The position numbers were made by a program, and so were the translations under genes. From positions 9,332 to 73,331 of the forward strand of contig CAZITO010000003.1 of the NCBI GenBank assembly GCA_964542225.1: DNA of 64,000 nt, in the 5' to 3' direction. This document shows, one piece after another, positions 1-64,000 of this stretch. The notes beneath the pieces are model-generated. The model had not been told where the DNA came from. It ran no database searches and saw nothing but the letters and a program-made list of their open reading frames with translations. Source of the DNA: an uncultured Bacteroidaceae bacterium. Lineage in GTDB: Bacteria > Bacteroidota > Bacteroidia > Bacteroidales > P3. Position 1 is the stretch's first letter. Each line of letters starts with the position of its first letter.

Positions 1-216
1 GTTCAGATGGTATTTTTCATCTGCTTTTTCCAAAGAATACGCAGAAGTAGTTCCTTCTATTATGTCTCGGATACGCACTACAGGAACATGCGTTTCTTCT
101 TCTGTAAATTGTTCAGTCGCAAAAGGAGAACCATATTGTACATTAACGGCATCAAATAATGGAAGTACCTCCCAATCTGCAGGTATTTCACGTTTTAGTT
201 TGTCATTCCAAACCAT
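1..216 (-). CDS. hsdS: Type I restriction-modification specificity subunit HsdS, first 72 codons only (gene runs off the left edge)
   Basis: Reverse translation from the ATG at 216 gives MVWNDKLKREIPADWEVLPLFDAVNVQYGSPFATEQFTEEETHVPVVRIRDIIEGTTSAY. The P-x-x-W...L, G-x-PF and PV-[IV]-RIRDI pattern is the typical start of an HsdS target-recognition domain. It is not in the ORF track because it is cut by the window edge. Confidence 0.65.
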   Translation of the reverse strand, partial: MVWNDKLKREIPADWEVLPLFDAVNVQYGSPFATEQFTEEETHVPVVRIRDIIEGTTSAYSLEKADEKYHLN

Positions 217-339
217 TTTGCCACCGCTACCGAAGAGGAGATGCTGGCAAAGCAATATATAAAGAAGAAAAAGAAGCCACAGTGTAAGCGTGGATTCAGA
301 TTGTGATAAATTATTGTCTAATTCTAAAATTTAAATGTT

Positions 340-771
340 ATGTACGACTACAAATCTAATTACAATGACTTGATTAGTGACTTCAATCTATATCTATGCG
401 AGAGATATGGTTACAGAAAAGAGTGCAGTGTTATGTGGAACGAAAACGGCATCTGCATCAGTATTCACAAGGGAAGTTTGGATATTTATATCCGCTTCTG
501 GGAGTACAGCGAAGGCGTAGGCAACTACCCCGCCTGGAGCATCATCGCCCGCTACGAGTTCCGCGATGAACTGCGAGAGAACCGTTTAGAACTCCTCAAA
601 GACCTTGTACGATTCTTCTAGGAGTATATGCCCCGCTACGGGTATAAACACCTCTGTACCGAAGATGATAACTACAAGTATTACCAGACACTCAACCTCC
701 CCTGTATCAAACGCGGCTTTATGGGCTACCACTGCAACTATGGAGCAACACTGAGAGATGTTGATGTATAG
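340..771 (+). pseudogene. Hypothetical protein interrupted by an in-frame TAG (619-621)
   Basis: The 93-aa ORF 340-621 is followed in the same frame by 49 more stop-free codons (EYMPRYGYKHLCTEDDNYKYYQTLNLPCIKRGFMGYHCNYGATLRDVDV) ending at TAG 769-771. The segment is G+C-rich relative to the window. I recognise no family. Confidence 0.35.
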
Positions 772-839
772 GTGATTCCTACTTAAATGACACAGGAGGG
801 GGTTATTGCTCTCATGTGCTGTTTATCAATGATAAAATA

Positions 840-1727
840 TCATTTACTATAATCATTACTATCAAATAGCGATTTCAATTGACGGTCGAAGTCGCTCATA
901 ATTTCTATATCTTGTATCACTCTGAACTTCTCATACTCCGTCAATGCTTTTTCTTCGGCTTGTTCGTGTGTAATACGCCCAGCATCAGGAAGTAAAGCTT
1001 TATTATTCAGTTCTATATATCTACTGATAACATCTTTCTAATTAGCCATTGTCATTAGTATATAATCTCTTGCTCAGAGTTCTGCCATATCTATAAAGGC
1101 ATTGCTCAAAAGATTAAGCGATTCAACCTCCTTTTCGCTAAGATAGTTTTTGGCTATCGTAACATTAGACTTGATGACTCTTCCATCTGGTGCTTTTTTC
1201 CAAGTAGTAAGCCCCATATGAGGGCGTTCTGCATCGGCTCAGTCATAGATGATTTCCGCAGCAGTCTGTTTAGTTACGGCATAGTGCATCATATTCTGCA
1301 CCGTCTTGAAGAATAGCTTAGTCGTTTCACTATCTTTATTGTAATCAGCACTACATTCGCTATAAATATTGCTGATTTTATGATAGTAACGACGCTCCGA
1401 AAGGCGAATCTCACGAATACGGTCAAGCAAATCATCGAAATAATCCGCTCCAAAAATATTCTTTCCTTTCAGTCGCTCATCATCCAATACAAAACCCTTT
1501 GTTAGGTATTCTTTCAAAATCTGGATTGACCAAATGCGGAACTGCGTCGCCTCATAGCCGTTCACACGATAACCGACAGCAATTACCACATCAAGGTTGT
1601 ACATCATAACCTCCCTAGACCATTCGTCCGAATGTATTAAAATTTTTTAATTGCATCGGACAAATGGATTTCTCCACTTTGCTCAATTTGTCCCAAGTGA
1701 TAGTTGGTAATTCAGGCACCATTCTAG
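840..1727 (-). pseudogene. RhuM-family protein gene, 5'-truncated, with three in-frame stops
   Basis: The frame reads ITNYHLGQIEQSGEIHLSDAIKKF..ILIHSDEWSREVMMYNLDVVIAVGYRVNGYEATQFRIW...AAEIIYD*ADAERPHMGLTTWKKAPDG...NYLSEKEVESLN...MAEL*ARDYILMTMAN*KDV...EYEKFRVIQD...*. This matches the remembered RhuM pattern (YNLD-IIAVGYRV, HMGLTTW, EYEKFRV). Stops are TGA 1239-1241, TGA 1074-1076 and TAG 1038-1040, all in one frame, plus a frameshift near 1650. The N-terminal ~35 aa are missing at the junction with the OLD gene. Confidence 0.75.
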
Positions 1728-3218
1728 CGTCCAGTGTTCTGCTATATGCCAACTAACGTCTAGATAGTTGGTCGTATCCACCTGTGCTGTGATATTCGTC
1801 CTCTTCTCCTCTTCTATGGCTGCATCAAACCGTCCGTCTTCATCATTCGGTCTTATGTCCAAATCCGTGACAATTGCCACTTTACAGCCCATGCTCTCCA
1901 GATTCTGCCTCATGAATATCTTGGCATAGCGCATATAGGCTGTTGACCCTACGTTGATGATACTCACTTCATGCGCTGTCAAATCTTTCCCCATTCCTTG
2001 CGCTATTGCTGGCAGAATAATTTCCTCTGCTCAGCCCTCTACAAGAATAATACCCTTTGCAAAAAACAAGTTTGCTTTGGTCACATCAAGAAAATGATCT
2101 AAAAATTCATAGTTACTTTTGTCTATCTGAGTATATGTTGGCCCCATAGGGAAAACCTTCCCTTCCTTGCATATCACAACCTGATTAAGATTATCTTCCG
2201 ATAATACTACCTTCGATGCAAGATTTGGACTATGTGTCGTGATGATAAATTGAGTTCCCTTTTGTTTCTGTATCGTTTCCAACACTTTCATCTGCGCCTG
2301 TGGGGGCAGATGTGCCTCTTCTTCCTCAACCAGACAAAGTTTTATTCCGTTCCATCCCGGCTTTTGCAGGTGTAGCAACTCTGCTGCCATGTATAGACGA
2401 TTCATCGTTCCCAGTCCAGGCCTTGTTGTTCCGTCTAGGTTCAGCGATAATTTCTCCAGTATTTCTCTTATATGAGACCCCGAAATTGAGAAGGAGGATG
2501 CCGTATCCTTTTGGATAAAACTACCAAGGAATCCGTCTATTACTCCTTTGATTTGTTCCTTGTTGCTTAATTGCCCATCTTCAGCTACTTCATCCTCAAA
2601 CCATTGTTTTATCTGCTGGTTTGCTGTAGCTACATAGTTTTCAAATAATTCCTTTCCATTTGCTCCCTTCTTAAACAGGTCGTGTCCTCCTAGTATCTGA
2701 GAAAGCCTACTGTATTTCTTAGCTGTCAGTTCGTTCTCAGCGTCGCGCAGCGGTTTCAAGAATGTTACTTTTAAGTATTCTCTGGCTTGACTATCTATTG
2801 CAGTTCCAGACTCATCCATTCCTGCTCTTATTTCACTAGGCATTGGTTTGTCATCTATCAGTCGCACACTATCTATCAGTCGCAAAATGGGTCTTGGGAA
2901 ATCACCATCCGTCCAACCGAGCCATTCTGTAAAGTGTGCCGCTTCGCTGTTCGTCAAGCCATCTATCAGAAGTTCTATCCTCAACTCATCAGTTCCTTCA
3001 TAGAAATCCTCTTTCACCCACATCAACCTTTCGTAGGCATGGGTCTTCAGAACCATCTTGATGGCTTCAAGTATCGCACTCTTTCCCGAGTCGTTTTCAC
3101 CAATCAACACATTCACTCCTTTTGTAAACGACAAGTCTAGGCTTGGGTGCTTCAGGTCTATATCACCCAAAGTCCCGAACTTCCTGAAATTCCAAAGTTT
3201 TATTTTCGAAAGGTACAT
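1683..3218 (-). pseudogene. OLD-family ATP-dependent endonuclease (ABC-type ATPase N-domain + TOPRIM), in-frame TGA and 3'-truncated
   Basis: ORFs 2031-3218 and 1683-1994 are in the same frame and separated by TGA 2031-2033 (...GIILVEG*AEEIILPAIAQGMGKD...). The N-terminus MYLSKIKLWNFRKFG...LIGENDSGKSAILEAI is the OLD/AAA_15-type P-loop. LVEEEEAHLPPQ is the Walker B/D-loop region. VEG-x-x-E and IVTDLD are TOPRIM acidic motifs. The ORF ends soon after HWTLEWCL, where OLD proteins normally continue. Confidence 0.7.
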
Positions 3219-3266
3219 ATTTTCTGTTGTTTATTGATACATATTGGAAGTGCTAATTCTATAGAT

Positions 3267-4690
3267 TTATGCGTACACAAACAAATCATCTGCAGTCACT
3301 TGTGAATGTATATTGTTCATCGAATATGAATTTTTCACAAGGCCGAAACTTGTTATCATTGTCAGGGCAATTCCTTTGCGAGTCTTTGTTAACTGACGGA
3401 ACAAAGCCGCCTTGTTGCGCAGATTCTCCATATATTTCTTGTCAATCGTATATGGACCATCAGAATATTTTATTTCACAAAGGTTTATTGCCTTATCACT
3501 GCGGTCAATTAGTAAATCTATCTGTGCTCCTGAATGTTCGTTAGTGGCAGCTGTGCGCCATGAATATTCGTTTGTGATTACGCCGCTTATGCCAAGAGCT
3601 TTCTTTATCTGTTCTGAGTGTAAGAGGCATACCCTCTCAAACGCGAGACCACACCATACGTTAAAGATAGATGCCATCTGTATTTTAGACCAGTAATTAG
3701 CATCCGTATTCTTCTTGCCTTCCATAAATTTGAAATAGAAGAGCGTGAAATTATCAATAAGCTGATAGAGGGCATTCTTTGTCTTAGAGCCAATAGCCTG
3801 GTAACGTCGGATAAATCCGCAATTTTCTAAATCTTCCAGATATTTAGTAAGTTGACCGTTTGTGGGGAGATTGGAATTAGTAATAATCTCTTCACGTGTC
3901 ATTCCTATCTTCTTTTTAGCCAAGGCTGTTATTATATCCAGATACGGCTCCGGCTGCTTAAAAAGCGATGAGTATAATTCCTTAAATTCATTTCCCAATT
4001 TAGGCGTTCTCCCAAAAAATAATGTGTCAATGTTTTGTGGGAGACTGAGCGACTTGTTCAGTAGTGACCAATAGAAGGGAATACCTCCAAATACCATATA
4101 TGCCCCCATTATCTCTTGCCGTTCTAGAGGCAAATTGATGCTCTTTGCATATAATTCGCACTCATGCAGATTAAACGGCTGGAGATGTATCTGATTATTC
4201 AGACGATTATGCAGACCTCCTCTGTTTTGAGTATCTTCTTCACCATCCATGATGTTGCAGACCCACACACTATAAGAAGAATATCTTTTCGCGCTGATGC
4301 CCAGGCATTCCAAAAGTTCTCAAAAGCAGGCATAAAGCTTGATTTTGGACCGTCCATCCATGGCAATTCATCCAAAAACACTACCTTTTTCCCTTCAGGT
4401 AGTCCTTCAAGATACTGCTCTAACATGTAGAATGCCTCAATCCAGTTGTTTGGGTATGAGCCTCCTTTGAATCCACGATCTTTAAGAGTAAGATAAAATC
4501 GCTGCAATTGCTCCTTTGTCGAAGCCTGTGCCATTCCGGAATAAGTAAATGCAAAGTCATCTTGAAAGACCTCCCTGACAAGATAGGTCTTACCAATTCT
4601 ACGGCGTCCAAATACAGCGACAAACTTAGACTCGCCTGAATCATAGGCCTGTCGAAGTTCTTGTATCTCTTTCTCTCTTCCTATCAGCAT
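3267..4690 (-). pseudogene. AAA+ ATPase (DUF234 / archaeal-type ATPase family), frameshifted
   Basis: The N-part MLIGREKEIQELRQAY...FGRRRIGKTYLV (P-loop)...VVFLDELPWM (Walker B)...CGSATSWMVKKILK continues in another frame as NRGGLHNRLNNQIHLQPFNLHECELY... The switch is at the T4 run 4225-4228 and is consistent with a 1-nt indel. A TATCTTTG -7 box lies on the minus strand at 4711-4718. Confidence 0.7.
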
Positions 4691-4728
4691 AATAGATTCT
4701 GTTTAGGCTGCAAAGATACGAAATTTTT

Positions 4729-4862
4729 CTTACATCACACAGCCAAATCGCATATTTTTACATCACTTTTGGCTATGTGATGTAAGAAATTCGGGTGCGA
4801 TCTGGCTCATTGTACAAAGCGCAGCAACGATATTTACTTACATCAGGCAGCCAAATCGCATA
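4729..4862. repeat. 19-bp inverted repeat (4729-4747 / 4768-4786, 18/19 match) plus a direct copy of its left arm at 4837-4862
   Basis: CTTACATCACACAGCCAAA ... TTTGGCTATGTGATGTAAG, and CTTACATCAGGCAGCCAAATCGCATA again about 108 bp further on. It lies immediately upstream of the -7 box of the DUF234 ATPase pseudogene. Confidence 0.6.
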
Positions 4863-5061
4863 CTTTTTAGGCACATTTGGCACCTTCATGGAAGTTATAG
4901 TTGGATTAGTTCAGTTCGGGCTCTATATATGCCCGATGAACTGAACCTATGATAGGGGCTGGGGAAAAGAAAAAATATTTCAACCGAGTTCATTAGAACT
5001 AGACTTACGCAACGCACAAAAACATTGCAAAAGATAGCTATAATCTGATTGAGATATATTG

Positions 5062-6075
5062 CTATTTGAAAGACAATGGTCTAATTTTCATCTCGTAGTC
5101 AGATGAACTTTTATCAATATACATTTCAAATTCAGCCAGCCCCTTTTCAAATGCAATTCGATGTAATATCTTTTTGTTAATATCTGAAATCCGGGCACCG
5201 TAATAAATCCCTACCGGAGCATACTTTAAGTGCGGATGCGAATCAAGCATGTTGTTTGTGTTGATTAAACGCCATTCTTTTTCATATTCCCAGTCAGGAG
5301 ATTTGTAGAGTGAAGACTTAATTGAGTCAAGCATATCTAATCTTTTCACTGGTATTCCGATATTTTTGCCCAAGCATGAGGCTAACAGGTTGGTTGCATC
5401 GAATCTTATGGATGAATATATTACTGGCATTACCATAATATTTCCTGAAGGACTACTTATAAGAGGTCTCATATCATAAGAAAGAGCAAAACCCTTATGA
5501 TAATCCGCATAATGCCCCCACATTGTTATAGATGAAATGGCTTCGCTGAAGCAAGCGAATGAGTTACTGTTACGTAGTTCCACCTCAAAAAAGTGCACTC
5601 GCTTCTTTTGTTCATTTACTATTTGTGTAAATTTATCCAGATCGTTAACATCTGGACTGTCCTTCGACTTCTCTCTTAGAGATGCAACCAGATTCTTCAA
5701 TAAGTCTGACGGAAATACATTTCTGATATGTTCCGGAATCTCATATCCTTCAATGAGTAATTGACGAAACACACTCATTAAAGAAAACTGACTTTGGGGG
5801 TCGGTATTTAGAATTGTCTCTAAACTTTGGGCAGTTAATAAGCTGTCGTATGGGTCATTGAAATCTTTGGCACGAGAGCAAAAAATTAAACCTTTATCCA
5901 ATGCATTAAGAGAATATTTGTTTATAGTGCGAAAGCGAAATAATAGAGGCGGCATGATTTCCATTAAAGTATTGCCAATTGGCTGTAAGTATTTAGCAGT
6001 ATCAGCACACTCTTCTGGAATTGTAGTATTTTCCAATAGCCTATCTAATTTATCCATATTCAATGTATTATTCAT
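5062..6075 (-). CDS. DUF2971 family protein
   Basis: 337-aa intact ORF. The central motif ITMWGHYADYHKGFALSYD matches the remembered MW-x-HYA...KG signature of DUF2971, a family common in defence islands. Confidence 0.6.
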   Translation of the reverse strand: MNNTLNMDKLDRLLENTTIPEECADTAKYLQPIGNTLMEIMPPLLFRFRTINKYSLNALDKGLIFCSRAKDFNDPYDSLLTAQSLETILNTDPQSQFSLMSVFRQLLIEGYEIPEHIRNVFPSDLLKNLVASLREKSKDSPDVNDLDKFTQIVNEQKKRVHFFEVELRNSNSFACFSEAISSITMWGHYADYHKGFALSYDMRPLISSPSGNIMVMPVIYSSIRFDATNLLASCLGKNIGIPVKRLDMLDSIKSSLYKSPDWEYEKEWRLINTNNMLDSHPHLKYAPVGIYYGARISDINKKILHRIAFEKGLAEFEMYIDKSSSDYEMKIRPLSFK

Positions 6076-6083
6076 ACTATTTA

Positions 6084-7505
6084 TTAGAACACTTCTTCTT
6101 TTGCTCCGTTGACGATTGCGTCTATCTCATCGGCGATTTCATCTGATGAGAGTTTGATGTAGTCCATGAAGGTCTTTTGTGTCTTGTGGCTGCTGACGTG
6201 CATCATCTGTACGATGGTGAATTTGTGGGAGAGATACATATTGGTAATGCCACTGCGCCGGGCGGTGTGGGTAGTGACGCAATCGTAGCGGGGCATCATC
6301 ACTTCCCCTTTGTCGTTGCGCTCTACCGTCAGTTCTCCGGCTTTCTCCTTTTCTTTCTGTTTCATCGTGAGCTTTGTCGGCACCTTGACTGCAAGTGTCG
6401 GCACTTTCTCGGAGAGGTCTTTCAGTATTTCCTTTATGTACCGGTTCAGAATCTGGTCAACCACCGAGGGGAGATTATACTCGTATTTCTTGCAGATGGC
6501 TTCGAGGTTAGGATTCATTATCGGAATTTTCACCTCGTTGCGGGTCTTTTGTTGGACAAGGCGGATAATCGGACTCCCTTTTGCGGTTGTAGTGAAATCC
6601 TCAGGCTGGATGTTATTGTAGTCGCTAACGCGCTGACAGGTATAGCAACAACCAACAAGGAATATATCCCTTACTTGGTCTTTAAGACCCGTCAGCTCCA
6701 TTTCCGCCAATGCCTGCAACTCGGTTTCGGTAAGATAGATTTCGACAGCCTTGTCGCTTTCCTCAACCTTGCGTTTGGAGAAACAGCTCAACGCACGGTC
6801 ATTGTTGTGCAGTCCGTCCTCGTATGCGTAGCCCACCATAGCGAGGAAGGAAACAAGATACTTGTTGACAGAACTGCCCATGTAGTCGAGCTTCTGAAGA
6901 TGGTCGAGGAACTTCGTTACCAACGCACGGTCAACATCCGCCCATGTCAACCTGTAGCGCGGGTCGAAGCCGTTATAGAGTTTTCGGAAACTGCTCCATG
7001 CCTTGCAGCTTCCGGCGGTATAGCGGTTGTTACCGTTCAGCCGTTTGCCGGATTTTATCTCATCGACAAAACGGTCAAGAAAATTCCAGATATTCGCGCG
7101 TTCAGTTTCAGCGGCTATGCGAGCCTTTTCCGCTTCTTCACGTTGCCTTGCAATAGTTTCGGCTTCCTGCAGACGGCGCACAATCTCGGATTTCTCAGGG
7201 TCGGCGATAGCCATTATCTCATGCTTGACTTTTTCGCGGTCAAATTCCGGAGCCTCCATCTCACGTTTGAGCATAACCTCGATACGACCGAGCTTGTCAT
7301 GCAGTTTCGGGTATTCCTTACGATGTCCTGCCAATGCGTCCTCGCTCGACACTGCTACTTACCACTCTGGCACCGACACTCGGAGCCGAGTGGTAAACTG
7401 GACATCAATTTTGCGTATAGGGTCTTGCACCCTTATGAAAAGGGTCGCCTTATCCTTGTTCTCGTCTTTTTTGAGTAGATAGAATCTGGAGAGAGTCTTT
7501 GCCAT
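6084..7505 (-). pseudogene. Tyrosine recombinase / integrase with one in-frame TAA
   Basis: The ATG at 7505 gives MAKTLSRFYLLKKDENKDKATLFIRVQDPIRKIDVQFTTRLRVSVPEW*VAVSSEDALAGHRK... in the same frame as ORF 6084-7352. The TAA is at 7359-7361. The C-terminal catalytic region has HTARRSGITNMY (H-x-x-R) and HKTQKTFMDYIK (candidate Tyr). The gene is G+C-rich relative to the window. Confidence 0.75.
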
Positions 7506-7533
7506 AATAGTATGTAATTTTAGATATAACTCA

Positions 7534-7675
7534 ATAGGTAACTTTTTGTCTATTGGTCGAGATTCTCAAAAGTTCGATTCCCGCCCGATAGGTAACTTTT
7601 TTGTCAGTTGGTCGGGATTTTCAAAAGTTTGATTCCCCGGCTGCAAAGATAGGGAACTTTTCAAAAGTTACCTAT
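7534..7675. repeat. Two tandem ~54-bp direct repeats (7534-7587, 7588-7641) plus an inverted partial copy (7651-7675), all starting with ATAGGTAACTTT
   Basis: The copies are ATAGGTAACTTTTTGTCTATTGGTCGAGATTCTCAAAAGTTCGATTCCC and ATAGGTAACTTTTTTGTCAGTTGGTCGGGATTTTCAAAAGTTTGATTCCCC. The reverse complement of 7651-7675 is ATAGGTAACTTTTGAAAAGTTCCCT. They lie directly upstream of the integrase and overlap a minus-strand TATCTTTG box (7645-7652). Confidence 0.7.
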
Positions 7676-7760
7676 AATTCTTGAATATTAACACCCGAAA
7701 ACAAATTTAGTTCAGTTTAATTCCTTTGATATATAGGATATTAGTATTTACTACCATTCG

Positions 7761-8309
7761 CTACGATTTATTACAATTCACCAAAAATGGTGCTGTTACA
7801 CCAAACAATTCTGCCATTCTCTGCTGGGAAAGCCAGAATGTATTGGTATCAAAGATGACCTGTACTTGAGCTTTGCCTCGAACCACCTTGTAGAGAAGGA
7901 TGGTTGATTCCATACTAAGAGCTACCACTTCGCTCGTCACAGTAGAAGAGAAATACTCATGAGCGACTTTCATCATCTCCTTATTTTGATCGGCATTCAT
8001 AGAAATAGCTATACATGCAGCTCGTGAAAGTTTGATGCTTATAACTTCACGTACAGCACCACTTCCAAGCTCTGACATTTCGGTAAACTCCACGAAGTGC
8101 TCTCCAAGATGATAACCCTTCTGTGTTACCCAAGCCTGAGCCTTTGCCATCACACGCTCGAAGTTCCAGTACTTCCCATAGCCCATCACTCGCGCCAGTT
8201 TACGCGAGTTCCATCACTCCTTACCATCAACATCAACTTCACGCAGTTGCTCAAAAAGAGATTGGAGTTCGGGTACGTTTTTATTGTCTTGGATATTATC
8301 TTTGCTCAT
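7761..8309 (-). pseudogene. DinD-like (DNA-damage-inducible protein D family) domain joined to a RhuM N-terminal segment; in-frame TGA, 3'-truncated
   Basis: The ATG at 8309 gives MSKDNIQDNKNVPELQSLFEQLREVDVDGKE*WNSRKLARVMGYGKYWNFERVMAKAQ...SIKLSRAACIAISMNADQNKEM. This resembles the remembered DinD pattern (W-SAR-L...LGY..Y..F...A). The tail ILLYKVVRGKAQVQVIFDTNTFWLSQQRMAELFGVT is a RhuM N-terminus. The TGA is at 8214-8216. The reading frame degenerates toward 7690. Confidence 0.45.
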
Positions 8310-8422
8310 AATCTTTATTTACATATTTATGTCACATTGAAGGCCCCATCATTCTTAGTATTTTTGATGCTTCCAGCATTATCTCAAACAATCCACTACT
8401 GTATATTAAAAACTAAAGATGT

Positions 8423-9697
8423 CTATAATATTGAATGAATATTTAACAGTTGCTGTTTTGCATCATCTATATCAAGCTCATTCGCCTCTGCATAATTTTT
8501 CATTAAAGTTCCTATCTCTTTAGGTGTTAGAAGATCTTTCTTGTATAAATAGATGAGCATATGGGAAATGTATGTTTTATATTTCATTACCATAGTCTGC
8601 GTCTTTGCATCCCATAAGAGATTAATCCAAGGCATCTCTGAAATTCTAAATTCAATTTTAGAGAAATTCTCTATTGCTTCATCTAATTCAATTCGCAACC
8701 TTATTTTTGTTTCGAATATAGCCTTAATTAACTTGGGTAATGCAACAGGCCTAAAATACAAAAATCCACCTATTTCCTTATTCCGATAATTTAATGCAGC
8801 TTTTTTATTATGGCAATTATCAACATATGAATTTACTTCGGGGAGTTTTTTAATAAAAAGATCCCAAAAGTTTAATAAGTAGCTATAAAAATCATCAATC
8901 TCCTGTTGATTAGGACGAAATTTGAGGAATTCAGCTATTCTTTTACCATTATAAATTTTCTTTTGGTGATCATTTTCAGACTTATAATAAGTATAAATTA
9001 TTTTATTAGTCTCATATAAAGTAATCAATGATGTAAATGATTTATCGTCATTATCAGCGAGGGCCTTGGAACTCTTCTTGTCAATTTTTACATTTTCATT
9101 CATAAAAAGTGGACAATTCTCAAGTAAGTCTCTTGTAGAAATGGCAACTACGTCATATTCATCAAGAGCAATAATATCTCCAAGACTTACAGGCTTAGCA
9201 TATCTATTTAAAGTTGAAAATATCCTTCTAGTTTTTTCTTTTCCATCTCGCGTATCGTGATGTCCAATGAAGATTACAGTAATAGTTTCATTTTCTAACA
9301 GGTGATTTGAGTTTAAAACGCTCGTAATTCCTTCAACTCGATGTTGTCCATCGACAGGAAATATACGTTCTTCACCATTAAGATGAAGAAACCCCATAGA
9401 ATAATGTCTGATACCGTTATACTCAAACTCTAACTCATTCCAAGTCTGGTCTCCATTATACACTGCTAGAACCAAAGCATTAAAGAAATGTTCCTTTTGA
9501 GTCAGAATATATTCAGTTATGCTTTTGTGGTTATCACTCAAAGCTCGTTGCAACTGTTCTCTTAATGATTTTGAAGTATGCAACTCTTCATCTGCAGGCT
9601 TGACTCTTTCTGCTATTTGTTTAAAGGTAAATGTTGCAGTATAATATGTTAATTCGCCAAGGGCTCCGCGAATAGCAGGTATATCAATGGCATTCAT
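8423..9697 (-). CDS. DGQHR-domain protein (DndB-like, ParB/sulfiredoxin-fold superfamily)
   Basis: 424-aa ORF with a literal DGQHR motif (ERIFPVDGQHRVEGI). An upstream QR-containing helix (LREQLQRALSDNHKSITEYI) and FSTLNRYAKPV match the remembered DndB/DGQHR layout. Confidence 0.8.
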   Translation of the reverse strand: MNAIDIPAIRGALGELTYYTATFTFKQIAERVKPADEELHTSKSLREQLQRALSDNHKSITEYILTQKEHFFNALVLAVYNGDQTWNELEFEYNGIRHYSMGFLHLNGEERIFPVDGQHRVEGITSVLNSNHLLENETITVIFIGHHDTRDGKEKTRRIFSTLNRYAKPVSLGDIIALDEYDVVAISTRDLLENCPLFMNENVKIDKKSSKALADNDDKSFTSLITLYETNKIIYTYYKSENDHQKKIYNGKRIAEFLKFRPNQQEIDDFYSYLLNFWDLFIKKLPEVNSYVDNCHNKKAALNYRNKEIGGFLYFRPVALPKLIKAIFETKIRLRIELDEAIENFSKIEFRISEMPWINLLWDAKTQTMVMKYKTYISHMLIYLYKKDLLTPKEIGTLMKNYAEANELDIDDAKQQLLNIHSIL

Positions 9698-9701
9698 ATA
9701 T

Positions 9702-10232
9702 TTAAAAAGCTTTTACAGTTTCTTTAACTTTATATTCTGTTAGGTCTGTATTAAATGGAGGCAGAATCGCCTGAATAAGAGCACTCTCACTCTGTTTAAT
9801 AAATTCATTATCCCTTGATTTGTAATAACGAATATATAAATGCTTCTTCCAATATTTAAATAATCTAACAATTCTTGTTCTACCATTTAGTTTCTCACTT
9901 TCTGGTAGATATGATTTTACACGTGAGCGTAAATTCTCTGATTCTGTACATCGTGCTCGTCCAATGTACGCTAGATAACGTTCACAAAAAGGTAAGCTAC
10001 AACCTTGAATAAAGAATACGTATATACCACCATAATCTTTCGGTAGATTTTTGACTTCATCTGACACCTTATTATCGTCATTCAGATATTTTATATAATC
10101 TGACCAATTCTCCTGAGAGTGAAAATTTGAAGTAATATGGGCATTTTTGGACCAGAGTTCAGGATGTAGATAATAGCGACAATCGTACTTCTTTATCTCA
10201 TCATTTTTCTCTACAAATGCATCAATATTCAT
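9702..10232 (-). CDS. GIY-YIG-like nuclease-fold protein (tentative)
   Basis: 176-aa ORF. It has YGGIYVFF (GIY), 14 aa later LAYIGRA (YIG), then LRSRVKSY (conserved Arg), and distal SESALIQAILPPFN (E...P..N). The order and spacing fit the GIY-YIG core. Confidence 0.5.
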   Translation of the reverse strand: MNIDAFVEKNDEIKKYDCRYYLHPELWSKNAHITSNFHSQENWSDYIKYLNDDNKVSDEVKNLPKDYGGIYVFFIQGCSLPFCERYLAYIGRARCTESENLRSRVKSYLPESEKLNGRTRIVRLFKYWKKHLYIRYYKSRDNEFIKQSESALIQAILPPFNTDLTEYKVKETVKAF

Positions 10233-10244
10233 ACTACAGATTAT

Positions 10245-11675
10245 TTATTTTATCCAGAACTCTGGCATTGTTGTTTTGAACTCTGCATCAATATAATGGC
10301 ATTGCTCCTTAATAATACCGCGTCTACGAATAGCTGGCTGTAAACAATACATATCAAAATCATCCTTATTGACATCTGATACACTTACCCAATGTGGGAA
10401 TAATAACTTCATATATGCTACAGCAATACGCTTTACTGCATTATAATCACGCGTATCTGCATTTTTATCATATCCTACTAACTCCTCAAACAATAATCCA
10501 TATATATTTTGAGTACGAAGCGAATGTAGTATCTCCGAAAAATATTCGACGTTAATAGTCCATCCCTTATAGATAATACCCTTGTTAATGCGAGGCAAGT
10601 GCCATCCTTCAATAAAACAATGAAAACGATCTAACAAAGCAGACTCGCGAAATGACTGAGGTAAGGAGTCAAAATATCTATAATTTAGTGGTCGTCTTTG
10701 ATCACTCAAAGGAATATTTCCCATAAGCATCAAACCACATTCCGAGCTGAATTCATTATTATCAATTGTTGTTTTTCCAGACTCTAAATATGATTTCAAT
10801 GCAGCCTGTATCTCTGCTGGTTCTTGAAAAATGATTGTTTGTATTTCATCAAAAGCAGTAAAATCATGGTTTTTAATTATACCATTCTGTTGTTTGGCCT
10901 TATCATAAAATAACTTTGCTCTTGTAACTTTTCCTCCACTTACAAGCCAACCATATTTAGACAGGTTGCCAAAAACAAAAGATTTTCCAGTTCCTTTGGG
11001 AGCCAACTCTATTACATTTAATCTTGGTTCAATGAATATCAGCAAACGAGTTAAAAACTCTAACTTCTCAGTCATTGTATTAAATCCATCCGCCTCATAT
11101 TCCATTGCAGATAATAATACATCAATCCATTCTTGAGTTGAGAATACTTTTCTAGCATCTCTTAGATATTCAAGGTCTACAGAGCGATATGGCTTGAATG
11201 GCTTGTAATCAACCATCTCGACATGGTTCTTCTTACCATCCTCGTCGGGTAGAACTGACAATTTAATGATACCCCATTTTTCACCATCTACAAGCTCTCC
11301 CGTATGGTTCTTATAAACATATTCTGGAATTTGCCCATCATTGATTTTAATACTCAGATCAGGAATTCCAAATCTACGAATACCCTTTACCAAATCTATG
11401 TATATAATAAACCTAGTCAACAATGTTATTTCTTCTCCAGCAGACAATCTATCTTTGACATCTGTCTGTTTCTGAGGTATAACCATATCAAGGAAATTTG
11501 TAAGCCCATCACGATTGACAACTCCATCATTGCTTATATAGCGTTTGAGGATGAAGTCTTTTACGAAGGATGGCAAATTGCGTCCAGCAAATAAACTATT
11601 GGTAGATGCTGGATCTTTATATATTGCCATAGAAGCAAATTGCTCCCTTATTTTCTGACTTGTTACTTCATTCAT
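10245..11675 (-). CDS. brxL: Short BrxL-like AAA+ ATPase (BREX Lon-like protein family, no protease domain evident)
   Basis: 476-aa ORF. The N-terminus REQFASMAIYKDPAS...GRNLPSFVKDFILKRY resembles the BrxL N-terminal signature. It has a P-loop LAPKGTGKSF and Walker B FTAFDEIQ. The length fits the ~470-aa family that I recall co-occurring with PglZ. Confidence 0.7.
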   Translation of the reverse strand: MNEVTSQKIREQFASMAIYKDPASTNSLFAGRNLPSFVKDFILKRYISNDGVVNRDGLTNFLDMVIPQKQTDVKDRLSAGEEITLLTRFIIYIDLVKGIRRFGIPDLSIKINDGQIPEYVYKNHTGELVDGEKWGIIKLSVLPDEDGKKNHVEMVDYKPFKPYRSVDLEYLRDARKVFSTQEWIDVLLSAMEYEADGFNTMTEKLEFLTRLLIFIEPRLNVIELAPKGTGKSFVFGNLSKYGWLVSGGKVTRAKLFYDKAKQQNGIIKNHDFTAFDEIQTIIFQEPAEIQAALKSYLESGKTTIDNNEFSSECGLMLMGNIPLSDQRRPLNYRYFDSLPQSFRESALLDRFHCFIEGWHLPRINKGIIYKGWTINVEYFSEILHSLRTQNIYGLLFEELVGYDKNADTRDYNAVKRIAVAYMKLLFPHWVSVSDVNKDDFDMYCLQPAIRRRGIIKEQCHYIDAEFKTTMPEFWIK

Positions 11676-11677
11676 AA

Positions 11678-14098
11678 TTAAAACCCTCCAAATAGATCAT
11701 CTTCATCAATACCAGTCCTAATAATTAACGAATCAGACTGGGTATAATCATTAATTTTTAATACAATCTGTGTAGACGTTTCTACAAGATTTAGACGTTC
11801 ACTTTCGTATGTACAATTATCGGTTTTGATTAATGAGTAATCTACACCATTATATTTTACACTTGGCGTATCAACTGTTGAAAGCCCTTTTATCCTATAT
11901 TTTACAATAGGTTTAGATGCAGATATCTCATTATCGATTAGAGATGCAGAATATGTACTTGCATTCTTTTTGCTTGAAACTATAATAATAGGAACAAGAA
12001 CCTCTTCAGGAGTGCATCCGCCATGCGCTCCTAATCCATTAGGAGTCTTGGACGTTAATGAATCATAGTTCAAGGAACACATAGTTTTCTGATCTTCTAG
12101 AACAATGTATGATGAATCGTCGCCTATATTGCTATTTTGCAATGTTGCGCATCGTCCAGAATGACCTGACTTAATTCCTGCTATATTTAATCCCTTGCCA
12201 TATTGTGCCATATAACTGATGCCATGATCAGACACAAACGCAATCTTTTTACCGTTATATTGTGCAAGAACGGAGGATATAGCCTTTTTTATAATTTCAA
12301 ACTCGTCAATTATATAATTAGGATAGGATTTGTGTCTATGGGAACATGTGTCTAAATCGCCTATCTTTTTTAATATATTCGGTGAAGAAATCTCATCCAA
12401 TTTAACCTTGTTTATCTCGGTCGTTGATGGTAATTCTGCCACACCAATATGTACTTCGTTCAAGTAAACACCATCTACTTGATGTTTCTTTATTTGCTCT
12501 ATTAAAAACGGAATCCAATCAACTCCAAGGCCATCTATCCAATAGTATACATCAATATCTTCCCTGTTGTGTAATATTGTTTTTACAGTCTTAAAGTTGT
12601 TATACCATATCTCAAACGAGGTCGATGAAGAATTTTTATCTAAAATCAATTGAGAAATCAAATCTGTTGGTCTATTGGAGATTTTAGATTTGCGGTATTC
12701 ATCCATGTATGAATTAATCCAAATATTCTCAGTATCTACATTTAATTTGGATAAAGATGTATATGAATATAATTCTGGATACAAAAACTGAATTTTTTCT
12801 CTTGAAATTAAACCTCGTCCTAACCACTCTATCATTAGCTGTCGTTCAGAGTATGTTAAAGGTGTAATATATTTCATCGCAGTCTGATATCCTCGTTCAG
12901 GATCTATGGCGATTGAATTCAACTTACTATAAACCTTGTTTTCTGCAAGTTCCGTGATTTTAACATCAAATTTCATCGCTTCCATCAACATTATTCTGCG
13001 TTCCTGAAGCGATTCTTCATTCAATGGTTCTTCATAAATCAATGTTTCTAGCAGAGAAAACAATTCAGTAGTACTTTGTGAATTACATAGTCTTAGAACT
13101 CTATTTAGATAACTCTCTTCACCATTTTTAAATAGATAATAGTTCTTAAGCAACCAGCGTGAAAAATCATCTTGATATTCAAACCAAATATGTATGAAAT
13201 CAATTTCGTTGTTAAGAACATACGAATTAAATCTCTTGTGTACGAATGATTCAAAGGTAAATGTTGATATATCGATATTAGACGCAAGTTGTTCCCAATA
13301 CTTAATATCTTCATGTCCTAATTGTAGACAGCCAAAATCAAACTCAAGTCCTTTTGTAAGAAACTCAAATACGTTGCTACAAATCACATAATCGAAAGCA
13401 TTATCAGGATGTGCATTATGAGCGTTGTCAAAAATCGTTTTTGAACTACAAATTATTTGATTCTTAACCTTATTGCCAACTTTCCATAAAGCAATCCATT
13501 CTCTCATATTGCGACAAATGGTAAATTTCTCATCTAACGATTGTATCCCATACGTACTATTGTTTGTCAATATGAGTTTATATTTAGCAGTATTTTTTCC
13601 AGAACGATACTCCCAAATATGAATGTTAGGATCACTTTTGAAGTGATTCATTTTACTTTGCATCCCAATAATTGGAATGTATACTCTTTGATGGTCTAAT
13701 TGTGCTTCTTCTGGAGAAGATATCAATCTGATTGTTTTAACTAATGAATTAAATTCTTTATAATGCTCATTATCATAGAATCTAGTTATCTCAGAAAATG
13801 GAGCAATTACAAAATCGTTAGATGGAAGGTGTTCTATATACTCGTTAAATCTATCTGCTAATTGTGAATATGTCATTAACTCATCATCATTGCCCTCGTC
13901 CATCCATTTGTCCATACCTTGCACAAAAACGCAATGATTACTACATTCTTGTACGAATGCATTAAAATCATTAAAGCTCTCAAATAAGACAAAGCGTAGT
14001 GGATAACGGTTACGGAGAGAGCACTCTGCGCCTGTCCAATTTTTATCTATCTCAATTTCTTGATATAGTTCCTCTACAGAATCAATGACCTTGTACAT
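11678..14098 (-). CDS. pglZ: PglZ-domain protein (alkaline-phosphatase fold)
   Basis: 806-aa ORF. The C-terminal half has YYWIDGLGVDWIPF and AFVSDHGISY...HGG, the metal-ligand motifs typical of PglZ / alkaline-phosphatase superfamily domains. Confidence 0.8.
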   Translation of the reverse strand: MYKVIDSVEELYQEIEIDKNWTGAECSLRNRYPLRFVLFESFNDFNAFVQECSNHCVFVQGMDKWMDEGNDDELMTYSQLADRFNEYIEHLPSNDFVIAPFSEITRFYDNEHYKEFNSLVKTIRLISSPEEAQLDHQRVYIPIIGMQSKMNHFKSDPNIHIWEYRSGKNTAKYKLILTNNSTYGIQSLDEKFTICRNMREWIALWKVGNKVKNQIICSSKTIFDNAHNAHPDNAFDYVICSNVFEFLTKGLEFDFGCLQLGHEDIKYWEQLASNIDISTFTFESFVHKRFNSYVLNNEIDFIHIWFEYQDDFSRWLLKNYYLFKNGEESYLNRVLRLCNSQSTTELFSLLETLIYEEPLNEESLQERRIMLMEAMKFDVKITELAENKVYSKLNSIAIDPERGYQTAMKYITPLTYSERQLMIEWLGRGLISREKIQFLYPELYSYTSLSKLNVDTENIWINSYMDEYRKSKISNRPTDLISQLILDKNSSSTSFEIWYNNFKTVKTILHNREDIDVYYWIDGLGVDWIPFLIEQIKKHQVDGVYLNEVHIGVAELPSTTEINKVKLDEISSPNILKKIGDLDTCSHRHKSYPNYIIDEFEIIKKAISSVLAQYNGKKIAFVSDHGISYMAQYGKGLNIAGIKSGHSGRCATLQNSNIGDDSSYIVLEDQKTMCSLNYDSLTSKTPNGLGAHGGCTPEEVLVPIIIVSSKKNASTYSASLIDNEISASKPIVKYRIKGLSTVDTPSVKYNGVDYSLIKTDNCTYESERLNLVETSTQIVLKINDYTQSDSLIIRTGIDEDDLFGGF

Positions 14099-14104
14099 AA
14101 TTGA

Positions 14105-17100
14105 CTATGAATTAATTTTATCCAACAACCATTCATTATTGGTATCACATAACTTTAAAAGCATATCTTTCGCTTCATCCAATGAGGAAATCTTAGATAT
14201 TCTTTCTTTTGCTTTCAGACGCTTTTCAGACACAACGTCAGGGTTAATGACTGGCTGCTCATTAGGTTTGCTTGGCTCAACATGAATAGGCTCATTCGCT
14301 AAGTTTTGTTTCTTTAGCCTCCATTTTAAGGCAGATGTATTTACTTCTTCTTCTGTCCAATAACCAACAGTTGATTCAAGATACCCTGTAATAAAATTCC
14401 TAACTTCCTCAATCTCACTTTCTTTGATATTGAGATCTTCTATTTGCATCAAGAAATTCTTGAAGCCATCATTAAATGCAGCATCAACATTGAGGATATT
14501 CTTCATTTCTATCCTCAATTCTTCTATTAAAGATAATGTTTGATTTACAAGAGCTGGATTACGTAGTTCACGCTCCATACAAATTTGAACAATATCATCA
14601 ATCAAAGTCTTTATGCTATCGCTAATAGAAACAGTTATAGGCAAACTTGCAAATGCTGAAGAGGAAGCATACTTCAATGTCCACAAAGGATTATTTTTCT
14701 TAGCCAGGAAGTCACCTGTTATGGCAAAACGAGCATCTTTCAAACTTGTAACATCGGAATAAGTATTTCCTTTGTTATTCAATTTGAATAAAGATATCAA
14801 CTCTTTACACAATTTACCTTCTTCAGGAGTTTGGAATTTGAAGTTCAGTTTGTTATTTGACTTATTGTCATCCCATACCTTAAACAACAGCACAATATCA
14901 TCGATAAGAGCATTGGCATCTCTCGGTTTACCTTGTGGATCAAATACCTTATTGACCCAAGGTCTAAGAGCGAAAGCCATAATACCCATAGCAGCAAAAC
15001 TACCATAAAAACCATATGGTGGCTGTGTTAGTATTGAGAATTTATCATCAAAGTTAAATGGCAGACTCTTATCTGCATACTTGATAATCTTATTTACTTT
15101 ATCACATGCTGCCTTAAACGGATGATCATCCGAAACTTCTGATTTCCAATTAAGGTTTTCATCCAAGCAATCTTGAATTAGATATTGCACTGGACGCATT
15201 TGCTGATTGATGCTAATGAACTCACTTTTCGTTGTTGCAAAAAGAAAAGTTCTTACCATTTCCTTAGAGTTCTGTTGTTTCCAGAATGTCAAAGGTGCTT
15301 TTTGTCTTAATATCTCATGTGCGTCTGGTCCATAAGGGAAGATAACAGGTGTTATAGATGAATTAACTATAGAAGATAAATGCTTTACAGAAATAGGTCG
15401 CTTATCTTCTCCATTAATATATACAGTAGCATTATTCCTTTGAACAGATTCCATCCATTCTTTAACCATTGCCATAGCATGGTCTTTATGAACCTTTTGC
15501 TGATCTAAAAATCCATGACTACTTGCACAAGCATAGTTTGCTTGAAATTCAACAAACTGCTCGTATTTGGCATCAGTCATCACTTCATCAAAGACAATAA
15601 AAACTATGTTCTTCAAGTCCCTATCATCTTCGTCAACTGAACATTTCTCTGCAAAAGTACGTAAAGTCGCTAATTCAGTATTATTGCGAGCTAACAATAA
15701 AGCAAAGAATAAGCTGCTACTTTTGTTCTCTTTCTTACCATTCTTGATTTGACTACGCAATTGAGATTCGTTTTGAACATCAGAATAGAACTTAAATGCA
15801 AATGGCCTAATGACTTTTTGCATAAATTTCTTCTCAAATATAGTCTTGGCGACATCCGAAAATTTAAGAATTTGGTGAGTAAAACGATATTGAACATTTC
15901 GCATCTCAATCTTTTTCTCCTCAATTTCTCCAGATGGTAATGCCGAGAATTGCACAGAGTAAAGGCCGCCAGGAGCGCGTTGAATTACACCATTCTCATT
16001 AAACCAATTAAGAATTCCATCAACAGTATCACCATAAGTTGTGCCTGCAAATAGTGAGCGAATGTTATCCTCGGAAGGTGTGACAAGTCCGTTATTATTT
16101 TCTCCTGAGACATTGTTAAATGCATTAAGTAAGAGAATACCCTTGAATACAGCAAAGTAATCATTTCCTATACTACTTACCAACTGCACATACGAGTTAT
16201 ATCGCTCGGTTACTGCACCATAGTTGGTAACATCATCTTGGAAAACTTTCAACACATAATCCCATAGATAATCGGCTGTGATTGTTTCTCCATTGAAGAA
16301 TAAATCCTCATTATCTAAAAAAGCTCTAATTGCATCATTTTGTCCTAAAAACTCAAATACACTTCGACTTGAGGAACCTACTACTGTAGCATAATGAGTT
16401 GCCAGATTCGCGGTTCCCGGATGTAGTGGGAATAAGTTTAATAAATCCTCTTTAGTTGATAATGTGTCATTACTTGTTGCTGTGAAGATTTCCAACAATT
16501 GTGGATTCATAGAGTAGAATGATTGGCTCATCTTTGAATGACGTTCTTTGTCTACAATCTCAAATTTTCTAGACATAATTTTAAATGCCGACACAGACTC
16601 CATGTTGTATTTCATTCGATGATATCTACCATCAGTCTGTTTTAATTGTTCCGAATCTATTCCATTAAATGCAGAAGGGTGAGAAATCAGGAATATATAT
16701 GAGTTATTATCCTCATTCATAAATTTCTCAGCAACATCCTGTAACTCTTTAAGTACAGGCACACCGATAGGATCTGTCATCACATCAGTAAACTCATCCC
16801 AGATAATTAACAGTCCATTGTACTCACCTAATTCGACTAATTTATCTTGTACTTCAATCAACCATTGCTTTAGGCTCTCGTTATTCATTCTAACATCCAA
16901 ACCCGCAACGCGCAAAGTGTCAGTTACACGATGGAACGTACCAAGATCGCCAGTCGTGAGTTTTGAAATAAGTTGTTCTGTTGTGGATACGATGGATGAT
17001 AGAAGTGTACTAGTCTCTATTCTATGTTTCCAAATTTCTGGCTCCTTATTGATTTGTTCAATGTAATTTTCGAAATCAGTGGGGACACAAATATTAATTC

Positions 17101-17551
17101 CATTATTCTTCAAAGTAGATGTAACCGCTTTTTGAAGAAGCAATGCAAGGTCAGATGTATGAGTCATTGCCCCCAAGCCATATAACTTAACAGGTAACAA
17201 TCTCTTTTCTTCTCGTAGTTTATATATGGCTTGACGAATAGAATCAAATTTGCTGTCACCAAATTCATAATCTACCCATTCTCTAATGCCATCTATATCA
17301 TCACACAATAAGTGGCTTATTACAGCGACAGCGTGACTTTTACCTGTACCATAGGTGCCATTAATCCAGAATGACTTATGATTATCAATATCATTGCCAC
17401 GAACTGACTTAAGTACAGTCCGTAGAACGCTATTAAACTGTTCGTTTGGAATAAAGGATGTCCATTCTCCGTCTTTTTCGTCTGCAATGACATAGGCAGC
17501 TTTACCGCCACGCAGTTTTATTATATCGCCATACTTAGTAGCCATAGCCAA
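14105..17551 (-). CDS. brxC: BrxC/PglY-like large P-loop ATPase (DUF499-type)
   Basis: 1148-aa ORF. It has Walker A FWINGTYGTGKSHAVAV near the N-terminus and Walker B-like LLIIWDEFTD. Its size and its position between the PAPS-reductase protein and PglZ match the BREX type 4 layout. Confidence 0.7.
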   Translation of the reverse strand: MAMATKYGDIIKLRGGKAAYVIADEKDGEWTSFIPNEQFNSVLRTVLKSVRGNDIDNHKSFWINGTYGTGKSHAVAVISHLLCDDIDGIREWVDYEFGDSKFDSIRQAIYKLREEKRLLPVKLYGLGAMTHTSDLALLLQKAVTSTLKNNGINICVPTDFENYIEQINKEPEIWKHRIETSTLLSSIVSTTEQLISKLTTGDLGTFHRVTDTLRVAGLDVRMNNESLKQWLIEVQDKLVELGEYNGLLIIWDEFTDVMTDPIGVPVLKELQDVAEKFMNEDNNSYIFLISHPSAFNGIDSEQLKQTDGRYHRMKYNMESVSAFKIMSRKFEIVDKERHSKMSQSFYSMNPQLLEIFTATSNDTLSTKEDLLNLFPLHPGTANLATHYATVVGSSSRSVFEFLGQNDAIRAFLDNEDLFFNGETITADYLWDYVLKVFQDDVTNYGAVTERYNSYVQLVSSIGNDYFAVFKGILLLNAFNNVSGENNNGLVTPSEDNIRSLFAGTTYGDTVDGILNWFNENGVIQRAPGGLYSVQFSALPSGEIEEKKIEMRNVQYRFTHQILKFSDVAKTIFEKKFMQKVIRPFAFKFYSDVQNESQLRSQIKNGKKENKSSSLFFALLLARNNTELATLRTFAEKCSVDEDDRDLKNIVFIVFDEVMTDAKYEQFVEFQANYACASSHGFLDQQKVHKDHAMAMVKEWMESVQRNNATVYINGEDKRPISVKHLSSIVNSSITPVIFPYGPDAHEILRQKAPLTFWKQQNSKEMVRTFLFATTKSEFISINQQMRPVQYLIQDCLDENLNWKSEVSDDHPFKAACDKVNKIIKYADKSLPFNFDDKFSILTQPPYGFYGSFAAMGIMAFALRPWVNKVFDPQGKPRDANALIDDIVLLFKVWDDNKSNNKLNFKFQTPEEGKLCKELISLFKLNNKGNTYSDVTSLKDARFAITGDFLAKKNNPLWTLKYASSSAFASLPITVSISDSIKTLIDDIVQICMERELRNPALVNQTLSLIEELRIEMKNILNVDAAFNDGFKNFLMQIEDLNIKESEIEEVRNFITGYLESTVGYWTEEEVNTSALKWRLKKQNLANEPIHVEPSKPNEQPVINPDVVSEKRLKAKERISKISSLDEAKDMLLKLCDTNNEWLLDKINS

Positions 17552-18001
17552 CTATTGTTTTGTTAAGAATCGTGTTATTATATTTCTTCTTATATATTCT
17601 CTACTCTCTGCATCTTGCAATATTTCCCACAACTCATCATCGAATTTCGCATACAAGAGATTTTCTCTTAAATATTTTTCCGAAGGCGTATCACCATTAT
17701 ACGGTGGACGATTCTTCTCATACCAAACAAGATGATAAAAATCAGATGAACCAAGATGGTAATAAGGCAATATTATTGGAGTTAACTTTACTTCTTTATA
17801 ATATCTTGCAAAAGCAGTATATATATCTTTTAATCTGTTATCATTGAACATTATTTTATTTTCATCCAAATCCCCCATAGCAATACATGCAAGGATAGAT
17901 AGAATAAACAACGGTTTGGCAATAGATTTTCCAGATATGCCATTACCACACTTAATGCTCAAAATTAAATCGTTATATAAATTTACAGTATAAGAATTCA
18001 T
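17552..18001 (-). CDS. Small stand-alone protein resembling the N-terminal DNA-reader domain of SBD-HNH (ScoMcrA-type) enzymes (tentative)
   Basis: 149-aa ORF. SIAKPLFILSILACIAMGDLDENKIMFND..L...Y...LPYYHLGSSDFYHLVW...FDDELWEIL....REYIRRNIITRF follows the remembered pattern hKPhLLLshh..h..G.h..N.I...P[FY][FY]HL....FWhL seen N-terminal to HNH nucleases. Its stop overlaps or abuts the neighbouring genes. Confidence 0.35.
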   Translation of the reverse strand: MNSYTVNLYNDLILSIKCGNGISGKSIAKPLFILSILACIAMGDLDENKIMFNDNRLKDIYTAFARYYKEVKLTPIILPYYHLGSSDFYHLVWYEKNRPPYNGDTPSEKYLRENLLYAKFDDELWEILQDAESREYIRRNIITRFLTKQ

Positions 18002-20514
18002 TAGTCTAAAAGTGCTTTCAACACAGCAATTGAGGTTAAATCTTCTCTTAGGGTTATATGATCCAATCCCATATTCAACTCTGTAATAAGTACCCTGTTT
18101 TTTTTAGAAGACAAATATCTCAAACTTTTCATTAAATCATTTTTACTAATACCGAATTCTTTATATACACCATATGACTCATCTGAACGATATAAGTCAG
18201 ATACTCTAAACATTTTTATATCATTGTATTGAGCATATCTGTATATTGAATAAGCAATTGCCTCAGGATTTAAATCAGTATAATTATCTCGTCTATATGA
18301 ATTGCCTTTTTCTTCTTGTACGACACATTGATGAAACTCTTCACCAATTGGAGAATATTTAAAACTTTGCATTAAAGCCTGAATTGCATATGTAATAGTC
18401 GTTTCCTTAAATGTTTGCTGAAAATACTCAATCGCTAGTTTGTCTAAACTTTTGCGTGAAAATTCCGTCATATGTGCAAATGTCTTAATATACCATCTAA
18501 CAAGTGGACTATTATATGCTAGATTAATGTATATAAGCTCCCACAATAAAGTTGTAGAATTTTTATTTATCTCAACACACAATTCACCAAATGGAGTTAG
18601 GCAGTTTTTATCATCAATAATTTCCGCATCTTTTAACCATGCTTTAAAACTTGGAACTTGCTTAACTCCGAGCACATTGTCTGACCAAAAATCCGAGGGG
18701 GATGATAAATATTGATCTACCCACTCTTGATGTATTCCAAATGTTCCGTATTTTGATATTTTCATATTTGATATATTGGTATCTGTTGGTTTTAACATTG
18801 AATCTGCTACAATACATCCAACATTGTGGTACTCTAAACATTTATGGCAATGCGTGCAAAGTTCTTTATTTATCACGACTTCAGGATACACAGACAAGAC
18901 TCCTGTAGGGCATTCAAGTTCACAAGCTTCGCAATTGATGCAATAAGATGTTTTATTGATCATACGACGAAGATAGTATCGTAACTGAATGTTATTGTTG
19001 TCATATAAGATAAATGAAAAATCAGACTTATTCTCGCCATAACGGACCTCAAATTGAAAGACTTCTTTCTCAAATAATAATTCTCCAGTAGTTACATTAT
19101 TCCTATCGCTTATACTGTATTTCCCGACAGCATGAAGCCAAGTAAATACATCTTTTTGTGCGTCCTTAACTTTTGCTTCCCATCTAGTTGATGAGGATAT
19201 ATATTGAACAGATGTTGTAGATTGAGAAAATTTACCACTACCTCTCAATCGCCATCGTCTATCAGATATATATTCATCTTTGTTAGGTATTTTTCGTTCT
19301 TCCACAACACGTTCTATCCTAGACAAAAATGGTTGTAAATTATCAGGATAACATTTACTCACAATCATATCATCCCAAGGAGAACCAAATGGACACAAAA
19401 TACATCCAACTCTAGGTTTTCCACAGCGATAGGCATTGTTAATGGGTAGCTGATGTCTAAATAAATACAAGAAAACTTCCGTAGTATTCCATCTTAAAAT
19501 TGGACGTGCATTTATAACAAAGCTATGTTTTACCCCTTTGCCAATACGATTATAATCACTTCGCTTCGCAGATTCTTCCGCACGTACTCCTTCAAAAGCT
19601 AAAAATTTTGCATTCTTTCGATATCCTTGCTTTAGCATACGATATAATGGAGCTGTTTTCATTACTGAACAACACCAACGATGTGTATCACTAGGAGTAC
19701 CAATCTTATCCCAATAATTAAGTACAGACTCGTGATTACGGACCATTAGGAATTTAAGCGCAGGAAATTTCTGCTTATAATATTCCTGAACCTCTTCATA
19801 CAAACTTAATGAAGGTGGGAGTTCATATCCAGTATCGCTGTAAATTACTTCAAAATCTGTAGGTGGAATAGTGCGTGTACACAAGTCTAAAACCACCTGA
19901 CTGTCTTTACCTCCAGAAAAGGACGCAATAAACCTATCAATTTTAGTTGACAATAAAGCCTTTTTACCTTCCGACTCTGCCACATCCATTGGCATTATAT
20001 CGAAACTGTCACAATCTTGTTTAACAATGACCATCCTCTTTTTGCTATTTTTCTCCAGCTTATTAGCCATTGCCTCAAAATCTAACTTATTGGCATCTGC
20101 TTTATTGTATGTTTTGTTTACCTTGGTATATTCTGTGTATATATCCCGAATAAACTCTATTGCTTCGTTTTCTAAAACAAACATCAAATCAGAAGTTCGT
20201 TTCAACATCTTTTTCATATCTACAGGGATTAAGTCCATTGGTTTAATCCCTGTATTAAAGTCAAGAGTCGGTTCTATATATATATTGGCACCTTTAGCAT
20301 CAAAGATATGCTTGCCACGGTAATAATATTGTTTGTTGACTGCCCACATTATTGGCTCCTCGCAATGAGGATAATTCCAACCATGTTCATTCAACCTTAA
20401 CAAATCCAGTTCTTCATAAAACACAGGGCGTGGCGGTATGCCAATCGTGCCGTCTACAATGCGAGGATGCAACAATACTCCTCCCGTCTCTTCGTCCCAC
20501 GTTATTTTGTACAT
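18001..20514 (-). CDS. brxP: BrxP-like PAPS-reductase/PP-loop ATP pyrophosphatase (DndC-like) with a 2x[4Fe-4S] ferredoxin-type insert
   Basis: 837-aa ORF. It has the PP-loop FIASFSGGKDSQVVLDL, then HRWCCSVMKTAP and AFEGVRAEES as in PAPS reductase/DndC-type enzymes. It also has CINCEACELECPTGV...CTHCHKCLEYHNVGC (two CxxCxxC-type clusters). About 190 aa at the N-terminus and about 230 aa at the C-terminus are unassigned. Confidence 0.8.
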   Translation of the reverse strand: MYKITWDEETGGVLLHPRIVDGTIGIPPRPVFYEELDLLRLNEHGWNYPHCEEPIMWAVNKQYYYRGKHIFDAKGANIYIEPTLDFNTGIKPMDLIPVDMKKMLKRTSDLMFVLENEAIEFIRDIYTEYTKVNKTYNKADANKLDFEAMANKLEKNSKKRMVIVKQDCDSFDIMPMDVAESEGKKALLSTKIDRFIASFSGGKDSQVVLDLCTRTIPPTDFEVIYSDTGYELPPSLSLYEEVQEYYKQKFPALKFLMVRNHESVLNYWDKIGTPSDTHRWCCSVMKTAPLYRMLKQGYRKNAKFLAFEGVRAEESAKRSDYNRIGKGVKHSFVINARPILRWNTTEVFLYLFRHQLPINNAYRCGKPRVGCILCPFGSPWDDMIVSKCYPDNLQPFLSRIERVVEERKIPNKDEYISDRRWRLRGSGKFSQSTTSVQYISSSTRWEAKVKDAQKDVFTWLHAVGKYSISDRNNVTTGELLFEKEVFQFEVRYGENKSDFSFILYDNNNIQLRYYLRRMINKTSYCINCEACELECPTGVLSVYPEVVINKELCTHCHKCLEYHNVGCIVADSMLKPTDTNISNMKISKYGTFGIHQEWVDQYLSSPSDFWSDNVLGVKQVPSFKAWLKDAEIIDDKNCLTPFGELCVEINKNSTTLLWELIYINLAYNSPLVRWYIKTFAHMTEFSRKSLDKLAIEYFQQTFKETTITYAIQALMQSFKYSPIGEEFHQCVVQEEKGNSYRRDNYTDLNPEAIAYSIYRYAQYNDIKMFRVSDLYRSDESYGVYKEFGISKNDLMKSLRYLSSKKNRVLITELNMGLDHITLREDLTSIAVLKALLD

Positions 20515-20518
20515 CTCC

Positions 20519-20719
20519 TTATTCTATAATTACTAATTGTGATAGTTCAACATCAAGGAGTTTCGCTATCTTAATATATGTTTCCATTGTTGTCTGACAA
20601 GCATTCGTGCACCACTTTGAATCAGTTGTAGGTGCACATCCTAATTGTTCATCCAGCCATTTATTTGTTCTTTTCTTCTCAGCAAGAACAACCTTGAGTC
20701 TATTTATATCCTTATCCAT
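20519..20719 (-). CDS. XRE-family helix-turn-helix transcriptional regulator
   Basis: 66-aa ORF INRLKVVLAEKKRTNKWLDEQLGCAPTTDSKWCTNACQTTMETYIKIAKLLDVELSQL. This is the small Bacteroidales XRE HTH pattern (KWLAEQLG...VSKWCTN...L.KIAK.L.V). It lies 4 nt upstream of brxP. Confidence 0.8.
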   Translation of the reverse strand: MDKDINRLKVVLAEKKRTNKWLDEQLGCAPTTDSKWCTNACQTTMETYIKIAKLLDVELSQLVIIE

Positions 20720-20738
20720 AATAGTCTATTTGTTGTAC

Positions 20739-20746
20739 AAAATTAA
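20739..20746 (-). promoter_or_regulatory. Candidate -7 box (TAATTTTG) for the 8-gene operon
   Basis: The minus strand reads TATTAATTTTGTACAACAAATAGACTATT-ATG. TAnnTTTG is the Bacteroidota primary-sigma -7 consensus. A 6-bp palindrome ATCCTT-N6-AAGGAT lies just upstream at about 20751-20768. Confidence 0.5.
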
Positions 20747-20780
20747 TAAAATCCTTTTGTATAAGGATATATATTGAGAA

Positions 20781-21629
20781 TTAATTTGCATTCACGGGAA
20801 TTAAATTAGCTAAGGCGGAAGTCATTAGAATACATAGTGAAGTGATTTGTTCTGTAACATTGCTAGATATAGACTGTAACTCTGTATTGGTTCCAGCAAT
20901 CATTTGCTGAACATTAGTCTTTTGTTCTTCAAGCAGACCTGTAGAAAGTGAAGACATTTTATCTGTCAAAGTCTCAAGAGTATCCGCACACTTCTTGAAC
21001 TGCTATTCGCCAAAGGCTTTAATGTTCTGTTCAATCTGACCATGCATCTTAGTAAAGATGTCATCCATTCTTTTCACAAAGTCATTGATAAATTGTTAGA
21101 GAATCTTACTTTGTAGGCTAATAGTAGTATTGAGTCGTTCATTATAGACTTCATTTTTGGTACTTTGCTCTACAAGTTGCTGTGAAATTCTTGTTAGAGA
21201 TTCATTTGTTGTAGTTGACAACAGAGTAAGATTATATAGACACTCCTCTGGTGTTTGAAGGTTAATATTCTTTTCTAACTTTCGGTATTTGAATGAATAC
21301 AGTATTTTACATACGGCAGTAGCGATAAAGGCACAAATAAGACCTGCAATCGAAGAGGTAAAAGCTGGTACCAAATTTCGAATTATGGTATCTATTTCAA
21401 GCGAGTCCTGATTGATGTCGCCTAATGAACTACAAATAGCCACAAATGTTCCCAAGAGACCTAATGAAGTAAATAAGCCTGGTAAACTATTCAGTAATTG
21501 TCTGGATCTATTTTTATTGTATATCAATACAAAAATTACAGTTATCACAACGCATATAATAAACACTCTCTTACCTGTCAGTATTACGGCAAGTGGTTCT
21601 GGTAACCATTTGAATTCACTTTCTCTCAT
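20781..21629 (-). pseudogene. MotA/ExbB/TolQ-like membrane protein with a coiled-coil tail, two in-frame stops
   Basis: ORF 21096-21629 has TM segments and LFTSLGLLGTFVAI ... TSSIAGLICAFIA (MotA/ExbB-like). The same frame continues ...LQSKIL*QFINDFVKRMDDIFTKMHGQIEQNIKAFGE*QFKKCADTLETLTDKMSSLSTGLLEEQ... to 20781. The stops are TAA 21096-21098 and TAG 21003-21005. Confidence 0.55.
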
Positions 21630-21805
21630 GACTTATGTTATTGTTTCAATTTGTTATTCTTTGCTAATTATTATTTTGCAAGTGTAATCCATTTTAAAGA
21701 AAACAATACGAAAACGAATAATAATTTGCATAATAAAGTAAATCATTTGTTGAATTTTTGATGATTATTTTATAAACTCATCTATTTTTGCATTAATAAA
21801 ACTGA

Positions 21806-22021
21806 AAAAACAAGGATAATAAAGAAATTAACAGAATTAAAGTTGTACTTGTAGTAAAGAAGCGGACTGAAAAATGGTTAGCTGAAGCTTTAGACAAAGA
21901 TCTAGCAACAGTTTTCAAACGGTGCACTAATACAGTACGACCTTTACTTGAAACGTTAAGGCAAATAGCCAAATGTCTTGAGGTTGATGTAAAAGACTTA
22001 CTCAACTCACAGAATGAATAG
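21806..22021 (+). pseudogene. Second XRE-family HTH paralog lacking a canonical start codon
   Basis: The frame after TGA 21803-21805 reads KNKDNKEINRIKVVLVVKKRTEKWLAEALDKDLATVFKRCTNTVRPLLETLRQIAKCLEVDVKDLLNSQNE*. It is clearly homologous to the 20519-20719 product. No ATG/GTG/TTG occurs in frame before the HTH, so it is absent from the ORF track. Confidence 0.6.
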
Positions 22022-22290
22022 ATCTCCCGCATATCCTATAGTTTTAATTCTAATGCAAAAGTACTCATATAATTGCGAGTTAGGAATACATGGACGATAT
22101 ATGGACTAAAATGTTAAAGTACGATATTTTGGAATTTTGCGACAATCCTAGTAAAGTGTCACGTTTCCTACGAGTACCTGTACGCTTATGAGTATATATA
22201 AACATTATCTAAATATTCCTTGAAACCAAAAACAAATTCCGGTGATATTGCTAAACGTGGTCGTTTCGTTACAATAAATTTCAAAATAGC

Positions 22291-22345
22291 ATAGGTAACT
22301 TTGTCTGTTGCCCGAGTTTTCTTGTGATTCGGGATTTTGTGGCTA
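22291..22345. repeat. Third, diverged copy of the ATAGGTAACTTT repeat
   Basis: ATAGGTAACTTTGTCTGTTGCCCGAGTTTTCTTGTGATTCGGGATTTTGTGG is about 70 percent identical by eye to the copies at 7534-7641. It lies inside the integrase remnant. Confidence 0.45.
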
Positions 22346-22486
22346 TCTTAACCATATTAGGATAATACTCCAAAAGGGAGTATCTTCTTTGAACTGTCCC
22401 ATGAATGAATACTCACCATTTTGTGGATTTCAATGGTCAGTTTGGCTTTAATTGCTTGGGCAGATGCCAATGTTTGACAGTCCCGT

Positions 22487-22504
22487 CCCCCCCCCTTTTT
22501 TTTT
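22487..22504. repeat. C9T9 homopolymer pair
   Basis: CCCCCCCCCTTTTTTTTT. On the minus strand this is A9G9, encoding KKKGGG inside the integrase remnant. Confidence 0.9.
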
Positions 22505-22953
22505 CTGTTTGAGTTTTTACTCCAATCAAGTAAAGCTTCAGATATTCTTTATTTTGCTTATATTTTGACAGATGTAGATATCAAAACTGATGCTACCATT
22601 CACCAACTCCTTTACACGAAGTTTCACAGGCTCTTTTTGTATAATTGTCTTTTTCACCATAATTCGTTCTGTCTAAACAGTTCATTAATCGGGGACGAAA
22701 CTTTGTTTTTCGAGAGGCAGTTTTTGACCCTCACTTGTACTTCGGGAGACATCGCTGGAAGAAGATTATGTAACGAGGACTCGGTGTAAGGAATAGTAAA
22801 AAATAGATAAAGAAAAGTAAGATAAATTTTTGTATTTGACCCATAGAATGAATTTTAATACAAAATTCATTCTATGAATCTTTTTGGCAATGTTACAGAA
22901 ATATTTTTTATCGTAGATGAGCTTTTACAAGGTTTTAACAGTTGTTATCGTTT

Positions 22954-23346
22954 TTATAAAACATCTTCTCCATTCCAACGATACTCTCGCGTAAAATTTT
23001 TACGTGTTTCAAAAGTGCGTTTCTCGTCTAAAAGAAGTTGCTTTAAAATCCGTCCTGCTGCTTTGCCAGCCTCATTGTGTGCATAGTCACCTATCTGAAT
23101 TTTCTTTTTATAATGCTCATAAAGATCCATCATTGGCGTATTGTCCCAATTACAATTTGCTCCTCCAAGAAAATCTCTTGTAGCAAACCATTTATTTTCT
23201 CCATTTGCTTTTACATTTTTACACCAACTATAAACAGCACCCTGTAAATAATCCTTAACTCTGTTTATTACTTTCTCATCAATTCCATTAACACTGCGAA
23301 CATCATTTTGTGTTAATATTCTCTTGTTATCTATATCTATAATCAT
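22954..23346 (-). CDS. Hypothetical protein (130 aa)
   Basis: Clean ORF with an ATG start and AT-rich upstream DNA. I recognise no motif. Confidence 0.4.
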   Translation of the reverse strand: MIIDIDNKRILTQNDVRSVNGIDEKVINRVKDYLQGAVYSWCKNVKANGENKWFATRDFLGGANCNWDNTPMMDLYEHYKKKIQIGDYAHNEAGKAAGRILKQLLLDEKRTFETRKNFTREYRWNGEDVL

Positions 23347-23575
23347 AATATTATATATTTAAAGTTTTTATAAATTTCAATATTTTTAATGCTTGTAATA
23401 AAGTATAATCTGATTTATCCATACAAAACACATTGTTTTTTTGCAAAGGTACAAAAAAATATAATCTATTTTCAAAAAAAATGAGAGTTTTTTCTTAAAA
23501 CAGCAAAATATTATCTATTTATATCTTTTTTATTAAAAATATCCATGACAAATTCTTATTATAGAATTATAAGGT

Positions 23576-23700
23576 GTAACCCCATAAAAAGCCACTACTT
23601 TTTTATGGGTTGGCATAGGTTGTTATGGGGTGTGACAAGTTAGGATAGGGCAAAGCCATTATTTTTTTAAGGGGTTGTGTTAAGTTAGAATAGGTTATTT
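23576..23700 (+). repeat. Dispersed intergenic repeat family, locus A (two units)
   Basis: It shares blocks with 37671-37805 and, inverted, with 37141-37250. The blocks are CTTTTTTATGGGTTGGCATAGGTT, GTGTGACAAGTTAGGATAGGGCAAAGCCATTATTTTTTT and GGTTGTGTTAAGTTAGAATAGGTT. Confidence 0.65.
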
Positions 23701-23833
23701 AAAGTTGGCTTAGATTAAAATAGAGCAAGTGAAAACCGCAGGGTCTTTTTTTAGGATTCTCTATAAAAGACTCTGCAGGCATAGGTTGAATTTGGTACTA
23801 ATCTATAAAGTTAAAACAGTCTGAGGTTGTGTA

Positions 23834-24676
23834 TTATCTTGTTAGTATTTTGCAATTAGCGGGTTGTTTGATATCGTTATTTGTTATTATTTCTCCATAA
23901 CCGTCGGCAAGTATTTTCCCGCTTGAAGGATTTTTTACAGAAGTTACTTTGCCGTTTATTGTTGCTTGAACAGAAGAATACTCAAAAGCCAAATCTGCAT
24001 CTTCTCCAAAAGTGCAATCCTCCAAAATCAAATTCTCACAATAGCAAAGAGGTTGAGTTTGAGTAATTTTACATCTTACTAAGCGTAGATTTTTTGAATA
24101 CCAAGCAAGATATTCACCATTGATTTCGCTATCATAAACTGTTACGTTTTCTGTATTCCAAAAAGCATCTTTGGTGTTCAAAATAGAATTGTGTATTTCT
24201 ACATTTTTGCAATACTGAAAAGAATAGTTGCCATTTTGGTGGTAATTGTTGATTTTTATATTTTCACAGTGCATAAAAATATAATCGGCTTTATCTGTTT
24301 GCACATTTTCTATTTCTATGTCCTTGCAATGCCATAAGGTCTCAAGAGCGTTAGGGAGTTTTACATTTTTGAGTTTCAAACGTTGCATTTCTCTAAACAT
24401 CTTAGGTGCTTCCACAGTGCAATCTTCCATCTCTAAATCTGTACTATACCAAAGCGCCGCTCTAGCCCCTTCGGTAAAAAAGCAATCTTTTACCTTGAAG
24501 CCGTAAGTTTCCCAAAAAGGATACTTGCCTTCAAATCTACATTTTACTGCTTCTATATTTTTAGTTTCCTTTAAAGCACTTTCTCCGGCGTGTATAATAA
24601 CATTTTCCAAATATAAATTTTGGGTATGATACAAAGGTCTTTCACCTTCAAATTCTTTATTTATAATCTTTTCCAT
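23834..24676 (-). CDS. DUF3737 family protein (parallel beta-helix repeats)
   Basis: MEKIINKEFEGERPLYHTQNLYLENV...KYPFWETYGFKVKDCFFTEGARAALWYS...GEYLAWYSKNLRLVRCKITQTQPLCYCENLILEDC...DLAFEYSSVQATI matches the remembered DUF3737 sequence pattern. The start is placed at the internal Met; the ORF track begins at 24706. Confidence 0.7.
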   Translation of the reverse strand: MEKIINKEFEGERPLYHTQNLYLENVIIHAGESALKETKNIEAVKCRFEGKYPFWETYGFKVKDCFFTEGARAALWYSTDLEMEDCTVEAPKMFREMQRLKLKNVKLPNALETLWHCKDIEIENVQTDKADYIFMHCENIKINNYHQNGNYSFQYCKNVEIHNSILNTKDAFWNTENVTVYDSEINGEYLAWYSKNLRLVRCKITQTQPLCYCENLILEDCTFGEDADLAFEYSSVQATINGKVTSVKNPSSGKILADGYGEIITNNDIKQPANCKILTR

Positions 24677-24861
24677 ACTAACTTTACAAGTTTTTTTGTT
24701 TAACATTTATAGTAGAATATATGTTTTTGTGTAAAAGTTTTTTACATATATTAAATAACGCAAGACAATAAAAAAATATTTTTATTAAAAATGAAAAAAT
24801 GAACCCTCCTTTTTAAGGGAGAGTTCATCGTGAAATTTTAAAACTTTCGAAGTCTATTTTC

Positions 24862-25329
24862 TTAATATGTATTTTTTACTCTTCTTGATGCAGCGTACAT
24901 AATACGTAATGCTCCTGCTTTTCTCAATTCTTGTTTAACGTCAGTTACATCACCCATTCTTGTATCTCTATCGCATTTTAAAGTTGTAGTTATCAAAGGT
25001 TTGTCAGCCTCACTACGAGCAGCACGCTCACTCTCTACGAAAGCAACAATATCACTTACTTCACTCAATTGGTCATTCAATTGAATACGAGTACCTGTAC
25101 CATATTTTGGGTCAATAGGTTCTCCTATATAGATATTGCTCGCAAGAGATTTTTTCTCCAATTTTTGTATTTCGGAAGCCTGAGGTACGGTAATTTTAAC
25201 CATCAAAGAACTTTCTCTCATCGTAGAGATAACCATAAAGAAGAACAAGAACATAAACACAATATCAGACATTGAACTCGTGTTCATTGCAGGCAATTCC
25301 TTGCCACTTTCTTTTGTAAATCTTGCCAT
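24862..25329 (-). CDS. exbD: ExbD/TolR biopolymer transport protein
   Basis: 155 aa. It has an N-terminal TM segment with MNTSSMSDIVFMFLFFFMV, the typical ExbD/TolR start. It lies downstream of exbB. Confidence 0.8.
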   Translation of the reverse strand: MARFTKESGKELPAMNTSSMSDIVFMFLFFFMVISTMRESSLMVKITVPQASEIQKLEKKSLASNIYIGEPIDPKYGTGTRIQLNDQLSEVSDIVAFVESERAARSEADKPLITTTLKCDRDTRMGDVTDVKQELRKAGALRIMYAASRRVKNTY

Positions 25330-25344
25330 ACTTTTTTTCCTCCT

Positions 25345-25932
25345 TTACTTTTTCTTATCACCTACATTCTTTGGCTCTGCCTCTGATATAGCAGCCGGAA
25401 TGGCTTTGTCTATAGCCTCCTTTTGCTCATTAGTACAGTCCATATAATTACGAGAAAACTTATCCTTAGCCAAATCGTTTCTCAATTCATTGACCGCAGC
25501 CACCAACTCGTTTTGAACTTGAAGATACATCTTGTAAGAAGTACCCCTGTCATTTTGCAATGATATAACGCCTTGAGAAACATCATAATCTCCTATCAAA
25601 TCTATACGTTGACGTTTCTTCTCCGGCAAATTGGTAGCGTTGGCAGGATTGGCAAGGAATTCTTTCGTTCTCTCCTTCAGTGAATTGATATCACCGGGTT
25701 CTCCATTCACAAGTAATTGGTCGTTCATATTTACAAGAACAACAAACGTATTTCTTTTGTGAATATCCGGCGGTTTTACCGAAGGGTCAGATGGCGGTGG
25801 CAAACGTCTTTGTATACCCATATCCGTATTGATAGAAGAGGTCAACAGGAAGAAAGTCAATAACAAAAACGAAATGTCCGACATTGACGAAGAATTTAAC
25901 GCAGGTAACCCTTTTTTCCTTTTTCTTGCCAT
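25345..25932 (-). CDS. exbD: ExbD/TolR biopolymer transport protein (second copy)
   Basis: 195 aa with LNSSSMSDISFLLLTFFLL and an ExbD-like periplasmic domain. Confidence 0.8.
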   Translation of the reverse strand: MARKRKKGLPALNSSSMSDISFLLLTFFLLTSSINTDMGIQRRLPPPSDPSVKPPDIHKRNTFVVLVNMNDQLLVNGEPGDINSLKERTKEFLANPANATNLPEKKRQRIDLIGDYDVSQGVISLQNDRGTSYKMYLQVQNELVAAVNELRNDLAKDKFSRNYMDCTNEQKEAIDKAIPAAISEAEPKNVGDKKK

Positions 25933-25939
25933 AATAACT

Positions 25940-26386
25940 TTATTTTAAACGTTTTGCTACTTCTGCAAAAATAACAGATAATATAAGTCCGAAGAACAAT
26001 ATATAAGCCGTATATAAACCAGCACCCACTATTTTTGAAGAAGAATAATCTGCTCCGGTTTTCTCAAATACTATTTGTGGAATATCGGTTCCGGAGGCTA
26101 TAAAATAAGATACAATAAAGGCCACTATGGTTATGGCTAAAATAACCAAATATCTTGCCTTAACGGTTATAGCATCTTTTATAAGAAATATTACACCTGT
26201 TATTGTGGAACAAATAATCAATATCGCTGCAGTCCAATATGCAAAAGACCAGCATACATTGGCAAACCCTGTAGGCTCAAGCCCCATATCGTCAGTCTTA
26301 GTCAAAGCATATCCAATGGCTGCCAATGAAGCCAATACGGATATTATCATTGCAATGATTAAAACTATTCTTTTTTCTTTTTTCAT
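25940..26386 (-). CDS. Small integral membrane protein in the exbB-exbD cluster
   Basis: 148 aa with four predicted hydrophobic helices, located between exbB and exbD. No family recognised. Confidence 0.5.
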   Translation of the reverse strand: MKKEKRIVLIIAMIISVLASLAAIGYALTKTDDMGLEPTGFANVCWSFAYWTAAILIICSTITGVIFLIKDAITVKARYLVILAITIVAFIVSYFIASGTDIPQIVFEKTGADYSSSKIVGAGLYTAYILFFGLILSVIFAEVAKRLK

Positions 26387-26470
26387 TTATTTATCCTCCT
26401 TGGTTTTATATTTAAGTAAATTCACATATCTATATCACTCGCAATATAGATGATTTAATATCAAATAAAT

Positions 26471-27283
26471 TTACTTTCTATTCTTTACCAAGATGTCCAT
26501 AAATGATATAGAAGCATCTTCCATTGTAGAAACCAAACTTTCTATTTTTGACATTAAATAGTTATAGCAAACTTGAAGTATCAACGCAACGATAAGACCA
26601 AAGACTGTTGTAATCAACGCCACTTTCATACCGCCGGCAACGACTGTTGGAGAAATATCACCTGCTTTTTCTATATCATCAAATGCTTGTACCATACCGA
26701 CAACAGTACCCAAGAAACCCAAAGATGGAGCAATAGCAATAAACAAAGATATCCAAACCATATTGCTCTCCAATCTTGCCATCTGAACACCGCCATAAGA
26801 GGTAATTGCTTTCTCAACGTCTTCCAAACCATTGTCAACTCTGTCCAAACCTTGGAAGAAAATGGAAGCAACAGGACCTCTTGTGTTTTTGCATACTTCT
26901 TTAGCAGCATTATAATTTCCCGCTACAACATTGTCCTCTATGTTTTTAAGAAGTTTATCAACGTTTGTAGTTGCAAGATTCAAATAAATAATTCTCTCTA
27001 TAACCAAGCCTATACCAAGTATCAAACAAATAAGAATAGGTGTCATCCAACCAACACCACCCTCTATGTACTTAGTTTTAAGAACCTGATGGAAAGATTG
27101 CTTTTCTGAATCAGTCGTCTCCTCTACAGCAGGAGTTTGTTCTGCGGTAGCAGTCGTTTGAGAAACCGTAGTCTCAGAAGCAGTTGTTTCTGATGTGGTT
27201 GCATTTTTGTCTTGTGCATACGCAACGTTTACAAATAGTGTCAATAAAAATACCATTGACAAACAAGCAAATACTTTTTTCAT
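26471..27283 (-). CDS. exbB: MotA/TolQ/ExbB proton-channel protein
   Basis: 270 aa with a signal/TM segment and a Thr/Glu-rich linker. The C-terminal IAPSLGFLGTVVGMVQAF...GGMKVALITTVFGLIVA is the ExbB/TolQ signature. Confidence 0.85.
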   Translation of the reverse strand: MKKVFACLSMVFLLTLFVNVAYAQDKNATTSETTASETTVSQTTATAEQTPAVEETTDSEKQSFHQVLKTKYIEGGVGWMTPILICLILGIGLVIERIIYLNLATTNVDKLLKNIEDNVVAGNYNAAKEVCKNTRGPVASIFFQGLDRVDNGLEDVEKAITSYGGVQMARLESNMVWISLFIAIAPSLGFLGTVVGMVQAFDDIEKAGDISPTVVAGGMKVALITTVFGLIVALILQVCYNYLMSKIESLVSTMEDASISFMDILVKNRK

Positions 27284-27412
27284 GACTTTTTTGAATTGTT
27301 TTAATTATTTTACTCTTTTAATTTCATTAAATTTCTGTAATGTGCAAATTTACAACCTTATTTTAAAAATACAATAATAATTTATCTTTTTTTTGCAATC
27401 ACTTTCTCTTAA

Positions 27413-28690
27413 CTACTTATTTTCAATAACTAAGACTTTGTCTATTCTCACCCCCTCCATCTTCAAAATTCTAATTGTCAAGTTTTCCCACTTGATTTCG
27501 TCATTAACTTTTGGAGGTTTACCTGTTTGAGACAAAATAAGTCCGCTAAGTGTATCATAATCATATTCCGAAAATTTTTCTTTCATATTGAAATGTGAAA
27601 GAAAATCATAAAAAGAATATTGTCCATCTACCACAAAGGAGCCATCACCTTGTTTAACAAATTCCGGATTTTCATCGGCATCTTGTAAATCGGAGGAGTT
27701 ATCAATCAATGCTTCCAAAATATCATTCATTGTAACCATTCCTTGTACTATGCCAAACTCATCTATAATGAAAGCATAGTGTATTTTTGTTTTTTTGAAG
27801 ATTTCCAAAACATCATAGACCCCGACACTTTCGTGTAAAAAATTAGGTTCTCTCATCAAAGAAGATAAAACCATTTCACTATTGTCAAATTCTCTTATAA
27901 TATCTTTTATATAAATAACTCCTACGATATTGTCCAAACTTTTATCCACAACCGGGTATATATAATGCACTCCGTGTGAGAGTTTTTGCATTATGGAGGA
28001 TATTGTATCGTTTTTTTCAAAGTATTCCAAATCTGCACGAGGTGTCATCAATGAAACTATTCCTCTATCGTCCAAATCAAAAACGCGATTTACTATTTTT
28101 TGCTCCTTGTCGTCTATCTCACCCGCAGAGGCACTTTCTTTTATAATAGACCTTATCTCCTCTTCTGTGGCATTTTCACTATCCTTTGGCTTATAACCCA
28201 AAAGCGAATATATCGCATTGGTGGTTTTACTAAGCAACCAAACAAATGGGAAAGCAAGTTTTGACAAAAAAGATAAAGGCCCAACTATAAAAGAGGCAAC
28301 TCTTTCAGGATTAGTCATTCCTATACGCTTAGGCACAAGTTCTCCCAATATCAGCATAACAAAAGTTTCCACTACAACAATTACCACTCTTGCTATTATA
28401 ACGGCGTATGTGGTCTCTATATTTAGATTTTTCAGCAATTCAGCCAATTTGCCCACATATTGCTCACCCGTGTACAAACCTATTATCAATCCTATTGTGG
28501 TTATTGCTATTTGTATGGTGGATAAAAAATTATCAGGATTGTCCTTTATCTTAAGTATTGTTTCCGCTTTTTTATTTCCTTCTTTCAAAGAAGCATCCAA
28601 TTTGCTTTTACGAGAGGACACGACAGCAATCTCTGACATGGAGAAAAAGCCATTTAACAATATAAAGACCAAAATTATAATTATTTCCAT
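27413..28690 (-). CDS. CNNM/HlyC-CorC family transporter (DUF21 + CBS pair + CorC_HlyC; GldE-like)
   Basis: 425 aa. It has an N-terminal DUF21 membrane domain (FFSMSEIAVVSSRKSKL), a CBS pair region (IMTPR-like LMTPRADL) and a C-terminal transporter-associated domain. Confidence 0.8.
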   Translation of the reverse strand: MEIIIILVFILLNGFFSMSEIAVVSSRKSKLDASLKEGNKKAETILKIKDNPDNFLSTIQIAITTIGLIIGLYTGEQYVGKLAELLKNLNIETTYAVIIARVVIVVVETFVMLILGELVPKRIGMTNPERVASFIVGPLSFLSKLAFPFVWLLSKTTNAIYSLLGYKPKDSENATEEEIRSIIKESASAGEIDDKEQKIVNRVFDLDDRGIVSLMTPRADLEYFEKNDTISSIMQKLSHGVHYIYPVVDKSLDNIVGVIYIKDIIREFDNSEMVLSSLMREPNFLHESVGVYDVLEIFKKTKIHYAFIIDEFGIVQGMVTMNDILEALIDNSSDLQDADENPEFVKQGDGSFVVDGQYSFYDFLSHFNMKEKFSEYDYDTLSGLILSQTGKPPKVNDEIKWENLTIRILKMEGVRIDKVLVIENK

Positions 28691-28696
28691 AGTAAA

Positions 28697-29323
28697 TTAT
28701 TCGGATTTTTCTTTTGATGAATTGATTTTGGGAAATATTATGGAAATCAATAGCATAAACACACCTATGGTTATGCTTGTATCTGCAAAATTAAATATGG
28801 CATTGAAAAATCTAAAATTTTCTCCTCCACATATCGGCATCCATTCCGGCCAAGTGGTATCTATGATAGGAAAGTAAAACATATCAACCACTCTACCATA
28901 AAATAAGGGCGCATATCCCTCTTTTGCAAACAAAGTAGCGGGAGCAAATATTGTGCTTTCGTTGAATATAACTCCGTAAAACACAGAATCAATAATATTG
29001 CCTACCGCACCGGCAAAAATAAGTGCAAAAGAGTATATTATAATTTTTCTTTCTCCTTTTTTTATCAACCTACTCATATAGGCAAAAATCAGTATTGAAA
29101 GTATTATACGCAAAAAGGTTAACAGAATCTTCCCAAACCTATCTCCAAAATTAACACCAAACGCCATACCTTTATTTTCCAAAAAGTGAAGCCTAAACCA
29201 ATCCAATCCGAAAACCTTTATATCGTCTCCAATAGCAAAATGGGTTTTGATATAGATTTTTATCGCTTGGTCTATAATCAAAATCAGAACAATAAGAAGT
29301 AAGGGCTTCTTTAAATCTTTCAT
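28697..29323 (-). CDS. lspA: Lipoprotein signal peptidase (signal peptidase II)
   Basis: 208 aa. NKGMAFGV, GAVGNIIDS and VVDMFYF...FNFADTSITIGV are LspA signature blocks. Confidence 0.85.
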   Translation of the reverse strand: MKDLKKPLLLIVLILIIDQAIKIYIKTHFAIGDDIKVFGLDWFRLHFLENKGMAFGVNFGDRFGKILLTFLRIILSILIFAYMSRLIKKGERKIIIYSFALIFAGAVGNIIDSVFYGVIFNESTIFAPATLFAKEGYAPLFYGRVVDMFYFPIIDTTWPEWMPICGGENFRFFNAIFNFADTSITIGVFMLLISIIFPKINSSKEKSE

Positions 29324-29373
29324 TAAAAAAATAACTCTATAAAATACTCTCTTTTTTTATACTCTTGTGAGTA

Positions 29374-29766
29374 CTATCTGCCATTTTTATTTTGTTGCAT
29401 CTTGGCCTCTATACTCAAAGTTGCATGAGGAACAAGTTTTAACCTTTCCTTTGGAATAAGTTTACCTGTTACTCTGCATATTCCGTATGTTTTATTTTCA
29501 ATTCTTACAAGAGCCGCTTCCAAGTCTTTTATATATTTTTGTTGGCGTAGAGCCAAACGTGCATTCTCTTCCTTAAGTTGTACGTTGGTACTTTCTTCCT
29601 CCATAGCCTTAAATACAGGAGAGGTATCATCCGTACCATTTGCGTTAGAGTGAAACGCTTCCGCCTTTAATTCTTCCAAATTAGCCTTTGCTACTTTTAA
29701 TTTGGATATTATCAGCTCTTTAAACTCTTGCAATTCTTCATCAGAGTATCGTGTTTTCTCATTCAT
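29374..29766 (-). CDS. DksA/TraR-family protein
   Basis: 130 aa. It has a coiled-coil N-part and the C-terminal IENKTYGICRVTGKLIPKERLKLVPHATL typical of Bacteroidota DksA/TraR-like proteins. Confidence 0.7.
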   Translation of the reverse strand: MNEKTRYSDEELQEFKELIISKLKVAKANLEELKAEAFHSNANGTDDTSPVFKAMEEESTNVQLKEENARLALRQQKYIKDLEAALVRIENKTYGICRVTGKLIPKERLKLVPHATLSIEAKMQQNKNGR

Positions 29767-30029
29767 TTCTTTGTCTCTCTACAAATTTAATGGTGCAAAA
29801 TTATAAAAATAATTGCAAACAATGTTTTATATGTTATAAAAAACACAAATATTTTTACTTCAACAATAAAAATTTGATATAGTAAATATATTTTGATACG
29901 TTAATATGTTTTGTCAAACTAAAAAAAACATATAAAACTCATAGTTTCGCACTCGCAACAATGCAAAAAAAACAAACACTGAAATTTATTCAATGTTTGT
30001 TCCTTTTTTTTGTTAATGTTGTTCGAGGC

Positions 30030-30677
30030 TTATTTCATTATTTTTTTGCCTTCAGACCATGCACCACCGACTTTTTCTCCTACTACTCTATAATAGTTTT
30101 TGCTACTATCAAACATTATAGGTTGTAATTTGTCTAAATCAACATTGCCGTTTTCGTCAAGTATGCTTTCATCTGCTTGCATATTGACAATTTCTCCCAC
30201 AACGCGAGTTTCGTTTAATGATGTTTTTTGTATTTCAACAACCTTGCACTCCACAGTCAAAGGATATTCAACAATTACAGGTGCATCTACAAATTTGCTT
30301 TTCTCTACGTGCATACCTGCTTTTTCAATCTTTTTAGGTTCTTTTTTTGCAGATATGATGCCAAAATAATCGCTTTCAGCAACGTGCTTTTTGTCAGCAA
30401 AACTTACCGTAAAAGCTTTCTTTAATTCAATGTTTTCCGTTGTTTGATGGTTGCTAAGATTAAAACAAATGTGTTTAGGACCACACTGACCGCCCCAAGC
30501 GGCATTCATTGCATCCGGGTTGCCATTTGCGTCATAAGTCGCTATTATCAACACAGGTAACGGTGTTATAACGGCTTTGTTTGTAAAATTTTTCTTTGTA
30601 CTCTTCATAGTTGTTTGTGCATTTAAAATTGTTATACCTATTATTAAGGCACTTACTATTAAAATAAATCTTTTCAT
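30030..30677 (-). CDS. Flavin reductase-like (FMN-binding split-barrel) protein with a signal peptide
   Basis: The start is placed at MKRFILIVSALIIG. The core PVLIIATYDANGNPDAMNAAWGG...HQTTENI...FTVSF fits flavin reductase-like domain proteins. Confidence 0.6.
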   Translation of the reverse strand: MKRFILIVSALIIGITILNAQTTMKSTKKNFTNKAVITPLPVLIIATYDANGNPDAMNAAWGGQCGPKHICFNLSNHQTTENIELKKAFTVSFADKKHVAESDYFGIISAKKEPKKIEKAGMHVEKSKFVDAPVIVEYPLTVECKVVEIQKTSLNETRVVGEIVNMQADESILDENGNVDLDKLQPIMFDSSKNYYRVVGEKVGGAWSEGKKIMK

Positions 30678-30830
30678 ATTAAAATATGTTAAACTCATTA
30701 TTCAACGCAAGAATCAAATATTTTATTGCATAAATATTTTTGTCGTTATAAAACCACAAAGTATAAAACACAAAAAACATCCCTATTTCAAGGATGTTTT
30801 ATTATTGTATAAGATGAATTAAAAATTATT

Positions 30831-31409
30831 TTATAATTTAACCAATCCTGCAAAGCCCATAAATGCCATTGCAAGAATGCCGGCAGAAATAAGAGATATA
30901 GGTGCTCCCTTCATTCCTTTTGGCATATCCATCAATTCCAAATGTTCTCTTATTCCAGCAAAAATTATCAGTGCAAGAGTAAAGCCCACGGCAATAGAAA
31001 AACTATACATCAAACCTTGTAAAAGAGCAAACTCTTTTTGAATAACAACAATTGCAATACCCAACACTGCACAATTTGTAGTTATAAGCGGAAGAAAAAC
31101 TCCCAAAGATTGATACAAGGCGGGAGATATTTTTTTGAGTACTATTTCAACCATTTGCACCAGAGCGGCAATAACAAGTATAAACATTATTGTTTGCAAA
31201 AACTCAAGATGTAAAGGTACTAAAAGATAGTACTGTATAGGGTAAGTAACCAAAGTGGCTAATGTCATCACAAAAACAACAGCCAACCCCATACCTGTTG
31301 CCGTACTTACCTTATTGGAAACTCCCAAAAAAGGACAAATACCCAAGAATTGACTCAAAACCACATTACTTACAAAAACTGCAAAAATAAAAATCTTTAA
31401 ATATTCCAT
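30831..31409 (-). CDS. rnfA: Rnf/Rsx electron transport complex subunit A
   Basis: 192 aa. MEYLKIFIFAVFVSNVVLSQFLGICPFLGVS...VFLPLITTNCAVLG is the RnfA/NqrE-type signature. Confidence 0.85.
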   Translation of the reverse strand: MEYLKIFIFAVFVSNVVLSQFLGICPFLGVSNKVSTATGMGLAVVFVMTLATLVTYPIQYYLLVPLHLEFLQTIMFILVIAALVQMVEIVLKKISPALYQSLGVFLPLITTNCAVLGIAIVVIQKEFALLQGLMYSFSIAVGFTLALIIFAGIREHLELMDMPKGMKGAPISLISAGILAMAFMGFAGLVKL

Positions 31410-31431
31410 AATTTCACATATTTTTAAGTTG

Positions 31432-31439
31432 CAAAGTTA
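31432..31439 (-). promoter_or_regulatory. -7 box TAACTTTG upstream of rnfA
   Basis: The minus strand reads TTACTAACTTTGCAACTTAAAAATATGTGAAATT-ATG. Confidence 0.5.
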
Positions 31440-31545
31440 GTAAAATAAAATAAACTTGTATTTATATTTTCTTACTTTTTTATAGAAAAAGAATTTTTAT
31501 TGTTTGTTTTTGAGTTGAAAATTTTAAGTTTTAAGTATTTTGACT

Positions 31546-31553
31546 TATCTTTG
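31546..31553 (+). promoter_or_regulatory. -7 box TATCTTTG upstream of tpiA
   Basis: GACTTATCTTTGCAAAACA lies about 50 nt before the tpiA ATG. Confidence 0.55.
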
Positions 31554-31600
31554 CAAAACAAGAATGTTAACATAATAAGTAATTAAAAAGAGATATAACA

Positions 31601-32359
31601 ATGAGAAGAAATATAGTAGCTGGCAATTGGAAGATGAATAAAAACTTTGCCGAAGCGGATGACCTTATAAATTCCATAGAAGAAACCCTTAGGCAATATG
31701 ACACCACGGATGTGGATATTATAGTTTGTCCGCCTTTCCCTTATTTGGAATTGGTTAGTGATGTAAGCGAGGATGCAAACTTTTTTGTGGGTGCTCAGAA
31801 TGTTGCAAAATTTGATAATGGAGCCTATACTGGGGAAATTTCAGCCTCTATGTTGAAGAGTATGGCGGTGGACTACTGTATAGTAGGGCATAGCGAAAGA
31901 AGAAAATACTTCTTTGAGACTAATCAAGATATTGCTCTCAAAATAGATTTGTTGTTAAAAGAAGATATTACCCCAATAATTTGTGTGGGAGAAAGTTTGG
32001 AAGAAAGAGAGTGTGGAAAACACTTTGAGATAATACGCAAACAAGTGGAAGAGGGAATATTTCATCTTAAAGCAGAGGATATGCAAAGATGTATAATTGC
32101 CTACGAACCTGTTTGGGCAATAGGTACGGGAAAGACAGCCACAAAAGAGCAAGCACAAGAAATACACGCTTTTATTCGCAGGCTTATAGAGGAAAAATAT
32201 AATGACGATGTTGCACAAGAGGTTTCTATTCTTTACGGAGGAAGTTGTAATCCAAAAAATGCTTCTGAGTTGTTTTCAATGAAGGATGTAGATGGAGGAC
32301 TTATAGGTGGGGCATCTTTAAAGGCCAAAGACTTTATTGAAATTGCTTGTAGTTTCTAA
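31601..32359 (+). CDS. tpiA: Triosephosphate isomerase
   Basis: 252 aa with VAGNWKMN, CPPFPYL, IVGHSERR, AYEPVWAIGTG and GGASLK signatures. Confidence 0.95.
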   Translation: MRRNIVAGNWKMNKNFAEADDLINSIEETLRQYDTTDVDIIVCPPFPYLELVSDVSEDANFFVGAQNVAKFDNGAYTGEISASMLKSMAVDYCIVGHSERRKYFFETNQDIALKIDLLLKEDITPIICVGESLEERECGKHFEIIRKQVEEGIFHLKAEDMQRCIIAYEPVWAIGTGKTATKEQAQEIHAFIRRLIEEKYNDDVAQEVSILYGGSCNPKNASELFSMKDVDGGLIGGASLKAKDFIEIACSF

Positions 32360-32436
32360 AATATTTTGTTCTTTTTCTTTCCTTGCAATGTAAAAAAAAC
32401 AGACATTGCAAGGAAAGATTTATATTGTTTTTATAG

Positions 32437-33273
32437 ATGAATTACATACAAGTTTCTTTTTTTATAAATGGAGAAAAAGACTGGAGGATAGAGTTATTTA
32501 AAGACGCTTTGTTAGAAGTCGGGTTTGAAAGTTTTGTTGATAACGAAAATGGTTTTGATGCCTATGCGCCACAAAAAGATTTTAAAGAATGTTTAATACC
32601 GCAAATAATAGACACCTCCTTTTTTGACGATAAAAATAAAATAAAATATTCTTCCAAATTGATAGAAGACCAAAATTGGAATTCCTTATGGGAAGAGACT
32701 TCTCCAAGTGTAAAATTTGATAACAGGTGTCTTATTCGTAAGAGTACCCAACCACAAGGAAATACTTTGTACGATATTATAATCAATCCCCGTCAAAGTT
32801 TTGGCACAGCCACACACCCTACTACTTATATGATAATAGATTTGCTTTTGTCTATGAATATGAGAGACAAACAAGTTATGGATATGGGCTGTGGTACAGG
32901 AGTTTTGGGAATACTTGCAAAAAAAATGGGAGCCGACTATGTAGAGGCTATTGATATAGACTCTTGGGCTTTTCAAAATACTTTGGACAACGCTTTGGCA
33001 AATGATGTACAAATAGTTGTCAAACAGGGCGGTTCTGAAGTTATAAGCAGAGAAAAAGAATTTGATGTTTTTATAGCAAATATAAACCTTAATATTCTAA
33101 AAGAAAACCTCCCTCTCTACAACAAACATATAAAGAAAGGTGGAATATTGATATTGAGTGGTTTTTATCAAGAGGATATTAAAGAAATGGAAAAATTTAC
33201 TTCCAATTTTGGTTACAAACTAATAAATACAAAAGAAAAGGACTCTTGGGCTTTAATGCTTTTGCAGGCATGA
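32437..33273 (+). CDS. prmA: Ribosomal protein L11 methyltransferase
   Basis: 278 aa with the FGTATHPTT and DMGCGTGVLGI (SAM-binding) motifs and the PrmA N-domain. It ends in TGA. Confidence 0.85.
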   Translation: MNYIQVSFFINGEKDWRIELFKDALLEVGFESFVDNENGFDAYAPQKDFKECLIPQIIDTSFFDDKNKIKYSSKLIEDQNWNSLWEETSPSVKFDNRCLIRKSTQPQGNTLYDIIINPRQSFGTATHPTTYMIIDLLLSMNMRDKQVMDMGCGTGVLGILAKKMGADYVEAIDIDSWAFQNTLDNALANDVQIVVKQGGSEVISREKEFDVFIANINLNILKENLPLYNKHIKKGGILILSGFYQEDIKEMEKFTSNFGYKLINTKEKDSWALMLLQA

Positions 33274-33313
33274 TTTTTTATTTGTATTCTCTATCTGTTG
33301 CTACACAAGTAGC

Positions 33314-33832
33314 CTATAAATAAATATCAATAAGTCCCTCGGGTGCTTTAATTTTTATGACTTTGTTGTTTCTGTCTACTTCTTTAATAACTTCATCAAT
33401 GATAGGCATAAGAATTTCTTTTCCTTTATTGTCTATGGACATTATGGGTTGAGTCGTATTGTCATATATTTCTTTTACAATTCCTATATTTCCCTTTTCT
33501 TCATCCACTACACTGTAACCTATAATTTCATGAAAATAAAATTTGTTTCCCTCCAATTTTGGCAACATTTCCAATGGAAGATACAAATCCCTGCCTATCA
33601 ACAAATTGCTTTCCTCTACTGTAACATCGGCAAATTTTACAACAACTTTATTTGCGTGCGGTCTTATGGATTCTATATTGTATTTGACCAAACGCTTATT
33701 TATTTCAATATAAACAAAGTCCAAATCCAAATATTCCTCAGGTTCATCAACATCAAAAAACAAAACCAACTCTCCTTTGTATGAAAAAGGTTTTGCAACC
33801 CTACCCAAATAAAAACAATCTTTCTTTGTCAT
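33314..33832 (-). CDS. rimM: 16S rRNA processing protein RimM
   Basis: The start is placed at MTKKDCFYLGRVAKPFSYKGEL (G-x-V-x-x-x-x-G-x-x-G-E pattern). It has a PRC-barrel C-domain and lies directly downstream of rpsP. Confidence 0.8.
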   Translation of the reverse strand: MTKKDCFYLGRVAKPFSYKGELVLFFDVDEPEEYLDLDFVYIEINKRLVKYNIESIRPHANKVVVKFADVTVEESNLLIGRDLYLPLEMLPKLEGNKFYFHEIIGYSVVDEEKGNIGIVKEIYDNTTQPIMSIDNKGKEILMPIIDEVIKEVDRNNKVIKIKAPEGLIDIYL

Positions 33833-33905
33833 ATTATGTTGTTTATCAAAAAAGGCTGTTGTTATTTCTTTGATAACAACAGCCACTAAAAATTTATACC
33901 ATTAA

Positions 33906-34451
33906 CTATTCTGCTTGAGATGGTGTTTCGGAAGTGTTTTCTGCACTTTCTTCGGTAGTAGCCTGTGCCTGTTCTGCTTGTTTTGCTACTGCTGCCGCTC
34001 TTTTTTCTGCAAGAGTTTGTGCTTTCTTTTGATTTACTTCCTCTTCGTGTTTAAGGGCTTCTTTTCTACGAGCAATTTTATCACTATTCAATTTAGAAAC
34101 CTTTTCTGCCATTTGTTTCTCCTTTTGCTCCATAAAGTCTGCATATCTTTTATCTGCAACCTCTTGTGAAAAAGCACCTTTTTCTACTCCTCTTAGTAGG
34201 TGATATTTGTACAATACCCCTTTAAATCTTAGCAAGGAACGAACCGTATCCGTAGGTTGAGCACCATTGTGCAACCAAGTACATGCTCTATCTGCGTTAA
34301 CAACCACAGTTGCCGGATTGGTCAATGGGTTGTATGTTCCTATTTTTTCTATAAATTTTCCGTCACGTGCTGCACGAGCATCCGCAATTACTATATGATA
34401 AAAAGGTTGTCCTTTCTTACCATGTCTCTGTAATCTAATCTTTACTGCCAT
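33906..34451 (-). CDS. rpsP: 30S ribosomal protein S16 with a Lys/Ala/Glu-rich C-terminal extension
   Basis: MAVKIRLQRHGKKGQPFYHIVIADARAARDGKFIEKIGTYNP is canonical S16. About 95 extra low-complexity residues follow. Confidence 0.9.
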   Translation of the reverse strand: MAVKIRLQRHGKKGQPFYHIVIADARAARDGKFIEKIGTYNPLTNPATVVVNADRACTWLHNGAQPTDTVRSLLRFKGVLYKYHLLRGVEKGAFSQEVADKRYADFMEQKEKQMAEKVSKLNSDKIARRKEALKHEEEVNQKKAQTLAEKRAAAVAKQAEQAQATTEESAENTSETPSQAE

Positions 34452-34527
34452 TTTTATTTATATTTAATTATTTCAGTCTGCAAAATTAGTATTTTTATAC
34501 ATACCCACCAAATTATATCACAAAAAA

Positions 34528-36138
34528 TTACCAAACCTCTTCCACATCCCACGACTTTCGTACATTGATAGGCTTTGGAAAAAATAAAACTTTTTCGGCT
34601 TGTTGGTGCTGAAAAAAATTGTTGCCGTCCCATTTTCCATTTGTATTTTCGTCTATTATGGCTCGGAGTTTATATTTGCCCTCTTTTAAATAATCAAAAG
34701 TCAAAACACTATCCAAAGTAATCAGGTTATTACCAACTTGTGCCCCTTTCTCGTCAAAAAGAGTGTATATTATTTGCTTATTTTTCAGTAAAGTGTCCTT
34801 TATATTAAAAATAAGTTTTGAGTAGTCATTTGCCTTATCCGTTGAAAAATCTACAACCAATTTTTCGTTTGTTTCTCCTCTAAAATTATTTACAACATTG
34901 GAATCTATAACAAGTCGGTAGTTTTTATTTTCTTTCAATTTATAATCGCTAATCAATTGTTTATCATTATCAGTTTTTGAGTAAAAATCAATAAAAGAGG
35001 AATCTGTTGCGGTTTTTATTTCTGCTCTTATTGGCAAGATAGCCTTGTCTATGGGAAAAGGAATATTCAAAGTCAAAGAATCATAGTAAGCCAAATCCTT
35101 GCTTGGTAAAGAAAAAGCAAAAGTACTATCTTTGTTTTTCTTCTTTGAAGTATATGTAAGTTCGGTTTCTTCCACAAAATTTTTATCCGCAATTTTCAAA
35201 CTTACACTATCAAACTTGCCTTTGTCAATAATATAAACGTTTACTTGTGAAGAGGTATCGGTAAGTTTTTTGTTGATAATAAAATTGTCGGTCTGTGGTT
35301 TTGTAAAAGTTATTTGCAAACTATCGCTAACGGGTCGCGAAAAAGAAAGAAAAATTTCTTTTTCAGATAAAAATTTTGCTTCCGAAAGTTTCATAACGCT
35401 ATCCTTTGCCGTGGTAAAATACAGAGTATCTCCTTTAAAAAGAGTATCATTGTTTTTTTTCGCTTCCACCCTTTGCGAGGCAAAGGCTATGGACTCGGTT
35501 GCTAAATCATATATCAAATTGTTATTATTGTCCTCATAGGCGAGTAAGTAATAATTTCCCTGCTTGATATTATGAAAAAAAAACCTTCCCAAACTATCGC
35601 TTCTTGTTATGTAATTGGGAATTTGGCTTGTCTGAATTTGTTTATCAGAGGAGGAATATAATGCCACGTATTTATTTTTTTCTGCTTTTAGAGTGTAGGC
35701 ATTGAGCAAACGTCCATAATAGGTCATTGTATCTATTTCCTCTCCTGTAGAGAAAGAAAAAACAAAGTTGGCTATAGGATTACCTTCATTAAAATCCCTA
35801 ATAGCGTCAGAAAAATCAAATATGTAAGTGGTATTTTCCTTTAAAGAATCCAATCCCTTAATATATAGTGTTTTCAGTTTGGAACTTATATCGGGTTTAT
35901 TTTTTAAGGGGGGAGATATTATCAGTTTTTCCGAAGCGTTCTCCAATGTTATATATTCGTCAAAATCTATTTTTATTTCCTTTGCATTGAAATTTGTGGA
36001 ATTTGAAGTTGGCACGCTTCTAACAATTTTGGGAGGTTCAATATCTTTTTCGCCCCCTTTTGGCACAACCACTCTTGCACAAGAATACACCAAAAACAAG
36101 ATAAGTGTAATAAAAAGTGTATGTATGTATTTTTTCAT
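34528..36138 (-). CDS. Lipoprotein with an Ig-like (SbsA-type) N-domain, function unknown
   Basis: 536 aa. It has a lipobox LVYSC and DIEPPKIVRSVPTSNSTNFNAKEIKIDFDEYI, typical of Ig-like domain lipoproteins. Confidence 0.5.
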   Translation of the reverse strand: MKKYIHTLFITLILFLVYSCARVVVPKGGEKDIEPPKIVRSVPTSNSTNFNAKEIKIDFDEYITLENASEKLIISPPLKNKPDISSKLKTLYIKGLDSLKENTTYIFDFSDAIRDFNEGNPIANFVFSFSTGEEIDTMTYYGRLLNAYTLKAEKNKYVALYSSSDKQIQTSQIPNYITRSDSLGRFFFHNIKQGNYYLLAYEDNNNNLIYDLATESIAFASQRVEAKKNNDTLFKGDTLYFTTAKDSVMKLSEAKFLSEKEIFLSFSRPVSDSLQITFTKPQTDNFIINKKLTDTSSQVNVYIIDKGKFDSVSLKIADKNFVEETELTYTSKKKNKDSTFAFSLPSKDLAYYDSLTLNIPFPIDKAILPIRAEIKTATDSSFIDFYSKTDNDKQLISDYKLKENKNYRLVIDSNVVNNFRGETNEKLVVDFSTDKANDYSKLIFNIKDTLLKNKQIIYTLFDEKGAQVGNNLITLDSVLTFDYLKEGKYKLRAIIDENTNGKWDGNNFFQHQQAEKVLFFPKPINVRKSWDVEEVW

Positions 36139-36145
36139 GTAAATT

Positions 36146-37051
36146 TTATTGTGATATAACGGTGCCTTTATCGGAAATTGTTACCTTTGATTTTCTGCCA
36201 TGTATAAAAGCGTGGTTATCTTTTCCTATATGACCTATTGGCAAATCAAAAGCAATGGGAATATTATAATCTTGCATAACATCCAAAATAATTTCTTTGT
36301 AATTCTTGCCAAAAGGAATATTATTATCATGCATATCCACAAATTGTCCTACAAGTAAAGCCTTTATATTTTTCAACTTGTCTGCTCGTTTCAAGCCAAT
36401 GAGCATACGGTCTATGTGATACAAATATTCATCTAAATCCTCTATAAAAAGTATTTTACCTTCCGTGGAACCAAAACTTTTTGAACCCAAAAGTGAATAG
36501 ATTACCGACAAATTACCTCCTATCAAATCGCCTTCGACCTCTCCATAAATATTGTTGTTATCGTATGGAGCAATTATTTCATTTGAGTTATTAAACAAGA
36601 TATTTCTCAAACTTTCGTATGCAACACAATTTTCATTATCCTTTATATTGATAGGCATAATACCATGAATGCTTTCTATACCACAATTAAAATACAAGTG
36701 CATAAGCATAGAGGTTATATCCGAATAGCCCACTATCCATTTTGGTGTGGCAGACAATTTTTCGTAATTTATAATATCCAATATTCTTGTTGTCCCGTAT
36801 CCTCCTCTTGCACATATCAGTGCTTTTATTTCTTTTGTGTCCAACAACTGCTGAAAGTCCTCGGCTCTTTCCTTATCACTTGCCGAAAACTGATAGTGTC
36901 CCTTTGCTATACTTTTGCCTATGGTGGTAGAAAGTCCCCAAGAAGCAAAAAGTTGTATGGAGGGAAAAATTTCCGGTATACTTATTTTGCGAGCAGGTGC
37001 CGTTATGGCAACCTTATCTTCCAATTTGAGATTTTGCGGTGTTTTTGCCAT
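36146..37051 (-). CDS. ldcA: LD-carboxypeptidase (peptidase S66)
   Basis: The start is placed at MAKTPQNLKLEDKVAI, downstream of a minus-strand TATTTTTG box at about 37074-37081. GYSDITSM (nucleophile Ser), ARGGYG and a C-terminal H fit the S66 family. Confidence 0.8.
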   Translation of the reverse strand: MAKTPQNLKLEDKVAITAPARKISIPEIFPSIQLFASWGLSTTIGKSIAKGHYQFSASDKERAEDFQQLLDTKEIKALICARGGYGTTRILDIINYEKLSATPKWIVGYSDITSMLMHLYFNCGIESIHGIMPINIKDNENCVAYESLRNILFNNSNEIIAPYDNNNIYGEVEGDLIGGNLSVIYSLLGSKSFGSTEGKILFIEDLDEYLYHIDRMLIGLKRADKLKNIKALLVGQFVDMHDNNIPFGKNYKEIILDVMQDYNIPIAFDLPIGHIGKDNHAFIHGRKSKVTISDKGTVISQ

Positions 37052-37140
37052 CGGAATAACGATATATTTTTTGCAAAAATACAACTATTCTCAAAAATAA
37101 AATTCTCAAAAAAATAAAAATCGTTAACAAACAGGTTAAA

Positions 37141-37250
37141 ACATTTTACCGCAACTTGTGCTAACTCATTATAACCTATAAAAAGCCTCAAAAAACGACT
37201 CCGTCCTCTGCCAACTTATAACCTCTGCTAACCCATAAAAAACAAAAGAA
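37141..37250 (-). repeat. Dispersed intergenic repeat family, locus C (inverted relative to loci A and B)
   Basis: The reverse complement reads TTTTTTATGGGTTAGCAGAGGTTATAAGTTGGCAGAGG...GGCTTTTTATAGGTTATAATGAGTTAGCACAAGTT. It shares the TTATGGGTT / ATAGGTT / AAGTTAG / GGCAGAG blocks with 23576-23700 and 37671-37805. Confidence 0.55.
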
Positions 37251-37261
37251 AAACAAAAAAA

Positions 37262-37412
37262 TCGGTTTACTGATTATCAACAAGTTACAAAATAAAAAGT
37301 TGCACGTGTTTGGTCAGGTCGCAGAATCTTCGTAACTTTGCATAGAGAAATACCCCTATCACAAAAATCTCAATTTTTGCCCTCGTAACTACTTGATAAT
37401 CAGTAAAAACGA
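37262..37412. repeat. Imperfect inverted repeats (37262-37288 and 37385-37412; 12-bp perfect core ACTGATTATCAA / TTGATAATCAGT) flanking a 96-bp promoter-bearing segment
   Basis: The left arm is TCGGTTTACTGATTATCAACAAGTTAC. The reverse complement of the right arm is TCGTTTTTACTGATTATCAAGTAGTTAC. They differ by 3 mismatches and 1 gap over about 27 bp. Confidence 0.6.
37309..37340 (+). promoter_or_regulatory. Strong consensus-like promoter (-33 TTTG at 37309-37312, 20-nt spacer, -7 TAACTTTG at 37333-37340) inside the inverted-repeat pair
   Basis: GTGTTTGGTCAGGTCGCAGAATCTTCGTAACTTTGCATAG. The spacing matches the Bacteroidota sigma-A type promoter. Confidence 0.55.
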
Positions 37413-37471
37413 ATCGGCGTTTTATTTTATCGAAACGCCGATTCGTCGAAATGAAACGCCGATTCATTTTT
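37409..37471 (+). other. Triple repeat able to form two alternative hairpins (14-bp stem 37409-37422/37433-37446, or pairing with the third copy 37454-37465 followed by ATTTTT)
   Basis: ACGAATCGGCGTTT, then a 10-nt loop, then AAACGCCGATTCGT, then AAACGCCGATTC-ATTTTT. It lies immediately downstream of the 37333 promoter. Confidence 0.55.
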
Positions 37472-37570
37472 GTGAAACGGGCGAAGAAAAAAAAATTCCT
37501 TCAAAAAACCTCTCGAAAACGCTGATTTTCACGATTTTTGCCCGATTTTGACCCTTTGAAAAAGGTTAAC

Positions 37571-37592
37571 TCATTGATAATCAATAGTAGCA
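37571..37592. repeat. Third copy of the TTGATAATCA inverted-repeat core
   Basis: CTCATTGATAATCAATAGTAGC has the same orientation as the 37385-37412 arm and matches the ACTGATTATCAA core complement at 11 of 12 positions. Confidence 0.45.
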
Positions 37593-37670
37593 CCCCTATT
37601 TTTGAATTATAAATGTATATCAATTAAATTTTCTGAAAAATATTTTTCAGCTCAGGCTCAGCCTGTTTTA

Positions 37671-37805
37671 TAGGGGCAAAGCCATTACTTTTTGGCTCTT
37701 TTTCATGGGTTGACATAGGTTAAAATGAGTTGTGATAAGTTAGCATAAGGGCAGAGCCATTGCTTTTTTATTGGTTGTTATGAGTTGTAATAAGTTAGTG
37801 GGAGT
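37671..37805 (+). repeat. Dispersed intergenic repeat family, locus B (two units)
   Basis: TAGGGGCAAAGCCATTACTTTTT...TTTTTCATGGGTTGACATAGGTTAAAATGAGTTGTGATAAGTTAGCATAAGGGCAGAGCCATTGCTTTTTTATTGGTTGTTATGAGTTGTAATAAGTTAG. Confidence 0.65.
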
Positions 37806-37869
37806 TTTTATAATAAACTATCAAAACCATTTTTATTTTGCTAATACTTGCCATAATTAAAAAAAATAC

Positions 37870-37877
37870 TATCTTTG
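37870..37877 (+). promoter_or_regulatory. -7 box TATCTTTG upstream of the POT transporter gene
   Basis: AATACTATCTTTGCACG lies about 95 nt before the ATG at 37973. Confidence 0.5.
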
Positions 37878-37972
37878 CACGTATTTTTGTTTTTTAGGTT
37901 TAGTTTTTGGCAGGTAGTTTTTTTTACAAATTTTTGAAAAATAATTAATAACAATAAATAAACAATAGAACT

Positions 37973-39514
37973 ATGTTTAAAAGTCACCCGAAAGGTTTAG
38001 TTTCGGCAGCGTTGAGTAATATGGGCGAGCGTTTTGGCTACTATATTATGAATGCCGTTTTGCTTTTGTTCCTTTGTTCTAAGTTTGGGCTTAGCGATGG
38101 TACATCAGGCTTGATTTATTCAATTTTTTATGCTGCAATTTACGTCCTCTCCCTTGTAGGAGGTGTCATTGCCGACCGTACTCAAAATTATAAGGGTACT
38201 ATACAAAAAGGTTTGATAATAATGGCGTTGGGTTATGTCCTTCTTGCTATTCCTATCACTTCCACTTCCAACAACATTTCTTGGCTTTTGCCTTTTACTT
38301 GTTTGGCTTTGGCTCTTATTGCTTTTGGTAATGGATTATTCAAAGGTAATTTGCAAGCCATTGTAGGTCAAATGTATGACAACTATGAGGCAGAAGAGGC
38401 TAAAAAAGGAGAAGAGGCTTTAAGAATTGCAAAGACAAAACGTGATTCAGGTTTTCAAATCTTTTATGTTTTCATCAATGTAGGAGGTTTGATTGCTCCT
38501 TTTGTTGCTCCTTTGCTTAGACAATGGTGGTTAAAGGTTAATGGATTTATTTACAATGCCAACCTACCGGAACTTTGCCACAAAGTTATAAATGGAGATA
38601 TAGGAGAGCAAATTACAAAGTACAACGACCTTTCTGCTGCTGCAACCATCAGTGGAACTTTTGACCCAAATAGATATTTGGAAGTATTTAACCAAGGAGT
38701 TCATTTTTCTTTCTTTGCTTCGGTGGCGGCAATGTTGATTTCTTTGATAATATTCCTTGTAAATAAAAAAATATTCCCTACACCTGCTAAAAAAGAAGCA
38801 ACAGCAACGGTTAACTACACTGCAGAAGAAAAACAGGCTATGGCAAAAGAAATCAAACAAAGAATGTATGCTTTGTTTGCTGTATTGGGGATAGTGATAT
38901 TTTTCTGGTTTTCTTTCCATCAAAATGGTCAATCTCTTTCTGTATTTGCAAGAGATTTTGTTAAAACCGATAAGATAGCACCTGAAATTTGGCAGGCAGT
39001 TAATCCTTTCTTCGTTATAGTACTTACTCCTATAATTATGTGGATATTCTCCGCATTGGCAAAGAAAGGTAAAGATATTTCAACTCCGAGAAAGATAGCC
39101 TACGGTATGGCAATAGCCGCTGTAGCGTATTTGTTCCTTACAATATTTTCTGCCGTACATAACTATCCGTCAGGAACAGAGTTTAGAAATATGGACGAAG
39201 CCCAAGCTATGGGTATGAAAGCAGATTGGTGGGTGTTGATAGTAACGTATTTCTTTTTGACTGTTGCCGAGTTGTTTATCTCGCCTTTGGGATTGTCTTT
39301 TGTTTCCAAAGTGGCACCTAAACATTTGCTTGGTCTGTGTCAAGGTTTGTGGCTTGGTGCAACGGCTGTGGGCAACCTTCTTATTTGGATAGGACCTGTT
39401 ATGTACAATGCTTGGCCTATACAATATTGCTGGTTGGTGTTTGTTATTGTGTGTGTTATTTCTATGGGAGTAATGCTTGGTATGGTCAAATGGCTTGAAA
39501 GAGTTACAAAATAA
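37973..39514 (+). CDS. Proton-dependent oligopeptide transporter (POT/PTR2 family di-/tripeptide permease)
   Basis: 513 aa, multi-TM. ERFGYYIMNAVLLLF, GGVIADR and FGNGLFKGNLQAIVGQMY are POT family signature blocks. Confidence 0.85.
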   Translation: MFKSHPKGLVSAALSNMGERFGYYIMNAVLLLFLCSKFGLSDGTSGLIYSIFYAAIYVLSLVGGVIADRTQNYKGTIQKGLIIMALGYVLLAIPITSTSNNISWLLPFTCLALALIAFGNGLFKGNLQAIVGQMYDNYEAEEAKKGEEALRIAKTKRDSGFQIFYVFINVGGLIAPFVAPLLRQWWLKVNGFIYNANLPELCHKVINGDIGEQITKYNDLSAAATISGTFDPNRYLEVFNQGVHFSFFASVAAMLISLIIFLVNKKIFPTPAKKEATATVNYTAEEKQAMAKEIKQRMYALFAVLGIVIFFWFSFHQNGQSLSVFARDFVKTDKIAPEIWQAVNPFFVIVLTPIIMWIFSALAKKGKDISTPRKIAYGMAIAAVAYLFLTIFSAVHNYPSGTEFRNMDEAQAMGMKADWWVLIVTYFFLTVAELFISPLGLSFVSKVAPKHLLGLCQGLWLGATAVGNLLIWIGPVMYNAWPIQYCWLVFVIVCVISMGVMLGMVKWLERVTK

Positions 39515-39538
39515 ATTTTTTATACTCTAAATTAAAAA

Positions 39539-39571
39539 AGACGCACTCAAAAAAGATGTGCGTCTTTTTTT
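39539..39571 (+). terminator. Rho-independent terminator after the POT gene
   Basis: The stem AAGACGCAC / GTGCGTCTT has an 11-nt loop and is followed by a T-run. Confidence 0.75.
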
Positions 39572-39949
39572 ATTTTTTTCTTAAAATATTTGGGAGGGTA
39601 TTGGGAAATTTTTATAACTTTGCAAGCGAAAGGAAATTTTGATATACATTTTTAACAAAAATAAGCAACTATGAAACAAAGACCTACATATTTTTATAAC
39701 ATCGCTTTTTGCCTTATATATGCGTCTGAGCGTATATTTTTGTTTGGGAAAAACAACTTTATTTTATCTGCCTGCGTAGGTAGATGAAATTGCGTATTTA
39801 AGGGCTTTAACAACTTTTTGCGAACTTCTTTTTCCTATTTGCGCAGGCTATAAGACAAAGATTATAATCTTTTTGTTTCCCAAAGAAAAAAAACAGAAGT
39901 AAAGCCCTGGGTAAAAAATAAAATTCAACAAATAAAAAAAAATTAAATA

Positions 39950-40420
39950 ATGAAAAAGATAAGAATAAAGACCATAATGTTTTTACTTATGGCAATAACA
40001 TTAACAGGCGTAACATTCCTTTCTTGCAACGACGACGAAAAAGAGGAAAGAAAAGAACAGACAACAAATTCATCTTATTTATTTAACAAATGGCAATTAG
40101 AGGCATTCGTTAATAATGATTCTGGTATAAAAACACCTTCTGAAAATAACAATAATGTTTATTGGATAAAAATAAATGACGATTATTCTTTTGAAGGAAA
40201 AGCTTATTCCAATGAAATAAAAGGAAATATTCTTTTAGATACGGTAGCCTATGAATTAATATTCACAGATATAATAGGAACAGAAATTACCGAATTATTT
40301 GATGGTCAATTATTTGTTGAATGTCTTTATAATGTAAATAAGTATGAACTTACAAAAAATACATTGAAATTATTTTATAATGATAATAAAAGTTATTTAA
40401 TATTTAAGAAAGGGAATTAA
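39950..40420 (+). CDS. Small lipoprotein, function unknown, translationally coupled (TAATG) to the downstream protease gene
   Basis: 156 aa with a lipobox TFLSC. NKWQLEAF...YWIKINDDYSFEGKAYSNEIKG faintly resembles META/HslJ-like domains. Its stop overlaps the protease ATG by 1 nt. Confidence 0.45.
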   Translation: MKKIRIKTIMFLLMAITLTGVTFLSCNDDEKEERKEQTTNSSYLFNKWQLEAFVNNDSGIKTPSENNNNVYWIKINDDYSFEGKAYSNEIKGNILLDTVAYELIFTDIIGTEITELFDGQLFVECLYNVNKYELTKNTLKLFYNDNKSYLIFKKGN

Positions 40421-43384
40421 TGATGAAAGGATTTAGAAATTATTTATTTTTAACTATAGCAATTATAATCTGTAATTGTACTTTTGGACAATTAAGTACA
40501 AAAGAGCATCCAATTAGTTTTTCATACAAGAATATTAAGAGTATAGATAGCATTATTATTTTACCTGAGTTAGATATGAAAACTATTGCTACTGAAGATT
40601 TGGAGGATGAAGAGAAAGGGCAACCGCCTCGTTTTGGGTATAAACACAACGTAAATATTACATTGGACAATTCTGGAGAATGGGAAATTTTAGAAGATGG
40701 AAGTAAATTATGGCGATTGTCTATTAAATGTTCTGACGCATTATCTATCAACTTACTATATGATAAATTCTGGCTGCCAGAAGGAGCAAAGTTATTTATT
40801 TATAGCAATGATAAAAAATATGTTTTGGGGGCATTTACATCACTAAATAACAAAGGTACATTGAGTAATTTGCGAGGTTTTGCAACAGGATTAATCTATG
40901 GTGATAATATTATTTAAGAATATTATGTCCCTTCTGGTATCAATGAAATAGGTGTGATATCCATATCCCATGTTGTACATGGTTATAGATATATATCCAT
41001 TTACGATGAAGCGGTAGGTTTTAGAACTTCTGGGGAATGTCAAGTGAATGTTAATTGTGAAGAAGGGCAAAATTGGCAAAATGAGAAAAATGCTATTGCA
41101 TTGATATTGATAAATGGAAATAGATGGTGTACAGGTTCACTAATAAACAATACAGCACAAGATAATCAGCCATTGTTATTAACTGCATCACATTGTCTCT
41201 ATGGACACGATGCTATAAACAATCCAGAATTAGATGACTATTCATTTTGGTGGAATTATGAGTCCCCGGATTGTAATACTCCTACTACAAAACCTATTTA
41301 TTATACGACAACAGGAGCCAAAATACTTGCAAATAAAAGTGCGTCAAACGGTAGTGATTTCGCATTACTATACCTAACAGAAGATCCACGAAATTGTTTG
41401 GGAGTAAGGTTATATTATTTGGGTTGGGATAATTCAGGTTTTTCAGGTTCATCTTTCGTAGGAATTCATCATCCGAGCGGTGATATAAAAAAAATAGCTA
41501 CCTTAATGGGTCCTACTTATAGTTATTCCATGGGAAGTACCTCTAATAGCTATTGGAAACACTATTGGTCACAAACAATAAATGGATACTCAGTAACAGA
41601 AGGAGGCTCATCAGGTTCTCCTTTAATAAACAATGAACGACATATTATTGGACAATTATACGGAGGTTCAAAAATAAATTGTTCTGACCCTGCTAATGAT
41701 GTAGCCATTTATGGTAAGTTTAGCGCTTCATGGAATGGTAATGGAGCAACTGACAACAGAAGAAAATTGCAATCTTGGCTAGACCCTTTGAATAGCGGTG
41801 TATCTACGCTTGATGGTATAGGTAGATTAAAAACCAGCGACCTATATGTCAGGGATGTAGTAGGAGATAATGGCACAGAGCCGAGTGTTACCCATGGGAT
41901 TATGTGGGACAGTCCTGATATTTGGATAGAGGATATGAATGGCAACAAAATAAACAATCCATACGGCAACGCTGAGTATAAGGTTTGCGTAAGAGTACAT
42001 AACAGAAGTGAGGTCAGTTCTACGGGCGAGGAAAGGTTGTTTCTTAATTGGGCAAAGGCAGGCATTGACTTAGTATGGAGAGGGAATTGGACGAGTGATA
42101 ATATTTTTGATTGCGGAGCGGTTAAAGGCGGAGTTATAGGCAGTGCCAACGGAGTAAAGATACCTGTTATTGCAGCCAACGGAAACGAGGTTGTAAAAGT
42201 TACATGGCTTACCCCAATGAGCGAGGACTATGAGAACTGCACGGATGCAGGAGCGGAGAATTGGCATTTTTGCTTGACTGCAAGAGTACATGATGGGGAA
42301 GAAATAGAAGGGGAAAACGAGAACCTGCTTAATATGGGAGTTTTTACGGAGAGAAACAACAATGTAGCGTGGAAAAACATTTCCATATTAAACAGCAAGT
42401 TTCCGAGAGCGGTAGTATCTGTAAGCAATCCATATAAAGAAAAGCACAATTTTTCAATAAAATACAAACACACAGCAAATCAGAGCAATGAGTTATTACA
42501 AGATTTTGCCGATGTTTATATCACATTGAGCGAAGGGTTGTTAAAGGCATGGCAAGAGGGCGGACAAAACTCACAAGGAGTAAAACGAGCAAGAGAGAAT
42601 AAGTTTCTTATAACAGATAATGAGGCGGTTTTTGATAATTTAGTATTGGAGCCAAAGGAATTACATAGCATAGCGACAGAGGTTAATTTTTACACACAAA
42701 AAGATTCAAAGATGAATAGATTTGATTTTGATATAATAGAGTATTGCAATGATTGTGAAAACAGAATAATAGGTGGCGAGCATTACACAGCAATAAAGGA
42801 TGGAACGAAAGATTTTAAAGCGATGGCGATAGAGGACAAGACGGTTATTAAAGGCAGAGAGGCTTCATTTACAGCAAATATTATAAACGAGCAGGCAGAA
42901 TATGTTTGGTATAATCAACAAGGAGATACATTAACAAAGGGTCAAACTTTGACTACAAGACCAATAAACAGCCAAAGATACATATTGGAAGTAACGGCAA
43001 AAGAGGATGGATATAGGGATAAGGATACGGTAAGCGTCAATGTAAAGCGAGCGAGAATAAACACATTGACTGGACAAGAAAGGGCGACCTGTGAAATACA
43101 CTACCGGCGTCAATGTAAAGCGAGCGAGAATAAACACATTGACACCAAATCCTGCAAATACCACTTGTACACTAAATTATGAACTTTCCGAAGAGATAAA
43201 CAATGCGAGAATAGTTATTTTAAACACATTGGGTAATGTTGTTTATAGTGAGGTATTGCCAAATGGACAAGCCCAAACAACCAAAACCATCAACCTACAA
43301 AACATAAGCTCAGGACAATACACATTACAAATAATTTCGCAAAATGAAACATTGGATACCAAGACTTTAATAATAGAGCAATAG
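40420..43384 (+). pseudogene. T9SS-targeted trypsin-like (lysyl-endopeptidase-like, S1 family) serine protease, broken by an in-frame TAA and a frameshifting duplication
   Basis: It has a signal peptide, and the pro-region PPRFGYKHNV...LWRLSIKCSDALSINLLYDKFWLPEGAKLFIY...GDNII*EYYVP with TAA at 40915-40917 in the same frame as 40954-43182. The triad context is LLLTASHCL (His), SDFALLYL (Asp) and EGGSSGSPL (Ser). The C-terminal sorting domain TLTPNPANTTCTLNYELS...QYTLQIIS...LIIEQ is in a different frame (43091-43384). Confidence 0.75.
43034..43143 (+). repeat. Exact 37-bp direct repeat (43034-43070 and 43107-43143) spaced 73 bp apart
   Basis: GCGTCAATGTAAAGCGAGCGAGAATAAACACATTGAC occurs twice. 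Copy 1 is in the protease frame and copy 2 is in the CTD frame. Both encode VNVKRARINTLT. Confidence 0.9.
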
Positions 43385-43552
43385 ATTGTTTTGTAACAGC
43401 AACGCTCTGGGTGTTATTAGTATTGACTGAAGTTTTTTTATTAAAAACTCCAATCTTTTTTGAATTCTCTATGGTATTGTATTTTAGGATTAAAAATTGC
43501 CCTTTAATTTTATCTTTTTTGCTAATATTTTTTCTTAAAACTCAAAATATTG

Positions 43553-43560
43553 TAAATTTG
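43553..43560 (+). promoter_or_regulatory. -7 box TAAATTTG upstream of mutA
   Basis: ATTGTAAATTTGCAAAC lies about 45 nt before the ATG at 43604. Confidence 0.45.
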
Positions 43561-43603
43561 CAAACTACAAAAGAGTATAGATAAACACTAAATATATATT
43601 TTT

Positions 43604-45457
43604 ATGAACGACAATAAATTGTTTAATGAGTTTCCTCCTGTTACGACAGAGCAATGGGAAGCCGTTATAGAAAAAGACCTTAAAGGTGCCGATTATAATA
43701 AAAAACTAATATGGAAAACCAATGAAGGCTTCGATGTAAAACCTTATTACAGAGCCAACGATATAGAAAATTTGGAATATTTGCAAAACAACCCTTCTCA
43801 AGAGCCATTTGTTAGAGGCTATAAGGCAAAGGACAATTGTTGGGATGTCAGACAAGATTTTGAAAGTGAAGATTTGGTTTATCAAAATTCTATGTTGTTG
43901 CAGGCATTAGAAAGAGGTGCAAATTCCATTGGTGTAAATGCAACAAAAATAGAGAAACAAGAAGATTTTAACCTGCTTTTTAAAGATGTTAAAGTAGATA
44001 TTATTAAAGTTAATTTCTTAAAATCCAAAAATTTCCTTAGTCTTTTGAAAATGTATTGTGATTTTTTGAAGCAGAATAATATAAATACTTTGGAAGTAGA
44101 AGGAAGCATTAACTTTGATATTTTTGCTTACGCTCTAAAACACGGAGGTTATTACAATTCTTTGTCTTCTGATTTACAAGAGTTGGTTGATATTTTGAAG
44201 TTCGCAAAGGAGAATTTGCCTAAATTCAAAGTTATAAATGTAAATGCCGTTATTTTCAAAAATGCCGGTTCAAATATAACTCAGGAATTAGGCTTTGCTC
44301 TTGCTTTGGCAAATGAATATGTTGCTTTGTTGACAGATAAAGGTTTTGCCTTAAGCGATGTAACATCAAGGCTTATGTTTTCTTTTGCCACTGGTAGCGA
44401 TTACTTTTTAGAGATAGCCAAATTGCGTTCTGCTCGCCTTTTGTGGTCAAATATTATTGAGCAATACGAAGGTGCAACGGAGAGCGATGCAAAAAGTTAC
44501 ATACATTCAGAAAACACCTTGTATAATAAAACAATTTTTGACGCACATGTCAATTTGCTGAGAACAACCACTGAGACCATGTCTTCGGTTATAGCAGGAG
44601 CGGATTCTATTAGTGTAAAACCTTTCGATGTGGCTTTGAAAGATAGTGATGAGTTTTCTTTGAGGCTCGCTTTGAATCAACAAATATTATTAAAGGAAGA
44701 GTCTTATTTGGATAAAATAGTAGACCCATCCTCCGGTTCCTATTATATAGAAACTTTGACAAATAACATTTGTGAAAAGGCGTGGGAAATATTCAAACAA
44801 ATAGAGGCTATGGGGGGATATGCTAAGGCAATAGAAAATAACTTTGTACAAGATAAAATAGAAGAAATGTTTAACCTTGTGGCAAAGGATATGGCAAAGA
44901 GAAAGAAAGTTTTGGTTGGTACCAATCAATATCCAAACCTTATGGAAAAGGAAATTAATTGCCAAAAAAGAGATTCTCAAAGCAAAGCGGATAAAAATAC
45001 TTTCAAATCTTTGACTTTTAATCGTGAAGCTTTGCCTTTTGAAAAACTTAGATTGGACGTTATTTCTTCAAAAAAAGTGCCTACAATTTTCTTATTGCTT
45101 TATGGTAATTTGTCTATGCGTACGGCAAGGGCTGGTTTTGCAAGTAATTTCTTTGGTGTTGCGGGTTATGAAATAGCAAATAACCGTGGCTTTGATACAA
45201 TAGATGAGGCTGCTGAGGCTATTTTGAAAGCAAACAATGATATACTTGTATTGTGTTCTTCCGATGACGAATATCCGGAACTTGTAAAGGCTTTGCTTCC
45301 AAAGATTAAAGGCAAAATACGTCATATAATAGTAGCAGGTAATCCTGCTGATGAAATCAAACAGGAGTTTGATAAAGAGGGTATTACAGATTATATAAAT
45401 GTAAGAACCAACGCTTTGGAAAGTCTGACAAAATACAATAAAGACCTGCTTAATTAA
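43604..45457 (+). CDS. mutA: Methylmalonyl-CoA mutase small (beta) subunit
   Basis: 617 aa. FPPVTTEQWEAVIEKDLKGADYNKKLIWKTNEGFDVKPYY is the characteristic N-terminus. The TIM-barrel-like core and the C-terminal Rossmann-like domain lack an obvious DxHxxG B12 motif, as expected for the small subunit. Confidence 0.8.
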   Translation: MNDNKLFNEFPPVTTEQWEAVIEKDLKGADYNKKLIWKTNEGFDVKPYYRANDIENLEYLQNNPSQEPFVRGYKAKDNCWDVRQDFESEDLVYQNSMLLQALERGANSIGVNATKIEKQEDFNLLFKDVKVDIIKVNFLKSKNFLSLLKMYCDFLKQNNINTLEVEGSINFDIFAYALKHGGYYNSLSSDLQELVDILKFAKENLPKFKVINVNAVIFKNAGSNITQELGFALALANEYVALLTDKGFALSDVTSRLMFSFATGSDYFLEIAKLRSARLLWSNIIEQYEGATESDAKSYIHSENTLYNKTIFDAHVNLLRTTTETMSSVIAGADSISVKPFDVALKDSDEFSLRLALNQQILLKEESYLDKIVDPSSGSYYIETLTNNICEKAWEIFKQIEAMGGYAKAIENNFVQDKIEEMFNLVAKDMAKRKKVLVGTNQYPNLMEKEINCQKRDSQSKADKNTFKSLTFNREALPFEKLRLDVISSKKVPTIFLLLYGNLSMRTARAGFASNFFGVAGYEIANNRGFDTIDEAAEAILKANNDILVLCSSDDEYPELVKALLPKIKGKIRHIIVAGNPADEIKQEFDKEGITDYINVRTNALESLTKYNKDLLN

Positions 45458-45494
45458 GGAATAAATTGTTTTTTAATTGATATATAATTTTTTT

Positions 45495-45526
45495 AGCGGA
45501 CACATAATTTGCGTCCGCTTTTTTTA
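45495..45526 (+). terminator. Rho-independent terminator after mutA
   Basis: The stem AGCGGAC / GTCCGCT has an 11-nt loop and is followed by T7. Confidence 0.75.
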
Positions 45527-45616
45527 TAAAAATATTATTTTGATAAATAAGAGTCAATGGAATTGTAGTAATTTTGCCAAACGATATTAACGAATAAAAA
45601 TATAAATATAAGAGAT

Positions 45617-46384
45617 ATGTTGTTTGAGGAGATAATAGTAGGACCTATACATTCAAGAAGATTGGGTACAAGTTTGGGCGTTAATGTTTTGCCGACTCAA
45701 AAAAAATATTGTTCTTTTGATTGTGTTTATTGCGAATGCGGTTGGAATGAAATAGACACCCGTACTCATGTGGGCTTTAATGAAAGAGCAACCATTAAAA
45801 ATGCTCTTAAACAATGGTGTATAACACACACCGAGACAGAAAGAAAAAAAGTGGACAGCATAACTTTTTCTGGTAATGGCGAGCCGACTCTTCACCCTGA
45901 AATACTTGGTATTGTGGAGGATGTAATAGCCTTGCGAAATGAGTATATGCCTCAAGCCAAGGTTACCATTTTGACCAATTCCACAAATCTATATAAGCCA
46001 GAGGTTAATAAGGCTTTGCATCTGATTGATAATCCCATACTAAAAATAGACGCAGGCTCGGAGCAAATGTATAAACGAATAAACAAACCTGTGAGTGCTA
46101 CATTTGAGGATATAAAAAAGGGACTTAAAGATTTTGGCGACAAGGCTATAATACAAACCATACTTTTGAGAAGTAAAAACAAAGCAGAGGAAATAAATAA
46201 TACTACCGAAGAAGAGTTTTCTGCGTGGCTTTCTTTTATCAAAGAAATAAAACCTCGTATGGTTATGCTTTATGTAATAGATAGAGCAACTCCGGACAAA
46301 GATTTGATTAAACTTGAAAAAGAAGAAATGGAATCATTTGCCGACAGGGTAAGAGCTTTGGGTATAAAAACAGAGTGCTATTAA
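45617..46384 (+). CDS. Radical SAM protein
   Basis: 255 aa with the CSFDCVYCECGW (CxxxCxxC) cluster motif near the N-terminus and GNGEPTLHP (SAM-binding GGE-like). Confidence 0.75.
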   Translation: MLFEEIIVGPIHSRRLGTSLGVNVLPTQKKYCSFDCVYCECGWNEIDTRTHVGFNERATIKNALKQWCITHTETERKKVDSITFSGNGEPTLHPEILGIVEDVIALRNEYMPQAKVTILTNSTNLYKPEVNKALHLIDNPILKIDAGSEQMYKRINKPVSATFEDIKKGLKDFGDKAIIQTILLRSKNKAEEINNTTEEEFSAWLSFIKEIKPRMVMLYVIDRATPDKDLIKLEKEEMESFADRVRALGIKTECY

Positions 46385-47604
46385 GGTTTTGGATAATTAT
46401 TTTTGATAAAGTCCAAAATATCTTTTAATACCTCTGGTGCAAAGGTTTCTTCTATATTTATGTATTCGTTAAAATTTCCGCTTTGGCAATGTTGAAACAG
46501 GTGATTGAGTTGCGGGTAAGTTTTTATTTCGGAATTTTGAGGCAAAAGTTTTTTCATTATGGGAATATTTTCTTGGCAAAGAACCTGTCTGTCTTTTTCG
46601 CCTTGCAAAACGAGGGTGGGAATGTGAATTTTGCTTAAATATTCTTGCGGGTCAAATTCATAGAAAAACTTTAACCAATAATCATTTATGTTGTTTGTGT
46701 CAAATTGATAAGAAGTAAGGTCGGCTCCTTGTGATTTAAGTATATCTTTTCCCTGTATGGAGGGACTTGCTGCCAAAATTATAAAGTCTACACTATCTGC
46801 CAAAATTTGAGCAATCAATCCTCCCTCGCTATGTCCGTAAATTCCTATAAAAGAAGTGTCTATTTGTTTTTGATTTTTCAACATTTGGACGGCACAAAAC
46901 GCATCTTCGGCAAAATCTTTGGTGGTACCTTTATACAAATTGGTATCTTTTTCCCCGTATCCCCTGTCGTCATAGCGAAATACTGCAATACCATTTTTTG
47001 TCAAATAATCGGCAATAACAAAAAATGGTTTGTGTTGAAATATTTCGGAGTCTCTGTTTTGGCAACCCGAACCGGAAACCAAAACAACACAAGGAAATTT
47101 TCCCTCCAAATCAGGCAAAGTCAAAGTACCATGGAATAAATATTTGGAATTAGGGTTGTTAAAAGACAAATCTATGCTTTTGTAGTTAAACGGAGGTTGA
47201 GGTGTTTGAGGACGCAAAAAGGTGAAGTTTGTTTGTTGCTTATAAAATGTCAACCCTTTAAACAAAAGCCCCTGACGAAAACTTGCTTGCAAAGTATCTT
47301 TCTTTTTAAAATTTGCTATTTTTATCACACAATTAAGTTTTTTAAAACCTAAAGAAAGAGTATCACCTTTGTGTTTTACCTTAGAGGGTGAAAATTGCTC
47401 TTTGCTTTGCATCGGGGAGCAAAAAAAGAATAGAGTTGTATCTTGTTTTTCAATGATTTCAAGGGTTAAAATAAGATTTTGACCATTGCCAACATCCAAA
47501 TTTCCCTTATAAAATAAGGTATCGTTGTTTGCCAAAACCAAACTTGTAAAAAAGATTAAAATTAATAATATCGTACTTTTCATTATATCACTTTTTTTTT
47601 GCAA
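46381..47604 (-). CDS. Alpha/beta hydrolase (secreted; the start may be at 47583)
   Basis: 407 aa with a signal peptide MKSTILLILIFF, the nucleophile elbow GHSEGG, and a later GEKD...NHLF region consistent with an Asp/His triad. Confidence 0.7.
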   Translation of the reverse strand: MQKKSDIMKSTILLILIFFTSLVLANNDTLFYKGNLDVGNGQNLILTLEIIEKQDTTLFFFCSPMQSKEQFSPSKVKHKGDTLSLGFKKLNCVIKIANFKKKDTLQASFRQGLLFKGLTFYKQQTNFTFLRPQTPQPPFNYKSIDLSFNNPNSKYLFHGTLTLPDLEGKFPCVVLVSGSGCQNRDSEIFQHKPFFVIADYLTKNGIAVFRYDDRGYGEKDTNLYKGTTKDFAEDAFCAVQMLKNQKQIDTSFIGIYGHSEGGLIAQILADSVDFIILAASPSIQGKDILKSQGADLTSYQFDTNNINDYWLKFFYEFDPQEYLSKIHIPTLVLQGEKDRQVLCQENIPIMKKLLPQNSEIKTYPQLNHLFQHCQSGNFNEYINIEETFAPEVLKDILDFIKNNYPKP

Positions 47605-47689
47605 AGTTAAAGAAAAATATACGATACAATAGAGTAACGGTAAAATTACTTATGGGGAGGTGTCTTTTTTATAAGTCCGATAATTTTTA

Positions 47690-47697
47690 TACTTTTG
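47690..47697 (+). promoter_or_regulatory. -7 box TACTTTTG upstream of manA
   Basis: TTTATACTTTTGCAAAAAA lies about 20 nt before the ATG at 47718. This argues against the longer ORF start at 47652. Confidence 0.5.
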
Positions 47698-47717
47698 CAA
47701 AAAATAAATGTATAGCA

Positions 47718-48707
47718 ATGAAAGAACAGGGTTTATATCCTTTAAAATTTATGCCCTTGTTTAAGAACAAAATTTGGGGAGGAAACAAAATTAGAGATTT
47801 GGTCGGAATAGATTATTCTCCATTGAATCGTTGCGGAGAAGTGTGGGTTTTATCTGCTTTAAAAGAAAATGAAAGTGTTGTGGAAAATGGTTTTTTGGCA
47901 GAATGTACTTTGAATGAGGTTATAGAAATGTATTCAGACGAGTTATTGGGAGAAGATAATTTTAATAGATTTTATACCGATTTTCCTTTGCTGATAAAAC
48001 TTATAGATGCCAGTGATAATCTTTCCGTACAAGTACATCCGGACGACAATTATGCTCAAAAACATGGCATGGAAAACGGCAAAACAGAGATGTGGTATGT
48101 TTTGCAAGCCGATAATGAGGCAGAATTATATGTTGGTTTTAATCAAAAAGAAACAAAGGCAGATATAATCAACAGATTGAGAAACAAAACTTTTCAACAA
48201 GTACTTCACAAAGATAAGGTAGAGCAAGGTGATTTGTTTTTTATTCCGTCAGGTACCATTCACGCCATCGGCAAAGGAGTGCTTTTGGCAGAAATACAAC
48301 AAAGCAGTGATGCAACTTTTCGTCTATACGATTGGGATAGAGTGGGAGAGAATAACCAACCAAGAGAATTGCACTTAGAACAGGGACTTGAAGTATTAGA
48401 CCTTTCTCAGCAAGAAGGTACAGCAAAAATTCACTATCACTATCACCCAAATGAAACTACTAATTTGGTGCAATGCCCTTATTTTGTTACCAATGTTATT
48501 CCTTTAACTCAGGCTTTGAAAAAAGATTATTCCAACTCGGATACTTTTTATCTCTATTTTTGTGTGGCGGGTAAAGGCTTTGTTACTTCCATGGGGCATA
48601 GAATACCTTTGAGTGCGGGAGAAATATTAATGATACCTGCTATTGCACAAGACACTCTTATAGAACCACAACCATTGATGGAAATATTAGAAATAACCAT
48701 ATTGTAA
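47718..48707 (+). CDS. manA: Type I phosphomannose isomerase (mannose-6-phosphate isomerase, cupin)
   Basis: LYPLKFMPLFKNKIWGG, FPLLIKLIDASDNLSVQVHPDD, KTEMWYV and IPSGTIHAIG are class I PMI motifs. Confidence 0.85.
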   Translation: MKEQGLYPLKFMPLFKNKIWGGNKIRDLVGIDYSPLNRCGEVWVLSALKENESVVENGFLAECTLNEVIEMYSDELLGEDNFNRFYTDFPLLIKLIDASDNLSVQVHPDDNYAQKHGMENGKTEMWYVLQADNEAELYVGFNQKETKADIINRLRNKTFQQVLHKDKVEQGDLFFIPSGTIHAIGKGVLLAEIQQSSDATFRLYDWDRVGENNQPRELHLEQGLEVLDLSQQEGTAKIHYHYHPNETTNLVQCPYFVTNVIPLTQALKKDYSNSDTFYLYFCVAGKGFVTSMGHRIPLSAGEILMIPAIAQDTLIEPQPLMEILEITIL

Positions 48708-48717
48708 AGTAAAAAGT

Positions 48718-51372
48718 ATGGCTCAAAAAGATAAAACAACAACCCCTTTGATGAAGCAATACAATGAAATTAAGGCAAAATATCCTGATTTCATATTGCT
48801 TTTTAGAGTAGGGGACTTTTATGAAACATTTGGACAAGACGCTGTAGAAACTTCTAAGATACTGAACATTGTTTTAACCAAAAGAGGTACTGTTAATGCA
48901 GATTATTTGGCAGGCTTTCCTTATCATGCATTGGAAACTTATCTGCCAAGATTTGTACGTGCGGGCAAAAGAGTCGCTATATGTGAGCAAGTGGAAGACC
49001 CCAAAACAGCTAAAGGAATAGTAAAAAGAAGTGTGGAAGAAATAGTAACGCCGGCTATTTCTTATACTGATATGGAAATACAGACGGACAATTCTTTTCT
49101 TTGTGCCATACATAAAAATAAAGACAATTTTGGAATTGCTTTTGTAGATGTCAATACGGGCGATTTTTTTGTAAGTGAGGGCAATGCCAACGATATGGAA
49201 AAATTGTTTCAAAATTTTATTCCCAAAGAAATTGTTTTGCAAAGACAAAAGGAGAGAGAATTGCAAAATATTTTACCTAAGAATATACTTACAAAAACAT
49301 ACGATGATTGGGTTTTTTCTTTAGATTTTGCAGAAGGAGTGCTGGAGGATAGTTTTGGAGTCAATTCGGTTAAAGGTTTTGGTATAGAAGATATGCCTTT
49401 GGCTATTACTGCCGCCGGTGCCACTCTTTATTATATTAAGGAAACAAATCACAATGAACTGTCTCATATTTGCAATATTGCTCGTATAGACAACGGCAAA
49501 TTTGTATGGATGGATAAGTTTACCATAAAGAATTTGGAAATTTTACACTCTTTCGATTCCGAACAAAGTACTCTTTATTATACCCTCAACAAGACGCAAA
49601 CCAATATGGGAGCAAGACAATTGCAACGATGGTTGATGCTTCCTCTTAAAGACAAACAAGCCATAGAGCAAAGACAAAAACTTGTTACCTGCCTTATATA
49701 CAATGATGATTTGCGGGAAAATATGCAGAATGCTTTGCAGGAAATAGGCGATATGGAAAGAACAATTTCTCGTCTTTCCGTACATAGAATAAATCCGCAA
49801 GAATTATTTCATTTCACCAATATACTAAAAAGCATACATGAATTAAAAAACAAAATCTCCTTATTGGAAAAAGACAAGGAGTTGTTTCCTGTTTTGGACG
49901 ATTGTTACAAAATGAGGGAATATATAATCAAAAGCATAAATGCCGATGCTCCTAACAATATTAATAAGGGTAATGTAATAAAATATGGTTTCAGTGAAGA
50001 GTTGGACAGATATAAAGACATAACCACCAATTCACAGGCAGTTTTGGACAAAATTTGCTCTGAACAAGCCTCTAATACGGGAATTTCCTCTTTGCGAATA
50101 GGTTTTAATAATGTATTTGGTTATTACTTGGAGGTAACTAATACTCACAAAGATAAAGTACCTTGTAACTGGGAAAGAAAACAGACGCTTGCAAACGCAG
50201 AAAGATATATAACCCCTGAGTTAAAAGAAATAGAATCTCAGATGCTTGACGCACAAGAAAATATTTCTTCATTGGAAACAAGATTATACCATGAGGTTAT
50301 AGAAGAGTGTAAAACTTATATGCAGTCTCTACACAATACTGCCAAGGAACTTGCAAGATTGGATGTATTGCTGTCTTTTGCCATAGTCGCATTGGAAAAC
50401 AGATATACTCGCCCGGAAATAATGCAAAACGATATTTTACACATTTCTGCTGGCAGACATCCCGTTATAGAAAAAATGCTTTCACAGGGAGAGGAGTATG
50501 TTGCCAATGATGTTTATTTGGACACCACTACACAACAAATAATCATAATTACAGGACCTAATATGAGTGGAAAAAGTGCTTATCTCAGACAAACGGCTCT
50601 TATAGTAATAATGGCTCAGATAGGTTCATACGTACCTGCCAAACATGCTCAAATAGGAATAGTGGATAAAATATTTACGAGAGTGGGAGCATCGGACAAT
50701 ATAGCCTCGGGCGAGAGTACTTTTATGGTGGAAATGAATGAAACAGCCTCCATATTAAACAATGTTTCTTCTCATTCTCTTGTACTTTTGGATGAAATAG
50801 GCAGAGGAACATCTACATATGATGGAGTTTCCATTGCTTGGGGCATTGCCGATTATTTACACAATCACAAGTATAGAGCAAAGGTTTTGTTTGCTACACA
50901 CTACCACGAACTTATCGCGATGGAAAATCATTTTGAAAGAATAAAAAACTATCATATAACTGTCAAAGAATTAGGTTCCAAAATATTGTTTATTCGCAAA
51001 ATAGCAAGAGGAGGTTCTTCCAAAAGTTTTGGTTTGCATGTTGCCCGATTGGCAGGTATGCCAAAGCAGGTTTTGAATGTTGCGGAAAAAATGCTTCAAA
51101 GGTTGGAGGAAAAAAGGTCGGATACTTTGCAGTTGGATATACAAAAAAACGATAAAAAAGGCTATCAAAACGATAAAAAAGGCTATCAAAACGATAAAAA
51201 TACAACAAAAGATGAGGTTTTAAGTGGTTTTCAAACAAGTTTTATTCAATTAAATGACCCCTTGCTCGAACAGATAAAAGAAGAGATATTAAATACTGAT
51301 ATTGAAAATCTTACACCAATAAATGCACTTAATAAACTCAATGAAATAAAGGCAATAGTAGAAAAAAAATAA
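48718..51372 (+). CDS. mutS: DNA mismatch repair protein MutS
   Basis: 884 aa with TPLMKQYNEIKAKYPD, FRVGDFYETF, GPNMSGKS (Walker A), LLDEIGRGTSTYDG and FATHYHEL. Confidence 0.95.
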   Translation: MAQKDKTTTPLMKQYNEIKAKYPDFILLFRVGDFYETFGQDAVETSKILNIVLTKRGTVNADYLAGFPYHALETYLPRFVRAGKRVAICEQVEDPKTAKGIVKRSVEEIVTPAISYTDMEIQTDNSFLCAIHKNKDNFGIAFVDVNTGDFFVSEGNANDMEKLFQNFIPKEIVLQRQKERELQNILPKNILTKTYDDWVFSLDFAEGVLEDSFGVNSVKGFGIEDMPLAITAAGATLYYIKETNHNELSHICNIARIDNGKFVWMDKFTIKNLEILHSFDSEQSTLYYTLNKTQTNMGARQLQRWLMLPLKDKQAIEQRQKLVTCLIYNDDLRENMQNALQEIGDMERTISRLSVHRINPQELFHFTNILKSIHELKNKISLLEKDKELFPVLDDCYKMREYIIKSINADAPNNINKGNVIKYGFSEELDRYKDITTNSQAVLDKICSEQASNTGISSLRIGFNNVFGYYLEVTNTHKDKVPCNWERKQTLANAERYITPELKEIESQMLDAQENISSLETRLYHEVIEECKTYMQSLHNTAKELARLDVLLSFAIVALENRYTRPEIMQNDILHISAGRHPVIEKMLSQGEEYVANDVYLDTTTQQIIIITGPNMSGKSAYLRQTALIVIMAQIGSYVPAKHAQIGIVDKIFTRVGASDNIASGESTFMVEMNETASILNNVSSHSLVLLDEIGRGTSTYDGVSIAWGIADYLHNHKYRAKVLFATHYHELIAMENHFERIKNYHITVKELGSKILFIRKIARGGSSKSFGLHVARLAGMPKQVLNVAEKMLQRLEEKRSDTLQLDIQKNDKKGYQNDKKGYQNDKNTTKDEVLSGFQTSFIQLNDPLLEQIKEEILNTDIENLTPINALNKLNEIKAIVEKK
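51150..51200 (+). repeat. 21-bp in-frame tandem repeat (about 2.4 copies) inside mutS
   Basis: CGATAAAAAAGGCTATCAAAA occurs twice and is followed by CGATAAAAA. It encodes NDKKGYQ-NDKKGYQ-NDK in the linker before the C-terminal helix. Confidence 0.9.
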
Positions 51373-51413
51373 AAAAAAGTCAAAAATATTTTGGTGGGTA
51401 TCATTTTTCGTAC

Positions 51414-51421
51414 TATCTTTG
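51414..51421 (+). promoter_or_regulatory. -7 box TATCTTTG upstream of the tRNA cluster
   Basis: CGTACTATCTTTGCAAAG lies about 80 nt before the first tRNA. Confidence 0.5.
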
Positions 51422-51502
51422 CAAAGTCAAATTCAAGGGGGTGCTGACGAAGAGGGCGAGGTTAGACGGAGCGGGGGTGCTTTTTTGAGGATGATGTATT
51501 AT

Positions 51503-51575
51503 GCGGGCATAGCTCAGTTGGTAGAGCGCAACCTTGCCAAGGTTGAGGTCGCGAGTCCGAGTCTCGTTGCCCGCT
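51503..51575 (+). tRNA. tRNA-Gly (anticodon GCC)
   Basis: The cloverleaf was folded by hand. The acceptor is GCGGGCA/TGCCCGC, the D-arm GCTC-AGTTGGTA-GAGC, the anticodon arm CAACC-TTGCCAA-GGTTG and the T-arm GCGAG-TCCGAGT-CTCGT. The T-loop reads TCC instead of the canonical TTC. Confidence 0.85.
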
Positions 51576-51638
51576 CTTTTTTTTGTATAGAGTAGTTCTT
51601 TAAATGAGAATTTGGAATAATTGAGAGTTGAGAAATAA

Positions 51639-51710
51639 GCGGAAGTAACTCAGTGGTAGAGTGCAACCTTCCCAAGGTTGAAGTCGCGAGTTCGAACCTC
51701 GTTTTCCGCT
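51639..51710 (+). tRNA. tRNA-Gly (anticodon CCC)
   Basis: The acceptor is GCGGAAG/TTTCCGC (one G-U pair), the anticodon arm CAACC-TTCCCAA-GGTTG and the T-arm GCGAG-TTCGAAC-CTCGT. Confidence 0.85.
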
Positions 51711-51742
51711 CTTGTAGTGGATATTCTAACGAAGATAAAAAT

Positions 51743-51827
51743 GCCATGGTGGTGGAATGGTAGACACGAGGGACTTAAAATCCCTTGAGCCTTAAAGCTC
51801 GTGCGGGTTCAAGTCCCGCCCGTGGTA
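51743..51827 (+). tRNA. tRNA-Leu (anticodon TAA), long variable arm
   Basis: The acceptor is GCCATGG/CCGTGGT (with G-U pairs), the anticodon arm AGGGA-CTTAAAA-TCCCT, the variable arm GAGCCTTAAAGCTCG and the T-arm GCGGG-TTCAAGT-CCCGC. Confidence 0.85.
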
Positions 51828-52067
51828 CTGAGTAAAAAACAACAATGGTTTTCCAAAAAATAATAGTTGTATTTTTTATGAGTTTGAAATTGATATATAT
51901 AATATAAGTAATAAATAGATAAATAAAGATAGATATGAACAAAGTTTTTAAAACTATGAAAAAAAAACGAATGCTTTTAATAATATTATGGACCTTATTG
52001 TTTGCAGATTCAAACAAAAAATATTTGCACAGGAAATTAATAAATTACAGATAAGATTATTAGAGAG

Positions 52068-53279
52068 ATGAAAAAAATTACAAAAACAGTTGCCATGTTG
52101 TTTATGGCACTTTTAACAAGTTCAACGATATTTGTTGCTTGTAATCACGAAGAAGATGAATACACTAATAAGAGTGTTCTAAAAAAGTCAAACAAAGATG
52201 CTCGTTTGTTCGAGCAAGATGTTTCAACAAAGGATATTGCATACAATTTTATGCAGAATATAATATCTAATCAGGGAATATTAAACGAAATCCATACTGG
52301 ACTCAAAGAATTAGTAAGTTTAGGGTTGGACGAGAATTTACCTGTATTCGATATCTTACATCCTGAAAGTTCAAAGTTGATAGCAAAATCGGTTTTTAAA
52401 GATTCACAAAAAGCCTTTGATACAAAAATGTTAGAAATCTTTGGTTTAAAAGGCACCAATTATTATAGGGATTTAAATATTTATTGGGGGTATCATGATA
52501 ATTGGGATGGAAAAACTATTCCTGTTATATGTTATATAGATGAACAAACAACATCTGATTATACTAAAGGTTTTAAGTTTGTTAAAGGTAATATAGAAGA
52601 GGTAACTATAACGGAGAAAGAATTTGATTCAGAAGCTTATCCTGTAATTGTAATAAACTTTAATGATTATAATTATGAACAGTACCCTGATTTTAAGAAT
52701 GGAAGTAGAACAAAGGATGGTGTTTATTGGGTGGATAATTATGAAATAGAATTTAAAGACGAAAAAGAATATGATAGAGAATATAATGAATGGACGGATG
52801 AACATAAATTATACAAAGCGTATATTACAGAATTTAAAAGTGGTGGAGTACAATGGGATCCTTGGATAAAAGGTGGAAGTGAATTTGAATTATCTTCAAC
52901 TTATATTGGAACTTCACAGTCGCCTAAAGTTACGACCCAAAGAATAAATTTTACGAGAAAACAAATTAAAAAGAAAGAGAAAAGGGATGTTTCATTCTTA
53001 TTACACTCTGATTGGCAAGAACAGTATTTAGATATAAATATTGTATTGTTGGAAAAAGACTGGGGAAGTGATAAAACTCTTAAGTTTAAACTAAATATAA
53101 AAGATTACGGCGAAATAGATACATCTATACCATTACTTAAATTTGATGATGAGGTGGGAAAATTGCCAAATATTACAAGAAATTCTTTTATAACAAGTAT
53201 CGTTAATAATAAACCTTATTATGAACTTGGTGATTGTAAAATAAAAACAGAAATAGTTGTTTATGATAAAGCATATTAA
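52068..53279 (+). CDS. Lipoprotein, function unknown
   Basis: 403 aa with a lipobox IFVAC. No recognisable motif. Confidence 0.45.
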   Translation: MKKITKTVAMLFMALLTSSTIFVACNHEEDEYTNKSVLKKSNKDARLFEQDVSTKDIAYNFMQNIISNQGILNEIHTGLKELVSLGLDENLPVFDILHPESSKLIAKSVFKDSQKAFDTKMLEIFGLKGTNYYRDLNIYWGYHDNWDGKTIPVICYIDEQTTSDYTKGFKFVKGNIEEVTITEKEFDSEAYPVIVINFNDYNYEQYPDFKNGSRTKDGVYWVDNYEIEFKDEKEYDREYNEWTDEHKLYKAYITEFKSGGVQWDPWIKGGSEFELSSTYIGTSQSPKVTTQRINFTRKQIKKKEKRDVSFLLHSDWQEQYLDINIVLLEKDWGSDKTLKFKLNIKDYGEIDTSIPLLKFDDEVGKLPNITRNSFITSIVNNKPYYELGDCKIKTEIVVYDKAY

Positions 53280-53292
53280 AATTATTACCATT

Positions 53293-54072
53293 ATGAAAAC
53301 TAAATTATTTTTATTGGTGTTGTTGCTATTTGTTGGTAAAATTTATGCAACGAATGATATAGTAACTAAAGGAAGTAATGATAAAAAAACTTATTGGGGA
53401 TTTGGTTTATCTACTAATATATTTTGTTTGGACAGAGGTTTTGATGCGTTTAACTACTATGCCTCAACAATTTCAGATAATGAACTTGCGAAGAGTAATG
53501 TAATCGGGCTAAGAAATCAAGGTAGTACTGGTTTTTTTGTGGATTATAGGTATCAGTATAGTAAGTGGAATGCTTTGGCTATACGACTTAAATATAACAG
53601 CAGACGTATGGACTATGTTTTACAAGGTGCTAACGACTATATTGGTTCATGGCAATCAAATACAACTCGAATACGTAATATAGAAATACCTTTAATGTAT
53701 AGATATACCTTTCACAAGGGGGATGTGGACTTGTTAACTGGTATTGTTGGTGTTGGAGCAGATATTATAATATCGTCAAGCCTAATGTCCTTTAAAGCAT
53801 TAACAAATGTACTTTATCCAAGAGTAGACGGTGAATTTGTTTTAACAAAAAAGAGATATGTTAATCCTTTTTTTACTGTTGGTTTTTCTGTAGATAAAAA
53901 AATAGGCAATAATAGACTTGAAACAGCACTGTTGGTTAATTTATATCCATTGAATGATAACTATAAGTACGAGTTTGTTAATTCCAAAATAGGAAGAGGT
54001 TCCATATATAACGCTAACTCAGAGTCTTTTGATAAGCATAATATAGAAGTTTCCATAGCATACTATTTATAA
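53293..54072 (+). CDS. Outer-membrane beta-barrel protein (porin-family/PorT-like), function unknown
   Basis: The start is placed at MKTKLFLLVLLLF (signal peptide). It has alternating hydrophobic beta-strand patterns and a C-terminal aromatic residue (...VSIAYYL). Confidence 0.5.
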   Translation: MKTKLFLLVLLLFVGKIYATNDIVTKGSNDKKTYWGFGLSTNIFCLDRGFDAFNYYASTISDNELAKSNVIGLRNQGSTGFFVDYRYQYSKWNALAIRLKYNSRRMDYVLQGANDYIGSWQSNTTRIRNIEIPLMYRYTFHKGDVDLLTGIVGVGADIIISSSLMSFKALTNVLYPRVDGEFVLTKKRYVNPFFTVGFSVDKKIGNNRLETALLVNLYPLNDNYKYEFVNSKIGRGSIYNANSESFDKHNIEVSIAYYL

Positions 54073-54174
54073 AATAACTGTCAAACAATAATAGAAAGAA
54101 TAAATAATGATATTCTTTCTATTATTGTTATATCAAAAAAAAGAAATTGTAAACTAATTAAACCAAATATAGAA

Positions 54175-54846
54175 ATGAAAAGATTATTAGTAATGAGATT
54201 ACAGTGGTAGTATTTACACTGAATGGTTTTGCTCAAGAAAGCAATTAGAAACGTCATAATTTTGGTATAGGAATTTCCTCTTCTTTGTCCTCATCTACAA
54301 ATAAGTTTTTAAAACATATTAGTGGAGATGGTGTAGTTTATGAAGGACATTTTGGCAAGGTGGATAAAAACTTTGATTTAAATTTATCCTTCCTTTATGA
54401 GTTTAGTCTCAACAATAGGATAACCTTTGGTGTGGCTCCTACATATAGAGAAAGCAGAGCGGAGATTAACTATCTATATGATTTGAGTATGTATGGAGAA
54501 ACAACAGAAACAATTTATGATATAGAAATACCTTTGTTTGTCGATTATAAGTTTCCTATAATGAGAGGTAACAAATTGTTTGCTGGTGCAGGTTTCTCTG
54601 GTTTAATTTAATATAAAAACTGATTCTCAAGAAATTGCCACCAAAAATACTTTTTCTCATTATTTGCTTTTTAGATTGGGTTTTGATGTTGTGGGTAATC
54701 ATAGGGTGCAGTTTCTTATGCAGTATAGATACAATCTTTCAGCAAACACATATTATGATGGTATAGATTATAATTTGTTCCCTATTATACAGAAAGAATA
54801 TTTCAAAGTAAATACCTTTGATGTAGGATTTAACTTTTTCTTTTAA
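54175..54846 (+). pseudogene. Decayed paralog of the preceding outer-membrane beta-barrel gene
   Basis: The pieces are MKRLLV.. (frameshift) ..ITVVVFTLNGFAQESN*KRHNFGIGISSSLSSSTNKF...IEIPLFVDYKF... (stop at 54609-54611 and a frame change) ...LFRLGFDVVGNHRVQFLMQYRY...VGFNFFF. The TAG is at 54246-54248. Compare IEIPLMYRYTF in the intact copy. Confidence 0.6.
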
Positions 54847-54914
54847 AAATTGCGCAGGTTAAAAATAGGGTTAGCATAAGTTAAGATAGTGCAAACTTAT
54901 GCTAATCTTTTTTA

Positions 54915-55502
54915 TTATACCCTGTTGTATCTGCGGTGAGTTATTTTTTTTAACTCTTCAAAAGAAGAAACGCCCAAATGCTGAGTTTCTCTCAAAAAAA
55001 GTTCTGCACAAGCCAAAGCATCCGAATCAGAATGATGATGATTTAGGCTTATATGTTCCAAATTACACAGATAGTCCAAAGAAAACTTTTGAGAATCTTT
55101 CCAAACGTCCCTTGAAAGCACGTAGGTACAAAGATAATGGCTTTGCGGTTTTTCAAGGTGATAATAGGTCAAAGTTTTTCTCAATACAGTAATATCAAAA
55201 GAAGCATTGTGGGCAAGCAGCATGGTATTATTAAGATAAGGTTTGATTTCTTTCCATATTTTATTGAAAGTGGGTTTATCTTCAACGTCTTCTTTATGAA
55301 TGCCATGTATTTTTTGAGCATAATGTTGAAAATAAGGAAAACAGATAGGTTTAATTAACCAGTTTCTAACCTCTACAACCTTATTATCTACAACCTTGGC
55401 TATACCCAAAGAACATGGAAAATATTTATCTGCAGTCTCAAAATCTATTGCAGTGAAACAAAATCCCCTTTCAGAATCGGGCTTAGCCAAAGTTGATAAC
55501 AT
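54915..55502 (-). CDS. DnaQ-like 3'-5' exonuclease (DEDDh family)
   Basis: 195 aa with FTAIDFETAD (Exo I), LLAHNASFDITVL (Exo II) and HHSDSDALACAELF (Exo III, H-x4-D). Confidence 0.8.
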   Translation of the reverse strand: MLSTLAKPDSERGFCFTAIDFETADKYFPCSLGIAKVVDNKVVEVRNWLIKPICFPYFQHYAQKIHGIHKEDVEDKPTFNKIWKEIKPYLNNTMLLAHNASFDITVLRKTLTYYHLEKPQSHYLCTYVLSRDVWKDSQKFSLDYLCNLEHISLNHHHSDSDALACAELFLRETQHLGVSSFEELKKITHRRYNRV

Positions 55503-55523
55503 ATTTTTTAAGTATATTATAAC

Positions 55524-57623
55524 CTATTGTTTTGTAGAGTTAAATTTATCCAATCCGTCGGACAAAAAGTTTATAAAATTGTTTACATTTTTGTCGTATG
55601 GTTGTGGTTTTTCTGTTAATAGATTACCCTCAGCGTCCATAAGCACATAAAGAGGCTGTGCATTGGCATGAAATTTCTCTATTTGATAGTTATGATTTTT
55701 CCTGCCAAGAGTTTTTATGGTTTTACCGTTCATTACTTTCCATTCGTTTTGAGGAAGTTCTATTGTATTTTCGTCACAATACAAAGATACCAAAATATAA
55801 TCCTCCTGAATCATCTTTTTTACCGCAGGTACAGACCAAACAGCCGTTTCCATTTCCCTGCAATTAGCACAAGACTTGCCTGTAAAGTCCAAAAACAATG
55901 GCTTGCCAACTTTTTTTGCATATTCTTTTGCTTCGTCCAAATCAAAGAATGCACGGAAACCAACAGGTACATGTTCATCCAATTTATCGGCATATTTTCT
56001 CTTTACAGGAAAATCATCGTTATGTACAGAGGAAGAAATATTGGCTTTGTTTTCTACAATTATTTTTTCAATGTTGTATTCTTGTGAAGAGACAGGAGGA
56101 AGATAGCCGGAAATAGTACTCAAAGGTGCCCCCCAAAGCCCCGGTATCATATATATAGCAAAAGAAAATGAAATAATCGAAAGGAAAAGGCGAGGTACTG
56201 TTATGTGCTTTAATTCTGCATCACCCTTGAATTTTAATTTCCCCAACAAATAAAATCCTATCATAACAAAAATCACTATCCATATACAAAGGTAGGTCGT
56301 TCTTGGCAAAATACCCCAGTTACAAGCTTGGTCGGCTACCATCAAAAATTTTAAGCCTAAGGCTATTTCCAAAAATCCAAAGACTATCTTCACACTGTTT
56401 AACCACGAACCGCTTTTCATATTCTTTAAGAAAGAAGGAAACATTGCCAATAAAGTAAACGGCAAGGCAAAACCTATGGCAAAACCAAGCATGGAAACAA
56501 AGAATATAAAGGAGTTGGACGAACCGGAGGCCATTTCCACCAATGCGGCTCCAAGTATTGGCCCCGTACAAGAGAAAGATACTAAAACAGTGGTCAATGC
56601 TATGAAAAACGCACCTAAAAAGCCACCTTTTTCGCTTTCTTTATCCGATTTATTTACCCATTTGCTTGGCATAGTTATCTCAAACAAGCCAAAGAAAGAC
56701 AGAGCAAAAACCATAAAGATAATAAAGAATAAAACATTAGGTATCCAGTGTGTAGAAATTATATACATGGCATCCTTGCCAAAAATCAAAGTCAACAACA
56801 AGCCTAATACCGCAAAAATCAGCACTATTGAAAGCCCAAAGAAATATGCTTGCTTTCTACCTTGTCTGTTTGTCTTTTTGCCATGAAGGAAGAAAGAAAT
56901 GGTCATTGGTATCATAGGGAACACACAAGGTGTCAACAAAGTTATCAGTCCCACGCCAAACGAAATCAAAAACACCATAAGCAATGATTTGTTTGCCAAA
57001 TCTTGAGTATCTCCAACGGATTCTGCTATCTGTGTTGTTGAAGAAATGCCATTTGTTGTATTTGAAAGAGAATTAACCGCCGTTTGCTCCGCAATAGAAG
57101 TGTCTGTTGTCGCAAGTTGTTGCTCTTCTATAGGTGTTTCTGTCGGCTTATTGTTATCTATTATATAAGGGTTGCCCTTAACACCAAAGGAAAACTCTTC
57201 CACATCGGGAGGAAAGCACGAACCATTTTCACAAAGTTGAAATTCTACAGAGCCTTTAACTGTTATGTCTTTATGAGAAAGAACTTTTACTCTTTGACGA
57301 AATACAACATTTCCCTCAAAAGAACGTGTAGTATCCTTTGCAAATTTATCATAATGAGATTTGTATGCAGGCTCTTTTACAGAACCAAGCAATTGGTAAT
57401 CTTTTGATTTGACAAAACTAAATTTTATAGGATTTTCAGTGCCTTTCGTGTATTGGGAATAAGTATGCCATCCCTTATCCAAAGAGCATTTCAATTGTAA
57501 TTCCGAAATAGAATCATTTATTCTATTTGTAACAAAACTCCACTTTGCGTGGTCTTGCGCATAGAGGTTAGCACCAAAGAAAACCACCAAAAAATACAAA
57601 ATAACCAGTCTTACTTTTTTCAT
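55524..57623 (-). CDS. dsbD: Thiol:disulfide interchange protein DsbD family (N-terminal periplasmic domain, CcdA-like membrane core, C-terminal thioredoxin)
   Basis: 699 aa. The membrane core has LTPCVFPMIPMT and SCTGPILG Cys motifs. The C-terminal thioredoxin fold has DFTGKSCANCREME (CxxC). Confidence 0.85.
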   Translation of the reverse strand: MKKVRLVILYFLVVFFGANLYAQDHAKWSFVTNRINDSISELQLKCSLDKGWHTYSQYTKGTENPIKFSFVKSKDYQLLGSVKEPAYKSHYDKFAKDTTRSFEGNVVFRQRVKVLSHKDITVKGSVEFQLCENGSCFPPDVEEFSFGVKGNPYIIDNNKPTETPIEEQQLATTDTSIAEQTAVNSLSNTTNGISSTTQIAESVGDTQDLANKSLLMVFLISFGVGLITLLTPCVFPMIPMTISFFLHGKKTNRQGRKQAYFFGLSIVLIFAVLGLLLTLIFGKDAMYIISTHWIPNVLFFIIFMVFALSFFGLFEITMPSKWVNKSDKESEKGGFLGAFFIALTTVLVSFSCTGPILGAALVEMASGSSNSFIFFVSMLGFAIGFALPFTLLAMFPSFLKNMKSGSWLNSVKIVFGFLEIALGLKFLMVADQACNWGILPRTTYLCIWIVIFVMIGFYLLGKLKFKGDAELKHITVPRLFLSIISFSFAIYMIPGLWGAPLSTISGYLPPVSSQEYNIEKIIVENKANISSSVHNDDFPVKRKYADKLDEHVPVGFRAFFDLDEAKEYAKKVGKPLFLDFTGKSCANCREMETAVWSVPAVKKMIQEDYILVSLYCDENTIELPQNEWKVMNGKTIKTLGRKNHNYQIEKFHANAQPLYVLMDAEGNLLTEKPQPYDKNVNNFINFLSDGLDKFNSTKQ

Positions 57624-57675
57624 AATGTTTGATTTATAAAATGAGTTTTAAAATATTTGATTTACTTTTTTAGAA

Positions 57676-58953
57676 TTATCTTTTTAACCATATTGCCGGA
57701 TTCTGGCATTTTACACCCTTTCTTACTTGAAAATTAATTTCACTTTCACCATTTTCATTGGTTGCAATGGTACCTATTGTTTGCCCGGTGGAAACTTTTG
57801 AGCCGTCTGCAACCACAACTGAAGCCAAATTGGTATAAACAGTCATATATTCTCCATGTCTTATAATTACTATCTTGTTGCCATTAGGACCCGGAAAAAC
57901 CTTACAAACCTCTCCCTCAAAAACAGCCTTAACTCCCGCTCCCTTAGTTGTGCGTATATCTACCCCCAAGTTTTCTATTTCAACTCCTGCAATATCGGGG
58001 TGAGGATGCTTACCAAAACTACTTACGATTACCCCTTTACCGACAGGCCAAGGCAGTTTTCCTTTATTGCTTTCAAAACTCTGGCTCAAAGCCTCCTCCT
58101 TTGGAGTGGCTGCCATAACGTATGTTTTATTTTTTGCAGTCGCTTTTTCCGAAGATTCTTTCTTTTTATCTGTATTTGCACTTGCATTCTTGCGCTTATT
58201 TTCTGCAATTGCCGATTGTTTTTTCACCTCTGCGGCAATTGCTGCATTTATTTGATTCTGCAATTTCTTACGTTTAGCCTCTTTGTTTTTGAGTTCCTTT
58301 GCTAACTTGGATTCTTGTTGTTTTATGTTGTTAACTATTTTTTCTTGTTGCTGTTTTTCTTTGTTAAGAGTGGCTGCATTGACTTTTTCTTGTTTTAGAA
58401 GTTTTGATTGTTGTTGTTTCTGTGCTAAAAGCGCATCGGTCATAGAGGTAAGTTGTAAAGTTTTGTTTTCTATTTTGCTCATTTGCGCCCTTTGTAAAGA
58501 AGTATATTTCTTAAAAAATACATAGCGTTGGTAAGCCTCATGGTAGTCTTTGGCAGAAAAAATAAAAAGTAATCTGTCTAAGCCTGAACGATGTTTTTGA
58601 GCATAGCGAAGCATTTTTGCATAGTTTTGTTTTAATATTTCCAAATCATGATAGGAGTCCGTTATAGATTGTTGTGTGTTTTTTATCTGACTGTCTATCA
58701 TATTTATTTGAGTGGAAATATTTTTCACCAATTGCTGTCGCTGTTCTACTTTTTTTCTTATTATTTGTAATTCGGAGGAGGAGAGTTTCTTATTTTTTCT
58801 TGTCTCTTTCAATATGGCATTCATTGAGGCTATTTCTTTCTCTATTTTTGCTTTTTCTTTTTCCAAACTCTGTCTGTTTTGAGCATGAGAAACATTATTC
58901 ACACTCAAAAGACACAAAAATGCAAAACAGAAAAAATAAACGACCCCTCTCAT
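57676..58953 (-). CDS. Murein hydrolase activator / M23 peptidase with a long coiled coil (EnvC-like)
   Basis: 425 aa with a signal peptide, about 250 aa of Gln/Lys-rich coiled coil, and the C-terminal LytM/M23 block IRHGEYMTVYTNL...G..V..GQ.IG. Confidence 0.8.
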   Translation of the reverse strand: MRGVVYFFCFAFLCLLSVNNVSHAQNRQSLEKEKAKIEKEIASMNAILKETRKNKKLSSSELQIIRKKVEQRQQLVKNISTQINMIDSQIKNTQQSITDSYHDLEILKQNYAKMLRYAQKHRSGLDRLLFIFSAKDYHEAYQRYVFFKKYTSLQRAQMSKIENKTLQLTSMTDALLAQKQQQSKLLKQEKVNAATLNKEKQQQEKIVNNIKQQESKLAKELKNKEAKRKKLQNQINAAIAAEVKKQSAIAENKRKNASANTDKKKESSEKATAKNKTYVMAATPKEEALSQSFESNKGKLPWPVGKGVIVSSFGKHPHPDIAGVEIENLGVDIRTTKGAGVKAVFEGEVCKVFPGPNGNKIVIIRHGEYMTVYTNLASVVVADGSKVSTGQTIGTIATNENGESEINFQVRKGVKCQNPAIWLKR

Positions 58954-58958
58954 ACCCT

Positions 58959-60278
58959 CTATTCTCCCTGATAAAATGGATTATTAGGCTTACGCAATAT
59001 GGCTTGCATCGGCTCTTTTATTACATATTCTCCTCTTTTCCCCAATTTGAAAGGTTTTATCCAACCACCCATTGCTTCAAAAGAACCCGGCTCGCCCTCT
59101 TTTGCAGGATAGAAATAGTTGCCCATATCCTTCTCTTCTATTTTCTTACCCAAAAAAATGGTATCAAATTGAAAAGGAGTAATGAAACATTGCAAAGTTT
59201 GCTCTTTGGTTTCTTTATCTTTTATTTTCTTTGTGGAAATGGATTTATATACTACCTCTCCATTAGGTTTATAGGTTTTTCCATAAAATTTAAGCCCAGC
59301 CGATTGTTGTTGTGTCTCTATTGGGACATCTATTTGTATGGTTGCTTGTATGTTTTCCTTATCTACGCAAGAAGAATAGTCCGGTTTGCGTTCGGGTGAT
59401 ACCACAATGTAACCTGCATTTAAAATGTATTGTTTCTTGTGCGGAATAAGGAAATAGTTAGATGTGAGTTGCTCAAAAGACATAACCTCTCTATACATTA
59501 TAGGACATTTGTAGACTATCGTATCTTTTGTGTGATGTATGTAGTCAAGTGTTCCTTTGGGTATTTTAACGGTTGCGTAATTTGCCTGTAATACAGTGTC
59601 ATTCATAGGCCAATCATAGTCATAATATTCTCCCAAACAATCCTCCGGATCGTCCTCTATGATAATATGCACCTTGCCCACAAGCGAAATATTATTTTCC
59701 GTTCTTTCCTCCGTTGCTACATTATACAGGTTAATCCATTTGAAATCAAAAGGCATTTTGTACTTGATGTAGTATGGAACTTCTCCAACACAAAGTTGAT
59801 TATATGAACTTGGTGTGCGTTTTATAATGTATTCTGTTTCCTCTCTTGACGAAAAATACTTAAATATCATTACCGCTCTATCTCTTGCCAAAGAGGATGT
59901 TTGCTCACTGATAGGTTCGGCATCATCATAGCCTATTATTGTCATTTTATAAAAACGGTCATTATCTTTTGAAAATGTTATCAAATAAAGACTGTCCAAT
60001 GTGTTTAATCCTCCCTTTGTATAATAAGCGTTACCCTTATCAAAAGATATATAGGCTTCCACTCTTTTTGGAAATTTCAATTCTGCTTTGTTATCTTTTT
60101 GAGGTGATGAGGTACGCTTTTTCTTGGGTTGCTGTGGTAAAAATATTACATTATTCTCATCTATATAAGTGGGTGTTAAAACAACCTCGTTGCTATTTGC
60201 TTTTGTGCTTTTTGTATTCTGAGCAGATACACAAAAAACACCAAACAATATAAGAAGAAAAACATATACTCTATTCAT
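58959..60278 (-). CDS. Secreted hypothetical protein
   Basis: 439 aa with a signal peptide MNRVYVFLLILFGVFCVSAQ. It lies upstream of and is co-directional with the M23 gene. No motif recognised. Confidence 0.45.
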   Translation of the reverse strand: MNRVYVFLLILFGVFCVSAQNTKSTKANSNEVVLTPTYIDENNVIFLPQQPKKKRTSSPQKDNKAELKFPKRVEAYISFDKGNAYYTKGGLNTLDSLYLITFSKDNDRFYKMTIIGYDDAEPISEQTSSLARDRAVMIFKYFSSREETEYIIKRTPSSYNQLCVGEVPYYIKYKMPFDFKWINLYNVATEERTENNISLVGKVHIIIEDDPEDCLGEYYDYDWPMNDTVLQANYATVKIPKGTLDYIHHTKDTIVYKCPIMYREVMSFEQLTSNYFLIPHKKQYILNAGYIVVSPERKPDYSSCVDKENIQATIQIDVPIETQQQSAGLKFYGKTYKPNGEVVYKSISTKKIKDKETKEQTLQCFITPFQFDTIFLGKKIEEKDMGNYFYPAKEGEPGSFEAMGGWIKPFKLGKRGEYVIKEPMQAILRKPNNPFYQGE

Positions 60279-60400
60279 AATATCTATTTCCTATCTTTTT
60301 AATACTCTTTACAAAATTCTCTCTGACTATTAATCATTTTTGCAAAGGTAATATATTTTTTCGTTACTATCTTATTTCTAATGATGCCAAAACAAAAATT

Positions 60401-61363
60401 CTATCTTATTTCATCTATAAGCATATTGATAACATCGTCCGCTGTCAAACCCTCCGCTTGTGCCGTGTAGTTTAATATTATTCTGTGTCGCAAAACAGCT
60501 ATAGCCACTTCGTTAATATCCTCTATATCGGGCGAATATTTCCCTTTTAATGCCGCCGTACTCTTTGCTCCTATAATAAGATACTGTGAGGCTCTTGGAC
60601 CTGCTCCCCAAGAAAGATATTTATTTGCCAAAGTATTTTCTTTGTTGTTTAATCTTGTCTTTGAAGTCAGGCTGACGGCATAATTGTAAATATTATCATT
60701 CACAGGAATTTTTCTAATTATATCTTGTAAATTTATGATTTCCTCAGAGGAAAGAATTACGTTAAGTTGTGATGTCTTTGAGGTGGTTGTATTTTTTAGA
60801 ATATCCACTTCTTGTTTAAATGTAGGATAGTCCAAATTTAAATTAAACATAAATCTGTCCAATTGAGCCTCCGGTAAAGGATAAGTACCCTCCTGCTCTA
60901 TAGGGTTTTGTGTGGCAAGCACAAAAAAAGGTTTGTCTAATTGATAGGTCTTGCCCGCAACCGTAACGCAATGCTCTTGCATGGCTTCCAAAAGAGCGGA
61001 TTGAGTTTTAGGTGAAGTTCTGTTGATTTCGTCAGCCAAAACTATATTGGCAAAAACAGGGCCTTTTATAAATTGAAATTCTCTGTTAGAATCAAGTACT
61101 TGACTTCCCGTTATATCCGAAGGCATAAGGTCAGGGGTGAATTGTATTCTATTATAAGTTAGCCCAAGCACTTTGGCAATAGTATTGACCAAAAGAGTTT
61201 TTGCCAAGCCCGGAACTCCTACCAAAAGACAGTGTCCCGAAGAAAAAATGGTTGTTAATACCTTATTGACTATATCCTCTTGACCTATAATTACTTTTGC
61301 TATTTCTCTTTTTAAAGTGTCGCAACGTTCTATTAGTGTATTTAATTGTTCTACCTCAGACAT
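60401..61363 (-). CDS. MoxR-family AAA+ ATPase
   Basis: 320 aa with LLVGVPGLAKT (Walker A), VLADEINR (Walker B) and LLEAMQE...ATQNPIEQEGTYPLPEAQLDRF, the canonical MoxR blocks. Confidence 0.9.
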   Translation of the reverse strand: MSEVEQLNTLIERCDTLKREIAKVIIGQEDIVNKVLTTIFSSGHCLLVGVPGLAKTLLVNTIAKVLGLTYNRIQFTPDLMPSDITGSQVLDSNREFQFIKGPVFANIVLADEINRTSPKTQSALLEAMQEHCVTVAGKTYQLDKPFFVLATQNPIEQEGTYPLPEAQLDRFMFNLNLDYPTFKQEVDILKNTTTSKTSQLNVILSSEEIINLQDIIRKIPVNDNIYNYAVSLTSKTRLNNKENTLANKYLSWGAGPRASQYLIIGAKSTAALKGKYSPDIEDINEVAIAVLRHRIILNYTAQAEGLTADDVINMLIDEIR

Positions 61364-61372
61364 TGTATAATA

Positions 61373-62734
61373 CTACTTGTTTTTATTTGCTCCATTCAAC
61401 CAATCAACAGAAAAATTACAATCAATATATTTATTATCTATCCTTATGTATGTTTTTCCTATCAAATTTTCTGCCCATTTTCGCATAATGTTCATTTTCT
61501 TTTCCGAAAGTGCTATTTGTTGCACTCTGTCAAAATCATCTTCCAAGTTCACCACATGTTTTTCCACTTTTCTCTTTACTTTTATAAGTCTGTAAGCATC
61601 TGATAACTCGGCTTTAAATTCTACAGGAGCGGTTATATCACCTTGTTTCATGGATTGAAAATCTACTCTATCAACATTATCTATTGTCTCATTTATGGCA
61701 TCTTTGGAAAATCTTGATGAAGCGTTGTTTCGGTTTATTATTAATCCTCCGTTGATTTTACTTTCATCGTCCGAAAATTTTACAATAGCATCCTCAAAAG
61801 AAATACTTCCACTTTCTATCAAAGTTTTAACACTGTCCAAAAACATTTTGGCATTGTAAAGAGAAACAGAAGAAACCTTTGGTTGCAAAAGTATATGTCT
61901 ACAATTTACTTGGTCGCCTCTTCTTTCTATCATTTGCACTATATGAAAACCATATTTGGTTTCAAAAACGGGCGAAACCTCTCCGGGCTGCAAAGAAAAC
62001 GCCACATTTTCAAACTCTCCCACCATAGAGCCCCTTGTAAAGAATCCCAAATCTCCCCCCTTTCTTGCCGAAGCCTCATCGTCAGAATACAGAGTTGCAA
62101 GCGTGGTAAATTTATCACCCTTCAAAATTCTATCTCGGTAGGAATTCAGTCTTGTTTTCACAGCCTCCTTTTCCTCTTGGGAAACAACGGGTATCTTTAC
62201 TATTTGTGTAAGTTCATACTCTTCTTCTATTTCAGGCAGAGAATCTTTAGGTATTTTTTTATAAAAATCCGTTACCTCTTGTGGAGTGATTTTCACTGAC
62301 CCTGTAAGTGAATTTTGTTCTTGTTGTATAAGCATATTCTCTTTGATAACATCCCTGTATTGAGATTTAATTTCGGCAAGAGTTTTTTGCATTTGTTTTT
62401 CCAATCTTTCCTGAGAACCATATACTTGTATCATATACCTTATACGGTTGTCCATTTCTTGGTCTATCTCATTGTCGGCTATTTGCAAAGAGTCTATATC
62501 GGCTTGATGCAAAAGCAGTTTATTCAACAACATATTGTCCAACAAATCACATCTTGTTTGATTGGCTGTGTTTGAATTGGAGCGGGCTTGAATATAGGCT
62601 TGCTCCAATTCGGAATACTTTATCATATTTTTTCCTACTACAGCAATAACTTCATCCACAATCGTTTGTGCCGTTAGATTGGAAGTAAATAACAGCACAA
62701 ATACAGATATGATTAAACTAACTTTTTTTTTCAT
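61373..62734 (-). CDS. SurA-like periplasmic chaperone / parvulin-type peptidyl-prolyl isomerase
   Basis: 453 aa with a signal peptide, a SurA N-domain-like region and a PpiC block SDDEASARKGGDLGFFTRGSMVGEFENVAF...ETKYGFHIVQM. Confidence 0.8.
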   Translation of the reverse strand: MKKKVSLIISVFVLLFTSNLTAQTIVDEVIAVVGKNMIKYSELEQAYIQARSNSNTANQTRCDLLDNMLLNKLLLHQADIDSLQIADNEIDQEMDNRIRYMIQVYGSQERLEKQMQKTLAEIKSQYRDVIKENMLIQQEQNSLTGSVKITPQEVTDFYKKIPKDSLPEIEEEYELTQIVKIPVVSQEEKEAVKTRLNSYRDRILKGDKFTTLATLYSDDEASARKGGDLGFFTRGSMVGEFENVAFSLQPGEVSPVFETKYGFHIVQMIERRGDQVNCRHILLQPKVSSVSLYNAKMFLDSVKTLIESGSISFEDAIVKFSDDESKINGGLIINRNNASSRFSKDAINETIDNVDRVDFQSMKQGDITAPVEFKAELSDAYRLIKVKRKVEKHVVNLEDDFDRVQQIALSEKKMNIMRKWAENLIGKTYIRIDNKYIDCNFSVDWLNGANKNK

Positions 62735-64000
62735 TTATTTGATAGAATTAAAAACATCATAATAAACCTTATAAGCATATTTTTTCCTCAAATTCGTCAG
62801 CCACTGACTTTCCAAAAACTCTTGGTATTGAGAAGTTGCTACACCTCTACATTCATCCAAAGTTTTTGTTTGAGGCAAAAGAAATGATTTCAGCACCAAA
62901 ACATTGTTTTTGTTAGTCAATAGGGTCGTATCGGTTATTACAACATTCTTTTTGTTCAAATCCTTTGCTATTTCTGTATTCCATATCAGTTTATCTATAT
63001 TCTTATTTGCTCCTTTTTCATATCTTCCCCATGAGTAAGCAAAATATTTGTCTTGTTTTTCTGTTATGGAAAACTTTTTGCAAAGCAAATCTTTTATTTG
63101 GTCGTTGGTTTTATTCTTTTTGGTGGCTTTTGTTATCACCTTTGCAACTTTTTTCAAGTCTATGCTTTTGTCTATGTTCCAAGTGGTAACATCGGCTCTG
63201 TTTTGCCAAACATAACTTTCTTTGTTGTTTTGATAAAACTGCTCCAAGCCCAAAGTATCGGTCAAACTTCTATCCCAAACCTCTCTGTCTGTTATTGCAA
63301 AAATTAGAAGTCCATCCTTAAATTCCTGCATAATTTCGTTCAATTCCGGATATCTTTCCTCCAATTTGCTATCGGCATACTCAAAAACCTTTTTGTCTAC
63401 AATATTTTTATAAAATTTATCTAAAAACAAAGGCACGTATTCAGGTGTTTGCTTGTGTTGATAAACATATAATTCATCCAAAAAATCTTTTTGAGTAAAA
63501 GAAGTGTCGCCTATGGTAAAGACAACATTATCTCCTACGTAGTCCTCCGGCAATTGCCAAGTACCTTCAAATACGCTGTCTGTTACCAAAGGTTTGATTT
63601 GGTCAAAAACTTTTTTATCTTCCTTGAATTTATAGTATTCCTTACTTTGCTCAATGAAATTTTCTATTGATTTATAACTTCTTGCATCTTTACTTATGCG
63701 TTGAAGTATGGCTCCTCGCCTTTCTGTCAAAGGTTTAAGAGGATGAATGTTCATAAGTTTGAAAAAATGCCAACCGTATCGGGTTTGTATTATGGGACTT
63801 ATGTCTTCTTCTTTCATATCCTTAAGAAGTTCAATGTATTCCGCAGGCAGAGTATTTGGTTTTTGATACATAAGCCAACCGTTATTTTGAGCAGAGTATT
63901 GGTCTTCGGAATATTTGCGAGCCACAGAATCTATTTTCCACTCCTGTACATGAGAATAGGCTTCTTCTATAAGTTCTTTGGCTTCTTGTTCTGAATGATT
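62735..64000 (-). CDS. Parvulin-type peptidyl-prolyl isomerase domain protein, partial (continues beyond the right edge)
   Basis: The frame stays open upstream of the annotated GTG to the window end (...EQEAKELIEEAYSHVQEWKIDSVARKYSEDQYSAQNNGWL...TRYGWHFFKLM = PpiC motif). Its stop abuts the start of the downstream SurA-like gene. Confidence 0.7.
   Translation of the reverse strand, partial: NHSEQEAKELIEEAYSHVQEWKIDSVARKYSEDQYSAQNNGWLMYQKPNTLPAEYIELLKDMKEEDISPIIQTRYGWHFFKLMNIHPLKPLTERRGAILQRISKDARSYKSIENFIEQSKEYYKFKEDKKVFDQIKPLVTDSVFEGTWQLPEDYVGDNVVFTIGDTSFTQKDFLDELYVYQHKQTPEYVPLFLDKFYKNIVDKKVFEYADSKLEERYPELNEIMQEFKDGLLIFAITDREVWDRSLTDTLGLEQFYQNNKESYVWQNRADVTTWNIDKSIDLKKVAKVITKATKKNKTNDQIKDLLCKKFSITEKQDKYFAYSWGRYEKGANKNIDKLIWNTEIAKDLNKKNVVITDTTLLTNKNNVLVLKSFLLPQTKTLDECRGVATSQYQEFLESQWLTNLRKKYAYKVYYDVFNSIK

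Follow-up and report, generated by a model that had tools for sequence, protein, structure and literature searches.

Does an operon that places PglZ, BrxC and BrxL genes beside PAPS-reductase and DndB-like genes belong to a described defence system, or does it represent a new hybrid of BREX and Dnd? The question is raised by a locus within the 64,000-nucleotide stretch of DNA analysed here (the window). Our reading, to which we assign a probability of roughly 80%, is that the locus is an intact Bacteroidales-type BREX type 4 operon, a phosphorothioate (PT)-based restriction-modification-like system whose parts are those listed in Table 1; the roles proposed below for a small sulfur-binding protein and for a two-gene cassette are put forward much more tentatively, at somewhat less than even odds.

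Architecture and identity of the operon core

The eight closely packed minus-strand ORFs of the original prediction were recovered at the same coordinates; neighbouring ORFs overlap by 1 nt at the tightest junction and lie 12 nt apart at the widest. The motifs quoted for them are all present in the translations, namely SFSGGKDS, HRWCC and two Cys clusters in BrxP (ORF2), the Walker A motif GTYGTGKSH in BrxC (ORF4), DGLGVDW and SDHG in PglZ (ORF5), and APKGTGKSF and FDEIQ in BrxL (ORF6). Because the ORF lengths (837/149/1147/806/477/176/424 aa) are those of four homologous operons (L001–L004), the operon is intact; the true start of BrxC is probably an ATG two codons after the TTG. As predicted, neither the eight ORFs nor the annotated flanking regions include a methyltransferase, and no cysteine desulfurase is encoded in the window.

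Table 1. Features of the operon and its 3' flank, in window coordinates
Feature	Coordinates	Strand	Basis
TAATTTTG, candidate -7 promoter	20738..20745	-	Matches Bacteroidetes consensus TAnnTTTG; sequence read directly
ORF1, 66 aa, XRE/Cro-C1-type HTH	20519..20719	-	Pfam HTH_26, E 3.8e-5
ORF2, BrxP, 837 aa, putative PT writer	18001..20514	-	PADLOC BrxP, 4.4e-273
ORF3, 149 aa, standalone sulfur-binding domain (SBD), predicted PT-DNA reader	17552..18001	-	Profile vs PDB 8h0l (SBD-Hga)
ORF4, BrxC/PglY-type (SspC-like) ATPase, 1148 aa from TTG	14105..17551	-	PADLOC BrxC, E=0
ORF5, PglZ, BREX-4 subtype phosphatase-fold, 806 aa	11678..14098	-	NCBIfam NF033445 BREX_PglZ_4
ORF6, BrxL short form, 476 aa	10245..11675	-	BrxL_N and Lon-like ATPase, without Lon protease domain
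ORF7, 176 aa, predicted GIY-YIG superfamily nuclease of an unannotated family; cassette gene 1	9702..10232	-	Family matches, Foldseek, catalytic residues
ORF8, 424 aa, DndB-like DGQHR protein (ParB/Srx-fold); cassette gene 2, obligate ORF7 partner	8423..9697	-	Pfam DndB
Exchanged cassette vs nearest relative L014	8285..10206	-	Nucleotide alignments
rhuM-family N-terminal fragment, flank	7761..8189	-	tblastn of L001 RhuM

The predicted XRE regulator, ORF1, scores above the Pfam HTH_26 cut-off (24.3 bits against 22), and a homologous HTH gene lies immediately 5' of brxP in at least 18 of 61 related loci, Bacteroides salyersiae included, making ORF1 the probable regulator of the operon. The TAATTTTG element lies 18 nt upstream of the ORF1 ATG. 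It had been taken for a single -7 box, but TAnnTTTG has 12 minus-strand occurrences inside the operon and 81 across the window; since the motif is this common, TAATTTTG is a positional candidate only, singled out by its place in the one sizeable upstream intergenic region.

Profile searches and PADLOC agree with the predicted core genes. BrxP comprises a PP-loop PAPS-reductase/ATP-pyrophosphatase domain (residues 196–375; PAPS_reduct, 1.9e-31), 4Fe-4S ferredoxin-like Cys clusters (518–562; Fer4, 1.7e-6) and a C-terminal, SspB-like DUF4007 domain (618–832; 7.4e-6). BrxC is matched by PADLOC at 1035 bits, with weaker SspC matches, and BrxL by Pfam BrxL_ATPase (1.9e-114) and BrxL_N (2.6e-23), TIGR02688 (416 bits, cut-off 329) and PADLOC (5.6e-214). 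PglZ scores 768 bits with BREX_PglZ_4 (cut-off 140; PADLOC PglZ, 1.5e-198), upholding the type 4 assignment.

By sequence, the writer belongs to the Ssp lineage rather than the Dnd lineage, as PADLOC scores BrxP at 58 bits for SspD against 30 for DndC, the protein falls below the DndC equivalog model (24.6 vs a cut-off of 290), and it carries the DUF4007 of SspB. BrxP is thus the counterpart of SspD plus SspB, and BrxC that of SspC (PADLOC cross-matches; PMC12914056). Of the Dnd-like logic proposed for the operon, the PT chemistry stands and the DndC-like writer does not. Whereas SspABCD systems occur with SspE, SspFGH or PbeABCD-type restriction partners, the window has PglZ and BrxL and lacks SspE, SspFGH and Pbe genes.

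BrxP and BrxC of BREX-4 write PT DNA in B. salyersiae (Yuan et al., preprint June 2024; Nat Commun 2026; PMC12914056), where the modification was shown genetically and by LC-MS/MS, with PT dinucleotides detected. In that work BrxP is required for PT synthesis and BrxC is essential: deletion of brxC abolished PT, a brxP-mcrA-brxC construct reconstituted it in B. thetaiotaomicron while brxC alone gave none, and mcrA, brxZ and brxL were dispensable. Type 4 BREX is now classed as a PT system (PMC12839542), and the earlier premise that the class was known from comparative genomics only, with no established chemistry, is outdated by these two papers.

The operon of B. salyersiae DSM 18765 (L049 in our set), with the order brxR (putative)-brxP-'mcrA'-brxC-brxZ-brxL-Bs02796, has the HTH-brxP-small gene-brxC-pglZ-brxL layout of the window, with protein identities of 51% (HTH), 52% (BrxP), 37% (SBD), 54% (BrxC), 48% (PglZ) and 82% (BrxL). 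Both operons share the BrxP domain fusion and a standalone SBD gene between brxP and brxC, and both lack a methyltransferase and a cysteine desulfurase. They differ after brxL, where B. salyersiae encodes a Schlafen-AlbA2/HATPase_c_4 protein and the window a GIY-YIG and DndB-like cassette. By analogy with this homolog, at 48–54% identity in BrxP, BrxC and PglZ, PT writing and the PT motif may extend to the window, as may phage exclusion, a putative activity of the Bacteroidales variants.

The original prediction had read the locus as an undescribed, categorically new BREX–Dnd hybrid of unknown chemistry. In favour of that view, the locus does combine DndB-like and PAPS-reductase genes with PglZ, BrxC and BrxL, and the literature searched yielded no description of the GIY-YIG and DndB-like pair. 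Nevertheless, the core with its reader is a published, experimentally validated BREX-4 PT system, the writer is Ssp-type rather than DndC-type, and dnd/ssp-brx gene islands have already been discussed (PMC12914056). The literature and the homology to L049 thus go most of the way to refuting the hybrid, which we regard as highly improbable; the operon is instead a known system that carries an accessory cassette.

A standalone sulfur-binding domain

The 149-aa protein encoded between brxP and brxC, originally described as reader-like, is recognised as an SBD by its family profile against SBD-Hga (E 2.7e-17) and by Foldseek, whose top matches to the AlphaFold model (pLDDT 90.6) are all SBD:PT-DNA complexes (TM 0.78). 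The sulfur-cavity positions K29, L78, P79 and H82 are conserved. Its B. salyersiae homolog (E 4e-29) was named 'mcrA' and treated as a restriction component (PMC12914056). ORF3 shares its fold and sulfur-cavity residues with ScoMcrA, SprMcrA and Hga (PMC10602919), PT-dependent type IV restriction enzymes in which the SBD is fused to HNH or PD-(D/E)XK domains; in contrast to these, the SBD of ORF3 covers all 149 aa, and an HNH or other nuclease domain is absent. A published survey of 1722 SBD homologs described clades fused to HNH, PD-(D/E)XK or kinase domains, and in our set the SBD gene lies between brxP and brxC in 36 of 64 species-representative related loci, always standalone and never fused. 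Judged from sequence and structural model, ORF3 is an SBD only, a predicted PT-DNA reader that cannot cut DNA alone.

An exchangeable GIY-YIG and DndB-like gene pair

Searched alone, ORF7 gave no above-threshold match to Pfam, PADLOC or NCBIfam profiles. Divergent members of its family match GIY_YIG_2 (32 of 46, best 1.3e-6) and PF01541 (15 of 46, best 9.8e-7), and the top Foldseek matches are R.Eco29kI and a phage GIY-YIG protein (E 3.6e-4). Y71, Y89, R104 and Y108 are invariant in the family and E149 and N161 are conserved at 90% or more, the Eco29kI counterparts being Y49/Y76/R104/H108/E142/N154 (PMC1952068). ORF7 shares the beta-beta-alpha-alpha-beta-alpha core of R.Eco29kI/I-TevI-type nucleases and a near-identical spacing of Tyr, Tyr, Arg, His/Tyr at R+4, Glu and Asn; it differs in its sub-threshold Pfam similarity, a ~65-aa N-terminal extension, the lack of a recognisable separate DNA-binding domain, and a Tyr at R+4, where most GIY-YIG enzymes carry His. 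The GIY-YIG call of the original prediction is borne out in that sequence and model identify a GIY-YIG nuclease with intact catalytic residues, although nuclease activity is only predicted because of this Tyr.

ORF8 matches Pfam DndB (5.3e-34) and TIGR03187 DGQHR (101 bits, cut-off 58.85), as expected of the DndB-like protein first proposed, and has the DGQHR motif and PF14072 domain of DndB (TIGR03233) and DpdB. The motifs FPVDGQHRVEGI, TLNRYA and IALDE are invariant among 11 homologs drawn from both BREX-4 and Ssp/Pbe loci. Compared with the DndB of dndBCDE operons, ORF8 (424 aa) has a variable C-terminal half and scores 70 bits against an equivalog cut-off of 328; it is the last gene of an Ssp-lineage system, always preceded by the GIY-YIG gene, whereas DndB is followed by dndCDE.

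All 23 GIY-like matches in fetched loci adjoin a DndB-like gene. Among the best 80 of 182 matches, all of them Bacteroidales-type so that frequencies are not global, the pair follows brxL in 6 of 58 BREX-4 loci, including L058 and L085, whose cores are only 40–42% identical; it also lies 3' of brxL in L012 and L098. In L094, L096 and L101 it stands between PbeA/PbeC/dnd_assoc_4 and convergent SspD-SspC-SspB genes, and L094 and L096 also have SspA upstream; the SspFGH translocase module (Walker-A) is unrelated to it. The presence of the pair in both BREX-4 and SspABCD/Pbe-type PT loci indicates that it tracks PT machinery. The SBD is missing from 44% of related BREX-4 loci and the pair from 90%, so BREX-4 in general can function without either. 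The pair, in particular, is not a constant component of BREX-4.

Nucleotide identity to the nearest relative, L014, is ~97% through brxL and the first ORF7 codons, falls to ~55–60% at a breakpoint ~25 nt inside ORF7, and returns to ~90% from ~8285–8220 onward, in the spacer after ORF8. The core proteins are 93–99% identical, against 47% for the GIY-YIG and 57% for the DndB-like protein, from which we infer exchange of the pair as a cassette. The pair swaps independently of BrxP, which argues against its reading a BrxP-defined sequence motif. Downstream, relatives carry a rhuM-family gene after the operon; in the window this gene is interrupted by a ~6.2 kb insertion bearing an integrase (6084–7352), with residues 1–41 of L001 RhuM matching at 7919–7797 and residues 80–331 at 1610–852 (tblastn). 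With further defence genes and a relaxase nearby, the operon is probably mobile.

These exchanges would also suit a self-contained defence or toxin-antitoxin-like module of two genes that occupies a recombination hot-spot 3' of brxL and works independently of PT and BREX. The post-brxL slot elsewhere holds unrelated cargo (Schlafen/AlbA2, SIR2, AAA_15/21, DUF4062), the pattern expected of hitchhiking defence genes, the pair is rare and moves with sharp breakpoints, and standalone URI/GIY-YIG nucleases at Dnd edges have been proposed as generic back-up suicide effectors (Rakesh et al. 2024). We nonetheless consider such a module unlikely, though the strongest competitor. The pair adjoins an Ssp-lineage PT writer (BREX-4 or SspABCD) in every distinct context with sufficient contig (~12 lineages; L005–L007 stop at the DndB-like gene and give no information here), it lies on the same strand as brxL and 12 nt downstream, and all known members of the DndB family come from PT (or Dpd) modification systems.

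Alternatively, the pair could belong to the modification side, with the DndB-like protein limiting PT density as a negative regulator and a GIY-YIG nickase assisting or editing PT insertion. DndB is reported as an ATP-responsive repressor limiting PT levels (as cited in PMC10853773), the Ssp pathway employs a nickase, and the BrxP DUF4007 is in one published model (PMC12839542) a BrxA-like module that only binds DNA, leaving room for separate nicking. This assignment is distinctly unlikely, given that ORF8 fails the DndB equivalog and is encoded last, rather than first, in an operon already equipped with an XRE regulator; that B. salyersiae makes PT without the pair, which was not needed for reconstitution in B. 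thetaiotaomicron either, and most related loci also do without it; and that strong diversification fits effectors or sensors more than housekeeping regulators.

Proposed mechanism

In the mechanism we favour, BrxP (an SspD-type PP-loop sulfurtransferase with a ferredoxin-like module and an SspB-like DNA-binding DUF4007) and the SspC-like ATPase BrxC would write PT, substituting sulfur for a non-bridging phosphate oxygen within short, partially occupied motifs, by homology to the B. salyersiae operon. A housekeeping cysteine desulfurase would supply the sulfur, as the window encodes none. BrxC, PglZ and BrxL may exclude unmarked DNA, and the XRE protein may regulate the operon. ORF3, a nuclease-free SBD co-translated between writer and ATPase, would read PT on host DNA and most likely supply or sharpen a 'self' signal for BrxC/PglZ/BrxL, while being dispensable for writing.

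The operon core is therefore known; apparently new, relative to the literature searched, are the small sulfur-mark reader and the swappable nuclease/DndB-like pair. ORF7 and ORF8 would form an accessory cassette tied specifically to Ssp-lineage PT writers, in BREX-4 or SspABCD, and most likely an add-on effector in which the nuclease is controlled by the DndB-like protein, acting as a subunit that binds NTP or DNA, and which diversifies by exchange.

Core genes, phosphorothioate chemistry and island context

All eight minus-strand ORFs of the operon lie where they had been predicted, joined by junctions that range between 1 nt of overlap and 12 nt of spacing, and every motif quoted in the original prediction is present in the translations. 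Homologous operons in four of the related loci that we fetched (L001-L004) encode proteins of 837, 149, 1147, 806, 477, 176 and 424 aa, the same lengths as the window ORFs, and we therefore regard the operon as intact.

BREX type 4 is recognised by BrxP in place of PglX, usually fused to DUF4007, together with BrxC/PglY, a type-4 PglZ, BrxL and the lack of a methyltransferase. Profile searches recovered each of these components. ORF2 is BrxP (PADLOC 4.4e-273 over residues 1-835), in which a Pfam PAPS_reduct domain (1.9e-31) is followed by ferredoxin-like Cys clusters and, at the C-terminus, DUF4007 (7.4e-6); ORF4 is a full-length BrxC (PADLOC E=0, 1035 bits); ORF5 is a PglZ of the type-4 subfamily (NF033445 BREX_PglZ_4, 768 bits vs a cut-off of 140); and ORF6 is a short BrxL (TIGR02688, 416 bits vs a cut-off of 329; Pfam BrxL_ATPase, 1.9e-114). 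Methyltransferase families gave zero matches in the eight operon ORFs and the 20 flanking ORFs scanned, as had been predicted. ORF1 matches an XRE/Cro-type HTH and ORF8 a DGQHR domain. The type 4 assignment stands, as do the underlying observation and the gene calls. The listed BrxC ORF (14105-17551) begins at a TTG (MAMATKYG...), while BrxC homologs are shorter by a single residue, their start lying a few nt past the SBD stop codon; judged by these sequences, the true start is more likely the ATG two codons downstream, at 17545.

The chemistry of this class, which the original prediction took to be unestablished, has been reported. Yuan et al. (bioRxiv June 2024; Nat Commun 2026) showed that DNA of Bacteroides salyersiae DSM 18765, a strain with seven brx genes in one operon and with neither dnd nor ssp genes, contains phosphorothioate (PT) dinucleotides (PMC12914056). 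Deletion of brxC abolished PT in this strain, and PT was rebuilt in B. thetaiotaomicron by a brxP-mcrA-brxC construct, brxC alone being insufficient; 'mcrA', brxZ, brxL and a downstream gene of unknown role were dispensable for PT (PMC12914056). A brxP deletion was reportedly unobtainable, while the brxC deletion was viable (PMC12914056). By the authors' count brxPCZL is the fourth PT system to be established, and for this homolog modification alone has been demonstrated (PMC12914056).

We scanned species-representative genomes with a PglZ-4 alignment and used the best 80 of 182 loci, among which was the B. salyersiae locus itself (L049). Its gene order, HTH-BrxP-small gene-BrxC-PglZ-BrxL, is identical to that of the window, with protein identities of 37 to 82%, and the view that the operon was not a described system therefore falls for its core, which has a published, experimentally validated layout. 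In this set the window is closest to Rikenellaceae/Bacteroidales MAGs, at 93% PglZ identity, followed by Gabonibacter massiliensis (79%). Eleven BREX-4 operons of Bacteroidales type, with 40-60% PglZ identity to the window (L021, L022, L024, L026, L029, L038, L040, L052, L062, L064 and L086), lie in bins labelled Clostridiales, Lachnospiraceae, Oscillibacter, Acutalibacteraceae, Eubacteriales, Clostridia, Clostridium or Akkermansia, either as mis-binned mobile islands or by cross-phylum transfer.

The notion of a DndC-like writer and Dnd logic had to be revised in favour of the Ssp lineage. In PADLOC, BrxP cross-matches SspD (2.7e-16) more strongly than DndC (4.5e-8), it scores 24.6 bits against a cut-off of 290 with the DndC equivalog TIGR03183, and the DndC-specific Cys dyad is absent from BrxP (PMC12839542). 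We thus rejected a DndC-like BrxP for one related to SspD+SspB. A tblastn search of the window found no cysteine desulfurase, and the sulfur must therefore come from a housekeeping enzyme, as it does in B. salyersiae.

A candidate promoter element, TAATTTTG, is located 5' of ORF1 as predicted. It is not the single -7 box it was held to be, since TAnnTTTG occurs 12 times within the operon on the same strand and 81 times in the whole window; at this frequency the argument for TAATTTTG as a -7 box is only positional. Sigma-70 promoter and terminator scans were uninformative, yielding fewer matches than in shuffled sequence, and sigma-70 is the wrong type for Bacteroidetes. Immediately 5' of the promoter, two short minus-strand ORFs (20781-20969 and 21096-21629), one with a weak MotA_ExbB match (E 6e-7), look like remnants of a single disrupted gene at the island boundary, and housekeeping genes follow from ~21 kb upward.

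Downstream of the operon, a rhuM-family gene is split into residues 1-41 (7919-7797) and 80-331 (1610-852) by a ~6.2 kb insertion, apparently a second small defence element. The operon in relatives has RhuM, a relaxase, a NikA-like gene and an integrase on its 3' side. The operon is in a defence island on, or beside, a mobile element.

Candidate promoter element of the operon and genes within the rhuM insertion
Feature	Coordinates	Strand	Remarks
Promoter candidate TAATTTTG	20745-20738	-	18 nt 5' of ORF1 ATG
Integrase	6084-7352		in rhuM insertion; locally 45% GC
DUF2971	5062-6075		in rhuM insertion
AAA ATPase pieces	3267-4690		in rhuM insertion
AAA_15/AAA_21 ATPase	2031-3218		in rhuM insertion
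OLD-like TOPRIM fragment	1683-1994		in rhuM insertion, after AAA_15/AAA_21 ATPase

The protein encoded between brxP and brxC

ORF3, which had been called reader-like, belongs to a conserved family of ~150 aa without a Pfam domain and proved to be a sulfur-binding domain (SBD). The family profile matches the SBD of the PT-dependent restriction enzyme Hga in complex with PT-DNA (8h0l, E 2.7e-17), and the AlphaFold model of ORF3 (pLDDT 90.6) retrieves the same structure with Foldseek (E 1.2e-7, TM 0.78), followed by 5zmn, 7ccd and 5zmo (ScoMcrA, SprMcrA); SBD:PT-DNA complexes are the only significant fold matches of the model. The sulfur cavity of Hga is comprised of H25, K26, L75, P76 and H79 (PMC10602919), which correspond to A28, K29, L78, P79 and H82 of ORF3 in the 8h0l profile alignment. 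Across 44 homologs P79 never varies, and at least 90% retain K29 and H82. One of the five positions is changed from His to Ala (A28), and of Hga H25 the methylene alone contributes to the cavity (PMC10602919).

The SBD spans residues 20-141 of the 149, and profile searches found no HNH or PD-(D/E)XK domain in ORF3. In contrast, ScoMcrA, SprMcrA and Hga fuse the SBD to one of these nucleases, and the clades described in a published survey of 1722 SBD homologs join it to HNH, PD-(D/E)XK or a kinase. All 54 SBD matches in the related loci are short standalone ORFs, and the B. salyersiae 'McrA', a 148-codon ORF with 37% identity to ORF3 (E 4e-29), is the same kind of protein. A McrA-type PT-dependent restriction endonuclease can be discarded for ORF3, as there is no fused nuclease domain. 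Because both proteins are wholly SBD and nuclease-free, each is predicted to be a reader and not a restriction enzyme by itself. This recognition of the operon 'McrA' as a nuclease-free PT reader, by sequence and structural model, is part of the residual novelty of the locus.

Among the best 80 of 182 loci, 64 have both brxP and brxC, and an SBD gene lies between the two in 36 of these. In the remaining 28, brxP and brxC mostly abut (gaps of -12 to 128 nt), the exceptions being L066 and L068 with ~1.4 kb extra between brxP and brxC and ~0.5 kb between pglZ and brxL. A hidden SBD fused to BrxP or BrxC was considered and dismissed, with zero fused SBDs in the 28 loci. A second SBD-only gene was seen in three loci: divergently, 5' of brxP, in L025 (136-681, minus strand) and L027 (2409-2975, minus strand), and on the opposite strand 3' of brxL in L034 (4111-4791, minus strand).

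Co-variation of writer and reader finds no general support, as the SBD-BrxP Spearman correlation across loci (0.68) is no better than those with BrxC, PglZ and BrxL (0.74-0.79); the L017 mosaic alone hints at it. In this Bacteroidales MAG locus, BrxC, BrxL and HTH are 86, 96 and 88% identical to the window proteins, and BrxP, SBD and PglZ 61, 52 and 70%. The operon is mosaic relative to the window, and writer and reader seem to have been replaced together, which hints at a recombination-driven change of PT specificity.

The ORF7 and ORF8 cassette

ORF7 by itself has zero above-threshold profile matches (GIY_YIG_2, 13.5 bits vs 22.4), and its GIY-YIG assignment was accepted only after a search of the BFVD viral library and transitive Pfam evidence. 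The family comprises ~551 clusters at 50% identity, all standalone and roughly 160-215 aa. Among 46 divergent members (23-37% identity to ORF7), GIY_YIG_2 recovers 32 (best 1.3e-6) and PF01541 recovers 15 (best 9.8e-7). G69, Y71, Y89, G91, R104, Y108 and R118 are invariant in these 46 sequences, and E149 and N161 are conserved in at least 90%. The active site of R.Eco29kI consists of Y49, Y76, R104, H108, E142 and N154 (PMC1952068), paralleled by Y71, Y89, R104, Y108, E149 and N161 of ORF7, which differs in having Tyr in place of His at R+4. The ORF7 model (pLDDT 84.6) has a beta-beta-alpha-alpha-beta-alpha core; its best PDB fold match is R.Eco29kI, a weak one (E 0.09, TM 0.44), and its best BFVD match is a phage GIY-YIG protein (E 3.6e-4). 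A search of the family profile against PDB sequences returned only spurious Kit-receptor matches. With catalytic residues in canonical order and the fold, the GIY-YIG-like call holds and ORF7 is a predicted GIY-YIG nuclease.

The DndB-like call for ORF8 is likewise borne out by PF14072 (118 bits vs 29.1), TIGR03187 (101 bits vs 58.85) and a literal DGQHR motif. Eleven homologs from different contexts share the invariant motifs FPVDGQHRVEGI, TLNRYA and IALDE, and their C-terminal half varies; comparison with PDB sequences gave nothing meaningful. A true DndB was ruled out at equivalog level (TIGR03233, 70 bits vs a cut-off of 328). Moreover, DndB heads the dndCDE operon, whereas ORF8 is the last gene of its operon in a window that lacks dndC, dndD and dndE. 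We consider it improbable that this predicted nuclease and its DndB-like partner form a modification-side regulator or nickase.

The two genes travel together. Each of the 23 GIY-like genes in the fetched loci is next to a DndB-like gene, the two in most cases overlapping or separated by 1-12 nt. The pair lies directly 3' of brxL in 6 of the 58 loci with enough downstream sequence (best 80 of 182), two of which, L058 and L085, have a PglZ only 40-42% identical, and look-ups of ORF7 homologs returned the same arrangement in L012 and L098 (51-58% ORF7 identity). The most distant ORF7 homologs (43-48%) occur without BREX. In three loci (L094, L096 and L101) the pair is flanked on one side by PbeA (E=0), a small gene, PbeC and a dnd_assoc_4-like gene, and on the other by convergent SspD-SspC-SspB, with SspA upstream in L094 and L096; L005-L007 have the same PbeA/PbeC-like upstream genes on contigs that end at the DndB-like gene. 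Directly 5' of the GIY-YIG gene, the three Ssp-flanked loci encode a ~165-aa protein (L094:9447-9938, L096:9496-9999, L101:5403-5912) that weakly matches 'DNA phosphorothioation-associated protein 4' (TIGR04062/PF27807), and the cassette, judging from this gene order, may have a three-gene form in Ssp/Pbe-linked loci. Since the pair is found beside both BREX-4 and Ssp/Pbe genes, it goes with Ssp-lineage PT writers rather than with BREX itself, and its recurrence there answers the possibility of chance juxtaposition in the negative. It is not SspFGH, SspE, DndFGH or PbeABCD under another name, as ORF7 has no PADLOC matches; SspFGH is a Walker-A/translocase module, unlike the pair.

The pair is nonetheless no constant element of these operons. 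The slot directly 3' of brxL holds variable cargo in L014-L093, including Schlafen-AlbA2+HATPase_c_4 proteins of ~486 aa (among them B. salyersiae Bs02796), a SIR2_2 protein of 1044 aa, DUF4062, AAA_15/AAA_21 ATPases, and proteins of 650-760 aa that contain segments resembling the RNA-polymerase alpha-CTD or sigma region 4.

Two close relatives, L014 and L032, have core proteins 93-99% identical to those of the window, with GIY-like proteins of 47% and DndB-like proteins of 57% identity. Nucleotide alignment of near-identical islands shows ~97% identity across brxL and into ORF7 for ~25 nt, past which identity falls to ~55-60% before returning to ~90% just 3' of ORF8. We read this alignment as allelic replacement of exactly the ORF7+ORF8 cassette. 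Less probably, the pair may be an autonomous hitchhiker in a hot-spot slot, a view to be weighed against its recurrence near Ssp-lineage writers. A cassette that tracks these writers and is exchanged between near-identical islands constitutes residual novelty, and we found no description of it in the literature searched.

Proposed mechanism and implications

Homology to the validated system supports BrxP, BrxC and a cellular cysteine desulfurase as the PT writer, acting on short motifs that are marked only in part. We further infer that BrxC, PglZ and BrxL exclude DNA that lacks the mark. The unobtainable brxP deletion and viable brxC deletion fit a BrxC-dependent restriction that is toxic without PT. 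The SBD may bind PT sites and give or reinforce the self signal, as an optional component, given that 44% of related loci (best 80 of 182) are without it. Least certain, the GIY-YIG nuclease could be an add-on effector tied to PT status and controlled by its DndB-like, ParB-fold partner. Exchange of the pair independently of BrxP suggests that the pair does not read the BrxP sequence motif. Our tentative reading, to which we assign a probability of about 0.25, is that the pair is a previously unrecognised PT-coupled restriction/effector module for any Ssp-lineage writer (SspABCD or BREX-4), diversifying by cassette exchange under phage pressure.

The basic classification is unchanged: the core system is already known and is a member of a now-characterised class. 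Several handles nonetheless emerge: a gene for a nuclease-free PT reader, which over half of the related operons place between writer and ATPase; an unannotated GIY-YIG family (~550 clusters at 50% identity) whose members always have a DndB-like partner and which tracks Ssp-lineage PT writers; and natural near-isogenic islands whose only difference is the cassette, ready material for swap experiments. The SBD protein cannot by itself be what its 'McrA' restriction-enzyme label in published work implies. If our reading of the pair is true, it would be a further partner class alongside SspE, SspFGH, DndFGH and PbeABCD, and, together with a nuclease-free SBD devoted to reading 'self', it would give BREX-4 an explicit writer-reader-effector architecture in which the BREX self/non-self read-out would be directly testable.
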